Source: an uncultured Alphaproteobacteria bacterium (lineage in GTDB: Bacteria > Pseudomonadota > Alphaproteobacteria > Rs-D84). Taken from it: 64,000 bases of DNA. The first letter of the stretch is position 1. Each line of letters begins with the position of its first letter. Of the stretch, positions 1 through 64,000 are shown in pieces. Where the stretch lies: the NCBI GenBank assembly GCA_934232895.1, contig CAKQGH010000002.1:15287-79286 (forward strand), in the 5' to 3' direction. The translations under genes were made by a program, and so were the position numbers. Under the pieces are notes generated by a model. That model worked only from the letters and a program-made list of their open reading frames with translations. It had not been told where the DNA came from and ran no database searches.

Positions 1-26
1 GATTCAGTGCTCTGATTTTCACCATT

Positions 27-752
27 TTACAGAATCCGTGATTTTTTTAACAGGTTTATAATTTCGTTTTGTGTACGCAACATGCATGCCGACATGTATC
101 GTGTGTATGTTTTGTGGTCGCCGTTAGCATTGGCGGTGATGGCCTCGCGATATTTTGCCTTGTCCGTTGAATGATTGAATACGATTGGGCGGTATCCATT
201 TTGAATCAGTACCCAATTCATTATCAATCTGGCCGTGCGTTTGTTAAAGTCATCAAATGGTTGCAACGCAATCAAATCATAATGTATATTGAACGCGCGT
301 GACAAGGTGCATTCGTTGCTGTTGTTTAATTTGAATAAAATTTGATTTAATTGAAATGGTATTTCTGGGGCGTCTGGCGCATGCATGCGCTGGCCATTTA
401 CCGTGATTTCCAGTACTTTTCCGGTTTGCCTGTACCCCCCCCCATGGACGAATGTATCCGCGCACAGGATGCTGTGAATACGGCATATTTCCAATGCATC
501 AATGGTGGTGTTTGGGTTGCTGATTATATAGTCGTACGCCAGCCCCAAATTTTTCATACAATTGTAATCCAAATACGGTTCTTGGTCGCGGGCAGGTACA
601 TAAAACAATGTGCGTGGTTCGGTGTATGACAATTCATGGCGCAGCCAATTTACATTGTTCAGACGTTTGTGCGTGTCGGCCCCCGACAACATACAAGATA
701 TTGTCTGGCGATTTTGTTCAATATGCGTCTTTAATTTTGGCGTCTTTGTCAT
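27..752 (-). CDS. Fic/Doc-family protein with a non-canonical active-site motif (QPFDDFNKRTAR instead of HPFx[DE]GNGR / HxFx[DN][AG]NKR)
   Basis: 241 aa ORF. Fic-like core 'ICRIHSIL...GGGYRQTGKV' followed by 'LQPFDDFNKRTARLIMNWVLIQNGYRPIV'. Confidence 0.55.
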   Translation of the reverse strand: MTKTPKLKTHIEQNRQTISCMLSGADTHKRLNNVNWLRHELSYTEPRTLFYVPARDQEPYLDYNCMKNLGLAYDYIISNPNTTIDALEICRIHSILCADTFVHGGGYRQTGKVLEITVNGQRMHAPDAPEIPFQLNQILFKLNNSNECTLSRAFNIHYDLIALQPFDDFNKRTARLIMNWVLIQNGYRPIVFNHSTDKAKYREAITANANGDHKTYTRYMSACMLRTQNEIINLLKKSRIL

Positions 753-931
753 TTATTCTCGTCCCTGTGTTTGTATAAACATAATACATAAAATAAATTT
801 GTCAAGTATTTTGGGGCGTGTTGTATGGTGCAAAATATATTGGTTGAACCAAAAAATCGTGTTGCGGGGGACGGCTTTTTGTTCTATGGTTTGTGGTATA
901 AAAAATCGTGTAATTATACAAAGGAAAAGGA

Positions 932-2377
932 ATGTTAAAAAAACTGTTGATTTTGGTTGTGCTGGCATCACCAATGGCGGCCACGGCGGCGAACAAGCCA
1001 AAGAAAGAAGAACCCGTTGTACATCTGACCGATGAACAAATTTATGAACAGTTGAAAAAACTGGCACTGGTGTTTGAAACGGCGCGTTCGTCTTTTGTAG
1101 AAGAAGCCGACGAAAAGAAAATGTTAGAGGCGGCAATGAACGGGATGTTATCGGCATTGGACCCACATTCGTCGTATCTGTCGGCCGATGATTTCAAAGA
1201 ATTTAACGATAAATCGTATGGCGAATTTGGTGGGCTGGGCATTCAAATTACCAGTGACCGCGGCGCGGTGCGTGTAATTTCGCCAATTGACGATACGCCG
1301 GCCGCACGTGCCGGGATAAAGGCGGGCGATTACATTACCCATATTGATGGCGAACAGGTTTTTGATTTAACATTAAACCAGGCGGTTAAAAAAATGAAAG
1401 GCCGCCCGGGGACCAAGGTTAAATTGACCGTTGTGTCCGATGGCGCCGAACCACGCAACATCACACTGAAACGCGCAATTATCAAGGTTAAATCGGTAAA
1501 ATTCGAAGAAAAAACAATTGCCGATGCTGACGATGCGTCATCTGAAAAAATAGGATATATTCGTATATCTGATTTTGGTGCAACCACGGCCAAGGAATTA
1601 AAGAACGCAATTGAAAAATTGGAAAAGAAAAATGTAATTGGATATGTGTTGGATGTTCGCAACAATCCCGGTGGGTATCTGACCGCCGCGATAGAGGTTG
1701 CCGACGCGTTCCTGGACAGTGGTGAAATCGTGTCCACACGCGGCAAGGCGAAAACGGACATTGAACGCAGTTTCGCGCATCCTGGCGATATGACAAATGG
1801 CAAACCGGTTGTTGTGCTGATAAACCATGGGTCGGCGTCGGCATCGGAAATTGTCGCGGGCGCATTACAGGATAACGGTCGTGGTCTGGTTATGGGATCG
1901 CAAAGTTTTGGCAAGGGCAGTGTGCAACAGCAAAAGCCCCTGGGCGATGGCACTGCAATTCATATTACAATCGCGCGCTATTACACCCCCAGTGGTCGTT
2001 CGATTCAGAACGAGGGCATCACCCCCGATGTCGAGGTTCTGCAAAGCAAAATCGAAACAATAGAACGCAAAGAAAGCCTGTATTCCGAGGCATCATTCAA
2101 AAATGCACTGAAAAACGAAAGTGCCAAGAAAAAAGCCGATAAGAAATCAGACGATGACGATGCGCCGGAATTGACCGATGCGGAAAAAGATGCATTGGAT
2201 TATCAATTGCAACGCGGTATGGATATGGTGCGCGCAATGTCTAAATTGCAATCGCGCACGCCGGCGTGCGGTATCACCCCGGAACAAGAGGCCGAAGTTG
2301 CTGTCGTTATGGCAGATGACGCCCCAGCGGCCAAACCCGAAAAATCCAAGAAATCAGATTCAAAGAAAAAGAAATAA
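932..2377 (+). CDS. ctpA: carboxyl-terminal processing protease (S41 peptidase) with a Lys-rich C-terminal tail
   Basis: Signal peptide, PDZ region, S41 core 'GSASASEIVAGALQDNGRGLVMGSQSFGKGSVQ'. RBS aaaggaaaagg upstream of ATG. Confidence 0.85.
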   Translation: MLKKLLILVVLASPMAATAANKPKKEEPVVHLTDEQIYEQLKKLALVFETARSSFVEEADEKKMLEAAMNGMLSALDPHSSYLSADDFKEFNDKSYGEFGGLGIQITSDRGAVRVISPIDDTPAARAGIKAGDYITHIDGEQVFDLTLNQAVKKMKGRPGTKVKLTVVSDGAEPRNITLKRAIIKVKSVKFEEKTIADADDASSEKIGYIRISDFGATTAKELKNAIEKLEKKNVIGYVLDVRNNPGGYLTAAIEVADAFLDSGEIVSTRGKAKTDIERSFAHPGDMTNGKPVVVLINHGSASASEIVAGALQDNGRGLVMGSQSFGKGSVQQQKPLGDGTAIHITIARYYTPSGRSIQNEGITPDVEVLQSKIETIERKESLYSEASFKNALKNESAKKKADKKSDDDDAPELTDAEKDALDYQLQRGMDMVRAMSKLQSRTPACGITPEQEAEVAVVMADDAPAAKPEKSKKSDSKKKK

Positions 2378-2402
2378 TACACAGTACAAGGGACATGGAA
2401 TT

Positions 2403-5400
2403 ATGGCAAATTTAATTGTTGATGGAAACTGGGCAGCGGCGGATGTCGCATACAGATGTGTTGATTTCGCGGCGATTTATCCCATTACCCCCAGCAGCAC
2501 CATGGGCGAATTGGCGGATGAATGGTCGTTCCAGCATAAGAAAAATATCTGGGGCGCAATTCCGCAAATAATTGAAATGCAATCCGAAGGCGGCGCGGCC
2601 GGTGCAATGCACGGTGCGCTGCAAATGGGGGCATTGGCCACAACATTTACCGCATCCCAGGGTTTGTTGCTGATGATTCCGAATATGTACAAAATTGCCG
2701 GTGAACAAACGCCGTTTGTTATGCATGTGGCGGCACGTGCGTTGGCCACGCATGCGTTGTCAATCTTTGGTGATCACAGCGATGTTATGTCCGTACGCAG
2801 CACGGGTTTTGCATTATTGGCCAGTCATAATGTACAACAGGCGTCTGATATGGCGGCGATTGCGCATGCGGCAACATTGCGGTCGCGCGTGCCGTTCTTG
2901 CATTTCTTTGATGGGTTCCGCACCAGCCACGAAGAATCGCGTCTGGACAGAATCAGCGACGATGTTTTGCGTGAAATGTTGCCGGATGATTTGGTGTTGA
3001 AAAATCATGCGCGCGGAATGTCACCGGAGCACCCAACAATTCGCGGTACCGCACAAAACCCCGATGTATATTTCCAGGGACGCGAGGCCGCTAACCCACT
3101 GTACGTCGCAACCCCCGGTATAGTCCAGGAATGTATGGATAAATTTGCCAAACTGACGGGGCGGCAATATCACCTGGTCGACTATGTCGGTGACCCGGCG
3201 GCCGAAAATGTTATTGTTGCCATGGGCAGTGCATGCGAAACAATCGAAGAAACATTGGAATTTTTGCCCCGTGGTTTGGGCCTGATAAAAATCCATTTGT
3301 ACCGTCCATTCCCGGTTGATGCATTTCGTGCGGCGTTGCCAAAAACGGTTCGGCGCATTGCGGTTTTGGACCGAACCAAGGAACCAGGTGCCATTGGTGA
3401 ACCGTTGTACCAAGATGTTAAAACCGTTGTTGGTGATACGGCGGCGGTGTTCGGTGGCCGATATGGTTTGGGGTCCAAGGAATTCAAACCCCGCGATGTC
3501 AAGGCCGTGTATGAAAACCTGATGCGTGATACATTGCATCACAATTTCACCGTTGGCATTGACGATGATTTGTCGGGGCTGTCGCTGAAAACGGACCCGG
3601 CGTTCGCGGTCCAGGCGGAAAATTTCAAGACCGCAATTTTGTACGGTATTGGTTCGGACGGAACGGTTGGCGCGGTTAAAAACATTGTAAAAATTGTTGG
3701 TGAAAATTCTGATTTATACCCGCAATCGTATGCGGTATATGATTCAAAAAAATCTGGGGGACTGACCGCGTCGCACATTCGTTTTTCGGATGCCCCGATT
3801 AAAAGCCAATATTTGATAGAGGTTGCCGATTTCATCAGCGTATCGAATTTTATGATAGCCCAGCGTTTTGATGTATTCCGTGGCCTGCGTGCCGGCGGAA
3901 CGGTTATGATAAATACATCTATGGCACCCGATGTGGCATTTGCGAATCTGCCGCGGGAAACCCAGGAACATTTGATTCGTATGCGTGCGAATGTATATTT
4001 CTTGGATGCAAATGGCGCCGCCGCCGAATTGGGTTTGGGAAACCGCATCAACACATTTATTATGCTGAATTTCTTTAACCTGACCCAAATTATTGATCCG
4101 GCGGTTGCGGCAGAGGCAGCCAAGGTTGCAATTGAAAAAACATACAAGAAAAAAGGTATGGATGTTGTCCAGGCGAATTGGACCGCGGTTGATCGGGCGG
4201 CTGAATATTTACACCGGTACACATTGCCGTCGTCTGTATCGAATTTTGCACCTGATTTTGTGCCATCTATGACGGCGGATGCGCCGGCGAAAATTGCGGG
4301 CACATTGGGTGAAATGGCCGCCCAACGCGGCGATGCAATACCTGTGTCGCGTTTCCGTGTTGATGGTGAATTTGGTGGCGGTCAATACCCGGTTGGTACA
4401 TCAAAATATGAAAAACGTTCCATTTCCGAACGCGTTGCAACATGCGATTTGGAAAAATGTGTCCAGTGTGGGCGGTGTTCTATGCTGTGCCCACATGCGG
4501 CCATTCGTATTCGCGCATTGACCGCGGACCAGGTGGACGCCGCGCGCGCGTCTGGCGTTACGGTTGTGCCGATGAAAACACCAGAACTGGGCCCCAATAT
4601 GTATTACACATTGGCCATATCCCCGGCCGATTGCACGGGGTGTGGCGTGTGTGTGAAAAATTGTCCGGTGGCGGCATTGGCAATGAAAAACGCGCGTGAT
4701 GCGGCGGCGGAAAATCAACGCGCATTTGATGCGGTTGTGAAATTGCCGGACACACCACGCGAAAAACTGAACCTGAATATTCCAAAGCACGTTGAATTAT
4801 TGCCGCATTATTTTGAATTCCCGGGCGCATGCGCGGGGTGTGGCGAAACACCATACATTAAATTGATGTCGCATTTATTTGGCGACCGTATGGTGGTGGC
4901 GAACGCAACGGGGTGCTCGTCAATCTATGGGGCGAATTTGCCGACAACGCCATGGACGCGCGACGCGAATGGTCGCGGGCCGGCGTGGTCTAATTCGCTG
5001 TTCGAAGACAACGCGGAATATGGGTTGGGTATGCGTTTGGCATTGAACCAGCAACGCGACACCTTGCGTGGAATGCTGTTTGAATTAAATGTTCCAAATG
5101 TTGATGCATTGTTTGCCGAAACAGATGTCGCGGCCCAGCGGAAGAATGTTGAAATGTTGCGCGCGCGCCTGGCAAACGATAAAAATCCGCGTGCCCGTAT
5201 GGCGGAACCGTTGTTGGATGCGTTGGTTGATAAATCTGTATGGATTGTCGGCGGTGATGGTTGGGCATACGATATTGGTTATGGGGGGCTGGACCACATT
5301 TTGCACAGTGGTGAAAATGTAAACATATTGGTTCTGGATACCGAGGGATATTCCAACACCGGTGGCCAGCAATCAAAATCAACACCTTTCGGCGCCAGTA

Positions 5401-5915
5401 TGAAATTTGCCATTGGTGGCAAAGAGCACGCGAAGAAAGACCTGGGAATGATTGCAATGATGTCGGGCGCGTATGTCGCGCAGATTGCGTTGGGGGCCAA
5501 CCCGGCCCAGGCCATACGCGCTTTTCGCGAGGCCGAAAGTTTCCCGGGCCCATCAATTATATTGGCGTATGCGCCGTGTATCGCACATGGTTTTGCATTA
5601 CAAAATGGCGTGCAACACCAAACACAATTGGTGCAGACGGGCGCGTGGCCACTGTATCGGTTTAACCCAACATTAATCGAGCAGGGGCAAAACCCACTGT
5701 CGTTGGATTCCAGTATTGACAATCCAACCCCGTTGGAAGATTTCTTGAAAACCGAAAGTCGTTTTGGTGCGGCGCGTGCGGCGAACCCGAATTTTGACCG
5801 TCTGGTCGAATTTGCCAAGGAAAACAACCGCTATAAAAGCGAGCTGAAAAAATACATTGCGCATTTTGCGCTGATGAATGCCAAAAACGGTGTCAAAGAA
5901 AATGGCGAGGGATAA
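2403..5915 (+). CDS. nifJ: pyruvate:ferredoxin (flavodoxin) oxidoreductase, single-chain PFOR
   Basis: ~1170 aa. Two 4Fe-4S CxxCxxCxxxCP motifs ('CVQCGRCSMLCP', 'CTGCGVCVKNCP') and TPP-binding 'GGDGWAYDIGYGG'. Start set at internal ATG 2403 (MANLIVDGNW); the upstream extension of the ORF track overlaps ctpA and is rejected. Confidence 0.9.
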   Translation: MANLIVDGNWAAADVAYRCVDFAAIYPITPSSTMGELADEWSFQHKKNIWGAIPQIIEMQSEGGAAGAMHGALQMGALATTFTASQGLLLMIPNMYKIAGEQTPFVMHVAARALATHALSIFGDHSDVMSVRSTGFALLASHNVQQASDMAAIAHAATLRSRVPFLHFFDGFRTSHEESRLDRISDDVLREMLPDDLVLKNHARGMSPEHPTIRGTAQNPDVYFQGREAANPLYVATPGIVQECMDKFAKLTGRQYHLVDYVGDPAAENVIVAMGSACETIEETLEFLPRGLGLIKIHLYRPFPVDAFRAALPKTVRRIAVLDRTKEPGAIGEPLYQDVKTVVGDTAAVFGGRYGLGSKEFKPRDVKAVYENLMRDTLHHNFTVGIDDDLSGLSLKTDPAFAVQAENFKTAILYGIGSDGTVGAVKNIVKIVGENSDLYPQSYAVYDSKKSGGLTASHIRFSDAPIKSQYLIEVADFISVSNFMIAQRFDVFRGLRAGGTVMINTSMAPDVAFANLPRETQEHLIRMRANVYFLDANGAAAELGLGNRINTFIMLNFFNLTQIIDPAVAAEAAKVAIEKTYKKKGMDVVQANWTAVDRAAEYLHRYTLPSSVSNFAPDFVPSMTADAPAKIAGTLGEMAAQRGDAIPVSRFRVDGEFGGGQYPVGTSKYEKRSISERVATCDLEKCVQCGRCSMLCPHAAIRIRALTADQVDAARASGVTVVPMKTPELGPNMYYTLAISPADCTGCGVCVKNCPVAALAMKNARDAAAENQRAFDAVVKLPDTPREKLNLNIPKHVELLPHYFEFPGACAGCGETPYIKLMSHLFGDRMVVANATGCSSIYGANLPTTPWTRDANGRGPAWSNSLFEDNAEYGLGMRLALNQQRDTLRGMLFELNVPNVDALFAETDVAAQRKNVEMLRARLANDKNPRARMAEPLLDALVDKSVWIVGGDGWAYDIGYGGLDHILHSGENVNILVLDTEGYSNTGGQQSKSTPFGASMKFAIGGKEHAKKDLGMIAMMSGAYVAQIALGANPAQAIRAFREAESFPGPSIILAYAPCIAHGFALQNGVQHQTQLVQTGAWPLYRFNPTLIEQGQNPLSLDSSIDNPTPLEDFLKTESRFGAARAANPNFDRLVEFAKENNRYKSELKKYIAHFALMNAKNGVKENGEG

Positions 5916-5919
5916 AACC

Positions 5920-6354
5920 ATGAAAAAAATTATACTAACCATATTGTCCTGTGCGGCGTTGGCCGCGTGCACATTCCAGACGAAACATCGCGGATATGTT
6001 TTCCCCGATGATTTGGATGCGCGAATTGCAAATGTGAAAACAACCAAACAATTACAGGATGAAATTGGCGCGCCGTTGACCAAGACTATCCATGGGGACA
6101 CCGTGTGGATTTATTACGGGGCCGATGAAAACTATCGTGGGCCGTTGCCAAAAACATACGATAATAAAACGGTGTTGTTGGCGTGGGTGAACGGAAATCG
6201 GGTGACAAAAACGCAAATATTGCGCGATGACGATTTGCCAAATGTATTTGTTGCCGATGGCGAAACGGAAATTCCGGCGGCGATTGAATTGAACGCAATC
6301 CAAGAATTGTTTAACAATATTGGGCGGTTTACGCCGGCCGGATTGGGACAATAA
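5920..6354 (+). CDS. bamE: outer membrane protein assembly factor BamE-like lipoprotein (SmpA/OmlA domain)
   Basis: Lipobox 'LAAC' after signal peptide. SmpA_OmlA-like core with 'VWIYYG' motif. Confidence 0.55.
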   Translation: MKKIILTILSCAALAACTFQTKHRGYVFPDDLDARIANVKTTKQLQDEIGAPLTKTIHGDTVWIYYGADENYRGPLPKTYDNKTVLLAWVNGNRVTKTQILRDDDLPNVFVADGETEIPAAIELNAIQELFNNIGRFTPAGLGQ

Positions 6355-6411
6355 AAAGCATTTGGATTTTTTGCATAAATTGTGTACAATATAGACCAAG
6401 AGAGAAACAAT

Positions 6412-6951
6412 ATGAAAAAACTGATAAGTTCTTTGGTTATTTGTATGTGTGCGTTTGGTGCGGCGAATGCGGCCGAATTTACATCGTGTGGCGCGGGCTA
6501 TGTGTTGGCGCCCCATGCCCAGATTGATGGTATAAACGCGGCCGAATGTCAAAAATTGTGGTGCCGTGATTTGGAAACGGGCAAAACGATGGGCAATGGA
6601 AATACCGCGAATACCGGGTATGTTGATACACCAATTCCGAATCAGATATGCGATGCATCGGGCGCATGTATTGATTGTTTCGGCGCACGCAAATGGTGCG
6701 CGGGCGAACCGTCGGGCGAATGGAACGCAGAATATGGCGCGTATACGCGTGGTGGTGCCGATAATGCAACATTCCAATCGTATCAAAAGGGCACTTGTTT
6801 CGCATGGCGCTTGGAAAAGCCTGATTGTCCGAATGGCCAGTCCGCCATATTGCAAAACGACGAATGGGTATGCGTCACCGCCGCCGACACCACCACGGGC
6901 AGTCGCGCGTCTGGCGTGCGCCGCACCAGTGGAATGCGTCGTTTGAACTAG
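6412..6951 (+). CDS. secreted cysteine-rich protein (small member of the Cys-rich family)
   Basis: Signal peptide MKKLISSLVICMCAFGAANA; 13 Cys; RBS gagag upstream. Confidence 0.5.
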   Translation: MKKLISSLVICMCAFGAANAAEFTSCGAGYVLAPHAQIDGINAAECQKLWCRDLETGKTMGNGNTANTGYVDTPIPNQICDASGACIDCFGARKWCAGEPSGEWNAEYGAYTRGGADNATFQSYQKGTCFAWRLEKPDCPNGQSAILQNDEWVCVTAADTTTGSRASGVRRTSGMRRLN

Positions 6952-6968
6952 GATAAAATATCGCCCCC

Positions 6969-6998
6969 GGGTTCCGGGGGATTTTTTTTAGTCAACTA
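6969..6998 (+). terminator. rho-independent terminator (cccccgggttccggggg + T-tract)
   Basis: GC hairpin followed by tttttttt after the stop of the 6412 gene. Confidence 0.5.
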
Positions 6999-7069
6999 TT
7001 TGTTTTTTATGTTTTTTGTGCTATAATATGTGTGTTGAGAGAATGGCAACCGCAAAGGGTAAAGTAATT

Positions 7070-7636
7070 ATGCCAAGCAAAAAATTAGATTTTAAGACCG
7101 GACAATATGTTGTTTATCCAACCCAGGGCGTTGGTAAACTGGTCCGCACCGAAGAGCAAACAATCGGTGACCAGAAAATAAAGATGCTGGTAATTGATTT
7201 TGAGCGAAACCACATGACATTGCGTGTGCCGGTTGAACGTGCCGAGATTTCTGGGCTGCGCCCACTGACCACCGCCAAAAAAATGGACGAGGCAATCGCA
7301 TCGGCCAAGGGCAAGGCCGGCGCAAAGCGTATGATTTGGGCGCGTCGTGCGGCACAGTACGAGGAAAACATAAATTCCGGCGACCCCATGAAATTGGCCG
7401 AGGTTGTACGCGACCTGCAACGGCGCAGTGCGGCGGACACAATGACATTTTCGGCGCGTCAATTGTATCTGCGCGCGTTGGAACGTATGGCCCAGGAATT
7501 TGCCGTTCTGCATAAAATCGATTTGGATGCCGCGTCCGATAAAATAGAAGACATCTTGGGCATTCCCAAGGAAATAGACCTGAACGCCGCCGGTGTTGAT
7601 GACGACGACGAAATGGATGACGAAGATTCCGAATAA
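7070..7636 (+). CDS. CarD/CdnL-family transcriptional regulator (RNAP-interacting)
   Basis: N-terminal 'FKTGQYVVYPTQGVGKLVR' CarD_TRCF domain; acidic C-terminal tail. Alternative start ATG 7043. Confidence 0.75.
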   Translation: MPSKKLDFKTGQYVVYPTQGVGKLVRTEEQTIGDQKIKMLVIDFERNHMTLRVPVERAEISGLRPLTTAKKMDEAIASAKGKAGAKRMIWARRAAQYEENINSGDPMKLAEVVRDLQRRSAADTMTFSARQLYLRALERMAQEFAVLHKIDLDAASDKIEDILGIPKEIDLNAAGVDDDDEMDDEDSE

Positions 7637-7662
7637 AAACCGCCCCACGGGGCGGTTTTTAA
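7637..7662 (+). terminator. rho-independent terminator
   Basis: aaaaccgccccacggggcggttttt immediately after the stop. Confidence 0.7.
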
Positions 7663-8095
7663 TTAGAGAGCAAAGAGCAATGAGCAGAGAGCAATGAAAT
7701 CCTCTTCACTGGGCGAAGGGGTGTCCGCGCAAGCGGACGGGGTAGTGGTAAATATGTCCCCGCAGGGCAATGGTGACCCTCCTGCGCGGGGATGACAATT
7801 CTTTTTATGTGCTGTGTTCTGTATCTTCGTCGCTGACTAAGTTCTCCTCCTGTGGAGGAGTACCGCGTAGCGGGGTGGTCTTGAGAGTGCGCAAAGTTGT
7901 ACAAAGTTTCAAAAAACGACTACCCCGCCGGGCATATGCCCGGCACCCCTTCTGGCCATAAGGGGATTTAATTGCGTATCCCTGTTGTGGTCTAAATTCC
8001 CCTTCGCTGGCGAAGGGGTGGACGCGTAGCGGACGGGGTAGTGGTAAACAAGTCCCCGCAGGGACAAATAAAAAAACTCCATAAAAATCCCCGCA
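7663..8095. repeat. cluster of RPE-like short palindromic repeat units
   Basis: Units recurring elsewhere in the window: 'ccccttcgctggcgaaggggtg' (x2), 'gacggggtagtggtaaa' (x2), 'gtccccgcaggga' (x2), 'ctcctcctgtggaggag...gggtggtcttgagagtgc', and AGAGCAR heptamers after the stop. Confidence 0.8.
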
Positions 8096-8130
8096 ATGCC
8101 GCGGTGGGTGTGGCGCGGCGTAAAAAAAGA

Positions 8131-8247
8131 AGTGCCGAAAAAAACGGTGGGTTTTTTACGGCACTTTTATACGGAAATTATACCCAGAAATCCGCCAGTT
8201 GGTCAAGTGGTATTTATTGCGCAAAAAACCACCGTTTTTTTCGGCAA
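8131..8247 (+). promoter_or_regulatory. conserved attenuator-like 5' leader of Cys-rich protein gene (copy A)
   Basis: 'agtgccgaaaaaaacggtgg...cggcacttttat' hairpin+U-tract, then distal 'aaaccaccgtttttttcggcaa' that can alternatively pair with the 5' arm. Near-identical copy at 57997-58117 in the same position relative to another family member. Confidence 0.6.
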
Positions 8248-8275
8248 AGAACATAGCACCCACAGGGGGAATGAA

Positions 8276-9505
8276 ATGAATATGCTGCGTAAAATTTTTC
8301 TGGTTATGATTTGTGCATTGGTTATATACCCAGTCCACGCGGAGTTCTATGCCGGATACCGTAATGAATGTTGGGTTGATGACAAAGGCAGCGATGAATA
8401 CTGGTTTTGTGGATATCAGGCGGAATCGTGTCGAAGCAATGGGGCAACAAAGAAAAATAAAAAAAATTGGATATACGATGGCAAGGGTTTTGTACATGCT
8501 GGTCGAACATTTTGGTGTTGTGGTGGAACCGGCGAAAAGGAAGGCAAATTTGTCGAAGGACTAACATGGATAAAAAGTAGCGCGACGAAAACAAAGTCTG
8601 TTGGTGGTGGCACATGTGAATACACAGAAAGGACAACTGTGTGCGACACAACCGAGGCCGATGATTGCACGGTGCCAACCAAGTGTCCCAGCGGTAAAAT
8701 ACTGCGTAATAAAGAATGCGCGACATTATGTTCCAGTGGCCAGGGATTTCAAAGTGCAACATCCAACACATGCATAGCGTGCAGTGGCACTGACCGTGGT
8801 GTGGACACTAACAAAATATGCGTTGTATGTACCGGTGGGCAAAAATGGAATGGCACGCGGTGCGAGGCCCCCAAAGAGGAAACATGCACATCCGGCCAGG
8901 GCAAAGACAGCAACGGTAAATGCGTTGCGTGTTCTGGCGAAGACAAGGGGGTTGATGACAAGGGCAGTTGTGTTGTCTGTGCTCCTGGGCGGATTTGGGA
9001 CAGTGGTACCAAGGCTTGCAAGGACAAGCCCCAGGAAACCCCAAAGGAAGAACCGAAACAAGAAGAACCTGCACCTGAAGAAGCGGAATCATCTGATGAA
9101 TCAGAACCCGAGACGCCAAAATGCCAAAGTTCTGAATATTTATCACCCAAAAGTGGCAAGTGTGTCAGCAAATCGGCATCAAAACAATACTCGCGCGATA
9201 TGTTTGATTCGTGCTATGCGTGCCCAACCGATACGCGGTTCAAACGTTGTCTAGATTTCTTTCGCAACCCGCCAACCACACTAAAAGAATCGGACAAGAA
9301 GGTTTTGGTTTCATGTAATATTGACCCATCGGAATATGATTCTGATGCGGCCGGCAAAAGCAAGTTCCGGTTGATTGATAAGTTGGGTAAATTGGGTGGC
9401 AAGGGCAAAACCGGCAGCGTCCCAACCAAGGGCAATCCGGGAAATTTGTTGCAAGAATCAGCATACCGAGACAATGTTGCCACTGCTGGGGACTATGAAT
9501 TCTAG
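8276..9505 (+). CDS. secreted cysteine-rich repeat protein (CXXC / furin-like repeats). It is a paralog of the 20212-21411 gene
   Basis: RBS aggggga then ATG. Signal peptide MNMLRKIFLVMICALVIYPVHA. Shared blocks with the paralog: 'YWFCGYQAESC', 'FWCCGGTGEKEGKFVEGLTWIK', 'GGGTCEY', 'CTVPTKCPSGK', 'CVSKSASKQYSRDMFDSCYACPTDTRFKRCL'. Confidence 0.65.
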   Translation: MNMLRKIFLVMICALVIYPVHAEFYAGYRNECWVDDKGSDEYWFCGYQAESCRSNGATKKNKKNWIYDGKGFVHAGRTFWCCGGTGEKEGKFVEGLTWIKSSATKTKSVGGGTCEYTERTTVCDTTEADDCTVPTKCPSGKILRNKECATLCSSGQGFQSATSNTCIACSGTDRGVDTNKICVVCTGGQKWNGTRCEAPKEETCTSGQGKDSNGKCVACSGEDKGVDDKGSCVVCAPGRIWDSGTKACKDKPQETPKEEPKQEEPAPEEAESSDESEPETPKCQSSEYLSPKSGKCVSKSASKQYSRDMFDSCYACPTDTRFKRCLDFFRNPPTTLKESDKKVLVSCNIDPSEYDSDAAGKSKFRLIDKLGKLGGKGKTGSVPTKGNPGNLLQESAYRDNVATAGDYEF

Positions 9506-9519
9506 TACCAGATTTAGGT

Positions 9520-9795
9520 TATAGAGTTTTAAGAATGTGGTTCGCGTGTTGGCCTCTCTACGCAATCGCCCACGAAATAAAAAATTTCGTGGGTGGTTCC
9601 CGGAGGGGAATTTGTTTTTCACGTCGCGGGATGAATTCCCCTTCGCTGGCGAAAGGGTGTCCGCATACGCGGACGGGGTAGTGGTAAAACGACACCCCGG
9701 CACTCCGTGTCACCCCTCTGGCCAGAGGGGAACAAAGCAAGTGCGCCGAATGGCGCACACATTATTTGAACTTTGCACTTTGGTATTTGAACTTT
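9520..9795. repeat. RPE-like palindromic repeat cluster
   Basis: 'cccacgaaataaaaaatttcgtggg', 'ccccttcgctggcgaaagggtg', 'gacggggtagtggtaaaacgacaccccggcactccgtgtcacccctctggccagaggggaac'. Confidence 0.75.
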
Positions 9796-9826
9796 GAAAA
9801 AACGCCCCGGATGGGGCGTTTTTTTA
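9795..9826. terminator. bidirectional rho-independent terminator shared by the convergent Cys-rich gene and groEL
   Basis: aaaaaacgccccggatggggcgttttttt. Confidence 0.7.
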
Positions 9827-11443
9827 CATCATGCCTGGCATGCCGCCACCCATCGCAGGGGCCGCCGGTTTTTCTTCGGGTATTTCGGACATTACGCATC
9901 CCGTGGTCAGGATTGCGCCCGCGGTTGATGCCGCCGCCTGGATTGCGGTTTTCACAACCTTGGCCGGGTCAATAATGCCCGCCGCCATCATATCAACATA
10001 TTCGCCGGTCTGGGCATTGTATCCGAAATTATAGTCGGTCGATTCCGAAACCTTGCCCACGACGATTTCGCCCGATACGCCCGCGTTTTCGGCAATCTGG
10101 GCACATGGGGCAACGATTGCACGGCGAACGATATCAATACCGACATTCTGGTCAGTGTTCGCGCCATGAACATTTGCCAATGCCGCCGCCGCACGAACCA
10201 GCGCAATGCCGCCACCGGCCACGATACCATCGGCAACCGCCGCACGTGTCGCCGCCAACGCATCGTCAACACGGTCTTTCTTTTCTTTAACTTCGACCTC
10301 GGTCATGCCGCCAACCTTGATAACAGCGACGCCACCGACCAATTTCGCCAGACGTTCTGACAATTTTTCACGATCGTATTCCGATGTCGTTGTGGACAAC
10401 AATTTGCGAATTTCGTCCGCACGCGCGTCAATGGCCGATTTGTCACCCGCGCCCTGGGCAATCAGGGTTGAATCCTTGCTGACGACGACCTTTTTCGCAC
10501 TGCCCAAAACCGCCGGGGTAATGTTTTCAAATGTCATACCCATATCGTCCGAAATAACGGTTGCACCGGTCACCGCCGCGATATCTTTCAGCATTTCCTT
10601 GCGGCGATCGCCAAAGCCCGGGGCCTTGACCGCGCAAACTTTCAAACCACCGCGCAGACGGTTCAGCACCAATGTCGCCAACGCTTCGGATTCAACATCT
10701 TCGGCAATAATCAACAGTGGGCGTCCCGATTGTGCAATTGGTTCCAGAATTGGCAGCAATGCCTGTAATCCCGTGATTTTCTTTTCAGAAACCAGGATTT
10801 GCGCGCCGTCCAATTCCGCCAACATTTTTTCGCTGTTGGTGACGAAATATGGCGACATGAATCCCTGGTCAAATTGCATCCCCTCGACCACGTCGATTTC
10901 TGTTTCCAGACCTTTGGCCTCTTCAACGGTGATTACGCCTTCGCGACCAACCTTTTCCATTGCACCGGCGATTTTTTCGCCAATATCACGGTCGGAATTC
11001 GCAGAAATTGTCGCAACCTGGGCGATTTCCGCGCTGTCTTTGACCGGGCGGGCATGTGCGTCAATATCGGCAACAACCGCCGACACCGCCATATCAATGC
11101 CGCGCTTTACATCCATTGGGTTCATACCCGCGGCGATAACACGGCGACCCTCGCGTATAATCTTTTGCGCCAGGACGGTTGCGGTTGTTGTGCCGTCACC
11201 CGCGTCATCACCGGCCTTTTTCGCCACTTCTTGGACCATGCGGGCACCAATGTTTTCCGCCGGGTCTTTCAGTGATACGGCCTTGGCCACGGTTACGCCG
11301 TCCTTGGTTGCGACCGGCGTGCCATACGATTTTTCAATGATTACCGTGCGACCCTTGGGCCCCATGGTGATTTTAACGGCATCGGCCAATTTATCAACGC
11401 CCGCCGCCAGTTTATCTGTATCGAAAACAATATTTTTTGCCAT
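9824..11443 (-). CDS. groL: chaperonin GroEL (60 kDa)
   Basis: 539 aa. '[10 protein letters not shown]', '[12 protein letters not shown]', C-terminal GGM repeat 'GGGMPGMM'. N-terminus somewhat divergent. Confidence 0.95.
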
Positions 11444-11458
11444 AATTTTGTCCTTTGA

Positions 11459-11746
11459 TTATTCCAGAATTCCCAAAATGTCGGATTCTTTGATTAAAAC
11501 ATAATCGGTGCCGTCAATTTTAACCTCGTTCGCGGACGACGCCCATTTCGCAAACAGGACGGTATCGCCAACTTTGACACTCATCGGCACGCGCGCACCG
11601 TGTTCATACGCACCATCGCCCACCGCAACCACGCGACCGCGTGATGGTTTTTCCTTGGCATTATCGGGGATAATAATTCCGCCGGCGGTCTTGGATTCTT
11701 CGTTCAGACGCGTCAGCAAAACATAATTGTGTAAAGGTTTCATCAT
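11459..11746 (-). CDS. groS: co-chaperonin GroES
   Basis: 95 aa '[34 protein letters not shown]...'. RBS aggag. 15 nt upstream of groEL. Confidence 0.9.
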
Positions 11747-11856
11747 TGTTAAATTCTCCTTGTGTACCCTATATATAATACGCCGATGCGCGATTTCAAG
11801 GCTTGATTTTGCGTTTTGTGTATAATATCCTGGGGGTGACAATTCAGGGGGAAAAT

Positions 11857-12204
11857 ATGTATAATTCTGATAATGTATTTGCAAAAATCATCGCCGGACA
11901 AATTCCGTGCAAACAGGTATACAGCGACGAATACGCACTGGCATTTTTTGATGTGAACCCGCGCGCAAAAACGCATGTTTTGGTCATTCCGCGTGGCGAA
12001 TATACCGACATTTACGATTTTACCGCAAATGCCCCGGCAGAATTACAGCGTGGATTCTGGGCGGCGGTACGCAAGACCGTTGATACATTGGGATTAAATG
12101 GAAATTTTCGTGTTGTCGCCAATACTGGCGCGGGTGCCGGCCAATCGGTGTTCCATTTTCATTTGCATATTATGAGTGATGAACGATTCAAAACAGACTT
12201 TTAA
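11857..12204 (+). CDS. HIT-family (histidine triad) protein
   Basis: 'HFHLHIM' HxHxHxx motif. RBS caggggg. Confidence 0.75.
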
Positions 12205-12409
12205 TATTCGCGTTATTCCGCGGGCGCGACAAAACAGTATTGAAACCGCGCCCGACGGCACAATTCGCGTGCATACAACTGCCGCACCCGCCGACGGTGC
12301 GGCAAATGCGGCCGTAATAAAAATGCTGGCCCGGCATTTTGATGTGCCGAAAACCAGCATTAAAATCATCCGGGGGGAAACCACCCGGGACAAGGTTATT
12401 CAGATTTAA
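12176..12409 (+). CDS. DUF167/YggU-family small protein
   Basis: 'IRVHTTAAPADGAANAAVIKMLARHFDVPKTSIKIIRGETTRDKVIQI'. Overlaps the HIT gene by 29 nt. Confidence 0.55.
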   Translation: MMNDSKQTFNIRVIPRARQNSIETAPDGTIRVHTTAAPADGAANAAVIKMLARHFDVPKTSIKIIRGETTRDKVIQI

Positions 12410-12957
12410 TATTCTTTAATCTCGCGTTCCAAATCCGCCGGCGTCGCCGCAATGCGAATATCGTAATCCTTGACATCTTCGATAAATCCACAGTTTTGCA
12501 TGTGGACAAACAGGCGCGCAAACGGTGCCCAGAAATCATCAGTGTTCAAAAAGAACAGCGGCTTTTTCGTTTCGCCAATTTGCTGCATCGTCATAATATC
12601 GGTCAATTCGTTCAGGGTGCCAATGCCGCCCGGCAAAATTATAAACGCGTCGGACAGTTCATACATACGCTGTTTGCGTTCGTTGACGCCGTCGACAACC
12701 TGGACATGAACGCCGGTGTGCACCGGTTCCTGTTTTGCAACAACATTATGGGTGGAAACACCAATAACCTCGCCCCCGGCGTCCAGTGCGCCATTGGCAA
12801 CCGTACCCATCAGACCCACATCGCCACCACCAAACACCATACGAATATGATTACGCGCCAACATTTCGCCAACCAACGCCGCATCGCGCGCAAACGCGGT
12901 TTCGGTACCGAATTCGTGCCCACAATAAACCGCAATAGAATTCAAATGATTTGCCAT
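12406..12957 (-). CDS. LOG-family protein (cytokinin riboside 5'-monophosphate phosphoribohydrolase-like, TIGR00730)
   Basis: 'VFGGGDVGLMGTVANGA' and 'ILPGGIGTLNELTD' motifs. Confidence 0.75.
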   Translation of the reverse strand: MANHLNSIAVYCGHEFGTETAFARDAALVGEMLARNHIRMVFGGGDVGLMGTVANGALDAGGEVIGVSTHNVVAKQEPVHTGVHVQVVDGVNERKQRMYELSDAFIILPGGIGTLNELTDIMTMQQIGETKKPLFFLNTDDFWAPFARLFVHMQNCGFIEDVKDYDIRIAATPADLEREIKEY

Positions 12958-13006
12958 TTCTTTTTTCCCTTTATTTTTGCGAATTATAGCATAAAATATC
13001 CCGGTA

Positions 13007-13984
13007 ATGAATCAGAAATTTATTAAATTTATGAATGAATTCGCCGGGCAAAAACTGGCCGTTGCGGTCAGTGGCGGTGTTGATTCGGTGTGCTTGCTGT
13101 GTTGGTTGGATGAAATCGGTGCGCACCCAATTGCGTTGCATGTGAACCATGGTTTGCGCCCCGCCGCCGGGACCGAGGCCGCGTATGTTCGTGACCTGTG
13201 TGCGGCGCGTGGGATTGAGTGCCATATATTAAATTGGACGGGCGAAAAGCCCGCCACGGGGATAGAGGCCGCTGCCCGCACCGCCCGATACAAATTGATG
13301 ACCGATTTTTGTCGTGAAAACGGGGTCGATGCATTATTGGTTGCACACCAGGTCGACGACCAAATCGAAACATTTTTAATGAATCTGGGGCGGGGCAGTG
13401 GACTGACCGGGCTGGCCGCAATGCGTCCCGTGACCATGCGTGATGGCGTTAAAATTGTGCGGCCACTGTTGGGTGTGTGGCGGCGCGAATTGCGTGAATA
13501 TTGCGATAGGAATAGAATCAAATATTTTTCTGATGAAATGAACGACGATGAACGTTATACTCGCGTCCGCATTCGTAAAAACCGGTATTTGATGGCGGAC
13601 AAACTGGGCATTTCGGACGAGCGTATTTTGTTGGCAATACAAAACTTGGGGCGGGTGCGCGATGCAATTGAAACCAATGTTGCGGACATGGTGGCACGCG
13701 TCACACAGAACAATCGTGCGGTGTTTCCAGATTCTTTTCTGTTTGACCAAGACGACGACATTAGGCTAAAATTTATCGGGACATTGATTCAGAAAATCGG
13801 GGGGGATAATTATCAGCCGCGCTTGAATTCGCTGGAACGTGCACTAGATAATCTGGGACATGATTGCCAATTTACATTGGGACATTGCACAATTCGGCGG
13901 TTAAATAACAACATTCTGGTTGTGCCCGAGGGATCAAAAACAAGTTTTAGGACAAGACATGGAAAAACAACAAAATCAAAATAA
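13007..13984 (+). CDS. tilS: tRNA(Ile)-lysidine synthetase
   Basis: PP-loop 'AVAVSGGVDSVCLL'. Conserved tilS-ftsH adjacency. Confidence 0.8.
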   Translation: MNQKFIKFMNEFAGQKLAVAVSGGVDSVCLLCWLDEIGAHPIALHVNHGLRPAAGTEAAYVRDLCAARGIECHILNWTGEKPATGIEAAARTARYKLMTDFCRENGVDALLVAHQVDDQIETFLMNLGRGSGLTGLAAMRPVTMRDGVKIVRPLLGVWRRELREYCDRNRIKYFSDEMNDDERYTRVRIRKNRYLMADKLGISDERILLAIQNLGRVRDAIETNVADMVARVTQNNRAVFPDSFLFDQDDDIRLKFIGTLIQKIGGDNYQPRLNSLERALDNLGHDCQFTLGHCTIRRLNNNILVVPEGSKTSFRTRHGKTTKSK

Positions 13985-15851
13985 CAGAAAAACGCGTCGC
14001 GACAGTGCGTTCATATATGTGGTGGTATTTGGACTGCTGTTGATTTTCACTGGCGCCCAACGTTTTTGGACGGGTGGCGTTGCGAAACAGACCCCAAATA
14101 TGATAACCGATGCGGTGCCCGCGGCATCGCGGCCGGTGGAACTGTCGTTTTCCGATGTTTTGCGTCGCGAGAGCGATATTAAAACCATGAAAATTCGCGG
14201 GGCGGATGCAACCGGCACATTGCGTGACGGCACAAAATATCGTGCGACGATTACATACGACCCGGAATTGTTGGCCAAATTGGCTCAAAATGGCACAACC
14301 ATATCAATTGATTCATCCAAGGGCGCGATGGAATACCTGGGGATGTGGTTCCCAATTATATTGGGCCTGTTCTTTATGTGGTGGATTTTCCGTGGTATGC
14401 GCGGCGGTGCGGGCGGAATAACGCGCGGTCTGGCACAACAAAATCCGACAAAAATCACAACTGGTAAACCCAAAACAACATTTGCCGATGTCGCCGGCAT
14501 CGATTCTGAAAAGCAAGAATTGATGGAGGTTGTAGATTTCCTGAAAAACAAGGAAAAATTCATTGCCGTTGGTGCACGTGTGCCACGCGGGGTTTTATTG
14601 TCTGGGGAACCCGGAACCGGTAAAACATTGTTGGCGCGTGCCATCGCGGGCGAGGCTAATGTTCCGTTTTTTGCCGCATCGGGCAGTGATTTTTCTGGTA
14701 TTATCGTCGGTCTGGGCGTGGCCAAGATTAAAGAGATTTTTGAAATGGCGCGTCGCAATGCCCCGTGCATTTTGTTCATTGATGAAATCGATGCCATTGG
14801 TCAACGGCGCAGCACTGGTTCATATAATGACCAGGATCGCGAGCAAACATTGAATCAATTGCTGATTGAAATGGATGGTTTTGCAAACGATACGGGCATC
14901 ATTGTAATTGGTGCGACCAATCGTCCAGATATGCTGGATGCGGCGCTGTTGCGTCCGGGCCGCTTTGACCGCCAGGTGTACATTGAATTGCCTGACTTGG
15001 CGGGGCGTCGTGCGATTTTGGATTTATATGCAAAAAAAATAAAGGTCGGTGCCGATGTTGATTTGCAAAATGTTGCCCGTGGCACGACCGGTTTTTCTGG
15101 TGCCGATTTGGAAAACCTGTTAAATGAATCAGCCCTGCACGCGGTGCGTAATGGTCGCACAGAAATCGCGCCCAGTGACATTGACGAGGCTCGCGATAAA
15201 ATCTTGATGGGCCCGCGCAAGGCACGCAAAATGCGCCCACAGGATATAAAATTGACCGCCTATCACGAGGCCGGCCATGCGTTCGTCAGTCAAATGTACG
15301 CCGACATTACCGACCCAATTCACAAGGCAACAATCATCCCGCGTGGTCGTGCGCTGGGTATGGTTCAACATTTGCCGGTTGATGACAAAGTTTCCATGAC
15401 CATTGCCGAGGTGCGCGCCAACCTGTCCATTGCGTTGGCCGGGCGCAGTGCCGAAGAGGTGTTTTTCGGTGCGGATAAAATCACCACTGGCGCGGAGAGT
15501 GATATTGCCATGGCAACGCGTCTGGCGCGCTATTCAATTACGACGGCGGGGCTGTCGCCGCGTGTCGGGTTGGCGGCCATAAACCAGATTACGAATTTTG
15601 GTAATCGCACGGCGTTGGAAAACGCGTCTGAAAAGACCGCCGAACTGGTCGATGCCGAGGTTAAATCGTGGTTGGATACCGCACACGCAGATGCGAAAAA
15701 ATTGCTGACCAAAAACAAGAAAACCGTCGAGAAATTGGCCAACGAATTGCTGGCGCGCGAAACATTGACGGGCGACGAAATCCGCGAAATTATTTATGGT
15801 AAACCAAAAAAATCAACCACCAAACCCCGCATGAAAAAGAATGCAAAATAA
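13959..15851 (+). CDS. ftsH: ATP-dependent zinc metalloprotease FtsH
   Basis: Two TM segments, Walker A 'GEPGTGKT', SRH 'GATNRPD', 'HEAGHA' zinc motif. Start at ATG 13959 (MEKQQNQ). Confidence 0.9.
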   Translation: MEKQQNQNNRKTRRDSAFIYVVVFGLLLIFTGAQRFWTGGVAKQTPNMITDAVPAASRPVELSFSDVLRRESDIKTMKIRGADATGTLRDGTKYRATITYDPELLAKLAQNGTTISIDSSKGAMEYLGMWFPIILGLFFMWWIFRGMRGGAGGITRGLAQQNPTKITTGKPKTTFADVAGIDSEKQELMEVVDFLKNKEKFIAVGARVPRGVLLSGEPGTGKTLLARAIAGEANVPFFAASGSDFSGIIVGLGVAKIKEIFEMARRNAPCILFIDEIDAIGQRRSTGSYNDQDREQTLNQLLIEMDGFANDTGIIVIGATNRPDMLDAALLRPGRFDRQVYIELPDLAGRRAILDLYAKKIKVGADVDLQNVARGTTGFSGADLENLLNESALHAVRNGRTEIAPSDIDEARDKILMGPRKARKMRPQDIKLTAYHEAGHAFVSQMYADITDPIHKATIIPRGRALGMVQHLPVDDKVSMTIAEVRANLSIALAGRSAEEVFFGADKITTGAESDIAMATRLARYSITTAGLSPRVGLAAINQITNFGNRTALENASEKTAELVDAEVKSWLDTAHADAKKLLTKNKKTVEKLANELLARETLTGDEIREIIYGKPKKSTTKPRMKKNAK

Positions 15852-16542
15852 CAACGAAGTGCGTTTTGAAATTATCCACATGCCGCCCGAAAATACTAAT
15901 TCGGTGCTGGTCACGCGTGGCACGGACGCCATTGTTTTTGACCCGTGGGGGCGTGCGGCCGATTGGATAAAATTGTTGGATGGGCGCGGTCTGCATTTGC
16001 GCGCCATGTATGCAACGCATGGGCACAGTGACCACATTTCGGCGGCGCCGGATTTGGCGGCGCACTATGACACCCCATGGTATATGAATCACCGTGATTT
16101 GGAATTGATTACATGGGGCAACGCATTGCTGGATTTTTTCGAAATGCCACACATCAATGCGGATTTTCGTCGCCCAGATGATTTGACGCCGGGTATGCGT
16201 GAAATTTTGCCGGGCATAAAAATGGATGTAATTGCATCGCCCGGACATTCGGCGGGTGGCATGATGTTTTTGTTTCCCGAATACGGAATTTTATTGTCGG
16301 GCGATACCATATTTCGCGATGGGGTCGGACGAACCGACCTGCCCACGGGCAATGCCGACGATTTACGGGTGTCTGTTGCCGCACTGCACAATATGAATTT
16401 GCCGAACGAAACATACATAGTTCACGGTCACGGCATCGATTCAACCATTGAAAGCTTGGCGCGGACCAATCCGTATTTTGGTGGCTGCCATCATTGTCAC
16501 GATTGCGATGGTGGTTGCGATTGCCATTGCGGCTGTAAATAA
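15841..16542 (+). CDS. MBL-fold metallo-hydrolase with Cys/His-rich C-terminal tail
   Basis: 'THGHSDH' metallo-beta-lactamase motif. Tail 'GGCHHCHDCDGGCDCHCGCK'. Confidence 0.7.
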   Translation: MQNNNEVRFEIIHMPPENTNSVLVTRGTDAIVFDPWGRAADWIKLLDGRGLHLRAMYATHGHSDHISAAPDLAAHYDTPWYMNHRDLELITWGNALLDFFEMPHINADFRRPDDLTPGMREILPGIKMDVIASPGHSAGGMMFLFPEYGILLSGDTIFRDGVGRTDLPTGNADDLRVSVAALHNMNLPNETYIVHGHGIDSTIESLARTNPYFGGCHHCHDCDGGCDCHCGCK

Positions 16543-16547
16543 TCTAA

Positions 16548-17327
16548 TCAGTTTTTTTGAAATACCAACACGCGTTCAATTCCGCCCAGGTCGTGCACGC
16601 CCCGCACAAATTCCCAACCGGCATGCGTAAATATTTCGCGCACCGCGTCCGTTTGACCCGCGCCAATTTCCAGATATATTTTCCCGCCACGCGTAATCCA
16701 TTCACGCGCGTTTTCGGCAATCGCATCGTATGCCGCCAATCCACCGCGCGCCGCGTATAATGCCATTTTGGGGTCATGCATTGCGCCCGCATCAACACGC
16801 GCATCGCCCACCGCAATGTATGGCGGGTTTGACACGATTATATCAAATTCCCCGGGACGCAATGCGCGCGGATTATCAAATCGGGCGTGCAATATTTGTA
16901 CGCGCGCGCCCAATTCCAAATTGCGTATGTTGCGGCGCGCCACATGCACCGCGCCACGCGACCGGTCAATGCCAACGCCCGTTGCGCCGGGTATATTCTT
17001 GGCAATTGCACCAATGATGCACCCCGTGCCGGTCCCCAGGTCTAAAATTCGTGGGGCGCCATTATCCGCACCGCAATCGGCAATAACCGCCGCAACCAGT
17101 GTTTCGGTATCTGGGCGTGGGTCCAGTGTGTGTTTGTTCGTATAAAAACGCAGTCCATAAAACCATTTTTGCCCAATAATTTTTGCCACCGGCACCCCGC
17201 GCCGCAATTGACGTGAAATTTTCCAAACGCGAAATCGTGATAATTTTTTCGTATTTTCAGTAATAACGCGCGCCGCGCGCACGCCACCGGCATTTTGCAA
17301 AATTGTGAACGCTTGATTTATTTCCAT
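16548..17327 (-). CDS. prmC: release factor glutamine N5-methyltransferase PrmC (HemK)
   Basis: 'DLGTGTGCI' SAM motif and 'NPPY'. Confidence 0.8.
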   Translation of the reverse strand: MEINQAFTILQNAGGVRAARVITENTKKLSRFRVWKISRQLRRGVPVAKIIGQKWFYGLRFYTNKHTLDPRPDTETLVAAVIADCGADNGAPRILDLGTGTGCIIGAIAKNIPGATGVGIDRSRGAVHVARRNIRNLELGARVQILHARFDNPRALRPGEFDIIVSNPPYIAVGDARVDAGAMHDPKMALYAARGGLAAYDAIAENAREWITRGGKIYLEIGAGQTDAVREIFTHAGWEFVRGVHDLGGIERVLVFQKN

Positions 17328-17348
17328 AAGTCCATTATAATCGGGAGC

Positions 17349-18611
17349 ATGAAAAAAGCAAAAGATATTATAAAATCCATCCCAGTGGAAAAATTAGTTT
17401 GTGCCATGGCGGCGGTATTGGCCGTTGTTGCAATTATTGTTGTTGTGTCGTCGCACAGCGGCGGCCACCATGCAATGCATGACTCGCATGACGATTGTCG
17501 TGCGGTGGTGAATGTTGCACCGGGCGATACATTGTCCAAATTGTTGTTGGAACGGGGGCTGTCGCATAACGATGTTGATGCGATTGCGCGTATTTTGAAA
17601 TCTGAGGCGTCCATTACAACATTGCGTGCCGATAACGATAAAATCGAATTCGTTCGCGCAAATGACGATGCGCCGGTATCGAAAATTATTATCATTCCAT
17701 CCCCCTGGCGCCAGGTTGAATTGACCACGGGTGCGGGCGGCGGTTGGTCTTGCCGCACGGTGGATATTCAACGCGACACGCGCGCGGTGTATAAATCGGG
17801 CGAAATTATGGATGGCGACAGTTTTTACCTGGCGGGAATGCGCGCGGGTATTCCGGCGGGCATTTTGGCCGATGTTTACGATTTGTTAGCATTTGAAATG
17901 GATTTTGAGCGCGATGTTCGTGCCGGCCAGAAATTTTCCGTTTTATACGAAGAAAACTTTTCCGATGGTCAAAAAATAGATAACGGCCATGTGTTGGCGG
18001 TGGAATTCCAGGCATTGCGTGGCGATGTAAAAATGTACCGTTTTCGCAAATCTGATGGCACAATTGGGTACTATGACGCCGACGGCAATGGCGCAATTAA
18101 ATCATTAAAGCGCACACCAATAAACAACGCCAAAATAACCAGCAGTTTTTCTGGTCGCCGTAAACACCCCGTGTTGGGATTTACCCGTGCGCACAAAGGT
18201 GTTGATTTCCGTGCATCAACCGGCACACCAATTCCGGCCGCGGGTGCGGGGCGCGTGGTTGCGCGTGGATATAACCGCGGGCATGGAAACTATGTGAAAT
18301 TGCGTCACAACGGTTCGTATGAAACATTGTATGCGCACATGTCCAAATTTGCCAAGGGCGTAAATGTTGGTACCACCGTACGCCAGGGCCAAACAATTGG
18401 CTATGTTGGTTCAACCGGGTTATCAACGGGGCCGCATTTGCATTACGAAATTATTAAAAACGGCGTGCATGTAAACCCAATGACGGTGAAATTGCCGGCA
18501 ATCAGCAACCTGGACGCGGCGAATAAAAAGAAATTCATCGAGTATCGCAAGACATTGGAATCGGGCATTGAACGCCTGCGCGATAATCCAAAATTGTTTA
18601 TCCAGCTGTAA
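17349..18611 (+). CDS. M23-family metallopeptidase (membrane-anchored)
   Basis: N-terminal TM segment. 'HKGVDF...' and 'GSTGLSTGPHLHYEI' M23 motifs. Confidence 0.7.
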   Translation: MKKAKDIIKSIPVEKLVCAMAAVLAVVAIIVVVSSHSGGHHAMHDSHDDCRAVVNVAPGDTLSKLLLERGLSHNDVDAIARILKSEASITTLRADNDKIEFVRANDDAPVSKIIIIPSPWRQVELTTGAGGGWSCRTVDIQRDTRAVYKSGEIMDGDSFYLAGMRAGIPAGILADVYDLLAFEMDFERDVRAGQKFSVLYEENFSDGQKIDNGHVLAVEFQALRGDVKMYRFRKSDGTIGYYDADGNGAIKSLKRTPINNAKITSSFSGRRKHPVLGFTRAHKGVDFRASTGTPIPAAGAGRVVARGYNRGHGNYVKLRHNGSYETLYAHMSKFAKGVNVGTTVRQGQTIGYVGSTGLSTGPHLHYEIIKNGVHVNPMTVKLPAISNLDAANKKKFIEYRKTLESGIERLRDNPKLFIQL

Positions 18612-19592
18612 TAGTGTAAAAAAGAGCAATGAGCAGAGAGCAGAGAGCAATGAAGCGCGCCATTCGGCGTCTTATATTCTTGTCATTCCTGCGTAGGCAG
18701 GAATAGGGCCTTGGAAATTACTCTCACTTGGTGTTGTACAATATTTGGTAAAAAAGTGAATATCAATATCACTGTACACCGCAACATTCTGGGTTTGGCT
18801 CGTTGACACTCGCACTGTATAGTCCCTATTCCTGCCTGCGCAGGAATGACAATCTTTGGGTTCTGTCATTGCGAGCGGAGCGTGGCAATCCAGTAAACGA
18901 CACCCCGTCGCGTTGCGCCACCCCGGCTTTCCAGAGGGGAACAAAGCTCATCATCGTCGCGGAGCAAAATCCCCTTCGCTAAGCGAAGGGGTGACCACGA
19001 AGTGGGCGGGGTAGTGGTAAATACACCCCCGCGGGGCAATGGTGACCCTCCTGCGCCGGCATGACGTTTTTTTGTGCTGTGTCCCTGTATCCCCATCGCG
19101 GAGCAAGTTCCCCACCGGTGGAGGGGTGGCCGCCAGGCCGGGGTGGTCTTGAGAGTGCAATGTGGAATAAATGTAAGACAAAAGACCACCACTCCGCTGC
19201 GCGGTACTCCTCCACAGGAGGAGAACTTGGTATGCTCCCGTTGCGGACTTCTCCGCTGGCAGAACCCCGGGTCGGGGTGATAATTCTTTTTTTGGGGGGG
19301 CGCATCCCTAGCGTGGACTCTCACTTGCCGTCATACCGGCGCAGGCCGGTATCTATTGCCCCGCAGGGACAAAAAGACCACCCCGGCACTCCGTGCCACC
19401 CCTCCACCGGAGGGGAACTTAGTATGTACCGAGAATAAACAAAATTCCCCGTCGCTTGGCCCCCCACGCAAAAAAAAATTTCAATTTCGTGGGACCAGTG
19501 TCGTGGTGGCACGAAGTGCCGGGGTAGTGGTGATTGCGTGTTGCCGGCATCCAAAATAATTCCTGGTGCGGGCGGGGCGGGTGTGATATGGT
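18612..19592. repeat. ~1 kb intergenic hotspot made almost entirely of RPE-like palindromic units plus a MITE copy
   Basis: AGAGCAR heptamers, MITE (18682-18850), 'gtcattgcgagcggagcgtggcaatcca', 'tccccttcgctaagcgaaggggtg', 'ggggtagtggtaaa', 'gttccccaccggtggaggggtg', 'gtcataccggcgcaggccggtat', 'caccccggcactccgtgccacccctccaccggaggggaac', 'cccacgcaaaaaaaaatttcaatttcgtggg'. Confidence 0.85.
18682..18850. mobile_element. MITE-like element copy 1 (~169 bp, ~27 bp hairpin-forming terminal inverted repeats)
   Basis: TIRs 'gtcattcctgcgtaggcaggaataggg' / 'ccctattcctgcctgcgcaggaatgac'. The interior matches copies at 55576-55746 and 58808-58978. Confidence 0.8.
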
Positions 19593-19616
19593 GTGCACAA
19601 ACAACAGGGGTGGGAC

Positions 19617-20189
19617 ATGCGAAAGATTATTATTACATCATTGTTATTCACATTGCCATCGGCGGCAATGGCGGGCATTTACAGCACGGGCGGATGGACG
19701 CCATATTTAACATCTGATTTCGGTTTAACATACACCGATGCAAAATTGCATGGGTACGATATGGGTGGATTTACCGGTGTGCTGAACATTGGCGCGGGTG
19801 TGCGCAATGACCGCACGCGGTTGGCATTGATATATCAAAAACGCGACACAATCAGTGAACTGTTTTCGTCGGCAATAACACGTACCGATGCATCATTGGA
19901 TGAGCAAGCGTTGATGCTGCGCGCGTATTACGATGTTATATCTGCGCGTTTTATTTCGGTATATGTTGGCGCGGGTGCGGGCGTGAACCAATACGATTTC
20001 AAATTATCGTATGCGGATGCGCGACCCGATTACATCGAAAGTGGGTATGGTTTTATCGGCGGGGCATCGGCGGGAATTACAATTCATATTGCACACATTG
20101 GGTTTACAATTGGCGCAGATTATAATTACACCACGCGCCCGCGTTCCGAAACAATAACGCCACGGATTGGTCTGTCCATGGCGTTTTGA
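19617..20189 (+). CDS. outer-membrane beta-barrel protein (OmpW/Opa-like small porin family)
   Basis: Signal peptide MRKIIITSLLFTLPSAAMA; alternating amphipathic strands; C-terminal 'IGLSMAF' (terminal Phe). Confidence 0.55.
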   Translation: MRKIIITSLLFTLPSAAMAGIYSTGGWTPYLTSDFGLTYTDAKLHGYDMGGFTGVLNIGAGVRNDRTRLALIYQKRDTISELFSSAITRTDASLDEQALMLRAYYDVISARFISVYVGAGAGVNQYDFKLSYADARPDYIESGYGFIGGASAGITIHIAHIGFTIGADYNYTTRPRSETITPRIGLSMAF

Positions 20190-20211
20190 ATCAATAAAAT
20201 GTAAATTTATA

Positions 20212-21411
20212 TTACATCGCCTGCATTTTGCTGACGGAGAAATCCAATTTCTTCGTCTTGCCCGAAACAACATTCGTCGGCAATGCAATGTCTTTGAGAG
20301 CATCCTCAATCGATGTCGTGCCCGTGGCAACACTGGTTCCGGTTGTGGCCGTGGTTCCGGTGGTTTTGGTCACGGTCGATATGTCATCCGCCATCACCTG
20401 GTCTGCAACTACCACATCGGCAACCTGCATCTGTTGCTCGAGGGCTTTTTTCAACTCATCATTGTCTAGTTTTATTGCTGCGGTTTCTGACAATTTTTTA
20501 TTGATTATACTGTTCGGCAAATCCAATTTTGCAAACACGGGCAATTTCCCAACCAATTCTGATTTCATTGTTTGTGCGTCTGCCTCTGCGTATTGGGCTT
20601 TCGTGACATTGCACGCCTTTAATGTTCCCTCTTGCGTTGATGTCAGCTTGTTGGCATCGGGGGCTGCACGGTATATATTCAGACAGTTTTTGAACCGCAC
20701 ATCGGACGAACACCCATAGCATTCATGCATCATATCGCTTGAGTATTGAACATTTTTGGATTTGCTGACGCACTTATTGCTCAGTGGCGATTTGTATTCG
20801 GTGCTTTTGCATTCGTCACTGGCTGTGATTTTTTTCCCTGAGTCTGCAGTTTTTGTGGTTTCTGTCTTTGGTTTCTCGGGCTCTGTGGCTTGCTTTTTCG
20901 GTGTATCGTCTTTCTTCGTCTCTGTGGTTTTAGGCGTTTCCTGTTTCACGGCGGCGCATTTGCCACCACTAACAACCTGGCCACTGGGGCATGATGTTGG
21001 AACCGTACAGGGTTTGTCCGATTCAACGCTGCCGCAAACATTGGTTGTCTTTTGATATGTGCACGTACCGCCGCCAACATCTATGGTCACATCTTCACTT
21101 TTTTTAATCCATTTTGCGCCAGCAACGAATTTACCCTGGTCAGTTTTGTTTCCATCGCAACACCAGTATTTGGTACCGTCTATGTCAACATCATCCCCGT
21201 GGTAATACCACAGCGATGGTTTATGACTTGATATATGTTTCAAACCAGCACAAGATTCTTTCTGGTTCCCACAAAAGTAGTATTGAACAGTGCTCTGTTT
21301 GGCGCCGTTTATATACCGAAAACATTCGGTACTAAAACCTGTTTTCCACCCAGCCTCTGCGGTGTTGGCGGTCAAAGCACAAATCAATAAAGGCAGAAAA
21401 ATCTTTCTCAT
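20212..21411 (-). CDS. secreted cysteine-rich repeat protein, paralog of the 8276-9505 gene
   Basis: Signal peptide; 'YYFCGNQKESC', 'YWCCDGNKTDQGKFVAGAKWIKK', 'GGGTCTY', 'CTVPTSCPSGQ', 'CVSKSKNVQYSSDMMHECYGCSSDVRFKNCL'. Confidence 0.65.
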   Translation of the reverse strand: MRKIFLPLLICALTANTAEAGWKTGFSTECFRYINGAKQSTVQYYFCGNQKESCAGLKHISSHKPSLWYYHGDDVDIDGTKYWCCDGNKTDQGKFVAGAKWIKKSEDVTIDVGGGTCTYQKTTNVCGSVESDKPCTVPTSCPSGQVVSGGKCAAVKQETPKTTETKKDDTPKKQATEPEKPKTETTKTADSGKKITASDECKSTEYKSPLSNKCVSKSKNVQYSSDMMHECYGCSSDVRFKNCLNIYRAAPDANKLTSTQEGTLKACNVTKAQYAEADAQTMKSELVGKLPVFAKLDLPNSIINKKLSETAAIKLDNDELKKALEQQMQVADVVVADQVMADDISTVTKTTGTTATTGTSVATGTTSIEDALKDIALPTNVVSGKTKKLDFSVSKMQAM

Positions 21412-21508
21412 CTCGTATCACCCGTTGATATTTATTTCCCAGTAATTTTACTACATTTTGCATATTTTTACAATACAAAAATAAACGCGCGTGATTCATG
21501 GGAAATAT

Positions 21509-21859
21509 TTATTTGCGTTTTGTCGCGACCTTTTTCAATTTTGGTTTGGGTTGGGGCAGCGCGCGCGTCAATTCCCGCACCATATCAATGGCCAGTTCGG
21601 AATTTTCAATATCCATAATATAGTGTGGCCGTGCACCACCGTATGGAATACCCACGTCCGGTGTAATGCCATGTGCGGTGAATACGGCCAGGCTTTCCGG
21701 AATTTGTTTAACATAGACCGTGTCGTCGCAAATCAGCAAAACGGGTTTATCGCACGAGAACAACATATAGTCCCCGAACATTTTACGGTACCGAATGTCG
21801 GGCGTTGCATCGCGTACCACATCATAAACAAACTCTATAAATCCAACACTTGATGACAT
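21509..21859 (-). CDS. TfoX/Sxy N-terminal domain protein
   Basis: 'RKMFGDYMLFSCDKPVLLICDDTVYVK' TfoX_N-like. Confidence 0.5.
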   Translation of the reverse strand: MSSSVGFIEFVYDVVRDATPDIRYRKMFGDYMLFSCDKPVLLICDDTVYVKQIPESLAVFTAHGITPDVGIPYGGARPHYIMDIENSELAIDMVRELTRALPQPKPKLKKVATKRK

Positions 21860-22072
21860 ACGGATATTGTACCACAAACAAAAAACGCTGACAAGCGCCC
21901 AGAAGGATACACTCGCACGCCGGATTAAAATCCGCCGTGTCTGCGTGGCATTCGTGACGGCTCGCCCACGCTATCGCTTGGCTTGCCTACTCATTGTCGA
22001 ACCCTCTGGTCGGGTTCGAACCCTTGGGTGCACAACATAAATTAAACCGCCGACAAGCGGCGGTTGAATTTA

Positions 22073-22149
22073 TGGCGCGCCCAGAAGGATTCGAACCCTC
22101 AACCTTCTGATCCGTAGTCAGATGCTCTATCCAATTGAGCCATGGGCGC
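22073..22149 (-). tRNA. tRNA-Arg (anticodon ACG)
   Basis: Reverse complement gives GCGCCCATGGCTCAATTGGATAGAGCATCTGACTACGGATCAGAAGGTTGAGGGTTCGAATCCTTCTGGGCGCGCCA. Cloverleaf with anticodon loop CTACGGA. Confidence 0.85.
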
Positions 22150-22205
22150 AACGGTCTTATATTCTATACATTTTTATTCCGATTGCAAGAAAAAATAATA
22201 CTTTT

Positions 22206-22799
22206 TTATCGGCCCCCGCGTTCTTGCGTCGCCGCCGCGTGGTACAGGGCGTTAAAATGTTGGCGACATACGGATTTATAGTTGCTGTCCCCGACCGCAA
22301 TTTGCTCGCCCGCGCGTACAACATTGCCGACCGCGTCAAACCGCAAATGATGCGTCGCCAGGTGCATGCACCCCGGAATCTGGCATGTTGATTCCATACG
22401 GTGTAATTTGGCGCCAACCTCTATCAATCGCTGGGACGCCGGGAACAGGTGTTCGTTGCTGTCCACCATCAGGCCATAACACATTATAATAATCGGGCGA
22501 CTGTCCGCAATTTTGACCAGGTGGTCAATATCGGCGGGGGTAAAAAACTGAACCTCGTCCACCAGAACCATTTTAGTGTTTGCATTTGGCGCATAATCGA
22601 CCAGGCTTTCGCGCACAATTGCATCAACCGATATGCCAATGCGCGAATCAACGCGGTTTGCACTGAAACGGTTGTCGGTTTTGGGTTTTATAACCTCGGT
22701 CTGGTTGCCATTTTTGTTCTGGTTATATGCGTTGATAATCAGTTGCGCCGATTTGGAACATCCCATTGTTCCATAATGAAAATGCAGGTTTGCCATCAC
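22206..22799 (-). CDS. tdk: thymidine kinase
   Basis: 'HFHYGTMGCSKS' P-loop, 'VDEVQFF', C-terminal zinc ribbon Cys pairs. Confidence 0.85.
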   Translation of the reverse strand: MMANLHFHYGTMGCSKSAQLIINAYNQNKNGNQTEVIKPKTDNRFSANRVDSRIGISVDAIVRESLVDYAPNANTKMVLVDEVQFFTPADIDHLVKIADSRPIIIMCYGLMVDSNEHLFPASQRLIEVGAKLHRMESTCQIPGCMHLATHHLRFDAVGNVVRAGEQIAVGDSNYKSVCRQHFNALYHAAATQERGGR

Positions 22800-22808
22800 A
22801 TACTCCTT

Positions 22809-23738
22809 TTATGCCATTGATTCCAGTCTTTCAATACGTTTTTCCACCGGCGGGTGCGTTGCCAGTAAACTGGACGCAAATTCACGCAGGCCCCGTGGGT
22901 CGGCAATACACACGGCCGCCATAGACGCCGTTTTATCCAAACATTCAACGCGCGCATCGGTTGTAATTTTGCGCAATGCCGACGCCAATGCCAGCGGGTT
23001 GCGCGTAATCAAGGCGCCCGTCGCATCGGCGGCATATTCGCGATTGCGCGATACCGCCATTCGCAACAGTGGTGTAATAATCCAATTGAATACCATAAAC
23101 GCCAGCCACACCATAACCAGTACGGCCGCGCCGCCATTCTTGTTGTCATTGTCGCTGCGCGTGCCGCCATACATAATTGTGCGGCCAATCATATCGGCGG
23201 CAAACACCGTGACGCCAACGCCCGTAATCAGCAACATATCCAACCGAATGTCGCGGTTGCCAATGTGCGCCATTTCGTGGGCAATGACCCCCTCTAGTTC
23301 TGGGCGGGTCAGACGGGCCACTATGCCACGTGTCAATGCGACCGATGCGTCGCGGGGTGACCGCCCGGTGGCAAACGCGTTCATGGACGCGTCGTCAATA
23401 ATATATACGCGGGGCCGCGGCAGGCCGGCCGCAATTGCAACATTTTCAACCGCACGGAAAATTTCGCGATTCTGTTTATCGTTGTCGTGAATTTCGGTGG
23501 CGCGCGCCGCGTTCAGCATCATCGAATCGCCAAACGCCCATGATATTATCATCCACACGGCGCACGCGATAAATGTGGGTATTGCGACATTGGCGGTGGT
23601 GTGCACGGCGGTTTCAATTGGCGCGACGCACCACACAAACAAAAACACCAATGCGATAAAAATCATCGGAAAAGCCGCAACCAATATTGCGGTTTTTATG
23701 TTGTTGCTGCGAATATGGTCATACACGGTTTTGGTCAT
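22809..23738 (-). CDS. htpX: protease HtpX homolog (M48 zinc metalloprotease)
   Basis: TM segments and 'HEMAHIGNRD'. Confidence 0.85.
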   Translation of the reverse strand: MTKTVYDHIRSNNIKTAILVAAFPMIFIALVFLFVWCVAPIETAVHTTANVAIPTFIACAVWMIISWAFGDSMMLNAARATEIHDNDKQNREIFRAVENVAIAAGLPRPRVYIIDDASMNAFATGRSPRDASVALTRGIVARLTRPELEGVIAHEMAHIGNRDIRLDMLLITGVGVTVFAADMIGRTIMYGGTRSDNDNKNGGAAVLVMVWLAFMVFNWIITPLLRMAVSRNREYAADATGALITRNPLALASALRKITTDARVECLDKTASMAAVCIADPRGLREFASSLLATHPPVEKRIERLESMA

Positions 23739-24115
23739 AAATCCCCCCGTAATTTGTGAAATTTTACATCAAAACTGCCATTGTTTATCGGGGTGCATTC
23801 TGCAATGTATGGGGCCAGAACACTGGCGCGAACCCATTGCTGAAACTTGATTTTCAATATGCCGCTGGCGCCCGTAATGATTTTTGCGTGCCGCACGCCC
23901 GATGTGGCCATTGCCATAATTAAATCCCACGATTCTTGTTCGGTGCGGTTGTGTAAATCCAGTGTTGCATGTGTTGGAACCGGCGCCGCGGCGGGCGGTA
24001 TCAATTGCCCCAGACGCAGTTTTTCGCGTACACTGCGCCGCACCGCGCGGACATCGGGCACGAATGGCGCGCGTGCCATGGTTTCAATATCAATGTCACT
24101 CAGATGTTTAATCAT
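23735..24115 (-). CDS. Smr-domain protein
   Basis: 'LDLHNRTEQESWDLIMAMATSGVRHAKIITGASG' Smr motif. ATGA overlap with htpX. Start uncertain (ORF extends to 24160). Confidence 0.5.
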   Translation of the reverse strand: MIKHLSDIDIETMARAPFVPDVRAVRRSVREKLRLGQLIPPAAAPVPTHATLDLHNRTEQESWDLIMAMATSGVRHAKIITGASGILKIKFQQWVRASVLAPYIAECTPINNGSFDVKFHKLRGDL

Positions 24116-24138
24116 ATCGCGTATGGTACATACAATTC

Positions 24139-24168
24139 TTGACACGCGCAAGCAAAACAAGGTATAAT
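24139..24168 (+). promoter_or_regulatory. near-consensus sigma70-type promoter (TTGACA-18-TATAAT) upstream of the small Cys-rich gene
   Basis: ttgacacgcgcaagcaaaacaaggtataat located ~25 nt before ATG 24194. Confidence 0.45.
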
Positions 24169-24193
24169 CCCAGCAGTAATTTGGATATATTTT

Positions 24194-24568
24194 ATGACAA
24201 GAAAAACAGTATTATTTTTTTGTTGTTTTGCGGCACTGACCACCGCCCCGGCATGGGGGGATAATATTAATGTGATATATAAATGCCCCGACGGACAGTA
24301 TGCCAAGGGGGGGAGTGCCGCAACGTGCCAGACCGGGTATACTGGCAACACAAAAAGTCCCGCAGTGTATACAAGTAACGCCACATGCGCCGTATGCCCA
24401 AACACAAGTATGTTTTCAAATGCAATGTATAAAACGAGTGACAGACGGCCTGCTGCGGTCTCGGATTGCTATGCTATGAGCGACAATGGTAAGTTAGAAG
24501 GCGAGGACGAAATGGGCAGCTATAAGATAGAGGGTAATTGCTATTACACAGGACACAGATACAAATAA
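24194..24568 (+). CDS. small secreted cysteine-rich protein
   Basis: Signal peptide MTRKTVLFFCCFAALTTAPAWG; 8 Cys in the mature part. Confidence 0.45.
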   Translation: MTRKTVLFFCCFAALTTAPAWGDNINVIYKCPDGQYAKGGSAATCQTGYTGNTKSPAVYTSNATCAVCPNTSMFSNAMYKTSDRRPAAVSDCYAMSDNGKLEGEDEMGSYKIEGNCYYTGHRYK

Positions 24569-24579
24569 TTGACCAAAAG

Positions 24580-25017
24580 ATGTACAAGATATACAGATTT
24601 TTTATACGATTTGTGGTGTTTGCGTTAACAATGTATTTGTTGCCGTTGTCAGACTATGTGGCATCGTGGTTTGGCGACATTGCATCGGGCGCACACGCCG
24701 CTGGCATCAAATGCAAGGTTAGTGAGATGTGTGATGGGTTGGTGAACGCCTATAAGGATCCCATTAAAAAAGAAAACATCAAAGGTGACATCGACCCGGG
24801 AACAATTATTACGTGTGATTATGGTAATGACCAGTTCCAAGATACGATGTGTGCGTCCGAGGGGAAGGGTATGGCGGTGACCGCATTTTATCTTGGGAAG
24901 AGTGCAGCGAGCTGCACAGAAAATGCCAGGTGTATGGTTAATTTGTTTGGCACAAGATATGCTGACACACAAGCGGGCTGGAGCAATATGTCCTCCGATT
25001 TTACTATTTGTAATTAA
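24580..25017 (+). CDS. hypothetical membrane-anchored Cys-containing protein
   Basis: N-terminal hydrophobic segment MYKIYRFFIRFVVFALTMYLL. Confidence 0.35.
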   Translation: MYKIYRFFIRFVVFALTMYLLPLSDYVASWFGDIASGAHAAGIKCKVSEMCDGLVNAYKDPIKKENIKGDIDPGTIITCDYGNDQFQDTMCASEGKGMAVTAFYLGKSAASCTENARCMVNLFGTRYADTQAGWSNMSSDFTICN

Positions 25018-25028
25018 ATGCATTTGTT

Positions 25029-25790
25029 ATGTTACACGGACGCGCAAAGTTTGTTTATAATACACATTTGGAACCGCATTTGTTCGATGCAGAGGGCCAG
25101 ATGCGTCCATTGGTTGTTGATGCGTTGATATTGTTTGCAAATAATTATTTATCATTTTTGTCGCGGTTGGGAATCCCCGTGTCGGCGGACGATGTGCGTG
25201 ACATTTTGGCATACGGCAGCACCACAAACTATTACTATGATGACGCCAGCGATATTGATGTTGTAATATTTGTTGATTGGACCAAAATTTCTAAAAATTT
25301 ACCGGGCCTGGATATGAGCGCAATGGGGCGCGCATTGATGAGTGCATGGAAACGTGGGTATAACTTGCGCATTTTGGGGCGCCGTGTTGATATGCACATT
25401 GAAAACATAGACGCCCCCAGCGAAGGGCCCGATGTCATAAAACCGGGCAGTATATATTCGCTGATGCGGCGTTGTTGGATTCGACGGCCCGAAATGTTAT
25501 CAAACGATGCTGTTAAACAAATTCGACGCGATGCGATGGCGCGATATCGTAAAATTCGCCAAACGTATTATGAAATTCGCCTGAATAAAATGGGACCGAA
25601 ATACATAACATCATTCATAAAAACATTGCGTGAAGAGAAAAATAAAAGTGTACATGAAAATGCACTGTGCCCCATTACACCGACAATTATGGCATATCGT
25701 ATGGCGCGCAAGGTTGGCATTCTGGATGACCTGAATGCCCGAATTGCCCAGCAGAGTGTTAAAAACTTTGATTTGTCATTTTTGGAATAG
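25029..25790 (+). CDS. nucleotidyltransferase-fold (Pol-beta superfamily) protein, paralog 1 of a tandem pair
   Basis: 'YGSTTNYYYDDASDIDVVIFVD' matches hG[GS]x9-13DhDh. ~250 aa with a helical C-terminal half (KNTase/Lnu-like architecture). Confidence 0.5.
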   Translation: MLHGRAKFVYNTHLEPHLFDAEGQMRPLVVDALILFANNYLSFLSRLGIPVSADDVRDILAYGSTTNYYYDDASDIDVVIFVDWTKISKNLPGLDMSAMGRALMSAWKRGYNLRILGRRVDMHIENIDAPSEGPDVIKPGSIYSLMRRCWIRRPEMLSNDAVKQIRRDAMARYRKIRQTYYEIRLNKMGPKYITSFIKTLREEKNKSVHENALCPITPTIMAYRMARKVGILDDLNARIAQQSVKNFDLSFLE

Positions 25791-25800
25791 GGGGCGGAAT

Positions 25801-26565
25801 ATGTTTGGTATTACGCGCCGTCGGCCGGTGTTTATTTATCATAACCATTTGGATGAAACCGTTTGGAATCGCGATGCAACTATGCGCGCGGTTGTTAAAA
25901 ATGCCCTGAATACCATGGTTGGGTCATATATTTCATATATGCATCGTGCGGGGTTGCCGATAACGCACGATATGATTTCGGATATTTTAATTCATGGTTC
26001 GGTGGCCGATTATTATTGGGACAGTACCAGTGACATTGATATTTGCATCATAATGGACTGGGCGCCATTGCGTGAAAAATTTCCCGATGTCGATGTGTAT
26101 ACATTGATGAAATCGCTGTTGCTGTCGTGGTATCGCAGTTATCGCATTCGTATCGTCGGGCACGGCGTTGATGTCGAGGTTGCCGATTTGAACGCACCAG
26201 CGTATGGTGAAAACCTGTGGAAAATTGGCAGTCGTTATTCATTGATGCACGATGCGTGGATTGTTCGCCCAAATTTGCTGTCGCCGGATGCGGTGCGCGA
26301 TATTCGTCGCGCGGCATTGGAAAAATATCGCGAAATCGAACGCGAATATAAAAACATTTGTCGCAATAAAATGTCGGCGGGTTTTGTCGATGCGTTTTTG
26401 GCGCGACTGTGGGCCGAACGTGGTGCGGCATTACATGAAAATACCAATTCATGTGTGTGCCCGGGTGCAATGGCGTTTCGTATGGCGCGTCGCACGGGCA
26501 TATTGCGCGATTTGTCCGAACGCGCCGCACAAAATCGTTCCAGGAATTTTAATGTTAAATATTAA
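25801..26565 (+). CDS. nucleotidyltransferase-fold protein, paralog 2 of the tandem pair
   Basis: 'HGSVADYYWDSTSDIDICIIMD'; collinear with paralog 1 along its length; RBS aataggggg. Confidence 0.5.
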   Translation: MFGITRRRPVFIYHNHLDETVWNRDATMRAVVKNALNTMVGSYISYMHRAGLPITHDMISDILIHGSVADYYWDSTSDIDICIIMDWAPLREKFPDVDVYTLMKSLLLSWYRSYRIRIVGHGVDVEVADLNAPAYGENLWKIGSRYSLMHDAWIVRPNLLSPDAVRDIRRAALEKYREIEREYKNICRNKMSAGFVDAFLARLWAERGAALHENTNSCVCPGAMAFRMARRTGILRDLSERAAQNRSRNFNVKY

Positions 26566-26570
26566 ACATC

Positions 26571-26600
26571 AAAAAAAACGCCCCAACGGGGCGTTTTTAT
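26571..26600. terminator. bidirectional rho-independent terminator
   Basis: aaaaaaaacgccccaacggggcgtttttatt between convergent genes. Confidence 0.7.
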
Positions 26601-26617
26601 TTGTGTTTCGCGCGCCA

Positions 26618-27514
26618 TTAAATGCTGGCGGCGTTGACCCAACGACCGTTTTTCAACAGACCTGGGGCCATACCCTCGTTATTACGCAGGGAATCCAACA
26701 CATTGCGTGCACGCGCCGCATCCAGATTTATGATGCGAACCTTGTACATATCGCCTTCTTTGACAACCATGGCGTCGCCGTATGTGCGCATACGCGCGGC
26801 CAGATTCTCGGCGCTGTCTTCGGCATAGAATGCGGCGACCTGGACACTGTATTCACCCGCGGCAACAGGTGCCGGTTGTACAGTTTCAGTTGTCGTAATA
26901 ACGGTTGTTTCGGATGCGACCGGTGCCACCGATACGGCCGGCGTGTTTACACCAATTGTTGCGTTTTTAACCGCAATTGATTGGTCGGACAAAACCTGGA
27001 CCTGGACCTTGGACTGGCCGGTCATACCAATTTTTGCCGCGGCGGCCGGTGATAAATCCATAATACGGGTATTTACAAATGGACCACGATTATTCACACG
27101 AACAACAACCGATTGACCATTATCCAAATTGGTCACGCGTGCAATTGTCGGCAGGGGCAAAGTCTTGCTGGTGGCGACCATTTGGGTCATGTCAAAAACC
27201 TCGCCATTGCTGGTTTTTGCGCCGTTCAATTCGGTCGGAATAATGCCCGCAACACCGGTCTGGTTGTATGTTAAATCCTCGGCCGGGATGTATTGAACAT
27301 TTTCAACCTTGTACGCGCTGCCAATATAATATTTTGGTGCCGCCGCCATCAAGTATGCATCGTTCAGCGATTGTCCATCGGTTGTCGTTGCCAATGTTTC
27401 TTCGCCAAAGCCATCGGTGCCATATCCGGCCGGTTGGGTCGCCGTATTATTCAAATCCGCGCAACCCGCCAACAAAGCGGTTAAAACCGCCAATGAAACT
27501 ATTTTTTTTGTCAT
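26618..27514 (-). CDS. rlpA: septal ring lytic transglycosylase RlpA-like lipoprotein (DPBB + SPOR domains)
   Basis: Lipobox 'LAGC'. DPBB core 'IARVTNLDNGQSVVVRVNNRGPF'. C-terminal SPOR 'YSVQVAAFYAEDSAENLAARM'. Confidence 0.75.
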   Translation of the reverse strand: MTKKIVSLAVLTALLAGCADLNNTATQPAGYGTDGFGEETLATTTDGQSLNDAYLMAAAPKYYIGSAYKVENVQYIPAEDLTYNQTGVAGIIPTELNGAKTSNGEVFDMTQMVATSKTLPLPTIARVTNLDNGQSVVVRVNNRGPFVNTRIMDLSPAAAAKIGMTGQSKVQVQVLSDQSIAVKNATIGVNTPAVSVAPVASETTVITTTETVQPAPVAAGEYSVQVAAFYAEDSAENLAARMRTYGDAMVVKEGDMYKVRIINLDAARARNVLDSLRNNEGMAPGLLKNGRWVNAASI

Positions 27515-27576
27515 GATTGGGACTCCTTACATTCTTATAATTAAGATTTTATCATATAAAAGTCCCAGTTTCAACT

Positions 27577-29040
27577 TTATATTTTCCGGTCAATAATATA
27601 CGCAATCGGCAGGTATATTGCCCCATATACCGCAATGGCCACAAACATGGTCCAGATACTGGTAATTGGCACAAACCACAGCGCCACGCCCAATGCGCCG
27701 GCCAACAATGCAAATGCCGCAATTGCGCGAACCGTGCGGCCATCGTGATGCACCAGTGCACCCCGCCGGCACGCACGCCCCAACAGGTAATTTTTCAAAT
27801 ATCCACTGGCCACGACGCCAATTGGAATTGCCAAATATCCAACAAATGGGAACAATGCCAAATACAACACCGCTGCCACGCCCAGCGAAATCATACTGGT
27901 GCGAACAGGCGTTTTTACATCCTGGGATGCATACAGGGTTTTGCTGTAAATCTGGCTGGCCATCATCGCGGGCAGGGCGAAAACCTGAATCATAATTGCC
28001 AACGCCACCGCGTGGGTCGATGCCGCCGTCCATGCGCCATATTGAAACAGATATTTGATAATAGGCTCGGCCAATACGAACAGACCCGCCACGCATGGCA
28101 TAATCAGCATCATTGATTTGCGCAGGGACGAATTTTGCTGGATATAAACACTGCGCATATTTTTATCGGCCAATGCGTTTGATATAGACGACATCAAAAC
28201 CGTGCCCACCGCCAGGCCAATCATTGCAAACGGCAATTGTACAATTCGGTCGGAATAATACAGCCACGATACCGCCCCCGATTGAAAACTGGCAACCAAT
28301 GTACCGACGATGATGGTGATTTGATAAAAACCGTTGCCAACAATGCTGATGCCCAGGCGCCCGAACATACTTTTGATGCCGGGTGTCCATTTTGGACGCA
28401 CCAGGCGCAGACCAAAATGCCGCTGGCGTATGCGCGACCACAGAACAATAAACTGGATAATGCCCGATGCGACAACCGTGCCCGCCATCAAATACAAAAC
28501 GCCATCCGATATATTAAAATACGCCGCCGCCAACAATGCGGCAATCAACATTATGTTCAGCATAACCGGCATAAACGCCGCCAATAAAAATCGTGAACAA
28601 GCGTTTAATATCGCCGATAAAAACGCCGACCCGCATACAAAGATGACATACACGAACATTATGCGCGAAATCAGAACCGTCAATTCCATTTTCCCGGGTG
28701 TTGCGGCAAAGCCCGGTGCCAATACCCATACGACCAACGGCATAAATATTTCAAACACTATCGTTATGCCCAACAGCACGACCATCAGCCACGAAAACAC
28801 ATTTTTTGCAAAATTGTCGTCTTTCTTGCAATCGGTGTACATTGGAATGAATATGGCGGACAGTGCGCCTTCGCCCAACAGGTCGCGAAACAAATTCGGT
28901 AATTTGAATGCCGCCAGAAATATGTCGGACAGACGTCCCGCGCCCAACACGCGCGCAATCAACATATCACGCACAAATCCAAATATACGGCTGATACCGG
29001 TCATGGCGCCAACGCCGAATATTTTCCTGCCCAGATTCAT
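27577..29040 (-). CDS. murJ: lipid II flippase MurJ
   Basis: 487 aa polytopic protein. 'GFVRDMLIARVLGAG...FLAAFKLPNLFRDLLGEGALSAIFIP' MurJ N-terminus. Confidence 0.85.
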   Translation of the reverse strand: MNLGRKIFGVGAMTGISRIFGFVRDMLIARVLGAGRLSDIFLAAFKLPNLFRDLLGEGALSAIFIPMYTDCKKDDNFAKNVFSWLMVVLLGITIVFEIFMPLVVWVLAPGFAATPGKMELTVLISRIMFVYVIFVCGSAFLSAILNACSRFLLAAFMPVMLNIMLIAALLAAAYFNISDGVLYLMAGTVVASGIIQFIVLWSRIRQRHFGLRLVRPKWTPGIKSMFGRLGISIVGNGFYQITIIVGTLVASFQSGAVSWLYYSDRIVQLPFAMIGLAVGTVLMSSISNALADKNMRSVYIQQNSSLRKSMMLIMPCVAGLFVLAEPIIKYLFQYGAWTAASTHAVALAIMIQVFALPAMMASQIYSKTLYASQDVKTPVRTSMISLGVAAVLYLALFPFVGYLAIPIGVVASGYLKNYLLGRACRRGALVHHDGRTVRAIAAFALLAGALGVALWFVPITSIWTMFVAIAVYGAIYLPIAYIIDRKI

Positions 29041-29118
29041 GTTTCGCCCCTTGATAAAAAAATGCTTTTATTTTTCTGTGCTTATAACTATACTCAAACC
29101 AAACAAGAGAATTCAAGT

Positions 29119-29838
29119 ATGAAAAAAATATTTATGCTGTTTTGTGTGGCGGCGATATTGGCGTCGTGTGGCGGCAAATCGGAAATAGACCAGCAATTGC
29201 CGTTGGCGGAAATTTATGCCAATGCATACGCCGAATTTAACGATGAAAATTACGAGGCGGCGGCCGCTGAATTTCTGAAGGCCGAAACCCAGTACCCGTC
29301 CAGTCCGTGGGCGGCCGATGCGCTGGTTATGGCGGCATATTCACAGTACTTGGATGATGATTTTGCCGGGGCCATTTTGGCAATAGACCGTTTTATGCGG
29401 TTCCATCCGGGACACAGTGATGTGCCATATATGCTGTATCTGCGCGGGATGTGTTATTATCGCCAGGTCAGTGATGTTCGCCGCGAACCCGGAATGTCGG
29501 CGTATGCGTTGCAGCAATTCCAACAATTGGTTCAACGGTTCCCTAATTCGCCGTACGCCAAGAATGCCGAAAATAAAATTCTGATTTTGAAAAACTATCT
29601 GGCGGGCAAGGTTATGTACGCTGCGCGCAGTGATATGAAAAAGCAAAATTGGACCAGTGCCATTTCGCGTCTGCAATCGGTTGTGGCCGGTGCCCAAGAA
29701 ACCGTTATGACGCCCGAGGCGTTATTCCGTCTGACCGAATGCTATACGGCGATTGGTTTGCCGGACCAGACCGCGGGTTATGCGCAAATGTTGCGTATGA
29801 ATTTCCCAGACAATGAATGGACGAAAAAGTTAAAATAA
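29119..29838 (+). CDS. bamD: outer membrane protein assembly factor BamD-like TPR lipoprotein
   Basis: Lipobox 'LASCG'; TPR-like helices; position upstream of era. Confidence 0.6.
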   Translation: MKKIFMLFCVAAILASCGGKSEIDQQLPLAEIYANAYAEFNDENYEAAAAEFLKAETQYPSSPWAADALVMAAYSQYLDDDFAGAILAIDRFMRFHPGHSDVPYMLYLRGMCYYRQVSDVRREPGMSAYALQQFQQLVQRFPNSPYAKNAENKILILKNYLAGKVMYAARSDMKKQNWTSAISRLQSVVAGAQETVMTPEALFRLTECYTAIGLPDQTAGYAQMLRMNFPDNEWTKKLK

Positions 29839-29884
29839 CAATATTTTTATTCACTTTTGTTTTTGCTGTGGTATTCTGCACGGT

Positions 29885-30790
29885 ATGAATACGAAAAACG
29901 AAAAAACATATTCTGGGTTTGTTGCCATTGTGGGGCCAACAAACGCCGGAAAAAGCACATTACTCAATCAAATTATGGGGCGCAAGGTATCCATTGTTTC
30001 GCACAAGGTGCAAACCACGCGAACCAATCTGCGCGCGGTCAAAATGGTCGGTAATCGCCAGGTTATCCTGGTCGACACCCCGGGCGTTTTTGTGCCAAAA
30101 CGACGCCTGGACCGGGCGATGGTTGGTGCGGCAATGACCGCGATTTCTGACGCGGATGCGGTATTGCTGATTATGGATGCACAAAAGGGAATAACCCCGA
30201 CCATTCGTGGTCTGGTTCAAAAAATTTGCGACCATAAAAATCTGTTCGTTGCATTGAACAAGGTTGACGCGATAAGAAAGCAAGACCTGTTGCCGATTGT
30301 GGCCGAATTGTCGGAATTGGCACCGTGGCGCGAAATATTTATGATTTCGGCACTGAAAAACGACGGCGTGGATGGAATGCTGAAATCGCTGGCGGCGGTA
30401 ATGCCGGCATCGCCATATCTGTTTGACGCGGCCGACGCGGTGGATGTGCCGGATAATTTGTATCTGGCGGAATTGACCCGGGAAAAGATTTATAAATACA
30501 TTCACCAGGAATTGCCATATCACATAAACGTTCTGACCGAACGGGTTGATGTTGACCCGGACGGCGTCTTGGATATATACCAGAAAATCGCCGTGCAAAA
30601 TGATGCACATAAAAAGATTGTAATTGGTCGTGGTGGCGAACAATTGAAACAAATCGGCACCGCCGCCCGCCATGATATTCAAGACCAATGGGGCGTGAAC
30701 GCGCGGTTGCATTTGTTCGTGCGCGTGGAACCCGATTGGGAAGACAAGGCGGAAAATTACGCAGACCAGGGATTAGAGTTCAAGAAATAA
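29885..30790 (+). CDS. era: GTPase Era
   Basis: G1 'GPTNAGKST', G3 'DTPG', 'NKVD', C-terminal KH domain. Confidence 0.9.
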   Translation: MNTKNEKTYSGFVAIVGPTNAGKSTLLNQIMGRKVSIVSHKVQTTRTNLRAVKMVGNRQVILVDTPGVFVPKRRLDRAMVGAAMTAISDADAVLLIMDAQKGITPTIRGLVQKICDHKNLFVALNKVDAIRKQDLLPIVAELSELAPWREIFMISALKNDGVDGMLKSLAAVMPASPYLFDAADAVDVPDNLYLAELTREKIYKYIHQELPYHINVLTERVDVDPDGVLDIYQKIAVQNDAHKKIVIGRGGEQLKQIGTAARHDIQDQWGVNARLHLFVRVEPDWEDKAENYADQGLEFKK

Positions 30791-30791
30791 A

Positions 30792-32282
30792 ATGTTGCAC
30801 ACATCTGATTTTGATTTTGAATTGCCATCTGAATTGATTGCATCGCACCCGCTGGCGCGCCGTGACGCATCCCGTATGCTGGTGGTGAAAAGTTCCCCTC
30901 CGTTGGGGGGGTGTCGCGAATGCGACGGGGTGGTCAGAGATTCCGTAAATTACAGAACATTGCCATTTAACAGTAAATTAAAAGAAAAAGCACGCGCTTT
31001 GCGTCGCGCTGGCAGTTTGCCAGAAGTACTGTTATGGAAAGAAATCAAAAATCATCAATTGAACGGGTTGGATTTTGACAGACAGAAAGTCATAGGCGAT
31101 TATATAGTGGACTTTTTCTGTGCGTCCAGATTCGTCGTTCTGGAAATAGACGACAAAGCGACGCATGCTTTAAAAGCAGAATCCGATGCGGCGCGCGACG
31201 AGTATATGCGTGGCCTGAATCTCACTGTTATACGAATCCCGGCGGCGGATGTGTTGAAAGATGCACATGCGGTTTATCTGTGGCTCTCTAACCACCCCGC
31301 CTTGCAGGCGCCCCTCCAACGGAGGGGAACTTGTGTCGAATTATCTGACCGGCATATTCGGGATTTTTTGGATTATATTCGCCCGGGCGATGTTGTGGTG
31401 TTTAATAATTCGCGTGTTATTCCGGCGCGTTTTGATGCGACCGATGCCGCGGGGCATGCGTATGAAATCACACTGCACACCGCGGCGGGCGGCAAACTGT
31501 GGTGGGGCCTGTGCAAGAAATTCACCCGCATTGCGGTTGGCGACACATTGACCATGACCGATGGCACGCAAATCCGCGTGGTTGCAACCGACCCCGACAG
31601 TGGGTTAAAACTGGAATTTTTATGCGATGATGTGTTTGCGGTTCTGAATAAAATTGGCAAAATGCCATTGCCACCATATATGCATCGCGACCAGGAATAT
31701 TCCGACCGTGAACGGTATCAGACCGTGTATGCCGACCCAATTGGTTCAATGGCGGCGCCAACCGCGGGGCTGCATTTTACCCCAGAACTGATGGATGAAA
31801 TCACGCGTCGTGGTGCAACGATTGTAAAGGTCACACTGCACGTTGGTGCGGGCACATGGATGCCGGTCAAGACCGAGGATTTATCCCAACACAAAATGCA
31901 CAGCGAGTGGTGCCAGATTACCCCCGCCCAGGCGGATATTATAAACAATGCAAATCGCGTTATTGCGGTGGGTACGACATCAATGCGAACGTTGGAAAGT
32001 GCGGCAATGCGTAATCGTGAATTGCCGGAATCAGAGCGTGGCCACCGTGTTGTGCCGTTTTGTGATACGACCGATATATTTATTACACCGGGGTACACAT
32101 TTGGTGCGGTGGACGTGTTGCTGACGAATTTCCATTTGCCAAAATCTACATTATTTATGTTGGTTTCCGCGTTCGCTGGATTGGATGAAATGAAGGCCGC
32201 GTACGCGCATGCGGTCGCCGAAAAATACAGATTCTTTTCATACGGCGATTGTTGTTTGTTATTTAAAAAGGATGGGGAATAA
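30792..32282 (+). CDS. queA: S-adenosylmethionine:tRNA ribosyltransferase-isomerase QueA carrying a ~154 aa in-frame insertion
   Basis: QueA N-terminus 'DFDFELPSELIASHPLARRDASRMLVV', then the insertion, then 'IRPGDVVVFNNSRVIPARF...GTTSMRTLESAA...TNFHLPKSTL'. 496 aa versus ~345 typical. Confidence 0.85.
   Translation: MLHTSDFDFELPSELIASHPLARRDASRMLVVKSSPPLGGCRECDGVVRDSVNYRTLPFNSKLKEKARALRRAGSLPEVLLWKEIKNHQLNGLDFDRQKVIGDYIVDFFCASRFVVLEIDDKATHALKAESDAARDEYMRGLNLTVIRIPAADVLKDAHAVYLWLSNHPALQAPLQRRGTCVELSDRHIRDFLDYIRPGDVVVFNNSRVIPARFDATDAAGHAYEITLHTAAGGKLWWGLCKKFTRIAVGDTLTMTDGTQIRVVATDPDSGLKLEFLCDDVFAVLNKIGKMPLPPYMHRDQEYSDRERYQTVYADPIGSMAAPTAGLHFTPELMDEITRRGATIVKVTLHVGAGTWMPVKTEDLSQHKMHSEWCQITPAQADIINNANRVIAVGTTSMRTLESAAMRNRELPESERGHRVVPFCDTTDIFITPGYTFGAVDVLLTNFHLPKSTLFMLVSAFAGLDEMKAAYAHAVAEKYRFFSYGDCCLLFKKDGE
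30888..31349 (+). mobile_element. in-frame insertion inside queA: a DUF559 (Vsr/MutH-like endonuclease fold) domain followed by an RPE-like palindrome
   Basis: 'LPEVLLWKEIKNHQLNGLDFDRQKVIGDYIVDFFCASRFVVLEIDDKATH...RDEYMRGLNLTVIRIPAADV' DUF559 signature. RPE unit 'caccccgccttgcaggcgcccctccaacggaggggaac' at 31284-31330 translated in-frame. Confidence 0.7.
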
Positions 32283-33394
<1,112 letters not shown>

Positions 33395-33395
<1 letters not shown>

Positions 33396-33730
33396 TGAGT
33401 GAAGATATAAAAAATCAAAAACAAATTGCGGCACCAAAATTGGTGCTGAATGACCGCGATAAATTCTATCTGGCGGTGTCGGAACCACGCGTGGTTGGCA
33501 AAACCAGCATTGTGTACACATTGGTGTGTTTGGGTACCGGTGGTTCTTATTATGAAATGATTCCGCGCACCGAAATGGCGTCGTTTGATAATCCGGGCGA
33601 TGCGAATATGTTTTATAATGCGGTTTCTGAAATGGGGCGGTATCAACACAAACAGCCGAACTGGGAATCGTTTCGTCGTATAATTGATGCCGACAAATAT
33701 ATCAGCATATTTCAACAGAATACCAGATAA
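33395..33730 (+). CDS. hypothetical protein
   Basis: 111 aa ORF coupled to the tgt stop; no recognisable motif. Confidence 0.4.
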
Positions 33731-33789
33731 CACTTGCGCGGGCGCGCAACAAAATATTAAAATCGTACCATAATTAACAGGGGGATGAA

Positions 33790-34773
33790 ATGGCCAAGAA
33801 AGAAATAGAAGTTATTGATCGCGGTGGGGCAAAGACCGTTGCCAAAAAAACATCGTATATCACATGGGTTAAACGTGGGTTCGCGGTTGTGTCTGTGATG
33901 TGGGTTGCACTGGTTGTGTGGGCGCCACTGCATGTAAAGAACACATATTCTGGACCAATTAAAAAATCAATTGTTGTGTCGATGTTCTTTGACCTGCAAC
34001 GCAATATCGCGACCCAATATGAAAAATTATTGGACGGGATAAAAAAATCTATTGATTTGGAAAAGCCTGTATCGTTCGCCATTGACAGGGTCAAGGTTGC
34101 CGAAAACGCCGTGAACAAGGTTGGTGACGCCACCGCCAGCGCTAAAAAGGTCACGGGCGAGGCCGCCAAAACAACATCTGATGCGAAAAAAGTCACGGGG
34201 CTGATGGGCAAATTGGGCGTTAAAACAAGCGGCCTGGACAAGGCTATTGACAGCGTCGACAAAAACATAGACCAGGCAAATCGTGGTGTTGCGCGTGTTG
34301 ATGAAACGGCCGCATTGGTCAACAAACAACTGGATCGTGCGGAACGCGAATTGACCACCGTTTTGCAAACCCAAATTGACCAGATGATTGACGAGGCAAT
34401 CAAAACCCAACTGGATAAAAGCACGGGCGGTCTGGGCACGACATTTTTGAAAAATTACGGTATTGAACATGTGTACCCATGGCGTCCGTCGTCGTGGCCG
34501 GTGGCAACCAAGATTTATGACGATTTGTCTAAATCCAGCCTCAGCACCATTCAAATTATCACTGGCACGGTCGATAAGTATTTCGGCTATGTCGCATGGG
34601 GATTGGTTATTGCCGCGTGGGCGATTGGCGCACTGGTGTGGTTGATGCTGTTCAAGAAAGTCAAGGCAATGATTTCGCCGTTTATCGTGTGCCCACGCTG
34701 TGGCAACACATTTGCCGATAAACGCACCGCGTACGGTATTTTGAAGGCCTTGCAACCATGGAAATGGCTGTAA
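33790..34773 (+). CDS. hypothetical membrane protein with central coiled-coil and C-terminal CxxC zinc-ribbon-like motif
   Basis: RBS agggggatgaaATG; TM helices near both ends; 'CPRCGNTF'. Confidence 0.45.
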   Translation: MAKKEIEVIDRGGAKTVAKKTSYITWVKRGFAVVSVMWVALVVWAPLHVKNTYSGPIKKSIVVSMFFDLQRNIATQYEKLLDGIKKSIDLEKPVSFAIDRVKVAENAVNKVGDATASAKKVTGEAAKTTSDAKKVTGLMGKLGVKTSGLDKAIDSVDKNIDQANRGVARVDETAALVNKQLDRAERELTTVLQTQIDQMIDEAIKTQLDKSTGGLGTTFLKNYGIEHVYPWRPSSWPVATKIYDDLSKSSLSTIQIITGTVDKYFGYVAWGLVIAAWAIGALVWLMLFKKVKAMISPFIVCPRCGNTFADKRTAYGILKALQPWKWL

Positions 34774-35018
34774 TGCGCGGGCGGGGCGGCGCGTATTATC
34801 TGGTGTGTGTTGCGCTGGCGGATGCGGCATTTGCCGATGTGGCGCGGTTGCAATGCTATTACCATGATTTGTTGCGATATGACGACGCACGCCGCTGTGA
34901 TTTGGCATTTTACAATCGGCGTCGTATGGGGGCGCGTATGTTTACATCGCGCCGTCGCGGCATTCTGTATAAACATATCCCCCAGAAAAAGCGGTAATTT
35001 TAACAAACAGGAGAAAAT

Positions 35019-35294
35019 ATGGCGGACAAAACAATTAAAATAGACCAGGGAATGACAGAAACCCCGGTGCCCGTGCAGCCATCTGGGTGCGGGTGGTTTT
35101 TGTTGACGGCATCGGCGGCCACAATTGCATTTATGACGATGGGAATTGCGGGCGCAGCGTTCCAATCAAACGATTTGAAAAGCCAAGAATTGGACATTCG
35201 TCGCCAAGAATTGGACTTGCAACAGCGTCAACATGCGTTGGATTCCGTGCGGTTCGAGTATATTCGTCAAAATATGCATGAACATAAAAAATAA
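35019..35294 (+). CDS. small membrane protein (hypothetical)
   Basis: RBS aacaggagaaaat; one TM segment; Q/E-rich coiled tail. Confidence 0.4.
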   Translation: MADKTIKIDQGMTETPVPVQPSGCGWFLLTASAATIAFMTMGIAGAAFQSNDLKSQELDIRRQELDLQQRQHALDSVRFEYIRQNMHEHKK

Positions 35295-35338
35295 TACTTG
35301 CATTCTGATAAATACTGTGTCAGAATATGCCACGCAGT

Positions 35339-35415
35339 GCGAGCGTAGCTCAGTTGGCTAGAGCGCAACCTTGCCAAGGTTGAGGTCGAGGGTTCGAGCC
35401 CCTTTGCTCGCACCA
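35339..35415 (+). tRNA. tRNA-Gly (anticodon GCC)
   Basis: GCGAGCGTAGCTCAGTTGGCTAGAGCGCAACCTTGCCAAGGTTGAGGTCGAGGGTTCGAGCCCCTTTGCTCGCACCA; anticodon loop TTGCCAA. Confidence 0.9.
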
Positions 35416-35426
35416 GAGTTTTATGA

Positions 35427-35451
35427 AACCACCCGAATGGGTGGTTTTTTG
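35427..35451 (+). terminator. rho-independent terminator after tRNA-Gly
   Basis: aaccacccgaatgggtggtttttt. Confidence 0.7.
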
Positions 35452-35855
35452 TGTAATAAATTTTTTCCTGTACATTTTATTGTGGCGCCCGTATAATTAC
35501 CATCGGATTTCAACGGTGATTGAAGTTCGGGACTTAGAAACTCCCAGACAACTGCTCGGTGCGAAAGCATCGTGAACACATTATGTTGGTGCATTTCGCA
35601 CCGAATTATCCCGACACATTTGGTCGGGAAGCCGCTGGCTATACCACAGGGGCAACCCAAAGGCCAATGGGGTCATCAAGCAGTTTATGACGTTTCTAAC
35701 TTCCCGACCGCTCAATAAAATTGGCGGTTTTTCTTTTACCCGCGATGTCTGACCTTATTCCCAAAAATGGGCGGGTGCGTGCGTTATATATCGAAGGCGC
35801 ATGGGGCCGTTTACCGGTTGTTTGAACCCCGCCCCCAGAATAACAGGAGGCCCCC

Positions 35856-36755
35856 GTGCCACGTGTTTCGGTATTGATGCCTGCATATAATTCGGCAAAG
35901 TATATTGCAGAGGCTATTGAAAGTATTCTGAACCAGACATTTACGGATTTTGAATTTATCATTATAAACGATGGGTCAACCGATGATACACCCAAAATTG
36001 TGCGCAAATACGCCGCGCGTGATCCACGCATAAAATTTATTGATAACAGGCGGAACCAGGGTTTAATCGCCGTCCTGAACCAGGGGTTGGATTTATGCAC
36101 CGGTGAATATATCGCCCGCATGGACAGTGACGATATATCCCGCCCAGAACGTTTCAAATTACAGGTTGATTACATGGACTCGCACCCAAATGTCAGCGTT
36201 GTTGGTGGAAAAATAAAGGTGTTTGGTTCCCTGACATGTATCCCAGAATATTCGCCAACCATCAAATTGTTCGACTTGCTGATATACGGCAGCCGCGTTT
36301 CGCATCCAACTGCAATGATACGCACATCGGTTTTGCGGAATAATAAAATATATTATGATCCCAAATATCCCCATGCCGAGGATTATGGATTTTGGGTTTC
36401 TATCGCGCGCGCGTCCGAAATCCATAATTTGCAAACGGTGTTACTGGACTATCGCTGGCATGATACAAATGTGTCGGTTTTACATCATAAAACCCAGACG
36501 GAAAGTGCGGAACGCGTTCGTCACGATTTGTTGGAAACGGTTTTAACAAATGACAAAGATGTAAAAAAATTACTGAATCTGACACGCGAATTGCACCAAC
36601 ATTTTTGGCTGTTTGGATTTTTACCCATTATTCGTCGCAAACAATATTCAATTACCAAGACGAAGTATTATCTGTTTGAAAAAATCCCGTTATTACGTAT
36701 TCAGGACGGAAAAATATACCTGTTTGAATTTATAAAAATAGGAAGCCTGCGATGA
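35856..36755 (+). CDS. family 2 glycosyltransferase
   Basis: GTG start with RBS acaggagg. 'VSVLMPAYNSAKYIAEAIESILNQTFTDFEFIIINDGSTD' GT-A fold, 'ARMDSDD'. Confidence 0.8.
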   Translation: MPRVSVLMPAYNSAKYIAEAIESILNQTFTDFEFIIINDGSTDDTPKIVRKYAARDPRIKFIDNRRNQGLIAVLNQGLDLCTGEYIARMDSDDISRPERFKLQVDYMDSHPNVSVVGGKIKVFGSLTCIPEYSPTIKLFDLLIYGSRVSHPTAMIRTSVLRNNKIYYDPKYPHAEDYGFWVSIARASEIHNLQTVLLDYRWHDTNVSVLHHKTQTESAERVRHDLLETVLTNDKDVKKLLNLTRELHQHFWLFGFLPIIRRKQYSITKTKYYLFEKIPLLRIQDGKIYLFEFIKIGSLR

Positions 36756-38683
36756 ACCCGATAAATATTGCATTTTGTATCAATGATGGGTACACACCCC
36801 AACTGGCGGTGGTTTTAACCTCAATCATGAAAAACACCACGCGCAATGTCGTGGCGTATGTTTTTTCATCTGATATGTCGGATGCGTCCAAACAGAAATT
36901 AAATAAACTGAAATTATTTTTCAAAAAACTGACCATAAATTTTGTTGCCGTATCTGATGCGAAATTACGGGCGTTGCCCCGCACAATTGATTACATATCG
37001 GTTGAAACATATTACCGGTATTTAATCCCAGAATTGTTGCCAGAATTGGACAAGATTTTATATCTGGACGCCGACATCGTCGTTCGTGGCGATATTGCGC
37101 CACTGTATGACTTTGATATATCGGGTTATTATATCGCCGGCGCAAATGATTTATGGGTGTGTGACACAAAGTACAAGGAAAAAATCAGATTTGCCCAAAA
37201 TGAATTGTATGTAAATGCCGGCGTTTTGCTGATGAATTTGAAAAAAATGCGTGCCGACAAAATGGCCCAGACATTGATTCAAGAAACCACCAAATTGGCT
37301 GGCAAAATTCAGTATCAGGATCAAGATGTCTTGAACATCGTATGCCGAGGTCATGTCGCAGAATTTGACAGCATTTATAACTATACATCGCACAACATAT
37401 ACGATGAACGTGCGAAATTAAATTCGGCGGTAATCATTCACTATACGGGTTCCAAAAAGCCGTGGCTGAAAGATAAACGCCACCCGATGAAGAAATTTTG
37501 GATGAAATACGCAAAGGAGTATAAAAAAATGGCACATAAAAAATTACGTGTTGCATTACTGATTGATGAATTTTTTGGCGGGGCAGGTACTGCTTTCGGC
37601 GGATATGGGGCATTGGCGCGTAAGTATATTGCGAAATATATACCATGTGACGATATTAAAATGGATGTTTTATTGGGCGGTCGTGGGCATCGGTTCACAT
37701 CACGTAAATACCATGTTGATAACGTCAATTTGTATAATTTACCGCGCAAACATTGGGCGTCGCGTTTATTCTTGCGTCGCAAAAACTATGATGTGTATTT
37801 GTCCATTGAATTGACCGATGATTGGGTTTTGCGTCATGAAACAAATAAAAACAAGAAACTGATTTTGTGGATTCAAGACCCCCGGCCAAAATCAGCGTGG
37901 GAGAACACAATTGACACAATGCAATCAATCAAGGACCCTTGTTTTTATACAGAACATATATATAAAACTGTAAATGCGTGGAATGCGGCTGGTCGAGTAA
38001 AATTTATATCACAGGGATATTGTTTGAATCCATTAGCATTTGAATTGTATAGTTTGCCGGCTAATACACCTGTACAGTATTTGCCTAATCCAATTGAAAT
38101 GGATATGCAATTCAAATTTGATATAAACAAGAAAAAGAAACAAATTATTTTCCTTGGACGGCTAGAGGCACAAAAACGGTGTTGGATGTTTTGCGAAATA
38201 GCAAGGCGCATGCCAGAGTATGAATTTTATGTATTAGGCCAATTTTTCCGATACAAGGAAGACAATATTCGGATGATGGAACCATATATGCATAACGATA
38301 TTTCGAATTTGCATTTTGTTGGGCATGTTGATGGCGAAACCAAAGCAAAACTGATACGAGAATCGCGTATGTTGGTCAGTACTGCAATATGGGAGGGTAT
38401 ACCAATTTCATGGCTAGAAGTATTGTCGTACGGTACGGTGATAGTGTCAGATTTGGAACGTGAGAATTTAGTAAAACAGTTCGGTAAAATGGTTGGTGAA
38501 ATCCCGGGCGACGGATTTGACGGAGTGGATAAGTTTATACCTGCCATACGTGAATTGATGGAAAACGATGCTTTGTACATCAAGAAGGCGGCAGGAGCAA
38601 TAAAATACGTTCGTAAAATTCACAACATTCCAAAATTTATCAACGACATGCGAAATGTCATATACCAAGAGGCAGGAAAATGA
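36752..38683 (+). CDS. bifunctional glycosyltransferase (N-terminal GT8 LPS-glycosyltransferase-like domain fused to C-terminal GT4/GT1-type domain)
   Basis: GT8: 'NIAFCINDGYTPQLAVV...YLDADIVVRGDIAPL...HYTGSKKPW'. GT4: 'GRLEAQKR...EGIPISWLEVLSYGTVIVSD'. ATGA overlap with the upstream GT2. Confidence 0.7.
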   Translation: MNPINIAFCINDGYTPQLAVVLTSIMKNTTRNVVAYVFSSDMSDASKQKLNKLKLFFKKLTINFVAVSDAKLRALPRTIDYISVETYYRYLIPELLPELDKILYLDADIVVRGDIAPLYDFDISGYYIAGANDLWVCDTKYKEKIRFAQNELYVNAGVLLMNLKKMRADKMAQTLIQETTKLAGKIQYQDQDVLNIVCRGHVAEFDSIYNYTSHNIYDERAKLNSAVIIHYTGSKKPWLKDKRHPMKKFWMKYAKEYKKMAHKKLRVALLIDEFFGGAGTAFGGYGALARKYIAKYIPCDDIKMDVLLGGRGHRFTSRKYHVDNVNLYNLPRKHWASRLFLRRKNYDVYLSIELTDDWVLRHETNKNKKLILWIQDPRPKSAWENTIDTMQSIKDPCFYTEHIYKTVNAWNAAGRVKFISQGYCLNPLAFELYSLPANTPVQYLPNPIEMDMQFKFDINKKKKQIIFLGRLEAQKRCWMFCEIARRMPEYEFYVLGQFFRYKEDNIRMMEPYMHNDISNLHFVGHVDGETKAKLIRESRMLVSTAIWEGIPISWLEVLSYGTVIVSDLERENLVKQFGKMVGEIPGDGFDGVDKFIPAIRELMENDALYIKKAAGAIKYVRKIHNIPKFINDMRNVIYQEAGK

Positions 38684-40179
38684 TTTTAATGTATCATAAA
38701 ATTGATAAAGAAGCGAAAACAAGATTTTATGTATCTGTTGACGATTTTAAACGTCAAATGCAGGAATTGTCAGATAAAAAGGTTGTTACGCTTGATAAAT
38801 ACGATAAAAATAACCCTGAACATATAGTAATCACATTTGATGGTGTTTATGAAAATGTATATAAATATGCATTTCCTGTATTAAAAAAATATGGTTATCC
38901 TTTTCATCTTTTTATAACATCTGATTTTATCGGCAAAGACAATGCGTTTGATACAGCAGAACCTTTGACGACATTTGCTACATTTGATCAGTTAAAGGAA
39001 ATGGCTGCCAATGGTGCAATTCTAGAATGGCATACTAAAACGCATCGGCAATTCACAGAACAAATGACAGATGATGAAATAATATCAGAGCTGACCATTC
39101 CGGCGGATGTTAAATCTTTACAACCAAATGGATTTAAATATTTTGCGTTCCCTTTCGGATTGCTATCAAAAGATAAATTACACTTAGTTAAAACGCGTTT
39201 TGCTGGTGCACTCTCCGTTTGGCAGGGAAATAATCATGATGACTATAAACTGAATAGATTGGAAGTTCACACTGGACATACATTTGATAAAAATAGTGTG
39301 TTTTTTAGAAATCCATTGGATAGAGGCCTGATAAGCGTTGTTGTTCCAACATATAACGTAGAGGCACATGTTGAGGATTTTTTCAAAAGCATTTTATCTC
39401 AAACATACAAGAATCTTGAAATTATAATGGTTATGGATGCGCCGACAGATAATACATTGGAGATTGTGCGTTCATATGCCAAAGAGGACAAAAGAATTAA
39501 AATAATAGAAAATGAACAAAATATGGGGGTTGCCAAGACACTGTGCCGTGGATATATGGCGGCTACGGGTGATTTTTGTGCAACTATGTCGCCTGATGAT
39601 ACAATAGACATGTTCTATTTTGAAAACCTGATTGAGAAATACAAGCAAACTAACAGTGATGTTGTTTGTGCAAGGATGTTGGCGTCCCAAGACAATTATA
39701 TGTTTTCAGATGGAACAGATTTTACCTTTTATCCGTTTGCCGCAAAAATCGGTGCATTGTTCTATTTTTATCCTGCAATGGTAAGGCGAAAGATAATTGT
39801 TGAAAATAATATCTGGAACGAAACAATGGTTGAAAGACATTGGGAAGATATAATTATTAGATGCAAGTATGCTTATTATGCCAATCGAGTATCAGTTGCC
39901 ACAAAGGCAATAAGATATTATACCATCAGAAAAACGTCATTGTCACATGCGCCGACGCCACAACAGTTGGAATATCAACAAATTGCGGAACGTCGTTCAA
40001 CTGATTTTTTGCATTGCTGTGGAATAGACGATGTACGTATCAATATAGTTGGCGGGTTCCGTGTTATCGGTGGTTGGAATATCAAAGCGTTTTTTATGGA
40101 AAATCGTGTTGATAACCATAACGAGACAAAGAAAAAACATCATTCTTTTTGGTGGCACTTGGTGCGTATGAAATTCTAG
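38680..40179 (+). CDS. bifunctional polysaccharide deacetylase (NodB-like) fused to a family 2 glycosyltransferase
   Basis: 'MYHKI...ITFDGVYENVYKYAFPVLKKYGYP' NodB-like. 'LISVVVPTYNVEAHVEDFFKSILSQTYKNLEIIMVMDAPTD' GT2. ATGA overlap. Confidence 0.7.
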   Translation: MILMYHKIDKEAKTRFYVSVDDFKRQMQELSDKKVVTLDKYDKNNPEHIVITFDGVYENVYKYAFPVLKKYGYPFHLFITSDFIGKDNAFDTAEPLTTFATFDQLKEMAANGAILEWHTKTHRQFTEQMTDDEIISELTIPADVKSLQPNGFKYFAFPFGLLSKDKLHLVKTRFAGALSVWQGNNHDDYKLNRLEVHTGHTFDKNSVFFRNPLDRGLISVVVPTYNVEAHVEDFFKSILSQTYKNLEIIMVMDAPTDNTLEIVRSYAKEDKRIKIIENEQNMGVAKTLCRGYMAATGDFCATMSPDDTIDMFYFENLIEKYKQTNSDVVCARMLASQDNYMFSDGTDFTFYPFAAKIGALFYFYPAMVRRKIIVENNIWNETMVERHWEDIIIRCKYAYYANRVSVATKAIRYYTIRKTSLSHAPTPQQLEYQQIAERRSTDFLHCCGIDDVRINIVGGFRVIGGWNIKAFFMENRVDNHNETKKKHHSFWWHLVRMKF

Positions 40180-40211
40180 CATTGTCCCCTGGGGTATCCA
40201 GGGGATTTTTA

Positions 40212-40667
40212 TTATTTTATGCATGGCACAATCTTGCCGATGATTGTGCTGTTGCCACCGTATTGCAATTGATATTTATATCCACATGGAACCGGAATTG
40301 AAAACGACATATATCGTGTGGTATTCAGGTCGTCATCTTGGAACATATAGGTCATGACAATTTGGTCGTTGGCGTCCAGTATTTTTATACTGGCGGTTGC
40401 GTTCCATATTAATTTTATGTATCCCTGTAAAAACAGGTTTTCATTGGCGGTATATGTGCCGATGCCTGTAATGGCCGATGATCTTGCATAATCGGGCATT
40501 AAATTAAACACCGCATCGGCGCGTGCCAGCATTGTGCCGCCGGCGGTCACGCCATCGTGCACGCGAATGGTCTTGTTGGTGGTGTCAACGGTAATCTCGC
40601 CATCGGCCCCGGTAAAGTTTGCGTGCTCGTCGGCGGTCCCACGCCGAAACTGAATTTGTCTTGCCAT
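40212..40667 (-). CDS. small protein with phage tail-fibre-type N-terminal domain (MxxxIQxRRGT...)
   Basis: 'MARQIQFRRGTADEHANFTGADGEITVDTTNKTIRVHDGVTAGG' resembles the conserved N-terminus of phage tail fibre / Mtd-like proteins. Confidence 0.45.
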   Translation of the reverse strand: MARQIQFRRGTADEHANFTGADGEITVDTTNKTIRVHDGVTAGGTMLARADAVFNLMPDYARSSAITGIGTYTANENLFLQGYIKLIWNATASIKILDANDQIVMTYMFQDDDLNTTRYMSFSIPVPCGYKYQLQYGGNSTIIGKIVPCIK

Positions 40668-40908
40668 GTATTGGTCTCCTTGTGATTATATGGCAAGATG
40701 TTTGAAGGACCCGCCAAATGTTATTTTCTGTATGTGTGTTTTGGAAAACCGCATAACCGGCAAGATAAGTGCAACGAAATAAAAAAAAACGACCAAAATG
40801 GTCGCGGTCCTTATCTGGTTGCTTGGTGTGCATTATACCACAAATGCCCCCAAAAATCAATTGAAATTTGTTTTGAATTTATTCGTGGCATGGCGTATGA
40901 TTGACGCA

Positions 40909-42264
40909 ATGAAATGTTTTATATCTGCTTTTTTGTTGGGGGCGTTTATGCCGGCCGTCGCCGCCGCGGTGGACGCGGCCCCGGCCGCCGGCACAACTGA
41001 AATTACCATGACCACGACCCAGGCCATGCAACTGGCGGGAAAATTGGTACAATCGGGCGATATTGAACACGCAACCCAAATTTTAACTATGACGCCCAAC
41101 ACCGGAAACGGCGAACTGGAAACCGAGCGGTGGTTTTTGCTGGCGCAAATTGCATCGCGGCGGGGCGATATTGATGAGGCAATTCGCATTTATCAAAAAA
41201 TACTGGATGCACGCCCCAATGCGGCCCGCGTGCGGTTTGAATTGGCATTGTGCTATATGCACCAGGGCCGGTGGTCGCGTGCGGATTATCATCTGCGCCT
41301 GGCCATGGCGGGGGACGATTTGTCCGACGATGTAAAACGGATGATGAATTACTATCGCTATGTCGTGCGCCAGAACAAAAATTGGAACGTGTATTTTAAT
41401 TTTGGTGCCGCCCCCGACAATAACATAAACAACGCGACCGGCGGTGCAGAGTGTGTTATGACCATCTGGGGGGCGTTCTGTCGCGATTTGCCCGCGCCGG
41501 AATCGGCGGTTGGCACCAATTTCCAGCTGGGTGGTGATTACGAATTCAAATTATCAGACCGGTGGCGCTGGAAATCAGATGCGGGCATATACACAAATAT
41601 TTATAACAAACACCAATACGACGATTTGTATTTGTCCGCCGGGACCGGCCCGCGGTATGTATGGTCGCGTGGCGATGTGTGGTTGGCGGGAACGGTTGCG
41701 CGGCGCTGGTACGATTGGCGCCGGTATAATTGGTCGGCTGGGGCCAAGCTGAATGCTAATTATGATTTCACGCGCAAAATGTCGGGCGGGTTGACATTGT
41801 CGGCAATGAATAATCGCTATGATGAATATGGCGATTTCCTGGATGGAAAAACATACGGCGCGTCCGCCCGCATAGTGTATTCGTTTAACGCGGGGGTGTA
41901 TACGGTGCTGCGTGGTGGTTTTTCGCGTGAATTGGCGGCCAGCCCGACATATTCGTATCGCCAACCGAGCCTGTCCGTGGGCATAGGTGCGGAATTGCCA
42001 TGGGGATTTGGCATTTATGCCGAGCCCAGCATTTATTGGACACGATATGACGGCGCGCGTTGGGCGGTCCGTGACGGCCAAATCAGCGAGATTACCGAAC
42101 GCGATTTCACGCATCGGTATGCGGTGTCGGTGTCAAATAATAAACTGGATGTACTGGGGTTTGTGCCGACCATCACGGTCAGTTATACCCGTCGCGATTC
42201 CAATATGTGGCAGCGCGAGTTTAGCAAAACCGCCATTGAATTCACCATGATGCAACGGTTCTAA
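40909..42264 (+). CDS. outer-membrane protein with N-terminal TPR region and C-terminal beta-barrel (DUF560/Slam-like architecture)
   Basis: Signal peptide MKCFISAFLLGAFMPAVAAAV; TPR-like helices 'ALCYMHQGRWSRADYHLRLA'; ~300 aa of alternating beta-strands ending in Phe. Confidence 0.4.
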   Translation: MKCFISAFLLGAFMPAVAAAVDAAPAAGTTEITMTTTQAMQLAGKLVQSGDIEHATQILTMTPNTGNGELETERWFLLAQIASRRGDIDEAIRIYQKILDARPNAARVRFELALCYMHQGRWSRADYHLRLAMAGDDLSDDVKRMMNYYRYVVRQNKNWNVYFNFGAAPDNNINNATGGAECVMTIWGAFCRDLPAPESAVGTNFQLGGDYEFKLSDRWRWKSDAGIYTNIYNKHQYDDLYLSAGTGPRYVWSRGDVWLAGTVARRWYDWRRYNWSAGAKLNANYDFTRKMSGGLTLSAMNNRYDEYGDFLDGKTYGASARIVYSFNAGVYTVLRGGFSRELAASPTYSYRQPSLSVGIGAELPWGFGIYAEPSIYWTRYDGARWAVRDGQISEITERDFTHRYAVSVSNNKLDVLGFVPTITVSYTRRDSNMWQREFSKTAIEFTMMQRF

Positions 42265-42451
42265 ACAGAGAGCAGAGTGTAGAGAGCAGAGAGCAATGAA
42301 AAGTGAGCAAGTGACAGAGCGATAAAGTGATACAGTTTTTTCTACGAACATAATTCATTTTCTGCGGAATATTATTTTTAAGTCGTCATACCGACGAAGG
42401 TCGGTATCCATTGCCCCGCAGGGACTGATAATACCACTACCCCGTCCGCCC
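42265..42451. repeat. left ~185 bp inverted repeat (IR-L) of the invertase/adhesin cassette
   Basis: Reverse complement matches 45338-45523 at ~90% identity, including the unique stretch 'aagtgagcaagtgacagagcgataaagtgatacag...ttctgcggaatattatttttaagtcgtcataccgacgaagg...ctgataataccactaccccgtccgccc'. Confidence 0.8.
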
Positions 42452-42596
42452 AGGGCGTCCACCCCTTCGCCAGCGAAGGGGAATTTGATAGAGTCACCCT
42501 CTTGTCATTGCGAGCGCAGCGTGGCAATCCATAAAACGACACCCCGGCACTGCGTGCCACCCCTCTCGCCAGAGGGGAACTTTCATTGCTCTCTAT
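42452..42596. repeat. RPE-like unit cluster inside the cassette
   Basis: 'caccccttcgccagcgaagggg', 'gtcattgcgagcgcagcgtggcaatcca', 'caccccggcactgcgtgccacccctctcgccagaggggaac'. Confidence 0.75.
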
Positions 42597-42626
42597 GAAA
42601 AAACCGCCCGGTGGGGCGGTTTCGAA
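42597..42626 (-). terminator. rho-independent terminator of the adhesin gene
   Basis: On the minus strand: cgaaaccgccccaccgggcggtttttt. Confidence 0.65.
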
Positions 42627-42648
42627 AGGATAAAAAACAAACTGTCAA

Positions 42649-44352
42649 TTAAAACAATTTGAATTTATAGTTCGTGCCGGCACGGAACGCAACATCTGCG
42701 TCAGAGATACCAGCGCCAACATTGACAGACCAGTTATTGGTCAGACCCATCGCGGCACCAAATGCCACCGCGGATTGGCTGTTATAGTTGCCAAAACCGG
42801 CGCCAACGGACACTTCGCCGCGTTCAACACCAGATACGGCGACCGACGACAATGCGACCGAGCTGGCAATACCCGCAGACAGGTTTTTGTCCAGTTTATC
42901 GATTCTTTGGTCGGTGTATGCATTTGCAGCCGCCAGCGAGAATGCCGCGCGTTCATCCGCGTATGCTTTCGCGCTGTTCAATGTCATCGCATCTTGGGCA
43001 ACCGCATATTCTTTTGCGGTGTTCAGTGTTGCTTCGTCAGCCAAGGCAAACGCTTCACGAACGGCGGTATCTTTTTCATCTGTGTATGTTTTTGCAGATG
43101 CCAAAGTTGCCTGGTCCCCAGCGGTCATATCAGAACGAATTTGATCATCAGCTGCGGCAAATTCACTGCGAACTGCGTCGTCCCCAGCGGTCATATCAGA
43201 ACGAATTTGATCATCAGCTGCGGCAAATTCACTGCGAACTGCGTCGTCCCCGGCGGTCATATCAGAACGAATTTGATCATCAGCTGCGGCAAATTCACTG
43301 CGAACTGCATCGTCCCCGGCGGTCAAAGCATCATTGATTACGCCACCGTCGGCAACCGATGCGGAAATAGCGTCGTTTGCACGATTGTCAATTGTATCGG
43401 TAATCGGCGCATCAAAGATTTCGCGCGCGGCCGCCTGGCGTTCATTGTCCGCGGTCCATGCATTGGACGTGGTTTCCTGGTTCGCCAATGCGGCGTTCCA
43501 TTGTTCGCCCGCGTTTGCAATTGTTGCATAACGTTCGTTCAGTTCGTTGACCGTATTTGTGTCGTTTTCAAACACTGTATTGGCGGCATTGAATAATGGT
43601 GCTTCTGCGGCATATTCCGCACCTGTTTCGGTCTTGGCGGCATCAACACTTGCCGTGTCGGTTGTGAACGCCGTCTGCATTTCGTTGAATGCGTTTTCCA
43701 ATGCCGAACCCGGTTCTGGATCAACCAGTCCGCCACGGTCGTCGACCAATCTGCTGCCATCCGCATTCAGACGAAATTCACGACCTTCTGCATCTGTGTA
43801 TTTATAGCGTGTGCCATCAAATGTCGGGGCGTCACCGTTTTTCACGGTGATGGTTGCATCGTCTCCAGATACGTATGTGCTGTTCAGTGTAACATCCTGG
43901 GAAAAATCAGGTACAGATTCGCCCAATGTCACATCTTCGCCCGCGCTGTTTTTGTATTTGTAATTTGCGCGATCCATTGTTGCGCCTGCAACAATGTCCT
44001 GGGTCGTGGTGATGTCACCAGTTGCGCCGGATGTGCCGATATAATCGGACTGTTGCGGCAGGCTGTCCGTATTTTCTGGGTCGTATGCCTGCCAGTTGCC
44101 AGCGGTGTCTTTGTATTTAAAGTCGTCCGCGTTTGGTCCATCGGCATAGTTTTTGGTAACCGTACTGCCATTATAATCAGTATATGTGTAATTATAATTT
44201 GCAGAATCCAGGTCTGTGCCAGCATTCTGTTCTGTGCCGTTTGCGGTCGTATATTTACCAGCAAATGTCACATCAGTAGTTGCCGCGTGTGCGCCGGCGA
44301 ACGCCAAAATGCCCGCCAGTGAAAACGCAGTCAAAACCAAAGGTTTTTTCAT
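42649..44352 (-). CDS. trimeric autotransporter adhesin (type Vc; YadA-like C-terminal membrane anchor)
   Basis: Signal peptide MKKPLVLTAFSLAGILAFAGAHA; stalk with neck-like 'TLxSAKxYTD' repeats and three identical 22-aa repeats. C-terminus 'IDKLDKNLSAGIASSVALSSVAV...GEVSVGAGFGNYNSQSAVAFGAAMGLTNNWSVNVGAGISDADVAFRAGTNYKF' matches the YadA_anchor pattern. RBS aagagga. Confidence 0.8.
   Translation of the reverse strand: MKKPLVLTAFSLAGILAFAGAHAATTDVTFAGKYTTANGTEQNAGTDLDSANYNYTYTDYNGSTVTKNYADGPNADDFKYKDTAGNWQAYDPENTDSLPQQSDYIGTSGATGDITTTQDIVAGATMDRANYKYKNSAGEDVTLGESVPDFSQDVTLNSTYVSGDDATITVKNGDAPTFDGTRYKYTDAEGREFRLNADGSRLVDDRGGLVDPEPGSALENAFNEMQTAFTTDTASVDAAKTETGAEYAAEAPLFNAANTVFENDTNTVNELNERYATIANAGEQWNAALANQETTSNAWTADNERQAAAREIFDAPITDTIDNRANDAISASVADGGVINDALTAGDDAVRSEFAAADDQIRSDMTAGDDAVRSEFAAADDQIRSDMTAGDDAVRSEFAAADDQIRSDMTAGDQATLASAKTYTDEKDTAVREAFALADEATLNTAKEYAVAQDAMTLNSAKAYADERAAFSLAAANAYTDQRIDKLDKNLSAGIASSVALSSVAVSGVERGEVSVGAGFGNYNSQSAVAFGAAMGLTNNWSVNVGAGISDADVAFRAGTNYKFKLF
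43123..43320. repeat. 3 x 66 bp perfect tandem direct repeat inside the adhesin stalk coding region
   Basis: Unit 'ggtcatatcagaacgaatttgatcatcagctgcggcaaattcactgcgaactgcgtcgtcccc[a/g]gc' x3, encoding AGDDAVRSEFAAADDQIRSDMT. Confidence 0.9.
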
Positions 44353-44386
44353 GTTTTTTCCTCTTATTTAAATTAATTTAAACCGT

Positions 44387-44408
44387 GATGCGTGGTGCAC
44401 CACGCATC
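44387..44408. promoter_or_regulatory. perfect 22 bp palindrome (10-2-10) 35 bp upstream of the adhesin start codon
   Basis: gatgcgtggtGCaccacgcatc. Confidence 0.5.
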
Positions 44409-44412
44409 TACT

Positions 44413-44438
44413 CTTACACAAACGAACGTTTGTGTAAG
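44413..44438. promoter_or_regulatory. perfect 26 bp palindrome with 12-2-12 geometry (hix/gix-like candidate recombinase or operator site)
   Basis: cttacacaaacgAAcgtttgtgtaag. Confidence 0.5.
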
Positions 44439-44471
44439 TGCCAGTGGTCAGTATTCTTACGGCAACGGCCA

Positions 44472-44503
44472 AATGTCTGGAATCCGTTATAATCCAGACA
44501 TTT
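44472..44503 (+). promoter_or_regulatory. 10 bp inverted repeat enclosing a consensus TATAAT -10 box (candidate operator-overlapped promoter of the recombinase gene)
   Basis: aatgtctggaatccgTTATAATccagacatt. Confidence 0.4.
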
Positions 44504-44588
44504 TTTGTTGTGGAATAATATGATTTGAATATAGAAAAAAACAGTTGATTTAATCGTTCGTTTAAAATGACAGAAATAGGAGGAAAAA

Positions 44589-45242
44589 ATATCATTCATA
44601 GGATATATTCGTGTCAGTTCAAATAAACAAACTGTGGCACATCAACGTTTTGAAATTAGCCAGTTTGCTGCTGCACACAAAATCACAATAGACCGGTGGG
44701 TCCAAGAAACGGTATCGTCGCGCCAACCGTTGGATAAACGACAGTTGGGCGAATTATTGCATGAATTGAAACATGAAGATGTTTTGATTTCGTGTGAAAT
44801 ATCGCGCCTGGGGCGTTCGTTGCTGGAGGTAATGCGAATCTTGGAAACATGTATGAACAGTGGCGCCCAAGTTTGGACAATCAAAGAAAATTACCGATTG
44901 GGCGATGATATACAAAGCAAAGTTATGGCGTTTGCGTTCGGACTGGCCGCAGAAATTGAGCGAAATTTAATATCGCAACGCACTCGGGCGTCGTTGAACA
45001 ATATTCGCGCCGCAGGCAAAAAGTTGGGGCGCCCATTTTCGGCACAATCAAAAAAACTGAAACTGACGCGCAATGCACATAAAATAAAGCAATTACTGGA
45101 TGCGGGGGTATCACGATATAAAATTGCCCAAGTTATGCATGTCCAGCCTATAACGGTGAATCGTTTTACCAAGCGCATGGGGTGGGATAAATTTATTAGA
45201 GAGCAGGGTGCATCCGTCTCCGCTGACGCTCCGCCGCGATAA
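44589..45242 (+). CDS. serine recombinase of the DNA invertase/resolvase family (Hin/Gin/Pin-like)
   Basis: In-frame N-terminus 'IGYIRVSSNKQ' (catalytic Ser motif) lies upstream of the track's GTG start (44634). It is preceded by AGGAGG at 44577-44582 but has no ATG/GTG/TTG; a possible ATA start is at 44589. 'ISRLGRS', 'EIERNLISQRTRASL', 'GRP', C-terminal HTH. Confidence 0.8.
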   Translation: MSFIGYIRVSSNKQTVAHQRFEISQFAAAHKITIDRWVQETVSSRQPLDKRQLGELLHELKHEDVLISCEISRLGRSLLEVMRILETCMNSGAQVWTIKENYRLGDDIQSKVMAFAFGLAAEIERNLISQRTRASLNNIRAAGKKLGRPFSAQSKKLKLTRNAHKIKQLLDAGVSRYKIAQVMHVQPITVNRFTKRMGWDKFIREQGASVSADAPPR

Positions 45243-45262
45243 AGAGAGCAGAGAGCAATGAC

Positions 45263-45290
45263 GCGCGCCGGTGGCGCGCCTGTTTTTTAT
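45263..45290 (+). terminator. rho-independent terminator after the recombinase gene
   Basis: gcgcgccggtggcgcgcctgtttttt. Confidence 0.7.
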
Positions 45291-45337
45291 CGTCGCGGAC
45301 CAAGTTCCCCTCCGGTGGAGGGGTGGTGCGAAGCACC

Positions 45338-45523
45338 GGGCGGACGGGGTAGTGGTATTATCAGCCCCTGCGGGGCAATGGTGGCCCTCCTTCGTCGGTA
45401 TGACGACTTAAAAATAATATTCCGCAGAAAATGAAATATGTTCGTAGAAAAAAACTGTATCACTTTATCACTCTGTCACTTACTCACTTTCATTGCTCTT
45501 TGCTCTCTGATCTTTGCTCTCTG
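45338..45523. repeat. right ~185 bp inverted repeat (IR-R) of the invertase/adhesin cassette
   Basis: Reverse complement of 42265-42451. Confidence 0.8.
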
Positions 45524-45527
45524 AATA

Positions 45528-45556
45528 AGAAACGCGCCGGTGGCGCGTTTCTTATT
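45528..45556. terminator. bidirectional terminator (aagaaacgcgccggtggcgcgtttctt) at the 3' end of the tolC-like gene
   Basis: Perfect hairpin flanked by A/T runs on both sides. Confidence 0.65.
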
Positions 45557-46841
45557 CCTGTTGTGTTGTTGTCAGCCCCAGATTTTCCGGTGTCAACAGG
45601 CCCGTGGCCGACATAACTGCAAAGAATGCCGATATGCGCCCAAATTTTGCGTTGGCCAATGATACATTGGTGTTCAACAATTCTTGTTCCGCATTCAGCA
45701 CATCCAACACCGTACGGCGCCCGCGTTTTTGTTCGTCACGCGTTCCGTTCAATGCCATTTTGGCGGCCGCAACGCCAGATTCGGCGGCGCTGATTGCCGC
45801 CGCCTGGGCGTCGTACATATTCCATGCCTGGTGCAATTTTTCAGATATAACGCGGCGAGCGTTTACGATTTGCGCCTGAATTCCATCAACGGTATATCGC
45901 ACCTTGTCCACATTGGCAAAGGCGTTGCCCTTGTCATACAGTGGCATTTTCAAATACACACCAATGCGGCTGTCGCGGGCGCGGTCAATGTATGGAATAT
46001 CATCCACCTGCATTACGGCACCGCGTACATCAACCGATGGCAACATAGAATGACGTGCGACAACAATTTGTTCACGCGCGGCGCGTTCGTGTGATTCCAG
46101 CGCGCGCAGGGCGGGGTGATTTTTCAGTGCATATTCATTTGCCGCATCAACCGATTCTGGGAATAATTTTTCCATGCGTTCCAAATCAATTTCTGTAAAT
46201 TCGGTGGGCGCATCACCCGCAATACGGCGGAATGTTTCAACGGCGTTGTCGTATTTTGCCTGGGCATCGGCCAATGCATATCGTGCCATTTCCACACGCG
46301 CAGATGCCTGGGCGGTGTCGGTTTTGGTTAAACGGCCAACACGCGCATTATCGGCGCAATAGTTATAATATTCTTGTAATACGCGCTGATTATTTTGGTT
46401 CAGTTTCAAAACCTCGGCCGCGCGCAGAACATCGACATAGGCATTTATTGCGTTCAAAAATACATCAGATTCGGTTGCATACAATGATGCGGTTTCGGCA
46501 TCGCGTGCGGCGCGCGCACCCTTGTATTGGGCAATGGTTGAAAAGCCCTGGAATATATTTTGTTGAAATTCAACACCAATGCCGGTTGGGTTATAATCAA
46601 ATGTGTAATCGCCAATTTTGGTACGCGCCGCGCCCGCATTTGCCGACAGTCCCAAATACGGTTTGAACCCCGCACTGGACGCCGATACATTGGCATCGGC
46701 GGCGTTCACATTTGCTCGTCCACTGTTTATTATTGGGTTGGTTTCGTATATGGTTTGCAGTTCCGAATACATATCGGCATTTGCCGATGTTGCAATCGTT
46801 GCCAACATCATACCAGCCAAAAAATAATTGTTTTTCATCAA
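45552..46841 (-). CDS. TolC-family outer membrane efflux protein
   Basis: Signal peptide; two-repeat OEP structure; 429 aa. Confidence 0.75.
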   Translation of the reverse strand: MMKNNYFLAGMMLATIATSANADMYSELQTIYETNPIINSGRANVNAADANVSASSAGFKPYLGLSANAGAARTKIGDYTFDYNPTGIGVEFQQNIFQGFSTIAQYKGARAARDAETASLYATESDVFLNAINAYVDVLRAAEVLKLNQNNQRVLQEYYNYCADNARVGRLTKTDTAQASARVEMARYALADAQAKYDNAVETFRRIAGDAPTEFTEIDLERMEKLFPESVDAANEYALKNHPALRALESHERAAREQIVVARHSMLPSVDVRGAVMQVDDIPYIDRARDSRIGVYLKMPLYDKGNAFANVDKVRYTVDGIQAQIVNARRVISEKLHQAWNMYDAQAAAISAAESGVAAAKMALNGTRDEQKRGRRTVLDVLNAEQELLNTNVSLANAKFGRISAFFAVMSATGLLTPENLGLTTTQQE

Positions 46842-46858
46842 AGTATCCTTTCCATTTT

Positions 46859-47956
46859 TTACAGTGTTGTTTTGAATTTTTTAATTGCAAATACCCATAT
46901 TATTGCCCCCACACCCAGCATATACATACATTGGCGCGCGAAATATGCCATATTAGAGCCCTTTAATATAATATTTCGAACCATATATGCATAGTGCGAC
47001 AATGGGTTCACAGAACTGACATATTGCAGAACGGCTGGCATATTTTCGGTTGGAATAATTGCGCCCGACAACATCAGCGACATAAACGCCACAATCACCA
47101 CACCCAGTAACGCCTGTTGCTGTGTATGTGTGTAATTAGACAGCAATACCGCAATTCCAGATGCCGGCACGCAAAACACCAAGAACCCCAACACGAACAT
47201 TAAACCAGAACCCACAAACGGTATTTTGAACACAACCAACCCAATCAGCAATATTGACATCATAATCAAAAAAGACACGGCGATATATGGGAACACTTTG
47301 CCAAAAATAATATCATATTTTGATATTGGGGCGGATACCAGTGTTTCAATTGTTCCGGTTTCTTTTTCTTTGGTAATAGAAATAGTTATCAGAATCAGCA
47401 ATGCCAAAAACACCAAGACCGCAATCAGTGACGGCACCATAAACCATTTTGTATTCAATTCCGGGTTAAACAAAACGCGCATACTGAATGTGATGGGTGA
47501 TGCGGGTAATTGATAATTCATTTCACGCACGGTCGACAACACGACCCCGGCCAGATATCCCTCGATACTTTGTGCCTTTAAAATATTCATTGAATCAATC
47601 AGAATTTGAATTTCGCCATCCCCGCGCATCAATGCCCGCGTCAATCCACCCGATGGCGCCACAATCGCAACATCGGCATCGCCCGATTGCACCACCGACA
47701 CGGCGTCGCGCGTGGTATCATTTGCGCGCACAAACCAACCCGAGCCAATGGCGTGATTGTAAACCTTTTCCATAACGACATCGCCGGGTGCCATATCAAC
47801 CGCCAGACGCAGATTTTTTGCCTCGAGTGTGATTGCGCCGCTGTAAATAATCAATTGAACCGCCGGCATAACCATAACCGCAACCAACAACACCGGGTCA
47901 CGCAACAGTGCAATAATTTCTTTCTTGAAAAATCCCCACAGGTGGCGTCTGTTCAT
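46859..47956 (-). CDS. ABC-2 type transporter permease (YbhR/YbhS-like)
   Basis: Large N-terminal periplasmic loop plus 6 TM ABC-2 domain. Start taken at the ATG overlapping the upstream stop (ATGA). Confidence 0.7.
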   Translation of the reverse strand: MNRRHLWGFFKKEIIALLRDPVLLVAVMVMPAVQLIIYSGAITLEAKNLRLAVDMAPGDVVMEKVYNHAIGSGWFVRANDTTRDAVSVVQSGDADVAIVAPSGGLTRALMRGDGEIQILIDSMNILKAQSIEGYLAGVVLSTVREMNYQLPASPITFSMRVLFNPELNTKWFMVPSLIAVLVFLALLILITISITKEKETGTIETLVSAPISKYDIIFGKVFPYIAVSFLIMMSILLIGLVVFKIPFVGSGLMFVLGFLVFCVPASGIAVLLSNYTHTQQQALLGVVIVAFMSLMLSGAIIPTENMPAVLQYVSSVNPLSHYAYMVRNIILKGSNMAYFARQCMYMLGVGAIIWVFAIKKFKTTL

Positions 47957-49077
47957 TCCAGTGTCCTTTTGAATCGGGTCAAACACGCAACCAGTAATGC
48001 CGCCGCAATTATCGACATTGCCGTAAATTGGTGCCACAATTGGGCGATGGAACTGCCCTTTAAAAATTGGTCGCGGGCAATTTCAATATAGAATCGTGCC
48101 GGGAATATATCGGATACGGCCTGGTATATTTTCCCCATATATTCAACCGGAAATACAAAACCCGATAACACAACCGCCGGCAATAATCCAACAATCAACG
48201 CGAATTGAATGGCAACCTCTTGTTTATGTGTGGAAACCGATATGAACAGTCCCATGGCCAGATATCCCAAAATAAATATTATTGTCGCCAGTGTCAGGGT
48301 TAAATAACTGCCCACAAATGGAACGCCGAACACGGCGCGTGCAACTATGAATACCAAAATAAAGCCGATGAACGACAAAATGGCGTATGGCAAAACCTTG
48401 CCTACAATAATTTCCAGTGTGGTTGCCGGTGTTGATAACAACATTTCCATTGAACCTTTTTCCCATTCGCGGCATATCGTCAGTGTGGTCAGCATAATTG
48501 CCACCAATGCAATAATTACCGCCGACAAACCCGGCACCGAAAACCATCGCGAATTTAATTCTGGGTTAAATAAATACCGCGATTTGAATGTCAATGGCGA
48601 TGCCGACATAAATTGTGGAATGTCCAGAATCTTTTTATATGCGTTTGTATTTATCGTGTTCATATAATTTGTCACGGCGATAATCGACGAATTGTCGGCC
48701 CCGTCGACCATAACCTGGACATTGCCGGTGCGGCCGGCAAAAATTTCGCGTTCAAAATCCGGTGGTACAACCAAAACCGCCCGCGCGCGTTCTGACAGAA
48801 TTTCATCAAATCCATTTTCCGGATTATCGATTGGGAAAGTCTTGAAATAATCAGAACTGCCGAATGTGTCAATCAATTCACGTGAACTTTCCGTGCGGTC
48901 GGCATCATAATATGCGGTTTTAATTGACCGAATGTTGAATTCAATTGAATTGCCCAAAATCAGAACTATGGCCAATGGCAACAGCAACGCGATAATCAAT
49001 GTGAACGGGTCACGCAAAATGTGTTTACATTCTTTGGAAAAAATGGCCGCGGCGCGTTCGCGTGAAAATATTTTCAT
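47953..49077 (-). CDS. ABC-2 type transporter permease (paralog)
   Basis: Same architecture; ATGA overlap with the ATPase gene. Confidence 0.7.
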   Translation of the reverse strand: MKIFSRERAAAIFSKECKHILRDPFTLIIALLLPLAIVLILGNSIEFNIRSIKTAYYDADRTESSRELIDTFGSSDYFKTFPIDNPENGFDEILSERARAVLVVPPDFEREIFAGRTGNVQVMVDGADNSSIIAVTNYMNTINTNAYKKILDIPQFMSASPLTFKSRYLFNPELNSRWFSVPGLSAVIIALVAIMLTTLTICREWEKGSMEMLLSTPATTLEIIVGKVLPYAILSFIGFILVFIVARAVFGVPFVGSYLTLTLATIIFILGYLAMGLFISVSTHKQEVAIQFALIVGLLPAVVLSGFVFPVEYMGKIYQAVSDIFPARFYIEIARDQFLKGSSIAQLWHQFTAMSIIAAALLVACLTRFKRTLE

Positions 49078-49985
49078 CGGTTTTGACCCTCTACCAATCT
49101 GATAAAGACATCTTCCAGTGATGGGGAAATCTTTTTAATATCGAAATATTTTTTATACTTTTGCACCTGGACGGCGGCATCAACACCGTCGCGAAAACGA
49201 ATATGCCAATGGCGTCCGTATGGTTCGCAAATGTCCAATATTTTTTCGGGTGGAAATACTGGATTGTCAACGCGCGGTGTAAAGTTATACAAGGTGTCAC
49301 CGAATGTTTGCTTTTTCAGATTTTGTGGCGAATCAATCGCAATCAATTCGCCCGCGCGCATCAACGCAATGCGATTGCAATTTTCTGCCTCGTCCATATA
49401 ATGGGTGGTGACAAAAATCGTTTTTCCGTCTGCCGCCAGTTTTTTTATCAGCGACCAAAAACGCATACGCGACACCGGTGCAACACCCGCCGTTGGTTCA
49501 TCCAGAAATATAATTTTGGGGTCATGCAACAACGCAACGCACAGTGCAATTTCCTGTTTAATTCCCCCGGGCAGGTCGCGCACAACCATCGATAATTTTT
49601 CATCAAAACCGATAAATTTTAATAACTCGCGCCGGCGACGCAGGTACACACCGCGTGGAATATCACGCAACGCCGCGGCAAAATCGAAATTTTCCTTGAT
49701 AGACAGACCATCATACAATGTAAACCGTTGGGACATATATCCAACGCGCTGTTTTATTATGTTTGCGGTGTCGCTGGTAAATGTGTGGCCATCAATAACG
49801 ACGCGACCGCTGGATGCCGGCAACAGACCGCACAACACGCGTATGGTTGTTGTTTTCCCTGCACCGTTGGCACCCAAAAATCCAAATATTTCGCCCGGTG
49901 CAACATGAAACGATACATCACGCACCGCACAGAAATCGCCAAAGCGCACATACAAATTTGACACATCAACAATGCATTTCGTCAT
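49074..49985 (-). CDS. ABC transporter ATP-binding protein
   Basis: Walker A 'GANGAGKTT', signature 'LPGGIKQ', Walker B 'IFLDEPT'. Confidence 0.8.
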   Translation of the reverse strand: MTKCIVDVSNLYVRFGDFCAVRDVSFHVAPGEIFGFLGANGAGKTTTIRVLCGLLPASSGRVVIDGHTFTSDTANIIKQRVGYMSQRFTLYDGLSIKENFDFAAALRDIPRGVYLRRRRELLKFIGFDEKLSMVVRDLPGGIKQEIALCVALLHDPKIIFLDEPTAGVAPVSRMRFWSLIKKLAADGKTIFVTTHYMDEAENCNRIALMRAGELIAIDSPQNLKKQTFGDTLYNFTPRVDNPVFPPEKILDICEPYGRHWHIRFRDGVDAAVQVQKYKKYFDIKKISPSLEDVFIRLVEGQNR

Positions 49986-50713
49986 TTTGCGCCCCCGCGT
50001 TTCAAGAAATATTCATCAAAGTTTGCCGCGTGCGATGTACGCAACAATTCGCGTGGTTCGCCCGCGCCCAAAACATGCCCGCGTTCCATCAATACAACCG
50101 CGCCGCAACGTTCGGCCTCGTCCATATATGCGGTGGTCATAATAACCAAAATTCCCTGTTGTTGGGCACTGTGCAATAAATCCCAGAATTCGCGTCGACT
50201 GATTGGGTCAACACCATTTGTCGGTTCGTCCAGCAACATTACGCGCGGGCTGCGCAACAATGCACAAATCAGCCCCAATTTTTTATACATTCCGCCCGAC
50301 AAATTTCCCGCCGGTCGGTCCAAAAACTTTTCCAATCGCGCCATCCGCAATAATTCGGATTTTTTGCGTTTGTATTCGGCATCTGGAATTCCGTACAGCC
50401 GCCGGAAAAAATCCAAATGCTCTTCAACCGACAAATCGGCATATAAACTTTGACTTTGGGGCATATATGCAATCAGTGCGCGCGCATCTTCGAAATCAAT
50501 GGGCGCGCCATTTGATGTATATGTTATTGTGCCAGAATTTTGCTTCATCAGATGCAACATCAAACGGAACAGGGTGGTTTTTCCCGCGCCCGCCGGCCCA
50601 ATTACGCCGTACAATGTTCCCGCATTAAATTGCATAGAAACATCATCCAGTGCGACAATACTGCCGAACCGTTTTGATATGTGCGAAATATCTATGTCGA
50701 TGCTTTTATTCAT
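49982..50713 (-). CDS. ABC transporter ATP-binding protein
   Basis: Walker A 'GPAGAGKTT', signature 'LSGGMYKK', Walker B 'MLLDEPT'. Confidence 0.8.
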   Translation of the reverse strand: MNKSIDIDISHISKRFGSIVALDDVSMQFNAGTLYGVIGPAGAGKTTLFRLMLHLMKQNSGTITYTSNGAPIDFEDARALIAYMPQSQSLYADLSVEEHLDFFRRLYGIPDAEYKRKKSELLRMARLEKFLDRPAGNLSGGMYKKLGLICALLRSPRVMLLDEPTNGVDPISRREFWDLLHSAQQQGILVIMTTAYMDEAERCGAVVLMERGHVLGAGEPRELLRTSHAANFDEYFLKRGGAK

Positions 50714-51455
50714 TTAACAATGTGCTTTCGATTGTCATACCAGATTTCAGTGTTAAATCAGAATTGTCGAACTTTACCTTGACACCATATACCAACCGGG
50801 TGCGCTCGGCACGGGTTTGAACATTTTTAGGGGTAAATTCGGCCTGTTCATTTATTTTGATAATGCGGCCAGAAAATGTTTTTCCGGGGGCCTCGGGCAA
50901 TATGCCGGTGACGGTATCGCCAACATTTATTTTGTGCAACATATCGTATGGAACATAGAAATATGCCCAAATGTCATACGGATTGGCCAATGATACCAGT
51001 GTTGTGCCCGGGGCAACAACTTCGCCAACCTCGCGGAATTTGGTGATGACCATACCATCAATCGGGGATACAACATTGCACCATGATAATTTCAGGTCGT
51101 TATCCTGTTTATTGCGGGCAATAACATCATATTCGGCCTGGGACATGTGCCCCTTGGCAATCAGTGCATCGGCGCGTTCATAATCATTATCCAATTGTTT
51201 TGCCAAAATTTTATACGCATCGCATGACATAGACATCAATGGTTGGTCGCGGGTAATTGTGTCGCCCTCGGCCACATAGAATTCAGAAATATCCGATGCC
51301 ACACGCGACGAAATTATAACCTTGGTCGTTTCCAGTGTTCCGGCATACGAAAAAGGCCGATGACCAATAATATATTTTGCCGTACCAAATGCCACGACCA
51401 GTATTGCAGCCACAATTATCGCCATACGCAGAACTTTTCGCTGTTGTGTTTTCAT
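50706..51455 (-). CDS. HlyD-family membrane fusion (periplasmic adaptor) protein
   Basis: N-terminal TM anchor; biotinyl-lipoyl-like and beta-barrel segments; first gene of the efflux operon. Confidence 0.7.
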   Translation of the reverse strand: MKTQQRKVLRMAIIVAAILVVAFGTAKYIIGHRPFSYAGTLETTKVIISSRVASDISEFYVAEGDTITRDQPLMSMSCDAYKILAKQLDNDYERADALIAKGHMSQAEYDVIARNKQDNDLKLSWCNVVSPIDGMVITKFREVGEVVAPGTTLVSLANPYDIWAYFYVPYDMLHKINVGDTVTGILPEAPGKTFSGRIIKINEQAEFTPKNVQTRAERTRLVYGVKVKFDNSDLTLKSGMTIESTLLNE

Positions 51456-51827
51456 TGTATTTATCCCCCCCTGGATTATTCCATTATCGCAAATTTACCA
51501 TGGTGTGCCCCCAAGTATAAATTCCGATTTATTTTGCGTTGAAATTATCATTTACAAAAAGTTATTACAAGAAAATTATTATGATTTATAATAATTTTTT
51601 TCTTGCAATGTATCAGGCGGGCGCAAATGGGCAATTTGTACTTTACTTTTACGAAAAAATTGTCATAATAATGACGCTTGGTAAAAAGCAAATCCGGTCA
51701 AACAAAAATATGAAAGTAATGAATTTGAAAAAATTTTTATAAAGACGCGTGCGACCATCAAATTTAACGACGGACGCACCATTTTGCGTCCGTTTTTTAT
51801 AAAAAAGCATGAAAAGGAAAACAAGAA

Positions 51828-53294
51828 ATGGCAGATAACACGAATATGTCGACCAATGAATTACAGGCGCGCCTGCAAAAGGCGGAAAACATCCGTGCCC
51901 GCGATGGTGTTGTATGGAAAGACAAATTTGATCGCACACACACAATTTCAGATGCACGCGAATTGGCGGATGGCACACCGGTTAAATTGGCGGGGCGCGT
52001 GACGGCACTGCGTTGGTTGGGTAAATTGATGTTTGGCCGCATTTATGATATTGCCGGTGAAATTCAGTTTTCTATGTCCCGCGAAGAATTGGGCGAAGAA
52101 CAATATAAATTTATGAAGGCGAACGTTGACCTGGGTGATTTTATCGGAATTGATGGCGAATTGTATCACACAACCGCGGGTGAATTGACCGTGCGCGTTG
52201 CAAAATATACCATTTTATCCAAGGCATTGCGTCCGTTGCCGGAAAAATTCCATGGTCTGACTGATACCGAAACCCGTTATCGCCAGCGCTATTTGGATAT
52301 TATTTCCAACCCAGAAACCCGTAAAACATTGCTGGGCCGGTTCAAGATGACGCAATATTGGCGTGAATTTATGAACAATAACGGATTTTTGGAAATTGAA
52401 ACCCCGGTTATGCAAAATGTTGCATCTGGTGCGGCGGCGCGTCCGTTCTTGACGCATCACAACGCGTTGGATGCGGATTTTCAGTTGCGTATTTCCCCGG
52501 AATTGTTCTTGAAATTGGCAAATTGTGCCGGGTTTGACCGTGTGTACGAGGTTGCCAAGGATTTCCGTAACGAGGGTATGGATGCCATGCACCTGCAAGA
52601 ATTCACAATGGTGGAATGGTATGCGGCGTATTGGGATTGGAAACGCAATTTGAAATTCACATGGGATTTGATTCAGAATCTGATTCAGCGTTGCCGTGGC
52701 ACATTGCAAATTTCGTACCAGGGCACTGAACTGGATTTCAGCAAATATGAAATGGTAGATTACACCGCGAAAATGAACGAATTGTTTGGTTGCAACATTT
52801 TGGATTTTGATGATGTTGATGCATTGCGCAAACAGTTGGTTGACCAGGGTATGTTCCCGGCGGGCGAACTGGATGACCTGAAATCCGTACCGACATTGGT
52901 TGATTATGTATATAAACGCAAGATTCGCGACAGCATTGTCCAGCCTACATTCCTATACAATTATCCGACATACATGGTACCATTGGCGCGTCACAGCGAT
53001 GCGGACGACCGTTGTCTGGATATGTTCCAATTGTTGGTATGTGGCGCCGAATTATGCAAGGGTTATTCCGAATTGGTCAACCCGATACAGCAATTGGCGG
53101 CATTTGAACAACAGGCGAAAAACATTGCCGGTGGTGACGAAGAGGCATTTAACCCCGACAACGATTATGTTCGCGCGATGGAACACGGATTCCCGCCGAT
53201 TTCGGGCGTTGGCGTTGGTGTTGACCGTTTGGCCAGCATCATATTCGACCAGCCAACCCTGCGCGATGTTATTCTGTTCCCGATTATGAAATAA
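51828..53294 (+). CDS. lysS: lysine--tRNA ligase (class II)
   Basis: Class II motifs; 'FLEIETPVMQ', 'GGDEEAFNPDNDYVRAMEHGFPPISGVGVGVDRL'. Confidence 0.9.
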   Translation: MADNTNMSTNELQARLQKAENIRARDGVVWKDKFDRTHTISDARELADGTPVKLAGRVTALRWLGKLMFGRIYDIAGEIQFSMSREELGEEQYKFMKANVDLGDFIGIDGELYHTTAGELTVRVAKYTILSKALRPLPEKFHGLTDTETRYRQRYLDIISNPETRKTLLGRFKMTQYWREFMNNNGFLEIETPVMQNVASGAAARPFLTHHNALDADFQLRISPELFLKLANCAGFDRVYEVAKDFRNEGMDAMHLQEFTMVEWYAAYWDWKRNLKFTWDLIQNLIQRCRGTLQISYQGTELDFSKYEMVDYTAKMNELFGCNILDFDDVDALRKQLVDQGMFPAGELDDLKSVPTLVDYVYKRKIRDSIVQPTFLYNYPTYMVPLARHSDADDRCLDMFQLLVCGAELCKGYSELVNPIQQLAAFEQQAKNIAGGDEEAFNPDNDYVRAMEHGFPPISGVGVGVDRLASIIFDQPTLRDVILFPIMK

Positions 53295-53316
53295 TACAGC
53301 CCAAGGAAAATAAATT

Positions 53317-54714
53317 ATGTCTGAACCCGACTCCGATATATTTAACATTGTTGCCGCCCGCGACCGCAAAAATTTGGCAACTATCGAGGCCGCACGCGCA
53401 TCTGGTCGTATAAATGATGCCGCCGCCCAATATTTATCGGTATTGTATTCAGACAGTATGAAATGGTGTCGCGAGGTTTTCTATTTCCTGGGCAAATGTT
53501 TTGGTGCGCCCAAGGCACCCGTTATGCAATACGACTATGCCACCGACAGTGCGATTGATGCGCCAATGAAAATTCACGACATCAACCCATTGTCGCCGTA
53601 CATTGTGCATCATCGTTTGGATGCCGACCCAATGCGTAATCAGTTTTTTACCAGTGGGGCGGGGCACAAAATTGACCTGGCGGTGTCGTCAATTGTGACG
53701 GTCATTGTCGGTGCCCAGAAAAACATTGATCGTGCGCTGGATAAAATCACGGGGAAATATTATGCATCGTATGTGAACGAGGTTGCATCCACCGTATATC
53801 GCGTTATTGCCAGCCACGAACGCGAGGCATCGGCCCGCGCCATTGCGGATAAAATTCGCGACAAATTGAACGAGAAATATATTTCCACCCCATCGGAAAC
53901 GGTGCTGTCCATTATCGGGTCGGGGCACGAACAAATTGCGGTGGAATTGGTACGTGCGCTGGATAAAATTCGCCCGCCGCGCCATCGTTTACAGGATGTA
54001 TGGCGTGTGAAATGCCTGTTCGATTTGATTCCCCAGGCGCGAACATTCATTGAACGCGTGCGCGAAATGATGCCGGAACGCGTCTTGTCGGTGCGTGATA
54101 ATTTCTATGATATGGAAAACCCGCGTAATTATCGCGATGCCAAATTGATAATCGACATTGGCACCGGCGGTATGGTTGTGCCCATGGAAATTATATGCCA
54201 GGTTCGTACATTCTTTGAATACGAACGCAAAACGCACGCGCACTATGAAATCTCGCGCAAAAGTGGCGGCGCAAAAAGTAAAAGCATTGAACGCCGCTTG
54301 GCCGATTTTATGGAAGACGGGGCAAAAGAATACAATCTGTTGATATGCCAGTGTTTGGCCGAATTGTTCGACCGCGTTGGATGGAACATTTTGTACGGCC
54401 AGGGTGACGCATCGCTTTTGTTCGAAGGTTTCCCGAAAAAATGCACACTGTATTACCCGCCGCATGTTGTTGAACGCATAATTTCAAAATTGCAAGACGC
54501 CATTGAGAACGAGGTTTTTCACATTACCGATTCCCCGGCCAAATTGACCCCGGTCCAGGAATATGACATTTTCCGTTTTATGGCGACATTTGTTTTGGTT
54601 GCGGCAATGCCGTATGCATATCGTGATTGGTCGGTTCCGTCGGATACATTGGCGGGTCGTCTGTTTAACTTTGTTATGACCGAGGTCCAGCGTTATTATA
54701 AAAAATCCGAGTAA
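53317..54714 (+). CDS. hypothetical cytosolic protein (465 aa) with no recognisable domain
   Basis: Strong RBS aaggaaaa; no signal peptide. Confidence 0.4.
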   Translation: MSEPDSDIFNIVAARDRKNLATIEAARASGRINDAAAQYLSVLYSDSMKWCREVFYFLGKCFGAPKAPVMQYDYATDSAIDAPMKIHDINPLSPYIVHHRLDADPMRNQFFTSGAGHKIDLAVSSIVTVIVGAQKNIDRALDKITGKYYASYVNEVASTVYRVIASHEREASARAIADKIRDKLNEKYISTPSETVLSIIGSGHEQIAVELVRALDKIRPPRHRLQDVWRVKCLFDLIPQARTFIERVREMMPERVLSVRDNFYDMENPRNYRDAKLIIDIGTGGMVVPMEIICQVRTFFEYERKTHAHYEISRKSGGAKSKSIERRLADFMEDGAKEYNLLICQCLAELFDRVGWNILYGQGDASLLFEGFPKKCTLYYPPHVVERIISKLQDAIENEVFHITDSPAKLTPVQEYDIFRFMATFVLVAAMPYAYRDWSVPSDTLAGRLFNFVMTEVQRYYKKSE

Positions 54715-54738
54715 TTTTGCGGGTGCGAACAAATAAAA

Positions 54739-54770
54739 ATGCGGGCATTTTGCCCGCATTTATTTTTTTA
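54739..54770 (+). terminator. rho-independent terminator
   Basis: aaaaatgcgggcattttgcccgcatttattttttt. Confidence 0.7.
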
Positions 54771-54910
54771 CCGGGCGCAATTATATCATAAATCGCGATA
54801 AAATCCTAGGAAAGTTATTTCCTTGCAAAAAAATCTCATTTCAGTCAAAATTATACCAGGTTCTTGAAAGGGTTGCAGAACCATAACAAGCATAACAAAG
54901 GACAACGATT

Positions 54911-55255
54911 ATGCGTCAAGGTAAAGTAAAATGGTATAACGGTAAAAAATGCTTTGGTTTCATCACACCAGATGCGCCAAATGCGGATGGTAATACGGAT
55001 GATGTATTTGTTCATTCCAGTGCACTGAAAGCAGCAGGTATCAGATTCCTGAACGAAAACGACATTGTCGAATTTGACGAAGAAGTTCGCAACGGCAAAT
55101 TGTCGGTGACCGAATTGAAATTGATTCAACGTGACGAAGAATCCGCCCGCCGGTTCCACGAACGCCGTGCGGAACACCGTCGTGCAATCGAAGACAGAAA
55201 GCAGCGCGAGGAAAAATCAACGCGTCGCGGATTTGCATTCTGGAAAAAATCATAA
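54911..55255 (+). CDS. cold-shock domain protein with a basic C-terminal extension
   Basis: 'GKVKWYNGKKCFGFITPD' CSD RNP motifs. Confidence 0.8.
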   Translation: MRQGKVKWYNGKKCFGFITPDAPNADGNTDDVFVHSSALKAAGIRFLNENDIVEFDEEVRNGKLSVTELKLIQRDEESARRFHERRAEHRRAIEDRKQREEKSTRRGFAFWKKS

Positions 55256-55290
55256 AAAACGGGGCCCCGCCCCGTTTTTTTATTCCCCAC
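55255..55290 (+). terminator. rho-independent terminator
   Basis: aaaaaacggggccccgccccgtttttttatt. Confidence 0.7.
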
Positions 55291-55858
55291 CAGGAACCAC
55301 CCACAAAATCTGACGATTTCGCGGGGCCCGGGTCGGGGTGGCACGGAGTGCCGGGGGAGGGTTATTGTTAAAGAGCAATGATTGTGCTCGCATTTGCTCG
55401 CAACACCATATACCTGGATTCCGGGGTCAAGCCCCGGAATGACAAGGTCTGGGTACTTCTTTCCTTTTACGGATATTATTAAAATTTTGGTTGTGGACTT
55501 TCACGTATGTGTCATCCCGGTGCTTGACACCGGGATCCAGGTGAATATATGTGCGCGGAACGCGCCTATCTTATTGTCATTCCTGCGTAGGCAGGAATAG
55601 GGACTATACAGTGCGAGTGTCAACGAGCCAAACACAGAATATTGCGGAATACGGTAATATTGGTATACGCCACCTTTTACCAAATATTGTACAACAATGA
55701 ACGAGAGCAATTTTCAAGACCCTATTCCTGCCTACGCAGGAATGACAATAGCAAGCGCGCCGAATGGCGCGCAACATTGCGCTCTGCTCTCCTGGTCGCG
55801 GCGGAGCGTCAGCGGAGACGGATGCTCTTTGCTCTCCCGCCCCTGTGGGGCGGGCGGA
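55291..55858. repeat. repeat-rich intergenic region (RPE-like units and a MITE copy)
   Basis: AGAGCAR-like motif; 'tcattccggggcttgaccccggaatcc'-like hairpins; MITE at 55576-55746; 'gctctgctctc' repeats. Confidence 0.7.
55576..55746. mobile_element. MITE-like element copy 2 (interior in the opposite orientation to copy 3)
   Basis: TIRs 'gtcattcctgcgtaggcaggaataggg'/'ccctattcctgcctacgcaggaatgac'. Confidence 0.8.
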
Positions 55859-57976
55859 TTAGTCGCCGGCATAGAATATTGGTACGCCGGTTGGTAAATT
55901 AAAGCATCCGTGTTTGTCGCAAAACAATGTGCCGTCCTTGCCTCCCTTCATATAACATTGTTTTATATCAGTTGAACCAGCATCGCTGGTCGAGCCCGCC
56001 GGACACGCGCCGCAAGATTTACCATCACCCTTCTTGTAATAACCAGCATCGCACCCCAGGGTATAGGTACATTTTGCCTTGGTGGTGGCATCATAATTAA
56101 CCCTGGATGCACCGGCCGTAAACTTACCATTATCGGTCGTTGGTTTCTTGTCGCTGTCGTTGCACAGGGCATAGCACGATGTTTCATCACCTGTTCCACC
56201 ATCCGATTTGTTCCAATAATCCGTTTTGCTATCACTGTCCGTTAACTCGCTGCACGATTTGCACTTTTGGGCCTCAACGCTCATATCCAACCGGGCATAA
56301 CGATAATACTGTGCTTTACACGATAATTCTACCTGGCATAAACTGCCAATCTTTCTGGTGACAGTTGTGGCCGCACCAGATTGCAATCGCCACGTACCAT
56401 TGTTGCCAGATTTTGCATTCAAATCCGCAACGCGCTCCGAACATTTAGCATAACAATTGTCGGCGCTCTCGCGTGGTAAATTAGAATGCTTATAATAATT
56501 CGTCACAGGGTTGGAACAAACGCCCCCATTCTGTAAACAAACCTCTACATTGGAACATTCGTGCGCCACAGGGTCATTGTCCGCACTATACTGTCCATCC
56601 TTAACCGGCTTGCATGTGCCATCCTGGGCGGCATATCCCAAGATACAACGCGTGACATTTATCTCGGCATCGTTCCATTTTGTGTTGCCATTGTTCTTGT
56701 CACCAGACGCGTATGTTTTGGTTATGGTTGCTGTTCCAATTTCATTGCCTGTACCATTATAAAGCGTCACGCCAGTTGACACACACTTGCACCCAGTATT
56801 TGCATTCCAGTCCTCTTTGTCCGCGTTCCATGTAATATTGGTGCCACTGATTGTGTTCGTACTGCCCCCTGTGCAGTCCAACAGGTCCGCATTGCATTTT
56901 CCAGTATCCGATATACATGTACCATATTTACGGCCGGTACAGTGGTCATTATCTGTCTTTACTGGTGTTTGCAGGTGGTATCCCGCCGAGCATTCGTATA
57001 CGCGCAATGAGGATGAAGGATATGTTCCACTGGTTTCATTCAAAATCGTGTATCCCTTGGTCGCGTTCGTCCCCTCTGGGAACCCAGTTGTCTGTTCTTG
57101 GGTATAACGAAAACAACCTGTTTTACCCTCGGTAGCATCTATGGAAGAAGTGCGACACTCGTCAAAAGACAGTGCCGAGTTGACACAACGATAAAAGGTT
57201 GTCGACGGGCCACCAGTGGGACTTCTCAAAGTATATGAGCATACGTGTTTTCCACTTGGGCATGAATGCGGCGTGACCAGTTTATACCCCTCGCACTTGT
57301 TCGTTGAATTCTGACATGTTTTCGGAATGCATTCCTTGGGATAGGTTACGGTAGATTCCTCGTATGTCGCAACACCAACCAATTTGGCACTGTCAGAACC
57401 ACATGTTGCAACACAACTATTACTATCAAACGTACCGCCCTGTCCACTGGTCCAATAATTGGTATATGTTTTTCCATCTATGGTTATTTGTAAACTCGAA
57501 CATGCCGGGCAAGTATATCCTGAGCCATTGTATACCATGTAATGATTGCTATCACAGCGCAAACTGTACGAACATTTACTTTTCGTTGTGGCGTTATAGT
57601 ATACTTTCTCCTCACTGCTCACCTTACAATACCCGCCGTCTACTTTGCCATAGTACGGGCAATCGGTTGTATTTTTCTTGGCATTACAATCCGCATAACA
57701 CACACTGGCTATTTTTGGCGTGTCGTCGCCATCCGACTTATTCCAATAGCCTTTATTGTTTTTATCATCCACCAGCGTATCACACGATAGGCAAGTTCCA
57801 CCAGTTCCATAGCTATTTGCATCACAGCCGATACATGTCCCCAACGTTGACCACCCACACCCCATGCCCTTACAAATATAGTCTTTTTCAATATCCTCAC
57901 ATCTTTGTTCTGCAACCGCCAACTTTATGTGACCAACAAATATTGCGAATATCGCTAGCAATAATATCTTTTTCAT
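55859..57976 (-). CDS. large secreted cysteine-rich repeat protein (705 aa; CXXC-rich; duplicated 'YWNKSDG' module)
   Basis: Signal peptide MKKILLLAIFAIFVGHIKLAVA; >70 Cys; internal duplication of the 'C..C..L.D....K..YWNKSDG' module. Confidence 0.6.
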   Translation of the reverse strand: MKKILLLAIFAIFVGHIKLAVAEQRCEDIEKDYICKGMGCGWSTLGTCIGCDANSYGTGGTCLSCDTLVDDKNNKGYWNKSDGDDTPKIASVCYADCNAKKNTTDCPYYGKVDGGYCKVSSEEKVYYNATTKSKCSYSLRCDSNHYMVYNGSGYTCPACSSLQITIDGKTYTNYWTSGQGGTFDSNSCVATCGSDSAKLVGVATYEESTVTYPKECIPKTCQNSTNKCEGYKLVTPHSCPSGKHVCSYTLRSPTGGPSTTFYRCVNSALSFDECRTSSIDATEGKTGCFRYTQEQTTGFPEGTNATKGYTILNETSGTYPSSSLRVYECSAGYHLQTPVKTDNDHCTGRKYGTCISDTGKCNADLLDCTGGSTNTISGTNITWNADKEDWNANTGCKCVSTGVTLYNGTGNEIGTATITKTYASGDKNNGNTKWNDAEINVTRCILGYAAQDGTCKPVKDGQYSADNDPVAHECSNVEVCLQNGGVCSNPVTNYYKHSNLPRESADNCYAKCSERVADLNAKSGNNGTWRLQSGAATTVTRKIGSLCQVELSCKAQYYRYARLDMSVEAQKCKSCSELTDSDSKTDYWNKSDGGTGDETSCYALCNDSDKKPTTDNGKFTAGASRVNYDATTKAKCTYTLGCDAGYYKKGDGKSCGACPAGSTSDAGSTDIKQCYMKGGKDGTLFCDKHGCFNLPTGVPIFYAGD

Positions 57977-57996
57977 CCCTGGGGCTCCCTGCTATA

Positions 57997-58117
57997 TTGC
58001 CGAAAAAAACGGTGGTTTATTTTCGACACAAAATAAAATTGACATCAGGCGGGAAACTGGGCAAAATTTTGGCATAAAAGTGCCGAATCGAAACCACCGT
58101 TTTTTTCGGCACTTTTT
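57997..58117 (-). promoter_or_regulatory. conserved attenuator-like 5' leader (copy B) upstream of the 705-aa Cys-rich gene
   Basis: The reverse complement aligns with 8131-8247: identical 20-nt 5' arm, 12-nt 'cggcacttttat', 22-nt 3' arm, and the same spacing to the RBS/ATG. Confidence 0.6.
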
Positions 58118-58274
58118 TATTCACATTTTCGCCCGGATTTCTGCGCCACTGCGCCGTTTTTTTAGGCAATTTTGTTTTCGCCTCAAACCCGCAGAAATCC
58201 GGGGGCCAAAATATTGACAAAATCATTGTGTTGTATTACAATTTAGTGTGTAAAACCAACCAAGGGGTACAATT

Positions 58275-58718
58275 ATGAATTTTAATAAAACCGTTAAATA
58301 TAACCTGAAACGCGTGTTGCCTATTTTGGGGATTGCGGGCGCAACATTGTTGCCGGCATGCCGTGGGGGGCAAAACGAACCAGAGCAAAAAACAGAGCCG
58401 GTTGTACAAAAACACGATACGACATTGTGGTTTTATTTTGAAAACTATGATGCAATTACCCCAGAAAAAGTAAACGAAAAATTATCCGATCCAGCTGTTG
58501 CAAATGTTTATCTAACGGTAGAAGGCACGGGATTTACACGTGGCGGTCCAGTATATATGGCGGCATTGCGGAATAAAAAATTAGAACCTGCTATCAATGT
58601 TGACTCTACCCGCGTTTTTGGGCGGGGCGATTTTATACTTTATCCAGGCCAGATACACCCCGAAGACAGTCTTTGGTTGGTATCCAAGGGTTGGACTATA
58701 AAACATAAACAACGGTAA
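58275..58718 (+). CDS. hypothetical lipoprotein
   Basis: Lipobox 'LLPAC'; RBS aagggg. Confidence 0.45.
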   Translation: MNFNKTVKYNLKRVLPILGIAGATLLPACRGGQNEPEQKTEPVVQKHDTTLWFYFENYDAITPEKVNEKLSDPAVANVYLTVEGTGFTRGGPVYMAALRNKKLEPAINVDSTRVFGRGDFILYPGQIHPEDSLWLVSKGWTIKHKQR

Positions 58719-58720
58719 TA

Positions 58721-58745
58721 AAAACGCCCCACGGGGCGTTTTTAT
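58721..58745 (+). terminator. rho-independent terminator
   Basis: aaaaacgccccacggggcgttttt. Confidence 0.7.
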
Positions 58746-58807
58746 TAGAGCATAGATAACAGAGCATAGAGAATAGATAGTGCGCCATCCGGCGCACTTG
58801 CCATGTT

Positions 58808-58978
58808 GTCATTCCTGCGTAGGCAGGAATAGGGGCTTGAAAATTGCTCTCGTTCGTTGTTGTACAATATTCAATAAAAATAGGTTGATACCAATATTAC
58901 CGTATTCCGCAATAGTCTGTGTTTGGCTCGTTGTCACTCGCATTGTATGGTCCCTATTCCTGCCTACGCAGGAATGAC
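58808..58978. mobile_element. MITE-like element copy 3
   Basis: Same TIRs; the interior is the reverse complement of the copy 2 interior. Confidence 0.8.
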
Positions 58979-59160
58979 AATTTTTTGGGAATTAGTGTTT
59001 CCTGTCATTACGAGCAGAACGTGGCAATCCAGAAAACGACACCCCGGCACTTCGTGCCACCCCGGCTTCCCGGCGGAAAACCTGGATTGTGCTTGTCGCG
59101 GTAAAATTTTTATTGTATTTTCTGGTGTGCGCACTACAATGGCAATGAATAATAACCCAG
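58979..59160. repeat. RPE-like unit cluster
   Basis: 'cctgtcattacgagcagaacgtggcaatccagaaaacgacaccccggcacttcgtgccaccccggcttcccggcgg'. Confidence 0.7.
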
Positions 59161-59170
59161 GGGGGCAAAT

Positions 59171-59713
59171 ATGTGGACAGCAATTGCGGTTGCATCGGTT
59201 TTAATTCTGTATTTCATTGCGGTATATAATGGTTTGGTCGCACGCAAAAACCAGGTGCGCGAGGCGTTTGCCACAATCGACACACAATTAAAACGCCGGT
59301 ATGATTTAATTCCAAACCTGGTGGAAACCGTGCGTGGGGCGGCGGCGCATGAACGCAAAACACTGGATGCCGTGGTGGCGGCACGCGCGTCGGCAATGAG
59401 TGCCACGGGTGATGCACGTGCGGCGGCTGAAAATCAATTGTCGGCCACATTGAAAAGCATTTTTGCGTTGTCTGAAAATTATCCGACACTGCGCGCGAAT
59501 GAAAATTTCTTGGAATTACAGCGCGAAATTACCGATACCGAAACGAAAATTCAGGCTGCGCGCCAATTCTATAATACTGTGGTTATGGGGTTGAACACAC
59601 AAATCGACCAATTCCCATCAAATATGGTCGCTCGCGCGTTTGGAATAACGCACGAAAAACTGTGTGAAATAGATGACGCACAACAACGCAACGCCCCGAC
59701 GGTAAAGTTCTGA
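59171..59713 (+). CDS. lemA: LemA-family protein
   Basis: N-terminal TM segment plus 'LVARKNQVREAFATIDTQLKRRYDLIPNLVE...NYPTLRANENF' LemA motifs. Confidence 0.8.
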   Translation: MWTAIAVASVLILYFIAVYNGLVARKNQVREAFATIDTQLKRRYDLIPNLVETVRGAAAHERKTLDAVVAARASAMSATGDARAAAENQLSATLKSIFALSENYPTLRANENFLELQREITDTETKIQAARQFYNTVVMGLNTQIDQFPSNMVARAFGITHEKLCEIDDAQQRNAPTVKF

Positions 59714-59728
59714 GGAATTATATCCACA

Positions 59729-60580
59729 ATGCAAGATTTCACACTGCACACACATACAATTGGGTTTGACGGCAAAAGTACATCGGCCGAAATGGTGGCG
59801 CGTGCACGTGAAATGGGATTTCGGGCGATTGGGGTGTCTAATCATTTCATTGTGCACCCGGACATTAAAAATACCAAAATGTATGAATATTCGGTGCGCG
59901 GTGGGTACAATGGTATGTATTCATCATCATTTGCCGAGGCCATTGATAAATTTGCCGCACACTATGCCGAATTGGACGCATTGGCAAAAAATTCAGATAT
60001 AAAAATTTATCGCGGGATGGAGGCTGATTTTTTCACATACCCCGAATGGCACGATGGTTTTCTGCGGGCGGTGGAAATATTGCGGCCCGATTATATAATT
60101 GGTTCGGCACATTTTGTGGCGGCGGGTGGCACACTGTGCAACACGCATGATGTGGCGAATGCCGCGCCGTGGTTGCGCGATGAAATGGTTGCCGAATATT
60201 GGCGCGGGGTCACGCGTGCGGCGGCGTCTGGCCTGTTTACATGGATGGCGCATTTGGATTTAATGAAAAAGGTCGGGCTGGGCATTGACGATAAATGGAT
60301 TCCATTTGAAACGGCGGCGTTGGATGCAATTGCGGCATCGCGTACCGCGATTGAAATAAATACCAGTTTTTATGAACGGGGCGATGCACCGTATCCGTCG
60401 GCACGCATTGTAAAAATGGCCGTCGAACGCAATATTCCCATCGTGTTCAGCGATGACGCGCACGAGGTTGCAAAAATAGGGCGCTTTTGGTCGCGCGGGG
60501 ATGCATTTGCGCGCGATTGTGGTGTGAAAAATTTCCTGACATTGCAGAAAATACTTGATTTTCGTGACAAAACACTATAA
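59729..60580 (+). CDS. PHP-domain phosphoesterase (histidinol-phosphatase HisJ family-like)
   Basis: 'LHTHT' N-terminal metal motif; PHP fold length. Confidence 0.65.
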   Translation: MQDFTLHTHTIGFDGKSTSAEMVARAREMGFRAIGVSNHFIVHPDIKNTKMYEYSVRGGYNGMYSSSFAEAIDKFAAHYAELDALAKNSDIKIYRGMEADFFTYPEWHDGFLRAVEILRPDYIIGSAHFVAAGGTLCNTHDVANAAPWLRDEMVAEYWRGVTRAAASGLFTWMAHLDLMKKVGLGIDDKWIPFETAALDAIAASRTAIEINTSFYERGDAPYPSARIVKMAVERNIPIVFSDDAHEVAKIGRFWSRGDAFARDCGVKNFLTLQKILDFRDKTL

Positions 60581-60696
60581 ACTGGGCGCGCTGGGTAATC
60601 AGAACTGATTACGGCGGCGGTGCTTTTTGGTCCCGCACGCGATAAGGAATCTGTGACAAACCTGGCACCTAAAAACCAAAAACAAAGGATAAAATT

Positions 60697-61329
60697 ATGG
60701 CAAGAGCAGGCGCGAAACGCAGCACTCGTAAATTGAAAATCGCCCGCAGTTTGGGCGTGAACCTGTGGGGCCAGGCAAAATCCCCATTTAACAAACGCAA
60801 ATACAAACCGGGCCAGCATGGACCAACATCGCGTGGTGGCAATTCGTCTGATTACGCAAAACAGATGCGCGCAAAACAGACACTGAAGGGCTATTATGGC
60901 AACATCGGCGAAAAGAAATTCCGTGCATATTACCTGGAAGCCGACAATATGAAGGGCGACACCCCAGAAAACTTGATTGGTTTGCTGGAACGCCGTTTGG
61001 ACGCGGTTGTATATCGTGCAAAATTGGCACCAACCGTTTTCTCGTCCCGTCAATTGATCAGCCACGGTCACATCTATGTCAATGGCAAACGCGTTAAAAT
61101 CGCATCGTACCAGGTAAAACCAGGCGATGTCATCACCGTCAGCGAAAAAGCAAAACAGATGCCGTTGGTTGTTTTGGCACTGGAATCGGCGGAACGCAAC
61201 TGGCCGGACTATGTCAATGTCGACAGCGCGAATTTCGCTGCGACATTTGTCCGTGTACCATCGTTCCAAGATGTTCCGTACCCGGTTCAGATGTTCCCAG
61301 AACTGGTCGTCGAATTCTATTCTCGTTAA
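60697..61329 (+). CDS. rpsD: 30S ribosomal protein S4
   Basis: 'KPGQHG', S4 RNA-binding domain '[35 protein letters not shown]'. Confidence 0.9.
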
Positions 61330-61355
61330 TGGTAATAGGAATCGAAACAGATACG

Positions 61356-61385
61356 AAAAACGCGCCGTTTGGCGCGTTTTTAATT
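61356..61385 (+). terminator. rho-independent terminator
   Basis: aaaaacgcgccgtttggcgcgtttttaatttt. Confidence 0.7.
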
Positions 61386-61442
61386 TTGATTTTTTCGCAT
61401 AAATAATGTATCATTAATCACAATGAAATTATAAAGAGTATT

Positions 61443-62495
61443 ATGATGTCCAAAGATATTATTTTGACAGGAATTCGCCCAACGGGGCCGCTGCACATTG
61501 GCCACATGGTTGGTGCATTGATGCCGAATATTGCAATTCAAAATGCCGGCGGGTATGAAAAAATGTATGCCATGATTGCCGATGCCCAGGGCTTGACCGA
61601 CAACTTTGATGACCCGGCGCGTGTTCGCGAAAATGTTATGGAAATCACGCTGGATATGTTGGCGGCGGGTTATGACCCGACAAAAACGACCATGTTTATT
61701 CAGTCCGAGGTTTCAGAATTGACCGAACTGACATTTTATTACATGAACCTGGTGACGGTCGCGCGTCTGCAACGCAACCCGACGGTGAAAAACGAAATTG
61801 CACAAAAAGAAAAATTTAATGGTGGCGTTCCGGTTGGGTTCTTTACATATCCAATTTCCCAGGCGGCGGACATCACGGCGTTTGGCGCAAATATTGTGCC
61901 AGTGGGCGATGACCAATTGCCTATGTTAGAACAGGCGTCGGAAATCGTGCACAAATTTAACAGCATTTATGGTGATACTTTAACTATGCCGCGCGCGGTT
62001 GTTCCGCAATCTAAATCGGCGGCGCGCCTGCCGGGGACGGACGGTAATGCGAAAATGAGCAAATCGTTAAACAACGGCATTTACCTGAAAGATTCCGCAG
62101 ATGAAATCGCGGCCAAGGTCAAAACCATGTTCACCGATCCAAAACATATTCGTGTCACCGATCCCGGCAACACAACCGATAATCCGGTGTTCATATATTT
62201 GTCGGTATTTGCAAAACCGGAACACTTTGCCGCGTTTTTGCCAGAATATGCGAACTATGATGAATTGGCGGCGCATTATGAACGGGGCGGCCTGGGCGAT
62301 GTAAAGGTTAAAAAATTCCTGAACAGTGTGATGCAGGAAACATTGGGCCCAATTCGTGAACGCCGTGAACAATTGGCGCGTGACCCGGCATCGGTAATGG
62401 AAATTTTGCGCCGGGGCACAATTGACGCACGCACGGCGGCGGCCGAGACCGTCAAACGTGTCAAGGCGGCAATGAAATTAAACTATTTTGACTAG
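61443..62495 (+). CDS. trpS: tryptophan--tRNA ligase
   Basis: HIGH 'PTGPLHIGHMVGA', KMSKS 'KMSKS'. Confidence 0.9.
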   Translation: MMSKDIILTGIRPTGPLHIGHMVGALMPNIAIQNAGGYEKMYAMIADAQGLTDNFDDPARVRENVMEITLDMLAAGYDPTKTTMFIQSEVSELTELTFYYMNLVTVARLQRNPTVKNEIAQKEKFNGGVPVGFFTYPISQAADITAFGANIVPVGDDQLPMLEQASEIVHKFNSIYGDTLTMPRAVVPQSKSAARLPGTDGNAKMSKSLNNGIYLKDSADEIAAKVKTMFTDPKHIRVTDPGNTTDNPVFIYLSVFAKPEHFAAFLPEYANYDELAAHYERGGLGDVKVKKFLNSVMQETLGPIRERREQLARDPASVMEILRRGTIDARTAAAETVKRVKAAMKLNYFD

Positions 62496-62523
62496 GGATA
62501 AATAACAAAGGAAAGGAGAGAAA

Positions 62524-63264
62524 ATGAGAAAATCGTTAGTATGGACGGGCAGTGTAATCGGCGTTGGTGCCGTGTTGGCACTGGTCACCGGTTGGTTGGA
62601 ACAGCCGCGTGATATTCGCACCATTTCGGTGTCGGGCGAATGTTTAACCACTGCGCCAAAGGATCGGACCGCAATCACATTGCGCGTGACGACTTTGGAC
62701 AAATCGGCCGCTGTATCGATGAAACAGGCCACCGCAAAAATTACCGAAATCACAGAATACCTGAAAACGCAAGATGTAAAAATGCAGACCACAGATTTCA
62801 ATTCGTATGAAAAAACCGAATGGAATCGCGAATTGCAGAAATCGGAAAAACTGGGCATCGAAACATCCATCGCAGTCGAGGTTTCGACCGACAACATCGA
62901 CACAATTGAAAAAATATTGACCCAATTTGCGGGGCAACCGAATGTTTATTCGGAAAATCTGCGTATGTATACCAGCACAGAAACATTAAAACCAATTATG
63001 GAAAAATGTTTGGGCACGGCGGTTGAAAACGCGCGCGTTCGTGCGGACGCATTGGCATCGGGCGACAAACGCCACGCTGGCAAAATGTTGGCGGTATCGT
63101 ATGACACATCAACACGCAGTTCGTACCAGCCGTTGGCGTCTAATTTCCTGCGCGCCAGTGCAAAAATGGAATCGGCGGATGCCGGCGCATACGTTGGTGG
63201 CGGTCTGGTCGCCAAGGATACCGAGGTTTCGGTCACCGTATCTGCAACATTTGAAATCAGATAA
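62524..63264 (+). CDS. SIMPL-domain (DUF541) periplasmic protein
   Basis: Signal/TM anchor; SIMPL-like length and pattern; strong RBS aaaggaaaggagag. Confidence 0.7.
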   Translation: MRKSLVWTGSVIGVGAVLALVTGWLEQPRDIRTISVSGECLTTAPKDRTAITLRVTTLDKSAAVSMKQATAKITEITEYLKTQDVKMQTTDFNSYEKTEWNRELQKSEKLGIETSIAVEVSTDNIDTIEKILTQFAGQPNVYSENLRMYTSTETLKPIMEKCLGTAVENARVRADALASGDKRHAGKMLAVSYDTSTRSSYQPLASNFLRASAKMESADAGAYVGGGLVAKDTEVSVTVSATFEIR

Positions 63265-63303
63265 ATATGAAAGTGTGTCCGCAAATGCGGACACAAATCA
63301 ATC

Positions 63304-64000
63304 ATGAACGAAATAGTTGCCGAATTTATTGAATATTTAACGAATACGAAAAACTATTCGTCACATACCGCCACAGCATACAAAACGGACATTTACGATT
63401 TTATAAAATTCTGGGATAACTATGCCGGCGGTGTGGCGGGCATTTCCGATATGGCGCGCGCCGACACATTGTGTTTTCGCGCGTGGTTGGCGGACAGGGC
63501 GCGGCGCAACCTGGCACATAAATCGACGGCGCGGGCACTGTCGTCGTTGCGCGGTTTCTATAAATATTTGGCAAAACATCATGGCATAAAAAACAACGCA
63601 ATAGGTTTGATTTCTTCGCCCAAGGTTCCACGTAAATTGTCCAAGGCGATTGACGTCGCCGATGTTGAACACATGCATGACGCCATTCGAAATATTGATG
63701 AAAATGACCCATGGATAGCCGCGCGTGATTGGGCACTGGTGGTGTTGATATTTGGGTGTGGCCTGCGTATATCCGAGGCATTATCCCTGACCAACGCCGA
63801 TGTGCGCACGCATCCGGATGTTTTACGCATAATGGGCAAGGGCGCCAAGGAACGCATAGTCCCCGTTTTGCCCGCGGTGTGGGATGCAATCGACAAATAT
63901 ACATCGGTGCGTCCGTTTGGTGGCGCGCCGGACGACCCGCTGTTTCGCAGTGTGCGCGGTTTGCCCATGTCGCCGCGTATGGCGGAAAAGGTTATCGAAC
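63304..64000 (+). CDS. tyrosine site-specific recombinase, XerC/XerD family (3' end beyond the window)
   Basis: N-terminal SAM-like 'FIEYLTNTKNYSSHTATAYKTDIYDF', 'RDWALVVLIFGCGLRISEALSL', 'RIMGKGAKERIVPV'. Confidence 0.75.
   Translation, partial: MNEIVAEFIEYLTNTKNYSSHTATAYKTDIYDFIKFWDNYAGGVAGISDMARADTLCFRAWLADRARRNLAHKSTARALSSLRGFYKYLAKHHGIKNNAIGLISSPKVPRKLSKAIDVADVEHMHDAIRNIDENDPWIAARDWALVVLIFGCGLRISEALSLTNADVRTHPDVLRIMGKGAKERIVPVLPAVWDAIDKYTSVRPFGGAPDDPLFRSVRGLPMSPRMAEKVIE

Follow-up and report, generated by a model that had tools for sequence, protein, structure and literature searches.

A 114-bp inverted-repeat promoter module before secreted cysteine-rich protein genes of gut Alphaproteobacteria, possibly a compact invertible promoter seen OFF

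Introduction

The closest described counterparts of the element reported here are promoter switches bounded by inverted repeats. The mpl cassette of Mycoplasma penetrans is about 135 bp long with 12-bp repeats, the switches of Bacteroides are roughly twice as long as our element, and fimS of Escherichia coli is a 314-bp segment with 9-bp repeats and the adjacent recombinase genes fimB and fimE, as compared with a core of 78 bp and repeats of 18 bp in the present case. The mpl (P35) lipoprotein genes of M. penetrans are dispersed along the chromosome, each being equipped with its own inverted-repeat promoter cassette and switched independently (PMC2268961, citing Horino et al. 2003), and our element is similar in that the surface-protein genes that bear it each have a small cassette of this kind; for mpl, however, both orientations are demonstrated and nearby tyrosine recombinases are proposed, whereas neither a flipped copy nor a linked recombinase was found among the copies that we surveyed. 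PMC2268961 further describes, after Coyne et al. 2003, the polysaccharide invertons of Bacteroides fragilis as unlinked loci with a shared repeat consensus, served by a global serine recombinase, Mpi. Like them, our element combines a common repeat at many loci with an internal promoter, surface targets and a gut commensal as carrier, but phylum, repeat sequence and target genes are different, and inversion is proven there and proposed here. The fimS switch is also comparable: its inverted repeats enclose a promoter, from which a surface-structure gene is driven in a single orientation (summarised in PMC2784873).

Two other kinds of DNA inversion are relevant. The cwpV switch of C. difficile (RecV) spans 195 bp and lies downstream of a promoter without containing one, unlike our element, in which the promoter is internal (PMC2784873). 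According to the mechanism proposed for cwpV, one repeat pairs with the inner sequence beside it, giving an intrinsic terminator that exists in the OFF orientation alone; cwpV is about 5% ON, and many known switches are mostly OFF (PMC2784873). The enzymes Hin, Gin, Cin and Pin (Din family) use crossover sites (hix, gix, cix and pix) of the AAACC-AA-CGTTT type, for example ...CCCAAACC AA CGTTTATG... in pixR (PMC3241671, Table 3), with a 12-2-12 consensus, TTC---AAAC- NA -GTTT---GAA. In Din systems, which depend on an enhancer bound by Fis, the inverted segment measures about 1-4 kb, as opposed to a core of 78 bp here, and the documented invertible segments that we checked are longer than our core, from 195 bp for cwpV (PMC2784873) to about 1 kb for Hin; in Hin invertasomes, loops of about 100 bp do form, helped by HU (PMC3798978).

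The locus considered here lies in a window of 64,000 nucleotides from an uncultured alphaproteobacterium, for which a sequence-only reading had proposed a shared cis-regulatory RNA of the attenuator or riboswitch type upstream of two cysteine-rich protein genes. To our knowledge, nothing is known about surface control in these uncultured gut Alphaproteobacteria, and we know of no promoter inverton described in this lineage. What held of that proposal is a shared and strongly constrained cis element of secreted cysteine-rich genes; the RNA mechanism was not supported.

Results

The element is a 114-bp DNA module that precedes two genes for secreted cysteine-rich (Cys-rich) proteins, with copy A at 8133-8246 (+) before gene A (8276..9505, +; 409 aa) and copy B at 58111-57998 (-) before gene B (55859..57976, -; 705 aa). 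The near-identity of the two leaders, noticed on the first reading of the sequence, is confirmed: copy A (8131-8249, +) and copy B (58115-57995, -) share 79% identity over the aligned stretch, and both contain, indeed unchanged, the 20-nt 5' block, cggcacttttat and the 22-nt 3' block. The spacing between 3' block and ATG, given as the same ~20 nt, turned out to be similar rather than equal, at 28 nt in copy A and 20 nt in copy B. Each copy is bounded by two exact 18-nt arms, TGCCGAAAAAAACGGTGG, which are inverted and 78 nt apart. An arm search in the window and in related copies placed the left arm (IR-L) of copy A at 8133..8150 (+) and its exact inverted copy, the right arm (IR-R), at 8229..8246 (-), while in copy B the left (gene-distal) arm lies at 58094..58111 (-) and the right (gene-proximal) arm at 57998..58015 (+). 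The core between them, which we propose as the invertible segment, measures 78 bp at 8151..8228 in copy A and, by alignment of the copies, at 58016..58093 in copy B; its length is constant in A-type copies, in B-type copies and in a third type, L055. When the 19-mer GTGCCGAAAAAAACGGTGG was searched with at most three mismatches, four sites were found in the 64 kb, against 0.09 expected, a number reached by none of 100 shuffles; these sites (8132-8150(+), 8229-8247(-), 57997-58015(+) and 58094-58112(-)) are two per copy, inverted, with a span of 116 nt in both copies. The A/B pair was also recovered by a repeat search of the window (repeat I5). The genome from which the window comes is rich in other dispersed repeats.

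The blocks shared by the copies are each one half of an imperfect palindrome. In copy A, folding delimits a left palindromic site (hairpin 1; 8132..8164), made of the arm and the inner half GTTTTTTACGGCAC, and a right one (hairpin 2; 8217..8247), made of the inner half TTGCGCAAAAAA and the arm, with the centre AAAC-CACC-GTTT; in copy B, hairpin 2 with its inner half occupies 57997-58028. Hairpin 1 thus joins the left arm to an inner ...CGGCAC, and hairpin 2 joins an inner TGYCG-A-rich stretch to the right arm, the layout of a site being TGCCG, A-tract, AAAC, 4-nt centre (CACC / GGTG), GTTT, T-tract and CGGCA. With their asymmetric centres, GGTGG and CCACC, the two sites face opposite ways, and they are separated by 97 bp, centre to centre. 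An open reading frame (8096-9505) spans copy A, and a coding role of this copy was considered and rejected: in copy B the frame is closed by an in-frame TAG that lies 18 nt ahead of the ATG, so that the open frame through copy A is incidental.

The arms, which can be written ...GAAAAAAACG GT GG.. / AAACC AC CGTTTTTTTCGG, have in their centre AAAC-C-AC-C-GTTT the geometry of the Din family, and they share with Din sites a palindrome, an outer specific block, an A-tract and AAAC-N4-GTTT. They depart from the Din consensus by half-sites of 14-15 bp, the core AC and the outer TGCCG; judging from these letters, the sites of the element appear to resemble those of the Din family without being members of it. 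The motif AAACSNNSGTTT occurs four times in the window, against 1.07 expected, three times in the elements and a fourth time as a perfect 26-bp palindrome located 200 bp upstream of a gene for a Gin-like serine invertase (44634-45242), whose best solved-structure matches are Gin invertase. The outer half-site of this palindrome, CTTACAC, differs from that of the arms, TGCCGAAA. A partial XerC/D-like protein is encoded from 63304 to the window end. Neither gene is adjacent to the copies, and no recombinase gene was found next to any copy in the window or in the flanks of related loci.

Promoters and terminators are predicted throughout, the former as matches to the sigma-70 consensus in an uncultured organism. 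One predicted promoter (10-11 of 12 matches) is present per element in all three types, and it is directed away from the gene. In copy A this is a sigma-70-like TTGACC-18-TATAAT (8177..8206, -; 11/12 matches), the sole promoter-like site between 7600 and 8400 in a consensus scan; in copy B it is TTGACA-17-CAAAAT (58039..58067, +; 10/12 matches) and in L055 TTGACG-18-TAAAAT. The hexamers of the three types are co-located within 1 nt, and the conserved centre cccagNNNcccgcc is the spacer of this opposite-strand promoter. Hairpin 1 starts about 12 nt past the outward -10 hexamer and about 5 nt past the predicted start. On the - strand of copy A it folds with -17.5 kcal/mol (z = -6.0) and is followed by a U-run, UUCUUUUUUU, which corresponds to an A-run on the + strand (8122..8131, -) and which we read, from the sequence and from the fold of 8175-8120(-), as the probable terminator tail of outward transcripts. 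In copy B, hairpin 1 with UUUUUUAUU (58080..58122, +; -19.4 kcal/mol, z = -5.2) is the predicted terminator of the outward promoter, and a run equivalent to the UUCUUUUUUU tail of copy A is present in B as well as in L055. Transcription from the outward promoter would run into hairpin 1 and its U-run at once and would therefore yield no more than a terminated stub. The sense-strand hairpin of the 5' block and the U-run after it, as described from the letters alone, are borne out, with -21 kcal/mol (z = -7.0) followed by UUUUAU; hairpin 1 of copy A thus looks like a terminator on both strands, and transcription arriving from upstream in the sense direction would be stopped there. As RNA, hairpin 2 is weak in copy A, no stabler than shuffled sequence (-5.4 kcal/mol, z = -0.3), and moderate in copy B (-10.5 kcal/mol, z = -3.4).

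In the direction of the gene, consensus scans found no promoter comparable to the outward one in either window copy or in L055, and no sense-strand sigma-70-like promoter 5' of copy A within 7600-8400; copy B alone has a weak sense promoter upstream of the element (9/12 matches). A candidate gene-facing -10, TATTTA, becomes TATTTG in three of seven A-type copies. Other promoter classes facing the gene were inspected by eye: an extended -10 (TGGTATTTA) was rejected owing to A/G variation at that position among A-type copies, a sigma-54 promoter (GG-N10-GC) was rejected because its spacing is 1-2 nt too short, and an EcfG-type promoter (GGAAC...CGTT) is absent.

The arms are identical at 18 of 18 positions between the three types (A, B and L055), and they are identical in every copy with readable arms, bar one outermost base in L116 and L117, whereas identity within the 78-nt interior falls to 59% between A and B, 49% between B and L055 and 37% between A and L055, with no change of length. 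The survivors in the interior are mainly the outward -35 and -10 hexamers with a few spacer bases, and within the sites the outer half-site and the asymmetric centre alone never vary, the inner half-sites being subject to drift. In L125, the housekeeping flanks are 91% identical to those of the window and the intergenic sequence outside the left arm is about 20% different (estimated by eye); over the 114 positions of arms and core there are 5 differences, of which three fall in the inner half of hairpin 2. A covariance check across copies had been suggested, and we counted pairs for the candidate helices in twelve distinct copies: no covariation was seen in the three helices. In the long-range helix between the arms, 17 of 18 pairs are invariant with no compensatory change; in hairpin 1, base changes in the variable half disrupt the pairing, the departures at 11 pairs consist solely of unpaired cells, and the two both-sided changes each come from a single sequence; in hairpin 2 there is no compensatory change. 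What is conserved in the arms is their sequence, not a structure. Invariant arms at a fixed spacing around a drifting interior are what one would expect of a DNA sequence recognised by a protein and not of an RNA fold, and the conservation pattern as a whole points to a protein acting on DNA.

Relatives were collected in several ways. A 17-mer scan of reference genomes (596 Gb) gave at least 112 matches, mostly by chance given the short pattern, and among the matches listed the real ones are L041, L055 and L079, all from metagenome-assembled genomes of gut Alphaproteobacteria. A 20-base pattern matched metagenome contigs once, in L118, a native A-type copy that ends at the contig edge, and a scan of viral contigs for the element gave no match. 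Homologues of protein A (P0001-P0013; 39-100% identity) and of protein B (P0017-P0023) were traced to contigs, and the element was upstream of every homologue locus fetched, at protein identities of 39-77% for A and 49-73% for B; L055, L079 and L118 are independent matches that carry it as well. At the fetched loci both arms are intact, save the outermost base already mentioned, the span is the same and the promoter points outward. Every copy found is 5' of a secreted Cys-rich gene, and there was no copy elsewhere in about 200 kb of surveyed DNA, with flanks of up to 20 kb; the occurrence in random contexts that would mark just another dispersed repeat was thus looked for and not observed.

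The A-type element occurs in four genomic contexts, after genes for CarD, rubrerythrin, FKBP and prfA, and in all four the upstream neighbour is co-directional with the Cys-rich gene, which leaves the outward promoter of A-type copies without a gene to express. L055 is the third and highly diverged element type, before another secreted Cys-rich gene. Its sole promoter-like site is also outward, here toward a divergent ssb gene; its hairpin 2 is a perfect 15-4-15 palindrome (-20.3 kcal/mol), and its left site has no inner half. A different layout is found in L041 (Candidatus Enterousia avistercoris), in which a gene-facing TTGCAA-17-TAAAAT is followed by 14 nt, a hairpin, an RBS and a secreted-protein gene, the hairpin being a single site, TGCCGAAAACAAAC-CAC-CGTTTTTTTCGGCA.

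Proteins A and B both have a signal peptide and 6-7% cysteine. The coding regions had been described as diverged beyond easy alignment; this understates the case, for BLASTP detects no kinship between the two proteins (E = 0.25, not significant). No Pfam domain was found in either protein, and an exact look-up returned no exact record of protein A or of P0001. Protein A has a conserved signal peptide and a mosaic, hypervariable mature part: gene A contains a 350-nt cassette that is unalignable between genomes with 98.5% identical flanks, and the gene at L122 is chimeric, its 5' end being of the A type and its 3' end that of a paralogue in the window. The other Cys-rich genes of the window (6412+, 21411- and 24194+) have no element, and they include a clear paralogue of A (E = 8e-42); the element is consequently not a universal leader of the family, and neither protein family is strictly tracked by it.

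All 16 copies that could be read directly are in the native orientation, namely 11 A-type copies (including two partial ones and one known from its translated ORF alone), four B-type copies and L055. ORFs extended at the N terminus, whose frame stays open in the native orientation alone, were found for P0024 (5 contigs), P0004 (6) and P0007 (2), and with this ORF-length proxy the native tally comes to at least 20 contigs, with no flipped copy in these consensus assemblies. Flipping of the A element would open an ORF of 149 aa, and a search of 5.8 billion proteins with this ORF found only products of the native orientation; since the element-spanning ORFs of the protein database number two, both native, this search for the flipped state is of low power. 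Consensus assemblies display the majority state, and a minority ON population would be invisible in them. When the core of copy A was flipped in silico, the left sense hairpin went from -21 to -8.9 kcal/mol (z = -1.1), its U-run was lost, and the predicted mRNA gained a 5' hairpin followed by a free RBS. The predicted junctions of the flipped form join CGGTGG to TTTTTTGCGCAATAAATACC and GTGCCGTAAAAAAC to CCACCGTTTTTTT, and ACGGTGGTTTTTTGCGCAATAAATACCACTTG is an example of a 31-mer across such a junction.

Discussion

Of the readings considered, we favour that of a compact invertible promoter, or inverton, that would switch a secreted Cys-rich gene and that we would have caught in the OFF state, a tentative reading which we hold with somewhat less than even confidence. 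Exact inverted repeats lie 78 bp apart and 20-28 nt before start codons, and a promoter, predicted by sequence match, lies inside the segment between them, as one would require of an inverton. The invariance of the arms and the constant spacing of 78 nt are expected of protein-binding sites that must synapse; the sole predicted promoter faces outward in all three types and the gene is otherwise without a comparable one; in A-type copies this promoter has no gene and would be terminated at once; and the fixed layout of L041 matches the predicted ON state. The Din-like geometry of the site centres, with AAACSNNSGTTT recurring beside the Gin-like invertase gene, is a further argument. That unrelated gene families encoding hypervariable mosaic secreted proteins carry the element in a gut bacterium, and that a paralogue of A is without it, also favours this reading, and switches of single genes whose recombinases serve several loci have precedents in M. 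penetrans mpl and in Bacteroides (PMC2268961). In the sequence of events that we propose, in which inversion, the enzyme responsible and the function of promoter and terminators are all inferred, a site-specific recombinase would recognise the two palindromic sites, whose centres, CACC and GGTG, are oppositely oriented, and invert the core, so that the promoter would face the gene. The flip would at the same time exchange the sense-strand terminator for a weak hairpin without a U-run, and the ON mRNA would start about 5 nt before a 5' hairpin, to be followed by the RBS. The comparison with cwpV is instructive, inasmuch as hairpin 1 is likewise built from an arm and inner sequence and loses most of its predicted stability on the in-silico flip; a terminator composed of repeat and inner sequence in this manner would explain why the element looks like an attenuator.

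Several observations argue against an inverton. The defining property, a flipped copy, is unobserved; the documented cases that we checked are all longer than the present core of 78 bp, or 97 bp from centre to centre; no recombinase is linked to any copy, and the palindrome beside the Gin-like invertase has another outer half-site than the arms. In L055 the left site has no inner half, and the outward promoter could serve ssb.

Among the alternatives, the one that fares best, unlikely as we find it, is a fixed DNA module that does not invert, in which a dimeric protein would sit on both palindromes, maybe looping the 97 bp between them, and would control a weak, unrecognised gene-facing promoter along with the outward one. 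It would account for the conservation of arm sequence and spacing, for the palindromic nature of each site, exemplified by the perfect 15-4-15 site of L055, and for the constant orientation of every copy seen, and the lone site of L041 stands just past a promoter, in a typical operator position that needs no partner. Against it, no gene-facing promoter is conserved, the candidate -10 being variable; the inner half-sites drift, which is unusual for a symmetric operator; and the maintenance, in three diverged types, of a near-consensus promoter that makes only a stub is left unexplained. It is also conceivable, though improbable in our view, that the element never inverts and that its constitutive outward promoter produces a terminator-hairpin RNA of about 45 nt, while a dedicated protein that reads the arms, or the RNA acting as a decoy, gates a cryptic gene-facing promoter.

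More doubtful still is that the element is a tiny RNA gene, whose outward promoter, hairpin 1 and U-run would give a hairpin RNA of about 45-50 nt with the loop CCACCG, acting as a decoy or regulator; it might, for instance, titrate a protein that also binds the leader of the mRNA at a similar hairpin. The A and B types both keep the promoter, the hairpin and the U-tail, and the 21-nt AAACCACCGUUUUUUUCGGCA would be common to both divergent transcripts, as such a scheme would want. The RNA would, however, have no single-stranded seed, shows neither covariation nor an Rfam match, and would be missing its hairpin in L055 on that side; moreover, the mRNA with the partner hairpin has no visible promoter and hairpin 2 of A is unstable.

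We consider it very improbable that the sense-strand leader RNA is an attenuator or riboswitch with hairpin 1 as terminator and the pairing of 5' and 3' blocks as the alternative structure, as had been put forward. Like such regulators, the element has a stable terminator-like hairpin 5' of the gene, followed by UUUUAU, and an alternative long-range pairing: the pairing of the 5' block with the distal 3' block is real, extends over 18 bp and appears in the fold of the whole leader (-44 and -48 kcal/mol; z = -3.1 and -4.3), and copy B, though not copy A, has a weak sense promoter upstream (9/12). The order of the parts is nevertheless wrong, for some 60 nt separate the U-run of hairpin 1 from the 3' block downstream, which, being transcribed later, cannot pre-empt termination. 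The arms are invariant without covariation; conservation is lowest (37-59%) in the interior, which would have to hold the ligand pocket, leaving aside the hexamers of the opposite strand; and hairpin 2 of copy A is no stabler than shuffled sequence (z = -0.3). At gathering threshold, Rfam recognises two tRNAs only in the window, and a permissive scan yielded nothing credible, the best hit being a plant miRNA model with 28 bits against a threshold of 150. Finally, a MITE (Correia-like) that happens to carry a promoter is scarcely credible, since its 18-bp terminal inverted repeats, length of about 114 bp, internal promoter and several copies per genome, in a genome rich in other dispersed repeats, are set against the lack of a target-site duplication in the flanks compared, of copies in another context and of empty sites, against one orientation and a near-constant spacing to the start codon of the secreted Cys-rich gene that follows, and against types that differ by 40-60% inside and 0% in the arms, unlike a recently spread family.

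Should the promoter indeed invert, as we tentatively prefer, the element would be among the smallest promoter switches known, its recombination sites would double as orientation-dependent terminators, and phase variation of the Bacteroides and Mycoplasma type would be extended to a new lineage. If inversion were excluded, one would have to find another account of why a promoter that yields no more than a stub RNA is strongly conserved, and the conceivable module that never inverts would be a new kind of fixed module, a cis code shared across a regulon of hypervariable secreted proteins in these uncultured gut bacteria. In either case, the mosaic, hypervariable secreted Cys-rich genes are marked by a conserved module of about 114 bp, which offers a ready handle on them: the exact 18-mer TGCCGAAAAAAACGGTGG can serve as a probe for the whole regulon in any genome, and read-level orientation assays in existing metagenomes can be designed from it. 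The metagenome-assembled genomes in which the relatives were found derive from Hadza, Nepali, other human and chicken samples.

Variability of gene A and its relatives

Comparison of the window with the related contig L113 indicates that gene A, which encodes a secreted cysteine-rich protein, is not conserved evenly along its length. The two sequences are 98.5% identical across 3 kb of flank and 98.3% identical over the remainder of the gene, while a stretch of about 350 nt 3' of the signal peptide (window 8316-8666; L113 3041-3418) gives no alignment whatever and hence looks like a hypervariable cassette. A second related contig, L122, carries a gene with the A-type element, the signal peptide and the 5' end, and the 3' part of this gene is 91-92% identical to the other family member of the window (20212-21411), which is itself without the element (L122 10367-11288 compared with window 20211-21009). 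On these alignments, the gene A family is best described as a mosaic of recombining genes.

The element upstream of gene A can be read through: an ATG at 8096 opens an ORF (8096-9505) that continues in frame across the element into the gene, and proteins that bear a spurious 60-aa N-terminal extension (P0003, P0004, P0007 and P0024) are therefore found among public gene calls. The in-frame stop present in copy B of the element marks these added residues as an artefact of annotation.

The site-bearing secreted-protein gene adjoins ssb in two other genera (L041 3350-3800 and L055 5289-5819). In L041 (Candidatus Enterousia avistercoris, with a single arm-type site) ssb is co-directional, and a terminator and a gene-facing promoter lie between it and the secreted-protein gene; in L055, which carries a third, diverged element type, ssb is divergent from that gene.

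The gene B block

Gene B, its element and a 147-aa gene form a 3-kb block flanked by inverted repeats of 176 nt that are 91% complementary (55573-55748 and 58806-58981). The orientation of this block relative to LemA is opposite in the related contig L125; the window genome and the L125 genome are thus separated by a large inversion. At 58151-58168, upstream of copy B, a third arm in degenerate form (TGCCTAAAAAAACGGCGC) precedes CAGAAATCCGGG. This stretch resembles the start of an A-type element, is enclosed by a 14-bp inverted repeat (58132-58145 / 58190-58203) and is conserved in the related contigs L123-L125; it may be a decayed partial copy.

Invertase and adhesin genes

A Gin-like serine invertase gene (44634-45242) lies divergent from a YadA-anchor adhesin gene (42649-44352), the latter with three internal tandem repeats of 66 nt (43108-43330). 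No ATG, GTG or TTG start codon was found 5' of the catalytic serine in the invertase gene. About 200 bp upstream of this gene, a perfect 26-bp palindrome, CTTACACAAACG-AA-CGTTTGTGTAAG (44413-44438), has the geometry of Hin/Gin sites. An inverted repeat of 33 nt (44351-44383 / 44560-44592) spans the starts of both genes, and inverted repeats of 124 nt, 92% complementary (42336-42459 / 45330-45453), flank the two genes together.

Dispersed repeats and other genes

Many intergenic regions of the window are occupied by composite, GC-rich, hairpin-forming dispersed repeats of families D2-D9 (7637-8063, 9612-9733, 18667-19441, 42288-42601, 45199-45550, 55561-55836 and 58737-59101), among them the 480-bp region that precedes copy A; the same repeats are found in the related contigs L079 and L115. 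A small ORF with an Mtd_N (major tropism determinant N-terminal) domain (40212-40667) adjoins a Slam-like surface-lipoprotein assembly gene (40798-42264), and a related genome encodes a reverse transcriptase (L119 913-1938); together, these three genes hint at a diversity-generating retroelement. Finally, the QueA gene product (Queuosine_synth; 30792-32282) contains a DUF559 domain at residues 62-161.

Follow-up and report, generated by a model that had tools for sequence, protein, structure and literature searches.

Mosaic exported cysteine-rich proteins and a candidate invertible promoter cassette in an uncultured gut alphaproteobacterium

The stretch of 64,000 nucleotides analysed here (the window) appears to encode mosaic, exported cysteine-rich proteins, and two of the genes, A and E, may be controlled by a shared mini invertible promoter that would be OFF in most cells. 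We hold this overall reading tentatively, with somewhat less than even confidence. The genome belongs to an uncultured alphaproteobacterium of the gut that was found in a Hadza human-gut assembly and has relatives in Ca. Enterousia. Its genes include those for PFOR, LPS glycosyltransferases, a YadA-type adhesin and TolC/ABC exporters; nothing in this gut MAG supports the suggestion of an earlier note on the same DNA that the bacterium is intracellular.

Results

Predicted export and cysteine content of five proteins

As the earlier note had described, the window contains five cysteine-rich ORFs that begin with a putative signal peptide: A (8276..9505, plus strand, 409 aa), B (20212..21411, minus strand, 399 aa), C (6412..6951, plus strand, 179 aa), D (24194..24568, plus strand, 124 aa) and E (55859..57976, minus strand, 705 aa). 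The signal peptides were judged by rule only (n-h-c layout, small residues at -3 and -1) and are putatively of the Sec type in all five proteins, the n-region being basic, the h-region hydrophobic and the cleavage site of the AXA type (A VHA/E, B AEA/G, C ANA/A, D AWG/D and E AVA/E). A rule-based check of the N-termini found a lipobox in 0 of 5 proteins, so that the full set of features for Sec/SPase I export (n-h-c signal peptide, small -3 and -1 residues, no lipobox) is present in 5 of 5. No anchor or beta-barrel was recognised in these proteins either. The A/B- and E-type proteins are probably exported to the periplasm, and probably exposed on the envelope or released.

The cysteine content of A, B, C, D and E is 7.1, 4.3, 6.7, 6.5 and 7.4%, respectively, against a window median of 1.06% (56 non-overlapping ORFs). 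The number of cysteines in the mature proteins is always even (28, 16, 10, 6 and 52). Taken together, the signal peptides, the even cysteine counts and the invariant cysteine columns across homologs point to disulfide-rich, exported proteins; in addition, a DsbA-family gene adjoins one paralog locus. The CXXC-repeat character that had been ascribed to the whole set applies to A and E, with five motifs each, and not to B, C and D, with one each.

The five proteins had also been taken for one expanded family. BLASTP among them identified A and B as the sole homologous pair (E 8e-42, 30% identity), which bears out their description as paralogs. Comparison by hhalign gave a probability of 1% for the A/B profile against the E profile and of about 1% for D against E. 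An HMM of the A/B family, built from 102 distant members, was run against every six-frame ORF of the window and retrieved only A (4.5e-76) and B (3.6e-55); C and E were absent at E<=10 and D reached an E value of 1.6. A single five-member family was thus ruled out by BLASTP, hhalign and the independent HMM, and the five represent at least four unrelated families of disulfide-rich, exported proteins. All five carry a putative signal peptide and they are not fragments of one pseudogene.

No structural or sequence match assigned a function through homologs. A and E had no match in a PDB sequence search, and Foldseek searches against PDB and BFVD returned nothing significant, the top matches being the CRD of EphA2/A4, OX40, 4-1BB, IGF1R and HER3 (E >=0.025). 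The furin-like, TNFR and Ephrin_rec_like Pfam models matched 0 of the 5 proteins at E<=1. Membership of the furin, TNFR, VSP or Ephrin_rec_like families was not supported by these results, nor by the NCBIfam search, which was negative; the furin-like or VSP-like character proposed in the earlier note is a sub-threshold resemblance in style only. A phage origin was rejected: the PHROG search gave no match for A, C, D and E, and a weak low-complexity match only for B.

The A/B family

The A/B family comprises 143 representative clusters (E<=1e-3) and is matched by no Pfam or NCBIfam model. It is found in gut Alphaproteobacteria such as Ca. Enterousia, from which one member has been named, at the syntenic position of B. 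The family is lineage-restricted and unannotated. Its members consist of a signal peptide, a beta-rich head of about 110 aa on a fixed cysteine scaffold, one or more CXXC modules and a small 6-Cys C-domain, and the cysteine columns are invariant across homologs. A distant relative, P0077, has a sub-threshold match to Ephrin_rec_like (E 0.035, 14 bits vs a cutoff of 23). In the source species the family has expanded to 3-4 loci per genome, two of them in the window, and has gained Pro/Glu/Lys linkers and alternative tails. The characterisation of these proteins as exported, cysteine-rich and poorly characterised holds, and the A/B type is indeed multi-copy.

Protein A has a signal peptide (aa 1-22), a variable head (aa 23-130), two CXXC modules (aa 131-250), a Pro/Glu/Lys linker (aa 251-282), the conserved 6-Cys C-domain (aa 283-350) and a basic tail ending in ...AGDYEF. 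The CXXC-rich stalk (8666..9025, plus strand) is matched twice by one module of the family HMM (positions 145-213), and its AF2 pLDDT is about 85-92. This stalk is missing from B. The proposed collinearity of A and B over about 400 aa is overstated: CXXC modules make up about 105 residues that A has in excess, and the two proteins have unrelated C-terminal tails. Gene B follows thymidine kinase and tRNA-Arg, which is the ancestral syntenic position. Facing it is a candidate fixed promoter (21445..21473, minus strand; TTGTAA-17-TAAAAT, 9/12), and the region upstream of B is conserved in the ortholog locus L120.

Genes C, D and E

C and D, with 10 and 6 mature cysteines, respectively, fall outside the A/B family. 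E belongs to a separate orphan family of 7 clusters, in whose members nearly all cysteines are invariant. The internal duplication reported for this protein was confirmed: aa 62-183 (nt 57428-57793, minus strand) and aa 572-684 (nt 55925-56263, minus strand) share 39% identity (E 2e-13).

Strain-level mosaicism

Comparison of A with the syntenic gene of another strain showed that a block encoding aa 15-130 (8317..8665, plus strand) is without nucleotide similarity between the strains, while its flanks are 98.3-98.5% identical. The alignments indicate that the head of A has been replaced wholesale among otherwise near-identical strains. At least six head types reassort with four C-domain types and several tail types across 3-4 paralogous loci, and patches of 91-92% nucleotide identity are shared between different paralog loci. 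Recombination among alleles and paralogs has shuffled the heads, C-domains and tails. Identity to a sister strain is 78% for A and 75% for E vs 95% for C and 90% for D, and B is 94% identical to B-type proteins of other assemblies. The A-type and E-type genes are the fast-evolving ones.

An inverted-repeat promoter cassette upstream of A and E

Genes A and E are both preceded by a cassette of about 115 bp that is bounded by invariant inverted repeats of 17-21 nt; genes B, C and D have none. Upstream of A (8132..8247) the distal site is GTGCCGAAAAAAACGGTGG (8132-8150), of which an inner partial copy extends to 8164, and the proximal site is ACCACCGTTTTTTTCGGCAA (8227-8247). The exact 17-mers are separated by 78 nt, the core running from 8151 to 8228. 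The cassette upstream of E (57997..58112) has the same arms (57999-58015 and 58094-58110), also 78 nt apart, around a core at 58016-58093. The 21-mer of the cassette reads AAGTGCCGAAAAAAACGGTGG. Both sites are dyad-symmetric with an asymmetric CGGTGG centre. In the window there are four exact 17-mers, vs 0.54 expected with up to three mismatches allowed.

Within the A cassette, a sigma-70-type promoter (8177..8206, minus strand; TTGACC-18-TATAAT, 11/12) is directed away from A. Directly downstream of it lies a hairpin (8121..8164, minus strand; -17.5 kcal/mol, z -5.9) followed by UUCUUUUUUUA, which together resemble an intrinsic-terminator trap; read on the plus strand, this hairpin runs into UUUUAU. 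The E cassette is built alike: its promoter (58039..58067, plus strand; TTGACA-17-CAAAAT, 10/12) points away from E into a hairpin and then UUUUUUAUU. The combination of hairpin and U-run occurs on the outward side only. No inward, gene-facing sigma-70 promoter was recognised in either cassette. The arrangement is that used to recognise invertons, i.e. inverted repeats around a promoter immediately 5' of a gene.

The cassette is located 22-30 nt 5' of the start codon, not only before A-type and E-type genes, but also before a third kind of cysteine-rich secreted gene in another species, and is kept across species at orthologous loci. Its arms are invariant in 8 of 8 aligned copies, while the E protein drops to 49% identity. 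A 17-mer scan of the genome collection gave mostly chance matches, with L058 and L082 among the matches listed. At L058 the promoter is directed outward at ssb and may be no more than the promoter of that gene, an observation that counts against inversion. So does the length of the core: 78 bp, with site centres about 95 bp apart, is very short for an inversion.

A single orientation is shared by all 13 complete cassettes and a partial one, which come from consensus assemblies of at least 9 samples and represent at least 3 species, and by 15 gene-call extensions that read through the cassette. No flipped cassette was found among 12 contig look-ups and the N-terminal extensions of cluster members, and scans of JGI metagenomes returned nothing. 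Inversion is unproven, because the 13 complete loci share one orientation. Rfam searches at gathering thresholds yielded tRNAs only, and in E-value mode far-sub-threshold chance matches only, so a riboswitch or known leader RNA in the 5' region was rejected. Attenuation is implausible, since the competing arm would be made after the terminator.

A serine invertase in the window

The only recombinase in the window is a full-length serine DNA invertase of the Mpi family (44589..45242, plus strand), which matches NF009949 with an E value of 1.3e-78 and 263 bits, just below the cutoff of 272. Its translation probably starts at ATA 44589, because the catalytic YIRVSS motif lies 5' of the first canonical start codon; an AGGAGG ribosome-binding site precedes this ATA. 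Between an adhesin gene and the invertase gene are hix-like sites (44414..44563), namely a 26-bp palindrome, CTTACACAAACG-AA-CGTTTGTGTAAG (44414-44439), and an inverted partner (44552-44563). This pair is a candidate site for the invertase. The adhesin/invertase intergenic region is identical in 7 assemblies, with no polymorphism of orientation. The Mpi inverted-repeat consensus is probably ARACGTWCGT, which was not used as evidence here. The invertase is a candidate recombinase for the cassette; the hix-like sites beside its gene do not have the sequence of the A and E cassette arms, which counts against inversion.

Discussion

In the reading that we tentatively prefer, a disulfide-stapled, rigid stalk would present a variable head, on which diversifying selection is likely to come from host immunity, phages or competitors. 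The cassette would be a mini invertible promoter, OFF in the majority of cells, with a 78-bp core that a site-specific recombinase would turn round, joining ...AAGAAGTGCCGAAAAAAACGGTGG to TTTTTTGCGCAATAAATACCAC..., after which the promoter would read through the hairpin, there without a U-tract, into the gene. The ON transcript would begin with the hairpin GUGCCGUAAAAAACCCACCGUUUUUUUCGGCA and continue into the A mRNA. The outcome would be phase-variable expression of A and E, with B retaining a fixed promoter.

It is possible, at well short of even confidence, that the cassette is a fixed regulatory module, with arms that act as operators of a regulator or as a bidirectional terminator or insulator, an outward promoter for divergent transcription, and cysteine-rich genes transcribed from an unrecognised promoter, e.g. 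that of an alternative sigma factor. In favour of this, 13 of 13 complete cassettes have a single orientation, the hairpin is terminator-like on both strands, and the outward promoter does face a gene at L058 (ssb) and at the E locus (a lipoprotein gene). Moreover, inverted repeats around a promoter do not always make it an inverton, and non-inverting examples have been described (PMC11602134). However, the lipoprotein gene on the E side has its own 11/12 promoter, and at the A-type loci carD-groEL, obg-rubrerythrin and prfA-recO the A-type gene shares its strand with the gene 5' of the cassette. In the window the outward promoter fires straight into the terminator, with no gene downstream. 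The 22-30 nt from the proximal arm to the ATG hold no inward sigma-70 promoter, and the conservation of the arms is absolute rather than covarying. A MITE that carries an outward promoter between terminal inverted repeats, and that inserted by chance, would share the size of about 115 bp, the perfect terminal repeats, the several copies per genome and the setting among other dispersed REP/MITE-like repeats. We consider this highly improbable: the cassettes lack target-site duplications, they always stand at the same short distance and in the same orientation 5' of a secreted cysteine-rich gene and nowhere else in the 64 kb, and they are conserved across species at orthologous loci. On the missing duplications and the fixed position relative to start codons, the MITE was rejected.

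As for the proteins, a single five-member furin-like or VSP-like family of host-interaction factors in an intracellular bacterium is very unlikely, and on membership appears largely refuted by the sequence comparisons. The shared secretion signals and cysteine richness (5 of 5) and the CXXC motifs of A and E do suggest such a family, as do the non-significant Foldseek matches to Eph, TNFR and IGF1R cysteine-rich domains and the Ephrin_rec_like match of the distant relative. Yet C, D and E have no BLASTP homology to A/B or to each other, the VSP-type TM/CRGKA tail is absent, and the gut MAG shows no sign of an intracellular lifestyle. Somewhat less improbable, if still unlikely, is that A and E are released effectors in interbacterial competition or phage defence, the head being a receptor-binding domain in a microbial arms race. 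The replacement and shuffling of head alleles resemble the evolution of polymorphic toxins, bacteriocins and receptor-binding proteins, the family is restricted to gut lineages, and there are weak structural matches to fibre or tail-fibre shafts. These matches are non-significant, though, and no toxin, immunity or secretion-system gene lies beside any locus; A, C, D and E are without a PHROG match.

The suggestion of surface or antigenic variation made in the earlier note fits the head replacement, the module reassortment and the switch-like cassette. An extended form of the preferred reading is an analogue of VSP-style variation, in which non-homologous cysteine-rich exported proteins (A-, E- and L058-type) would be co-regulated by one unusually small invertible cassette of about 115 bp with an OFF-state terminator trap, in addition to head exchange among the 3-4 paralogous loci. 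We regard this as rather doubtful; if true, it would combine ON/OFF phase variation with antigenic variation, neither of which has been described in the phylum or the family.

Uncultured, Enterousia-like gut Alphaproteobacteria are common in human and animal guts, and their dealings with host, phages and neighbours are almost uncharted. The locus defines an unannotated protein family (about 140 clusters) in which the disulfide scaffold is fixed and the head can be swapped. The short cassette is more strongly conserved than the proteins encoded downstream of it, and the exported proteins that it marks are the fastest-evolving ones; its orientation can be called at read level, each genome offering four known sites. 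Should the cassette flip, it would rank among the smallest known promoter invertons and be the first linked with a cysteine-rich secretome in the phylum. Without flipping, it would still serve as a new marker for a regulon of variable exported proteins.

In architecture, the proteins recall the Eph-receptor-like (PF07699), TNFR, furin-like and Giardia VSP domains, i.e. small disulfide-stapled beta-hairpin ladders with CXXC spacing that form rigid extracellular stalks. They differ in their bacterial source and in a head and C-domain without counterpart there; unlike Giardia VSPs they have no Pfam match, and they end in ...AGDYEF, ...SKMQAM or ...IFYAGD instead of a C-terminal TM/CRGKA tail. Cassette-type antigenic variation of surface proteins is exemplified by pilE/pilS of Neisseria, where, as here, several genomic copies exchange a variable domain that sits on a conserved scaffold. 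The present copies, however, are full-length with signal peptides and not silent partial cassettes, and exchange is seen between strains only, not within a clone.

Bacteroides fragilis is likewise a gut commensal in which inverted-repeat-flanked promoters with a shared repeat type stand before several unlinked loci, there governing surface-molecule loci; its Mpi inverts 13 regions (PMC4747536). An Mpi-family invertase is encoded in the window too, although it scores below the NCBIfam cutoff (263 vs 272 bits) and the cassette arms are unlike the adjoining hix-like site. The targets here are proteins and not capsule operons, only one orientation has been seen, and the phylum is another.

In Clostridioides difficile the cwpV switch is ON in about 5% of cells and OFF in about 95%, the OFF state depends on an intrinsic terminator, and CwpV differs antigenically from strain to strain (PMC2784873, PMC3080850). 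CwpV and the cassette-linked proteins are unrelated in sequence. The host of CwpV is Gram-positive and anchors it in the S-layer, whereas the present host is diderm and the proteins have no recognisable anchor. The cwpV switch measures 195 bp and lacks a promoter, whereas the present cassette is 78 bp and contains one; inversion and surface location have been demonstrated for cwpV and are proposed here. Nevertheless, CwpV is an exported envelope protein with a conserved and a strain-variable part, and in the present proteins the head varies between strains. A short inverted-repeat-flanked switch (RecV-dependent in cwpV, putative here) stands just 5' of the gene, and in the present cassette the terminator hairpin forms only in the observed orientation.

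Five secreted cysteine-rich proteins

The window belongs to an uncultured alphaproteobacterium, and its GroEL groups with proteins labelled "Alphaproteobacteria bacterium". The five genes for secreted Cys-rich proteins described in the earlier note were all recovered in the window (G + C content ~49%), each with a rule-based signal peptide: A (8276-9505, + strand; 409 aa, 28 mature Cys), B (20212-21411, - strand; 399 aa, 16 mature Cys), C (6412-6951, + strand; 179 aa, 10 mature Cys), D (24194-24568, + strand; 124 aa, 6 mature Cys) and E (55859-57976, - strand; 705 aa, 52 mature Cys). In all five N-termini two basic residues come first, then a hydrophobic core and then a small-X-small cleavage motif; no lipobox was found in any of them. 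Cys accounts for 4.3-7.4% of the residues in A to E, while the median over 56 non-overlapping ORFs of the window is 1.06%. Once the signal peptide is removed the number of Cys residues is even in each protein, and the Cys columns are invariant in homolog alignments. Because of these signal peptides, even counts and invariant columns, A to E are very probably real, exported proteins, with a Cys pattern that points to disulfide bonding. The end of D is overlapped by a small ORF (24580-25017) with a hydrophobic N-terminus and 7 Cys, after which (region 24538-26565) two paralogous ORFs of 253 and 276 aa follow, the first matching phrog_36119 (7e-10).

Family relationships and predicted fold

A single expanded, furin-like or VSP-like family of five had been proposed, with A and B as paralogs and an internal duplication in E. 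The paralogy was borne out (E 8e-42, 30% identity; A has ~105 extra residues of CXXC modules), as was the duplication in the 705-aa protein E (aa 62-183 vs 572-684; 39% identity, E 2e-13). The single family did not hold: all-against-all BLASTP of A to E linked no other pair, a comparison of the A/B and E profiles gave a probability of 1%, with D vs E no better, and when all six-frame ORFs of the window were searched with an HMM built from 102 distant A/B relatives, A (4.5e-76) and B (3.6e-55) were the only hits.

A word-indexed search of 5.8 billion proteins returned 13 clusters for A and 7 for E, and with the A/B profile a full search of 1.84 billion representatives returned 143 clusters, of which 121 had E<=1e-10. 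The typical member of this A/B family is 255-300 aa long and consists of a signal peptide, a head of ~110 aa (scaffold C...fCG...C...CC...G.f...C...Cg...C...C), a single CXXC module and a small C-domain. No member matched Pfam or NCBIfam. In the AlphaFold2 model of A, made from a 15-sequence alignment, head and stalk are beta-rich (pLDDT about 85-92 for aa 60-250) and the Pro/Glu/Lys linker and tail are predicted to be disordered; the model of E is weaker (mean pLDDT 62). Foldseek found no significant match in the PDB or among viral models, the best non-significant ones being Cys-rich domains of Eph receptors, TNFR-family receptors and IGF1R/HER3, and sequence searches of the PDB with A and E returned no hit. 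"Furin-like" is thus a word for a style, a ladder of disulfide-stapled hairpins, and not for membership.

Only one A/B relative carries a species name, Candidatus Enterousia excrementavium. Its gene lies after thymidine kinase and tRNA-Arg, the same position as B, which argues for B at the ancestral locus and for A as a derived copy. Further A/B-type copies are found in related genomes, one site being between obg and rubrerythrin and another between prfA and recO/dsbA, so that a species has 3-4 loci. Upstream of the Enterousia ortholog (2900-3000 of locus L123) a 10-bp inverted repeat (GGTCAGGAGG/CCTCCTGACC) flanks ~47 nt, and a terminator-like hairpin (CCACCAAAATTTTTTGGTGG, then a T-run) is located ~25 nt before the ATG; this element differs from the promoter cassette of A and E.

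Strain variation and mosaicism

Modular recombination in A/B-type genes was observed by sequence comparison, as allele and paralog mosaics. Identity to a sister strain is 98.5% across pfor, C, carD and the start of A (its first 41 nt), and 98.3% from codon 131 of A onwards; the block in between (8317-8665, the A head, aa 15-130) has no detectable nucleotide similarity to that strain. Among 15 family proteins at least 6 head types were distinguished (35-45% identity between types, 90-100% within), and these occur in free combination with four types of C-domain and several of tail. A and protein P0003 have a common head (90%) and different C-domains (65%), A and P0002 a common C-domain (100%) and different heads (36%), and patches of B (linker, tail) match, at 91-92% nucleotide identity, a gene of another sample that lies at a different paralog locus. 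We consider this description of family limits and mosaicism highly probable.

Compared to the sister strain, A and E are 78% and 75% identical, C about 95% and D 90%; B is about 94% identical to B-type proteins of other assemblies. Against a more distant species the coding DNA of E is 70-74% identical or undetectable, vs 93% for the adjoining lemA-PHP-rpsD DNA.

A ~3.1-kb segment (55573-58981) containing E, its cassette and a lipoprotein gene (58275-58718, + strand; 147 aa, divergent from E) is bounded by 176-nt inverted repeats (55573-55748 and 58806-58981, 91% complementary). The lipoprotein gene has its own near-consensus promoter (TTGACA-17-TACAAT, 58214-58242, + strand). In a related species (L132) this gene is duplicated and the segment is inverted relative to lemA-PHP-rpsD, with collinear flanks of 93% identity. 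Dispersed palindromic REP/MITE-like repeat families fill the intergenic DNA around A (7637-8063, 9620-9830), near B (18613-19441), around an adhesin and an invertase gene (42259-42622, 45199-45550) and around E (55335-55836, 58793-59101). They also occur at paralog loci of other genomes, and may mediate the rearrangements seen.

A common promoter cassette

Directly upstream of both A and E one common cassette is present: an exact GCCGAAAAAAACGGTGG (distal arm), a 78-nt core and the exact reverse complement of GCCGAAAAAAACGGTGG (proximal arm), ending 30 nt (A) or 22 nt (E) before the start codon. The window contains 4 exact sites, vs 0.54 expected even allowing three mismatches. The core contains a sigma-70-type promoter pointing away from the gene (outward), TTGACC-18-TATAAT (11/12) for A and TTGACA-17-CAAAAT (10/12) for E. 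No gene-facing (inward) promoter was found in either cassette, and the stretch between the proximal arm and the start codon is too short to hold one. In the outward transcript the distal arm can pair with a partial copy that adjoins it on the inner side (GTTTTTTACGGCAC and variants); the resulting hairpin (-17.5 kcal/mol, z about -6) has UUCUUUUUUUA (A) or UUUUUUAUU (E) right after it, which makes it a predicted intrinsic terminator. In silico inversion of the core places the identical hairpin beside the proximal arm, followed by AAAGAACAUAG, without a U-tract. Read directly, the ends are dyad-symmetric sites, GTGCCGAAAAAAAC-GGTGG-GTTTTTTACGGCAC and TTGCGCAAAAAAC-CAC-CGTTTTTTTCGGCAA, with the asymmetric centre inverted between the two, a layout that resembles recombinase core sites.

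All aligned copies have identical 21-nt arms, even that of an E ortholog with only 49% protein identity. In another gut alphaproteobacterial MAG (L058, CALXWX010000004.1, 4439-5272) the gene for a secreted Cys-rich protein of a third type follows a cassette that is nearly the same, with TTGACG-18-TAAAAT as its outward promoter and one indel in the proximal arm. This 234-aa protein has only a short CxxGYY...CxxCP...TDIxQCY module in common with E (E 0.003). The cassette is absent upstream of B, C and D, and the upstream region of B is conserved and holds a gene-facing promoter candidate. The two fastest-evolving of the five proteins are the two with a cassette.

Invertase and adhesin

An Mpi-family serine invertase is encoded in the window; its ORF as listed begins at a GTG past the catalytic motif. 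The in-frame codons upstream of this GTG read ISFIGYIRVSSNKQ and are preceded by AGGAGG; in 44577-44636 no ATG, GTG or TTG precedes the catalytic YIRVSS motif. The gene appears to start at ATA 44589, five nt past this ribosome-binding site; from there the protein aligns to positions 3-197 of a 203-position NCBIfam model (1.3e-78), scoring 263 bits against a cutoff of 272. This start region is identical in seven assemblies.

The 237-bp region between the invertase gene and a divergent YadA-type adhesin gene contains a 26-bp hix-like palindrome (AA core) together with an inverted partner. These sites differ in sequence from the cassette arms, which makes the invertase no more than a candidate recombinase for the cassette. 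Inverted repeats of 124 nt bracket both genes (42336-45453). The YadA-anchor adhesin gene (42649-44352, - strand) has three 66-nt tandem repeats (43108-43330), and its product measures 523, 545 or 567 aa depending on the strain.

Elsewhere, queA (30792-32282) contains an in-frame DUF559 (Vsr-like endonuclease) insertion (aa 62-161, at about 30975-31274; Pfam 3.7e-23), which splits the Queuosine_synth domain and is bounded by REP-like inverted repeats (30890-30931 and 31291-31332). An orphan 151-aa ORF (40212-40667, - strand) has an Mtd_N domain (phage major tropism determinant N-terminus; Pfam 1.1e-15) and matches a tail protein in PHROG (4e-13); no further phage gene was noticed nearby.

Orientation of the cassette

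From its anatomy, we infer that the cassette may invert. In consensus assemblies from at least 9 samples and at least 3 species, none of the complete cassettes (seven A-type, five E-type and that of L058) was flipped; all were outward, as were a partial cassette at a contig end and 15 gene-call variants reading through the cassette. The adhesin/invertase intergenic region was identical in seven assemblies, with no orientation difference, and scans of JGI metagenomes yielded no cassette copy at all. Consensus assemblies show the majority state only, and the cwpV switch is about 5% ON in culture (PMC2784873); a switch with a similar ON fraction would give exactly the one-orientation pattern seen. 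A serious rival is that the cassette is a fixed regulatory module and not a switch, especially because the outward promoter in L058 faces ssb; moreover, promoters flanked by inverted repeats do not necessarily invert (PMC11602134). On balance, true DNA inversion of the cassette is a somewhat doubtful, tentative reading.

Proposed model and comparison with known systems

The export signals, the conserved even-numbered Cys scaffold, the family limits, the modular recombination and the common cassette with its outward promoter and terminator trap allow a model to be proposed. At the envelope or beyond it, a rigid stalk would carry the variable head of the proteins, and diversifying selection would act on them. 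The cassette would be a mini-inverton (invertible promoter), OFF (the observed orientation) in most cells and giving phase-variable expression of A-type and E-type proteins, and B would be expressed from a fixed promoter. We give a role as variable envelope or secreted factors an even chance.

The closest functional analogue is CwpV of C. difficile, with a switch that has short inverted repeats, a terminator in the OFF state and most cells OFF, and a protein that is antigenically variable between strains (PMC2784873, PMC3080850). Next comes the set of promoters that Mpi controls as a regulon in Bacteroides fragilis (PMC4747536). By sequence the system described here belongs to neither. The A/B protein family is new relative to the libraries searched, and the cassette is a new sequence type, unusually small. 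Variable exported proteins with switch-like control are a kind of system that is already known.

Follow-up and report, generated by a model that had tools for sequence, protein, structure and literature searches.

An in-frame nuclease domain in queA

In the window, the whole stretch of 64,000 nucleotides that was analysed, queA lies within the syntenic gene order era-queA-tgt. The gene is a single uninterrupted ORF of 496 aa that stays stop-free through the cassette described below, and its product scores above the cut-offs of the QueA equivalog NF001140 (411.6 bits against 324; NCBIfam) and of TIGR00113 (354 bits against 267). The Pfam Queuosine_synth match is broken into two stretches, the better of which covers aa 183-490 (E=4e-114). 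In alignment with B. subtilis QueA (1YY3), residues 10-36 correspond to residues 7-33 of the window protein and residues 41-345 to residues 183-490; the extra segment thus takes the place of a 4-residue turn, a short surface turn in a QueA beta-hairpin. Measured against the empty-site relative L001 (349 aa, 94% identical), which lacks 147 codons, the insert is 441 nt long. A preliminary description of this DNA had placed an in-frame insertion at 30888-31349; the insert and its read-through in one frame are real, and the true limits are slightly narrower (about 30890-31332). The same description assigned QueA to an essential pathway; queuosine synthesis is conserved and generally not essential. 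The features of the locus are these:

30792-32282, forward strand: queA ORF, 496 aa (Pfam and NCBIfam; dN/dS of the host parts 0.044 against L085)
30792-30887, forward strand: QueA N-terminal segment, aa 1-32, ending with the beta-strand SRMLVV (1YY3 residues 10-36; AF2 strand at aa 28-33)
30890-30940, forward strand: left terminal inverted repeat (TIR), AAGTT-CCCCTCC-GTTG-GGGGGGG-TG-GTCGCGAATGCGAC-GGGGTGGTC(AGAGA), with inverted-repeat pairs I1 and I2 and two predicted DNA hairpins
30948-31298, forward strand: DUF559/Vsr-like PD-(D/E)xK core, aa 53-169 (Pfam; PDB 3HRL, E=2e-12; AF2; Foldseek; dN/dS 0.037)
31285-31332, reverse strand: right TIR, the minus-strand counterpart of the left unit, with inverted-repeat pairs, predicted hairpins and a dS of 0.10
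31335-32282, forward strand: QueA C-terminal segment, aa 182-496, with (C)VELSDRHIRDF as first strand (Pfam, 1YY3 alignment, AF2)

The DUF559 domain proposed from inspection of the sequence is confirmed by Pfam (PF04480 at aa 62-161, E=3.7e-23, 81.9 bits against a gathering cut-off of 20.6). The nuclease core is modelled by AF2 with a pLDDT of 88. The full-length QueA model is only moderate (pLDDT 66) and was used solely for the linker and the strand pattern, the fold search being carried out with the core-only model. Foldseek ranks 3HRL first (E=9.8e-6) and the homing endonuclease I-Bth0305I (3R3P; E=1.5e-4, TM 0.71-0.72, probability 1.00) next; the latter is the closest characterised structure. 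The family alignment shows no variation at the putative catalytic residues D107, E118, D120, H125, D132 and R135. Ahead of the catalytic core there are only about 40 residues, in helices, and Pfam finds no NUMOD/HTH DNA-binding region in the insert. The core has no start codon of its own, and its translation must therefore proceed in the host frame.

Both parts of the fused protein are under constraint. Against L085, the nuclease has a dN/dS of 0.037 at a dS of 0.65 and the QueA host parts have a dN/dS of 0.044; purifying selection on the nuclease is as strong as that on QueA itself. The repeats are constrained at synonymous sites, that is at the nucleotide level, with a dS of 0.085 in the left TIR and 0.10 in the right one, compared with 0.65-0.84 in adjoining sequence (Fisher p=1.2e-4).

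Does mature QueA contain the cassette at all? Excision, be it of an intein, of an intron or of a stem-closed RNA, could leave an uninterrupted enzyme, and it would agree with this that purifying selection on QueA persists despite the insert and that, in the queA transcript, a long terminal stem formed by the two repeats is predicted to unite the queA junctions (MFE z=-6.4). However, any TIR automatically yields a long stem, and Rfam scans of the insert (at E up to 10) and of the whole window give no intron or other RNA family for the insert or its repeats. The intein traits (Hint blocks, an N-terminal Cys/Ser and a C-terminal His-Asn followed by Cys/Ser/Thr) are absent from the insert: Pfam detects no Hint/intein domain, and the junction residues differ among relatives (..RRGT/C in the window, ..GGE/P or ..GGEL/V elsewhere) without the His-Asn and Cys-Ser-Thr pattern. 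Since the insert also occupies a short surface turn and the nuclease must be translated in the host frame, removal of the cassette is extremely improbable.

Terminal inverted repeats and the double-hairpin unit

The palindromic unit that had been noted at the end of the insert (31291-31332) is real, encodes the insert's C-terminal end and recurs in the window. An inverted copy of it at the 5' end (30890-30940) had been missed, and its presence means that the insert is bounded by TIRs of about 50 nt (30890-30940 and 31285-31332). The palindrome has not landed next to the domain, as had been suggested as one possibility, and is instead one of two inverted TIRs that are integral to the cassette and conserved across phyla. 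Each TIR holds one copy of a unit of 41-47 nt with two hairpins and the architecture AATTCCCCTCC-N3-4-GGAGGGGTG-(variable hairpin)-GGGGTGGT. The sequence of hairpin A is invariant across cassettes. Hairpin B is 100% paired, with three of its four pairs altered on both sides, i.e., by compensatory base changes; 20 compensatory cells were observed against 4.5 in shuffles, and none of the 500 shuffles scored as high. The repeats are also coding sequence. The left TIR encodes the linker SSPPLGGCRECDGVVRD (pLDDT below 50 in AF2); in the right TIR, the nuclease's conserved C-terminal N-H-P comes from ACCACCCC and ALQAPLQRRGT from the remainder. Overlap with the NHP codons is the commonest position of right units (82 cassettes).

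The window holds nine units, compared with 0-1 in shuffled sequence, and no second copy of DUF559 is found in it by tblastn. Outside queA, the units lie as follows:

19105-19230, forward strand: 125-bp MITE-like element between genes, made up of a left unit, 40 nt and an inverted right unit, without a nuclease ORF
19377-19420, reverse strand: solo intergenic unit of the queA-cassette subfamily (unit search)
45302-45353, forward strand: solo intergenic unit immediately downstream of a resolvase-type ORF (unit search)
7919-8042, no strand assigned: intergenic pair of second-subfamily units (CCCCTT..AAGGGG ... GGGGTAGT), at 7919-7965 (reverse) and 7999-8042 (forward)
18971-19015, forward strand: solo intergenic second-subfamily unit (unit search)
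42436-42481, reverse strand: solo second-subfamily unit between convergent ORFs (unit search)

We consider it probable that the insert of 441 nt represents a selfish mobile cassette, in which a Vsr-like nuclease gene lies between inverted double-hairpin units. Two negative results count against such a cassette, in that they leave the movement step without an explanation: no target-site duplication (TSD) is present at three junction pairs (the window and the site-1 and site-2 junctions of L099 and L100), and DUF559 is the sole cassette domain in Pfam, with no recognised transposase (DDE, HUH, serine/tyrosine) or recombinase.

Alternatively, the TIRs may mediate inversion of the cassette, giving ON/OFF phase variation of queA and, above all, of restriction-modification (R-M) genes. 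A simulated inversion between the TIRs retains the frame and adds four stop codons to queA, and inversion would in this way make the cassette an ON/OFF module. Many of the hosts described below are R-M genes, a classic substrate of phase variation, and 'DUF559 domain-containing protein' is among the products most enriched at predicted programmed inversions, with an odds ratio of 14 (PMC9881135). However, the cassette has no linked invertase; an ORF of resolvase type lies 13 kb off and is syntenic in cassette-free genomes. No inverted allele has been seen either, though protein searches would miss one. An invertible switch leaves the protein-level selection on the nuclease, the stand-alone copies and the spread across phyla unaccounted for, and it may coexist with mobility instead of replacing it. 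We regard it as an unlikely explanation of the cassette.

Presence, absence and recurrence of the cassette among queA alleles and other host genes

Among close relatives, queA occurs with an empty site, with a terminus footprint, with a solo unit or with the full cassette. L001 carries an empty allele encoding 349 aa and L003 a 27-nt solo-hairpin allele, both at 94-95% protein identity to the window, and terminus remnants or solo units remain in queA of L097, L098 and L100. The extra segment is consequently not an ancestral QueA domain, a reading that had been named, together with a lack of DUF559 similarity, as the one to set against insertion; the strong HMM match disposes of the other point. 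Of the 120 best QueA homologues, 100 carry DUF559, at site 1, at site 2 or at both. Cassette cores from the two sites reach 94% identity and show no grouping by site, and one lineage of the cassette occupies site 1 of L099 and site 2 of L100. These two copies are as diverged as their hosts, so that a recent jump has not been caught. The window cassette itself is old, its dS of 0.65 against L085 being about equal to that of the host gene, and vertical descent with repeated loss accounts for much of the pattern at the queA locus. In comparison with L003, the window shows 99% identity in the 90 nt left of the site over a background of about 87%, with no rise on the right; as a co-conversion tract, the rise on the left is suggestive only.

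It could be argued from the same alleles that QueA has recruited the DUF559 fold, for example for nucleic-acid binding, and that, in this clade, the domain now works as part of the enzyme. The frequency of the domain among the best homologues and a purifying selection equal to that on QueA, maintained over a dS of about 0.65-0.84, are in line with such domestication. Against it stand the relatives at 94-95% identity that lack the domain or keep footprints only, the use of two different QueA loops, sometimes in the same protein, and the invariance of the catalytic residues of a nuclease. Moreover, the identical cassette with its repeats is also harboured by unrelated enzymes, and it exists as a free gene. 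Domestication is thus very unlikely, and the description of the element as selfish is borne out by the footprints in relatives, by the two QueA sites and by the unrelated host proteins.

How widely is the cassette distributed? Host range was judged from an exhaustive search of cluster representatives, 12,475 of which match DUF559 at E up to 1e-3. In-frame hosts include QueA (at two sites), HsdR, HsdS, type ISP enzymes, methylases, PriA, fumarase, iPGM, Mur ligases and an Aminotran_5 enzyme, and the cassette nuclease is also found as a free-standing gene. The flanking peptides are alike in all seven embedded host proteins whose sequence was read (fumarase, iPGM, the Aminotran_5 enzyme, two Mur ligases, one HsdS and one type ISP enzyme). 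Translated solo and tandem units occur in QueA loops and in one HsdR gene. By a strict pattern, the unit lies within 160 nt of 54 of 82 DUF559 cassettes from many phyla and near none of 135 control segments taken 1 kb off. It is present on both flanks in 27 of the 82 and absent from 28, and the latter figure counts against the cassette model. The inverted-repeat score between flanks has a median of 22 in cassettes and 10 in controls, and it is at least 20 in 59% of cassettes and 0% of controls. A protein search detects insertions that are in frame and on the same strand, and the preference for the host frame may therefore combine ascertainment with selection. The units could also be an independent repeat that was later invaded by the nuclease gene. 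Housekeeping and R-M enzymes can tolerate a foreign domain of 150 residues in the long term under normal purifying selection, which bears on the annotation of 'fusion' proteins and, through permissive loops and self-contained linkers, on protein engineering.

The abundance of R-M hosts also invites comparison with mismatch repair. A Vsr-type repair nuclease might travel with methyltransferases, the queA copy being an accidental fusion and the palindromes unrelated REP-like repeats in tolerant places; the Caulobacter DUF559 protein VsrA, beside a cytosine methylase, has been proposed to act in the manner of Vsr (PMC12907096). Yet m5C methylases are not what most R-M hosts are, type I, type ISP and N6/N4 enzymes predominating, and no connection with methylation exists for the housekeeping hosts QueA, fumarase, iPGM, Mur ligases and PriA. 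Across phyla, the repeat goes with the nuclease gene, at a fixed place and in a fixed orientation, and it even encodes that gene's C-terminal NHP. PADLOC has no match for the DUF559 element. A repair role of this kind is highly improbable. Together with PHROGs results that do not rise above noise, the PADLOC result also leaves a defence-system or phage origin unsupported.

A proposed model for movement and relation to known elements

An in-frame cassette in numerous unrelated genes from different bacterial phyla apparently represents an undescribed kind of mobile element. Searches of the literature on DUF559, COG2852, Vsr-like homing, in-frame palindromes and MITE/endonuclease combinations returned no description of the cassette; most papers in subscription journals were outside their coverage, and an earlier description is possible. 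On the reading favoured here, the cassette has come to lie in the QueA beta-hairpin turn and is read as part of QueA, its GC-rich, stop-free repeats giving flexible linkers; the nuclease folds separately, and QueA keeps its function. The mode of movement that we infer is as follows. The nuclease, probably as a dimer like I-Bth0305I, would bind palindromic hairpin A (CCCCTCC-N3-4-GGAGGGG), either as duplex or extruded, and would nick or cut there. I-Bth0305I cleaves a pseudopalindromic site as a dimer (PMC3239194), which fits the palindromic nature of hairpin A. Host recombination or repair would then transfer a copy of the cassette to homologous alleles that are empty, or to other units, and no TSD would be generated. 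Recombination between directly repeated hairpin arms may account for loss, leaving in-frame solo hairpins or units, and the window's solo units elsewhere, along with its 125-bp unit pair, would be non-autonomous relatives of the cassette.

A wider proposal, which we hold tentatively and with a little less than even confidence, is that the double-hairpin unit and the DUF559 nuclease together make up a pan-bacterial class of mobile element not recognised before. In it, a Vsr-fold nuclease would move its own hairpin ends without TSD and would be expressed by read-through translation of any gene that receives the element, and RPE-like in-frame repeats would have in it their autonomous partner. Were this the case, much of DUF559, a very large family with essentially no known function, would gain one, and there would be a testable mechanism by which palindromic repeats colonise coding sequences.

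The closest parallels in fold are the EDxHD/Vsr-like homing endonucleases such as I-Bth0305I (PMC2677866; PMC3239194), with which the cassette shares conserved acidic and histidine residues and the condition of a selfish gene inside host genes. Unlike them, the cassette has no NUMOD/HTH DNA-binding domain, lies in neither a group I intron nor an intein (no match in Rfam, no Hint domain) and carries conserved structured inverted repeats at its ends. It is also read through within the host protein and never removed, and it resides in many host genes and not at one cognate site. ShiLan-type non-splicing homing insertions in phage methylases (PMC11855218) are likewise in frame, neither intein nor intron, and bear a homing-type nuclease tolerated as an extra loop or domain. 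The ShiLan HNH nuclease, however, is read in a different frame from its own start codon, whereas the cassette nuclease uses the host frame, and the ShiLan insertion has no conserved hairpin TIRs and is found in phages. The cassette is almost missing from viral contigs, where only 10 loci, mostly distant, were found and where no exact match to the searched 41-nt unit pattern occurs.

REP/RAYT systems (REPtrons) similarly place a small gene between inverted hairpin repeats that are also scattered, mostly intergenically, in the genome. Their enzyme is an HUH/Y1 transposase, in contrast to the PD-(D/E)xK Vsr-like nuclease of the cassette, in which Pfam finds no Y1_Tnp. The unit starts with AATTCCCC and not with the REP tag GTAG/CGTC, which is missing from it, and frequent in-frame residence in genes is a feature of the cassette and not of REPs. 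With IS elements and MITEs the cassette shares TIRs, a full-length coding copy and short non-coding derivatives (the element at 19105-19230). Unlike IS elements, it has no DDE or other recognised transposase and no TSD at the three junction pairs, and it is read through by a host ORF.

Rickettsia palindromic elements (RPEs) are likewise GC-rich and stop-free and lie in frame in surface loops of proteins that are still functional. They are non-coding and restricted to one genus, whereas the repeats of the cassette are the termini of a nuclease ORF under purifying selection and span bacterial phyla; the label 'RPE-like' is an analogy of behaviour only. To our knowledge, RPEs have no protein partner, and no enzyme has been assigned to such repeats since RPEs were described. 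A nuclease gene with repeat termini is a concrete and testable candidate for the driver of in-frame palindromic repeats. The conserved unit can also serve as a simple sequence probe for further such elements. Approached from the unit, the association with the nuclease is again seen: a metagenome scan with the unit DNA pattern alone (a 4-nt loop and a 10-nt spacer, the 42-nt class) gave only 11 loci, and a DUF559 relative is present at five of them.

The DUF559 domain within queA

The preliminary description placed a DUF559 domain in frame within queA and proposed checking it by alignment of QueA orthologues and by DUF559 HMMs; both bear it out.

30792-32282, + strand: queA, uninterrupted 496-aa ORF (ORF call)

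In Pfam, Queuosine_synth is split into two stretches (E=4e-114) and DUF559 (PF04480) occupies aa 62-161 (E=3.7e-23, 81.9 bits against a cut-off of 20.6), while the protein passes the NCBIfam QueA equivalogs. Residues 10-36 of B. subtilis QueA (1YY3) align with query residues 7-33 and residues 41-345 with 183-490, so the extra segment takes the place of a four-residue turn between two beta-strands. PF04480 is found in 100 of the 120 best listed matches of a whole-protein search; the nearest match listed (P0001) is 93% identical and likewise 496 aa long. Relatives that are 94-95% identical over the QueA part measure just 349-358 aa; they come from human-gut metagenomes and share the era-queA-tgt synteny of the window. 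The nearest named genomes are those of the alphaproteobacterial genus Candidatus Enterousia.

In the full-length AF2 model, which is moderate (pLDDT 66), strands 28-33 and 183-188 enclose the insert, and its low-confidence linkers (aa 34-59 and 174-181) are the repeats in translated form. The nuclease core alone gives a good model (pLDDT 88). The closest solved structure to this model is the DUF559 protein 3HRL (E=9.8e-6), followed by the catalytic domain of the homing endonuclease I-Bth0305I (3R3P, E=1.5e-4, TM 0.71), with Vsr itself a much weaker match. I-Bth0305I is a dimer that cuts a pseudopalindromic target, leaving 2-nt 5' overhangs (PMC3239194). Throughout the family alignment, D107, E118, D120, H125, D132 and R135 do not vary. 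A start codon is present in stand-alone copies (MRKTQTY..) and lost in queA copies (..VRDSVNY..); the nuclease in queA therefore needs translation of its host gene.

Selection in the window compared with L085, the locus of P0001
Host QueA parts: dN/dS 0.044, dS 0.84
DUF559 core: dN/dS 0.037, dS 0.65
Two repeat regions: dS 0.085 and 0.10, dN/dS not meaningful (~23 synonymous sites)

The repeat regions carry 2 synonymous changes on ~23 sites, versus ~154 on 316 elsewhere (Fisher p=1.2e-4). Selection thus acts on protein and termini alike, the nuclease being maintained as a protein and the repeats as nucleic-acid sequence, and QueA is under normal constraint despite the insert. By the same figures, the insertion in the window is an old one, passed down largely together with its host.

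Terminal repeats and the two-hairpin unit

The palindromic unit quoted earlier for the 3' end of the insert is confirmed; beyond what was seen then, terminal inverted repeats (TIRs) bound the insert.

30890-30940: left imperfect inverted repeat of the insert (inverted-repeat search)
31285-31332: right imperfect inverted repeat of the insert (inverted-repeat search)

One pair of repeat arms spans 42 nt with 76% complementarity, and an overlapping pair 15 nt with 93%. Each arm is one copy of a unit laid out as AAGTT-CCCCTCC-N4-GGAGGGG (hairpin A), TG, a short variable hairpin B and then GGGGTGGTC; both hairpins are predicted on either strand as single-stranded DNA. Across 75 cassettes, the inverted-repeat score between 130-nt flanks has a median of 22, against 10 for farther-out flanks, and is at least 20 in 59% of cassettes and 0% of controls. 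By a strict pattern, a unit lies within 160 nt of 54 of 82 cassettes (on both sides in 27) and in none of 135 control segments 1 kb away. The right unit most often overlaps the last nuclease codons, so that the conserved N-H-P is encoded by its ACCACCCC. The repeats are part of the cassette, which is a nuclease gene whose inverted termini are structured and conserved. When, in the reverse direction, metagenome loci were chosen solely by the unit DNA pattern, a DUF559 relative was present in 5 of 11, and 3 of the 13 units were at most 300 nt away from one, including two in the expected downstream orientation.

Across 28 distinct 41-nt units, hairpin A is invariant in sequence and hairpin B is paired in all. 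Three of the four hairpin B pairs vary on both sides, with 20 such cells versus 4.5 in shuffles; 0 of 500 shuffles is as high and slid registers give 0-3. The search pattern left hairpin B unconstrained, so the covariation is independent of it. Among the hairpin B loops many belong to the C-GAA-G type, which forms very stable DNA mini-hairpins, a hint that the structure may form in DNA rather than in RNA.

Could the insert be excised, as an intein, an intron or from the RNA? It has neither a Hint domain nor an Rfam match and its junctions vary, while the long RNA stem is an automatic consequence of the TIRs. Alternatively, the cassette might act as a switch by inverting between its TIRs, which could coexist with mobility: a simulated inversion brings 4 stops into queA, and DUF559 proteins are listed among enriched inversion targets in a published screen (PMC9881135). 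Inversion accounts, however, for neither the selection on the nuclease nor its distribution.

Nine units with this layout occur in the window (0-1 in shuffled sequence), of which seven are intergenic; the window has no second DUF559 copy.

19105-19230: 125-bp MITE-like element (left unit, 40 nt, inverted right unit), intergenic, no ORF
7919-7965, - strand: second-subfamily unit, intergenic
7999-8042, + strand: second-subfamily unit, intergenic
18971-19015, + strand: second-subfamily unit, intergenic
42436-42481, - strand: second-subfamily unit, intergenic
44634-45242: resolvase-type serine recombinase ORF, directly upstream of the solo unit at 45302-45353

The 125-bp element may be derived from the cassette as a non-autonomous form. 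The second subfamily, with hairpin A as CCCCTT(CGC)..(GCG)AAGGGG and the tail GGGGTAGT, also borders a DUF559 gene in a Candidatus Enterousia genome. The recombinase ORF is probably unrelated to the cassette because it is syntenic in cassette-free relatives.

Variation in queA and a proposed mechanism

By DNA comparison, the relative's locus L001 has an empty site (..VV-DDKELSNR-HIRDF..), and the window exceeds L001 by 441 nt. L003 holds a 27-nt solo hairpin, CCAATTCCCCACCAACAGAGGGAAACTT, at the exact insertion place and shares its right junction with the window; such an allele is what would be expected if the CCCCTCC arms, directly repeated in the two terminal hairpins, had recombined. Three further 'empty' alleles retain a remnant AAAAGTTCC joined to GAT.. 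(L097), a complete solo left unit (L098) or a remnant GAACCC..GGGGGAAAACT (L100), so occupation and loss both belong to the past of this site. The polymorphism thus comes with footprints; pristine loops (DGxxxSDK) occur too among QueA homologues. Over the 90 nt left of the insertion site, L003 (10001-10100) and the window (30792-30887) are 99% identical against a background of ~87%, with no rise on the right; this tract may reflect recombination or co-conversion. Two M16 peptidase genes separate queA from tgt in L085 (10417-13019), the 93%-identical cassette-bearing relative, unlike the window, L001 and L003, where the two genes adjoin.

QueA homologues carry the cassette at site 1 (after SRMLVV, as in the window), at site 2 (between TLESA and TTDIFITPGY) or at both, and the same two loops hold solo units in other strains. 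Cassette cores are not grouped by site (mean identity 0.68 for site 1/site 1 versus 0.66 for site 1/site 2), and certain site-1 cores are 92-94% identical to site-2 cores of other strains. In L099 and L100, whose queA genes are ~92% identical in DNA, a single cassette lineage occupies site 1 (L099) and site 2 (L100). The repeats move along with it, and its junctions show no target-site duplication. The two copies are 90.8% identical, about as diverged as their hosts, and therefore record movement but not a recent jump. At the right ends of both cassettes an extra unit, oriented like the left one, lies beyond the inverted right unit, and L099 has a further 41-nt insertion (616-656); termini can therefore be unit arrays and not just single TIRs. 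In two QueA homologues (P0049 and P0051, 718 and 728 aa) there is a second DUF559 cassette, which belongs to another subfamily (..IIEVDGxQH..) and has flanking peptides that look different by eye; judging from these sequences, the same QueA loops appear to serve several cassette lineages, at least two.

We infer that the nuclease may recognise and cut the palindromic hairpin A, that host recombination or repair would then spread the cassette by copying, either to homologous alleles with an empty site (homing) or to other copies of the unit, and that recombination between hairpin arms could remove it. In genes that matter, surviving copies are in-frame and same-strand, and these are also the copies that a protein search detects, so no intrinsic frame sensing is claimed.

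Host range and relation to known systems

Stand-alone DUF559 proteins of 130-180 aa, 50-60% identical, occur in Gamma- and Betaproteobacteria, Firmicutes and other groups, and have the same flanking peptides as the cassette (NSPPLEGWQAxPDGVV ... NHPALxGTPPxEGN), which are translated units. An exhaustive search of 1.84 billion cluster representatives (E up to 1e-3) gave 12,475 matches; among the best 150, by listed lengths, 33 exceed 350 aa with the domain embedded. Pfam identifies the hosts as a fumarase (Lyase_1 split), many HsdS, type ISP specificity domains (split), Eco57I and N6/N4 methylases, Mur ligases, iPGM (Metalloenzyme domain spanning the insert) and an Aminotran_5 enzyme (split). 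The same flanking peptides are present in all seven proteins read (the fumarase, iPGM, the Aminotran_5 enzyme, two Mur ligases, one HsdS and one type ISP enzyme). Species-representative genomes from a dozen phyla or more gave 80 loci with 82 cassettes, ~32 of which lie inside ORFs >400 aa (counted from ORF spans), with HsdR (between nuclease and ATPase domains), type ISP enzymes, methylases, HsdS and PriA as recurrent hosts. The cassette thus resides in frame in many hosts, as at two QueA sites, and is specific to neither queA nor this clade. It is nearly absent from viral contigs and its family has no match in PADLOC. Domestication as a QueA domain is contradicted by the presence/absence polymorphism, the two sites and the foreign hosts. 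A Vsr-type repair partner of methylases fits neither hosts nor repeats, given the mismatch with m6A-type hosts, the housekeeping hosts and the fixed repeat architecture.

The cassette works most like Vsr-like (EDxHD) homing endonuclease genes. It does not qualify as a member of that family: it lacks a NUMOD/HTH region and any intron or intein, and adds conserved hairpin TIRs. Its repeats behave like Rickettsia palindromic elements, but with a protein partner. The layout resembles a REPtron (REP repeats plus RAYT transposase) or an IS with its MITE derivative, although neither an HUH or DDE enzyme nor a target-site duplication is present. The ShiLan phage methylase insertion (PMC11855218) is a precedent for non-splicing in-frame homing elements and differs in reading frame, termini and host. 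A literature search, incomplete in coverage, did not find the cassette described, and there is a substantial chance that it represents a distinct class of mobile element.

In-frame colonisation is extreme in a Chitinophagales HsdR of 1468 aa (L034, 1501-5904): besides a DUF559 cassette and a GIY-YIG nuclease domain (aa 275-343), it has at least ten in-frame units, solo or tandem, which sit at four loops and are translated in two different frames.

Follow-up and report, generated by a model that had tools for sequence, protein, structure and literature searches.

Which piece of DNA does the serine recombinase at this locus invert? The window, by which we mean the whole 64-kb stretch that was analysed, comes from an uncultured alphaproteobacterium of the Rs-D84 lineage and holds a trimeric autotransporter adhesin (TAA) gene and a recombinase gene between two long inverted repeats (Table 1). 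An earlier note on this DNA had proposed that the invertase recombines these ~185-bp arms and flips the 3.2-kb TAA-plus-recombinase cassette between them for phase or antigenic variation. We consider this very improbable; judging from the sequences of related loci, the recombinase's real substrate is likely to be the ~130-bp segment at 44427-44556.

Table 1. Features of the locus (positions in the window; a blank strand cell means that none applies).
Feature	Position	Strand	Remarks
Left arm of long inverted repeat	42266..42459		Convergent Slam/TAA 3' intergenic region
TAA gene, 567 aa	42649..44352	-	YadA_anchor domain E=2.9e-11
GC-rich hairpin in TAA 5' leader	44384..44404	-	Terminator-like match; between switch and TAA ribosome-binding site
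Fixed cargo-side hexamer AAGAGT, candidate -10 (putative)	44410..44415	-	17 nt from TTGATT when flipped
Distal crossover site CTTACACAAACG-AA-CGTTTGTGTAAG	44413..44438		12-2-12, perfect dyad, core AA 44425-44426
Invertible segment, 130 bp, here in orientation A	44427..44556		TAA/recombinase intergenic region
Proximal crossover site TTGATTTAATCG-TT-CGTTTAAAATGA	44545..44570		Core TT 44557-44558; 31 nt upstream of recombinase start
Mpi-like small serine recombinase, 217 codons from ATA 44589	44589..45242	+	Resolvase domain E=2.2e-30
Intrinsic terminator 3' of recombinase gene	45263..45279	+	Inside arm-enclosed segment
Right arm of long inverted repeat	45330..45523		Convergent recombinase/TolC 3' intergenic region

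Much of what the earlier note described is present. The arms are inverted repeats of ~195 nt that are 91% identical when aligned, and in blastn the match extends to 224 nt at 88% (E=4e-75, far above chance). A repeat search returned them as three inverted pairs, i.e., 42336-42459/45330-45453 (124 nt, 92%), 42300-42341/45449-45490 (42 nt, 95%) and 42266-42301/45488-45523 (36 nt, 86%). The description of a ~100-bp core unique in the window, accompanied by dispersed units, was borne out as well: only ~42301-42384 (~84 nt) is confined to the arm pair, the part at 42384-42487 has diverged copies at 7697-7796, 7994-8063, 9634-9686, 18965-19066 and 19329-19370, and the part CAGAGAGCAGAG recurs at 7657-7699, 18623-18654 and 45243-45261. 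Likewise, the arms enclose exactly two genes, divergently transcribed, for the TAA and the recombinase. The TAA gene contains 66-nt tandem repeats at 43108-43330, and its product is 523, 545 or 567 aa long depending on the strain.

The recombinase matches PF00239 over residues 4-145, and the residues R8, S10, R73 and R76 are present and invariant in the family alignment. For a C-terminal helix-turn-helix DNA-binding domain, HTH_38 scores 20 bits, under its cutoff of 27, and homologues carry precomputed PF13936 matches. The assignment to the Hin/Gin family stands insofar as the protein is a relative of the serine DNA invertases with the GYIRVSS motif in frame, but the relationship to Gin, its best PDB match (4m6f, 3uj3; E=8.8e-9, 38.9 bits), is distant, the protein is Mpi-like and its start codon is ATA. 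Against NCBIfam NF009949 ('master DNA invertase Mpi family') it scores 263.3 bits over residues 4-198, narrowly under the curated equivalog cutoff of 272 bits, while the close homologues P0049 and P0062 carry the NCBI name Mpi family; we therefore call it Mpi-like and not an Mpi equivalog.

If the arms were the substrate, sites of the recombinase's type would be expected in them. Scanned with the family crossover-site model, the arms reached no more than -4.3 and -11.6 bits, whereas the true proximal site scored 29.8 bits under a model built without the window. One candidate site in the arms, CTACGAACAT, was rejected, as it has only ACGAAC in common with the true sites and a negative model score. 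Nor are the arms conserved among strains. The left arm is missing from the same-species strains L089, L090 and L092, in which the recombinase and the 236-bp intergenic region are identical to those of the window and the only repeat is an unrelated one of 65 nt; the right arm is found in L089. Flanking repeats are lacking in L012, L013 and L106 (in the last, the recombinase-TolC spacer is only 22 nt long and has no right-hand repeat), and L010 has the TAA-plus-recombinase pair without arms. The cassette was arranged as Slam (+), TAA (-), recombinase (+), TolC (-) in all nine independent assemblies that span it and in six partial ones. At the assembly level, a single orientation and arms made of composite repeats are thus largely the outcome that the earlier note had named as speaking against its proposal. 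The arms are nonetheless real, long and similar, a sister species (L002, L006) also has flanking inverted repeats (130 nt, 99%), and the patchy identity of the arms suggests sequence exchange between them; these points favour cassette inversion but are outweighed in our view by the missing sites, the strain differences, the constant orientation and the identification of the recombinase's cognate sites elsewhere. A flip of the whole cassette would, moreover, have no evident consequence, because both genes, their shared control region and the terminators all lie inside it.

Two further readings of the arms were weighed. Occasional RecA-dependent recombination between them could flip the cassette in the window's strain with no regulatory role. 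The ~195 nt at 91% identity include exact stretches long enough for homologous recombination and the mosaic identity is consistent with gene conversion, but the inverted cassette occurs in no assembly and 9% divergence lowers recombination efficiency; we regard such a flip as unlikely, and as a by-product compatible with our main explanation. That the arms are the terminal inverted repeats of a mobile element carrying the two genes is less credible than either of the foregoing and, we think, extremely improbable. The gene pair does recur as a module in many contexts, e.g., in L010 beside a tRNA gene and other genes, but homology to L010 ends inside the arm positions (window 42597-45192), L010 lacks arms, the outer ends of the arms show no target-site duplication (TCTAAA/CAGAGAG ... 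CTCTCTG/AATAAG, the slash marking the end) and the arms differ between strains at a fixed chromosomal position. A coding inversion of the shufflon or G-segment kind was discarded, since both genes between the arms are complete and silent TAA fragments are absent there.

The arms are put together as mosaics from REP/MITE-like modules, intergenic repeats that populate the 3' intergenic regions of the window's organism. The left arm consists of module A (GAGAGC repeats), module B (the pair-specific core at 42301-42384) and module C (a dispersed REP-like hairpin unit). Arm-to-arm identity is 95% in B and 88% in C in the window, compared with 89% and 99% in L002, and the exchange of a TAA allele between species appears to have brought in the left arm copy. 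In short, the ~195-bp inverted repeat is an incidental, strain-specific layout of modular repeats and not the recombinase substrate. As with REP/BIME, Correia and RPE-type repeats, the arms are composed of short palindromic modules that collect downstream of genes, differ among strains and occur in either orientation; they differ in belonging to an undescribed repeat family whose modules are bounded by CAGAGAGC motifs. In Rfam, the region 42000-45800 had no matches other than chance ones below threshold. As a separate observation, one repeat module makes up the C-terminal tail of the recombinase.

The sites on which the recombinase probably acts are found in the intergenic region between the two genes. 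When the best 16-nt inverted repeat was sought upstream of every recombinase, AT-rich chance matches dominated the result, and a motif-anchored analysis was used instead; the comparison took in ~80 related loci of gut Alphaproteobacteria (Candidatus Enterousia/Rs-D84). Both sites are 26 bp long, each with two 12-bp half-sites separated by a 2-bp core, and are inverted relative to each other, with opposed AA and TT cores. They are different palindromes, which have only a core of about 12 bp, ~A(A/T)CG-WW-CG(A/T)T, in common. In nearly all of the family loci taken from genomes, the proximal half-site is conserved at a distance of 34-71 nt upstream of the start. The distal palindrome is invariant in relatives, while the sequence adjacent to it varies, and it has the second-best model score in the whole 64 kb; in the site-model scan, nothing in the window rose above shuffled background except the proximal site and, at its correct place, the distal site. 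The repeat consensus of Bacteroides fragilis Mpi, which we take to be ARACGTWCGT, would resemble AAACGTTCGT in the distal site; text searches of the literature for this consensus found nothing, and the resemblance carries no weight in our argument. Within the segment there is a conserved end ...CAGTTGATTTAATCG, with TTGATT at 44545-44550, and a hairpin with a T-run at ~44471-44505.

Both orientations of this segment occur in natural populations of relatives, with breakpoints at the core. Read from assemblies, and so giving the majority state only, 36 family loci are in orientation A and nine in orientation B. In the nine, the proximal site lacks the conserved inner end TGTTGATTTAATCG, which is found instead, as its reverse complement, at the distal site; once flipped, the interiors of the nine can be aligned with those of the other 36 as far as ...ATCG and the core TT, with divergence only past the core, placing the breakpoints of the flipped segments at the 2-bp core. 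Within one species, whose recombinase (P0049) is identical throughout, five contigs have one orientation and four the other. For L099 and L097, the flanks are identical (300/300 and 700/700 bases) and the interior matches solely as the reverse complement. A search with ACACAAACGTTCSTTTAAAATGACAG, the flipped junction that the window and sister sequences predict, retrieved a single contig, L106, which is the orthologous Slam/TAA/rec/TolC locus of a near relative and ~95% identical to A-state L012; its 144-nt segment is inverted relative to that of L012 at 95.8% identity. Three contigs (L004, L055 and L060) start at the proximal site. What stands of the proposed DNA-inversion system with a TAA is thus a switch that adjoins the TAA gene, its unit being the ~130-bp segment and not the cassette.

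In the window's species and its closest relative (window/L091, L089, L090, L092, L093 and L010), only orientation A was seen, including five own-species assemblies, and the recombinases of all of them have an ATA start. Between the upstream stop (TAG 44577-44579) and GYIRVSS there is no ATG, GTG or TTG; the codon at which homologues have ATG is ATA, with AGGAGG at 44578-44583, 5 nt upstream. The first canonical start, GTG 44634, falls past the catalytic Ser, and gene callers place the start there (P0003). ATA gives weak initiation in bacteria, and this start codon probably keeps the invertase level, and hence switching, low in the window's species. As only orientation A was seen and ATA replaces ATG, the switch there could be very slow or locked. 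In a stronger form of this reading, the switch is real in the family but locked or decaying here, the change from ATG to ATA dropping the catalytic N-terminus so that translation from GTG 44634 leaves a Ser-less DNA-binding protein, which may only repress or bind sites. The shared ATA codon, the single orientation and the called protein all fit this. On the other hand, omega is 0.07 against L010, with dS = 0.20 since the two ATA-bearing lineages parted, which indicates purifying selection on the recombinase; both crossover sites are intact, the distal one as a perfect dyad; the 15 codons preceding GTG, including GYIRVSS, are intact; and the strong AGGAGG stands before a codon at which weak initiation is possible. 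We find a locked or decaying switch unlikely, and favour a functional switch at low invertase level.

What the segment would control is suggested by its neighbours. The divergent gene encodes a YadA anchor in 19/48 family loci and OMP beta-barrels, Opacity-family proteins, autotransporters or DNA methylases in others; the cargo genes are, by these matches, mostly surface proteins, and the TAA is the predicted cargo here. Because of the hairpin in the TAA leader, a separate TAA promoter would not fit outside the switch region, and since the fixed flanks likewise offer no space for separate promoters, we infer that flipping of the segment governs TAA transcription. The promoter may be split, with a mobile -35 (TTGATT) and a fixed -10. 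At the cargo-side offset 17 nt from the B-state TTGATT, nAnnnT occurs in 32/46 family loci, compared with 0-11 at other offsets; part of this conservation could stem from the recombinase half-site, the outer end of which the -10-like hexamer overlaps. A -35-like CTTACA at the same 17-nt spacing in the A-state window blurs the contrast between ON and OFF, and when the window region and 45 oriented interiors were scanned for the sigma-70 consensus, neither a promoter nor a direction emerged consistently.

The mechanism that we propose is a self-contained module of an Mpi-like invertase gene, a ~130-bp segment directly upstream and, beyond it, a divergent surface-protein gene, here the TAA gene. 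The invertase would cut at the 2-bp cores and flip the segment. In the B state, TTGATT would lie 17 nt from the fixed -10-like hexamer and complete a promoter just upstream of the 5' hairpin, which is followed by the ribosome-binding site and the TAA start; the window, in the A state, is predicted to be OFF. The switch would thereby probably turn the adhesin on and off. The exact junction sequences, predicted as CTTACACAAACGAACGATTAAATCAACTG and CACTTACACAAACGTTCGTTTAAAATGACAG for the B state of the window's segment, make the switch measurable in existing metagenomic reads.

More widely, long inverted repeats around an invertase gene need not be its substrate, which here is a short-repeat switch. 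The comparison identifies a conserved phase-variation module, with adhesins, outer-membrane proteins and DNA methylases as its putative targets, in an uncultured lineage with a reduced genome that is common in human and animal guts and for which no regulatory switch was found described in the literature searched. If the TAA is phase-variable, this bears on how cells that are presumably attached to a partner or host handle adhesion and immune or phage pressure. With slightly more doubt than belief, we would go further and suggest that the Rs-D84/'Enterousia' gut Alphaproteobacteria, with genomes <1 Mb and a presumed dependence on partners, have multiplied this self-contained module (invertase, ~130-bp segment and surface-protein or methylase gene) as their main means of varying the attachment surface. 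Its promoter would be split with the crossover site as spacer, its unlike palindromes would become hybrid after a flip, and in the window's species ATA would tune the invertase to a very low level.

Among the closest known counterparts is Mpi of Bacteroides fragilis, a 'master' serine DNA invertase that flips invertible polysaccharide promoters, working in trans on at least 13 dispersed regions with its gene not tied to one target (PMC4747536, PMC5903667). Our recombinase falls in the same NCBIfam neighbourhood (NF009949, 263 bits) as a small serine recombinase, and the two systems are alike in their short promoter-bearing segments (the promoter here being putative), their association with surface structures and their gut bacterial hosts. 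They differ in that each recombinase gene here lies directly beside its own segment and cargo, with several modules per genome, and that the 64-kb window has one site pair, the conserved gene-adjacent segment arguing for local action; the host is also an alphaproteobacterium with a reduced genome, and the score is below the equivalog cutoff of 272. With Hin/hix (Salmonella fljBA) and Gin/Cin/Pin the locus shares a serine invertase, 26-bp 12-2-12 sites, an asymmetric AA/TT core that sets orientation, the nearest solved structures (those of Gin) and, presumably, promoter-type switching as in Hin. Sequence similarity to these invertases is only distant (E about 1e-8), the recombinase gene here lies outside the invertible segment, which is 130 bp versus ~1-3 kb, and the two sites are unlike palindromes with only the short core in common. 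In layout, the locus also resembles fimS/FimB-FimE and the E. coli element ipuS, by which the autotransporter UpaE is controlled (PMC6083910). In these systems, as predicted here, an adhesin is turned ON or OFF by a short invertible element with promoter function next to one or more recombinase genes, and UpaE, like the TAA, is an autotransporter. Those systems, however, use tyrosine recombinases and keep the whole promoter inside the element, whereas here the recombinase is of the serine type and the promoter may be split across a crossover site.

Sequence comparison supports well a genuine small inversion switch between the genes for the trimeric autotransporter adhesin (TAA) and the Mpi-like serine recombinase. 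Two crossover sites, a distal one on the side of the divergent gene (the cargo) and a proximal one on the side of the recombinase, delimit a segment of ~130 bp whose two states are termed orientations A, as in the window, and B (Table). The distal dyad is unchanged across relatives, and the sequence adjoining it varies. When the window was scanned with a site model the proximal site came top at 29.8 bits and the distal dyad second, and in nearly all loci fetched from genomes the recombinase start is preceded, at a distance of 34-71 nt, by the half-site CG-TT-C(T/G)(A/T)TTAAA. Left of the proximal core, 36 analysed loci, the window among them, read ...TGTTGATTTAATCG, and the remaining loci carry a half-site of the ...ACACAAACG type; in nine of this second class the reverse complement, CGATTAAATCAACA, is found at the distal site, ~130-145 bp off. 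Once reverse-complemented, the interiors of these nine match the first class as far as ...ATCG-TT and then run into the cargo-side flank, not the recombinase-side one, the mark that an inversion with its crossover in the 2-bp core leaves.

Table. Features of the switch locus and of related repeats and genes, in window coordinates
Feature	Position	Strand	Description
Slam-type gene	40798-42264	+	SlipAM E=4e-38
Left arm	42266-42459		between Slam-type gene and TAA gene
TAA gene	42649-44352	-	YadA_anchor E=2.9e-11
GC hairpin	44384-44404		between TAA start and distal site
Distal site	44413-44438		perfect 12-2-12 dyad CTTACACAAACG-AA-CGTTTGTGTAAG
Invertible segment	44427-44556		orientation A
Proximal site	44545-44570		TTGATTTAATCG-TT-CGTTTAAAATGA; 31 nt from core to recombinase start
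Recombinase gene	start ATA 44589	+	Resolvase E=2.2e-30
Right arm	45330-45523		between recombinase gene and TolC gene
TolC gene	45552-46841	-	
Junction A-left			CTTACACAAACGAACGTTTGTGTAAGTGCC
Junction A-right			CAGTTGATTTAATCGTTCGTTTAAAATGACAG
Predicted junction B-left			CTTACACAAACGAACGATTAAATCAACTG
Predicted junction B-right			CACTTACACAAACGTTCGTTTAAAATGACAG
Leader inverted repeat	44351-44383 / 44560-44592		33 nt, 79%
Recombinase tail module	45196-45261		bounded by GAGAGC
Tandem repeats in TAA gene	43108-43330		66 nt (22 aa)
REP/MITE-like clusters	7630-8070, 9610-9740, 18620-19440, 59000-59063		intergenic
Mtd_N-protein gene	40212-40667	-	151 aa; Mtd_N E=1e-15
Low-GC stretch	about 36000-40000		GC 35-41% vs ~48-50% elsewhere

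Both orientations occur in natural populations of related gut Alphaproteobacteria (contigs and loci numbered with L). Among contigs encoding one identical recombinase (P0049), L099, L100, L101, L102 and L104 hold one orientation and L097, L098, L103 and L105 the opposite one; between L099 and L097 the flanks are identical (300/300 and 700/700), and the 128-nt interior can be aligned solely as its reverse complement. These two interiors (about 1312-1441) differ at 9 positions despite the 100% identical flanks. The expected flipped proximal junction, ACACAAACGTTCSTTTAAAATGACAG, was written from the window and sister sequences and then searched for in a metagenome scan, which returned one contig, L106. 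This is the orthologous Slam/TAA/recombinase/TolC locus, ~95% identical to that of the A-state contig L012, with its 144-nt segment inverted at 95.8% identity relative to L012 and both junctions matching the prediction. Contig starts also fall at crossover sites (L004, at AAACG-TT, L055 and L060), and positions 1-20 of L052 are its own recombinase-side half-site, reverse-complemented and joined to the segment (TTAATAG-AA-CGTTTGT), a B-type junction from which the contig runs on to an A-type junction. L052 suggests that both switch states were present within one sample, and its structure, like the contig ends at the sites, is of the kind that mixed populations produce in assemblers.

The recombinase, described in the earlier note as a member of the Hin/Gin family, is a relative of the serine invertases, but it is Mpi-like, and its kinship with Gin and Hin is remote. 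The match to NCBIfam NF009949 ('master DNA invertase Mpi family') reaches 263.3 bits where the cutoff is 272, and among solved structures the recombinase has only Gin relatives (E~1e-8). The GYIRVSS N-terminus named in that note is present and in frame, though the codon aligned with the ATG of homologues is ATA, 5 nt past AGGAGG; the first canonical start is a GTG at 44634, downstream of the catalytic serine codon. The ATA is conserved in six assemblies from two lineages, the window's species and L010 (CAVGNU010000004.1, in a bin labelled 'Bacteroides fragilis' yet clearly from a relative of the window's organism). Because it recurs with an identical protein in L089, L090, L092 and L093, all of the window's species, and again in L010, 5% diverged in nucleotides, the ATA is real and no sequence error. 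Between the two ATA-bearing lineages the recombinase has a dN/dS (omega) of 0.07 at dS=0.20, which indicates that the gene is under purifying selection. The five assemblies of the window's species and L010 are all in orientation A, all with the ATA start, and since the sites are intact and the recombinase gene constrained, slow switching seems more likely than a dead switch. The leader inverted repeat, which L010 has too, connects the ribosome-binding site/leader region of the TAA gene with that of the recombinase gene.

At most loci the segment separates the recombinase gene from a divergently transcribed one, the two starts being in the main 170-270 nt apart. A YadA anchor was found in 19 of 48 divergent neighbours and three were DNA methyltransferases; others were OMP beta-barrel, Opacity, Surface_Ag_2, OmpA and classical autotransporter proteins, and many of the 48 had no Pfam match. 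Methyltransferase cargo would possibly give some modules phase-variable methylation. Since the 60 nt of fixed DNA from the distal site to the TAA start are filled by the GC hairpin and a ribosome-binding site, and 31 nt are left at the recombinase side, any promoter would have to lie inside the segment or span one of its edges. Scans with generic promoter models yielded nothing consistent. A consistent feature is that flipping puts a conserved TTGATT at the segment end 17 nt away from a hexamer on the cargo side, which reads nAnnnT in 32/46 loci (0-11 loci at every other offset), averages 3.87/6 matches to TATAAT and shares bases with the outermost part of the recombinase half-site; examples are TATAAT, TATAGT, TACAAT and AATAAT, and the window has AAGAGT. 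The window's A state presents a -35-like CTTACA at the equal 17-nt spacing. The arrangement suggests that orientation B alone assembles a promoter, with a transcript start just ahead of the 5' hairpin, predicted near 44403 on the minus strand, in which case the window, being in A, would be in the predicted OFF state.

The earlier note had placed the inversion elsewhere, between ~185-bp inverted repeats enclosing both genes. Those repeats are real: the ~195-nt arms consist of three contiguous inverted pairs (124 nt at 92%, 42 nt at 95% and 36 nt at 86%), are 91% identical when aligned and in blastn match over as much as 224 nt at 88% (E=4e-75). Each sits within a convergent 3'-3' intergenic region. 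Their building units are modules A (GAGAGC repeats), B (a pair-specific core) and C (a REP-like hairpin unit); within the window only ~42301-42384 is pair-specific, and the rest comprises units that recur in diverged form at 7.6-8.1, 9.6-9.7 and 18.6-19.4 kb. The REP/MITE-like clusters are related to portions of the arms and of the DNA around them, and this repeat family appears to be undescribed.

A serine-invertase switch beside the TAA gene is present as had been proposed, but there is no support for the cassette between the arms as its invertible unit. The arms contain no recombinase-type site, the best scores under a half-site model of 52 family sites, window left out, being -4.3 and -11.6 bits. 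Nor are they conserved. In L089, L090 and L092, where both the recombinase and the 236-bp TAA/recombinase intergenic region match the window's at 100%, the left side is without modules B and C, and the sole common inverted repeat is 65 nt long, an inverted copy of the recombinase 3' tail with GAGAGC motifs at its bounds. No flanking repeat was found at L012, L013 or L106 (whose recombinase-TolC spacer is 22 nt), and L001 and L002, from a sister species, encode the same recombinase protein within different arm structures. The order Slam+/TAA-/rec+/TolC- holds in nine independent assemblies spanning both sides and six partial ones, with no inverted cassette among them. The patchy identity between the arms suggests that they exchange sequence by gene conversion, so rare homologous inversion between them may occur, though it would carry both genes, the control region and the terminators together, to no evident effect. 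The recombinase C-terminal tail (REQGASVSADAPPR) is itself encoded by the GAGAGC-bounded module, whose inverted 65-nt copy directly follows the TAA stop in other strains (L089 4030-4094). L010 carries the TAA-plus-recombinase pair in another genomic context, adjoining a tRNA gene and without arms, which rules out the arms as transposon termini.

Compared with the sister species (L001/L002), the Slam, switch, recombinase and TolC regions are 80-82% identical, whereas the TAA gene is 89-97% identical; the left intergenic region of L002 is 97.6% identical to the window's, with modules B and C at 100%. As the TAA gene and downstream repeats are far more alike than the flanking genes, the pattern indicates recent exchange of the adhesin allele and these repeats between species, which would have brought a left copy of modules that the right side already had. 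Among strains with identical recombinase the TAA is 523, 545 or 567 aa long, lengths that reflect differing copy numbers of its 66-nt repeat.

Recombinase homologues come from uncultured gut Alphaproteobacteria, including 'Candidatus Enterousia', 'uncultured Rickettsiales' UMGS1303/1304 and Hadza, ruminant and horse MAGs; L091/L094, a Hadza contig of 211 kb, matches the window. The window's organism is present in the Hadza sample behind ERZ4559960 and in ERZ26858507, ERZ26858129 and ERZ26859191. Genomes of the order Rs-D84 are reported to be under 1 Mb, with a probably partner-dependent lifestyle (PMC12306168). Several genomes hold two or three recombinase copies, as recombinase-plus-switch modules in, for example, L017/L029/L058 and L021/L035/L085, and L061 (6001-7325) has two recombinase genes in tandem. 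In the window, the Slam gene and a glycosyltransferase gene flank one for a protein with an N-terminal phage major tropism determinant domain (Mtd_N); the low-GC stretch, which holds a glycosyltransferase/deacetylase gene, is rearranged relative to L010.

By analogy, we infer that the small switch operates as a Hin- or Mpi-type promoter inverton, with which it has in common its enzyme, a serine invertase, its 12-2-12 sites and the asymmetry of their core. Our literature search turned up no description of invertons in Enterousia/Rs-D84, nor any of serine-recombinase invertons in Alphaproteobacteria. Mpi is related in sequence, but the window's recombinase falls under the equivalog cutoff and, unlike Mpi (PMC4747536, PMC5903667), adjoins its own target. 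Gin and Hin are distant kin only, and here the invertible segment is much smaller and does not include the recombinase gene. The E. coli adhesin switches fimS and ipuS/UpaE (PMC6083910) use tyrosine recombinases, in contrast to the serine recombinase of this locus.
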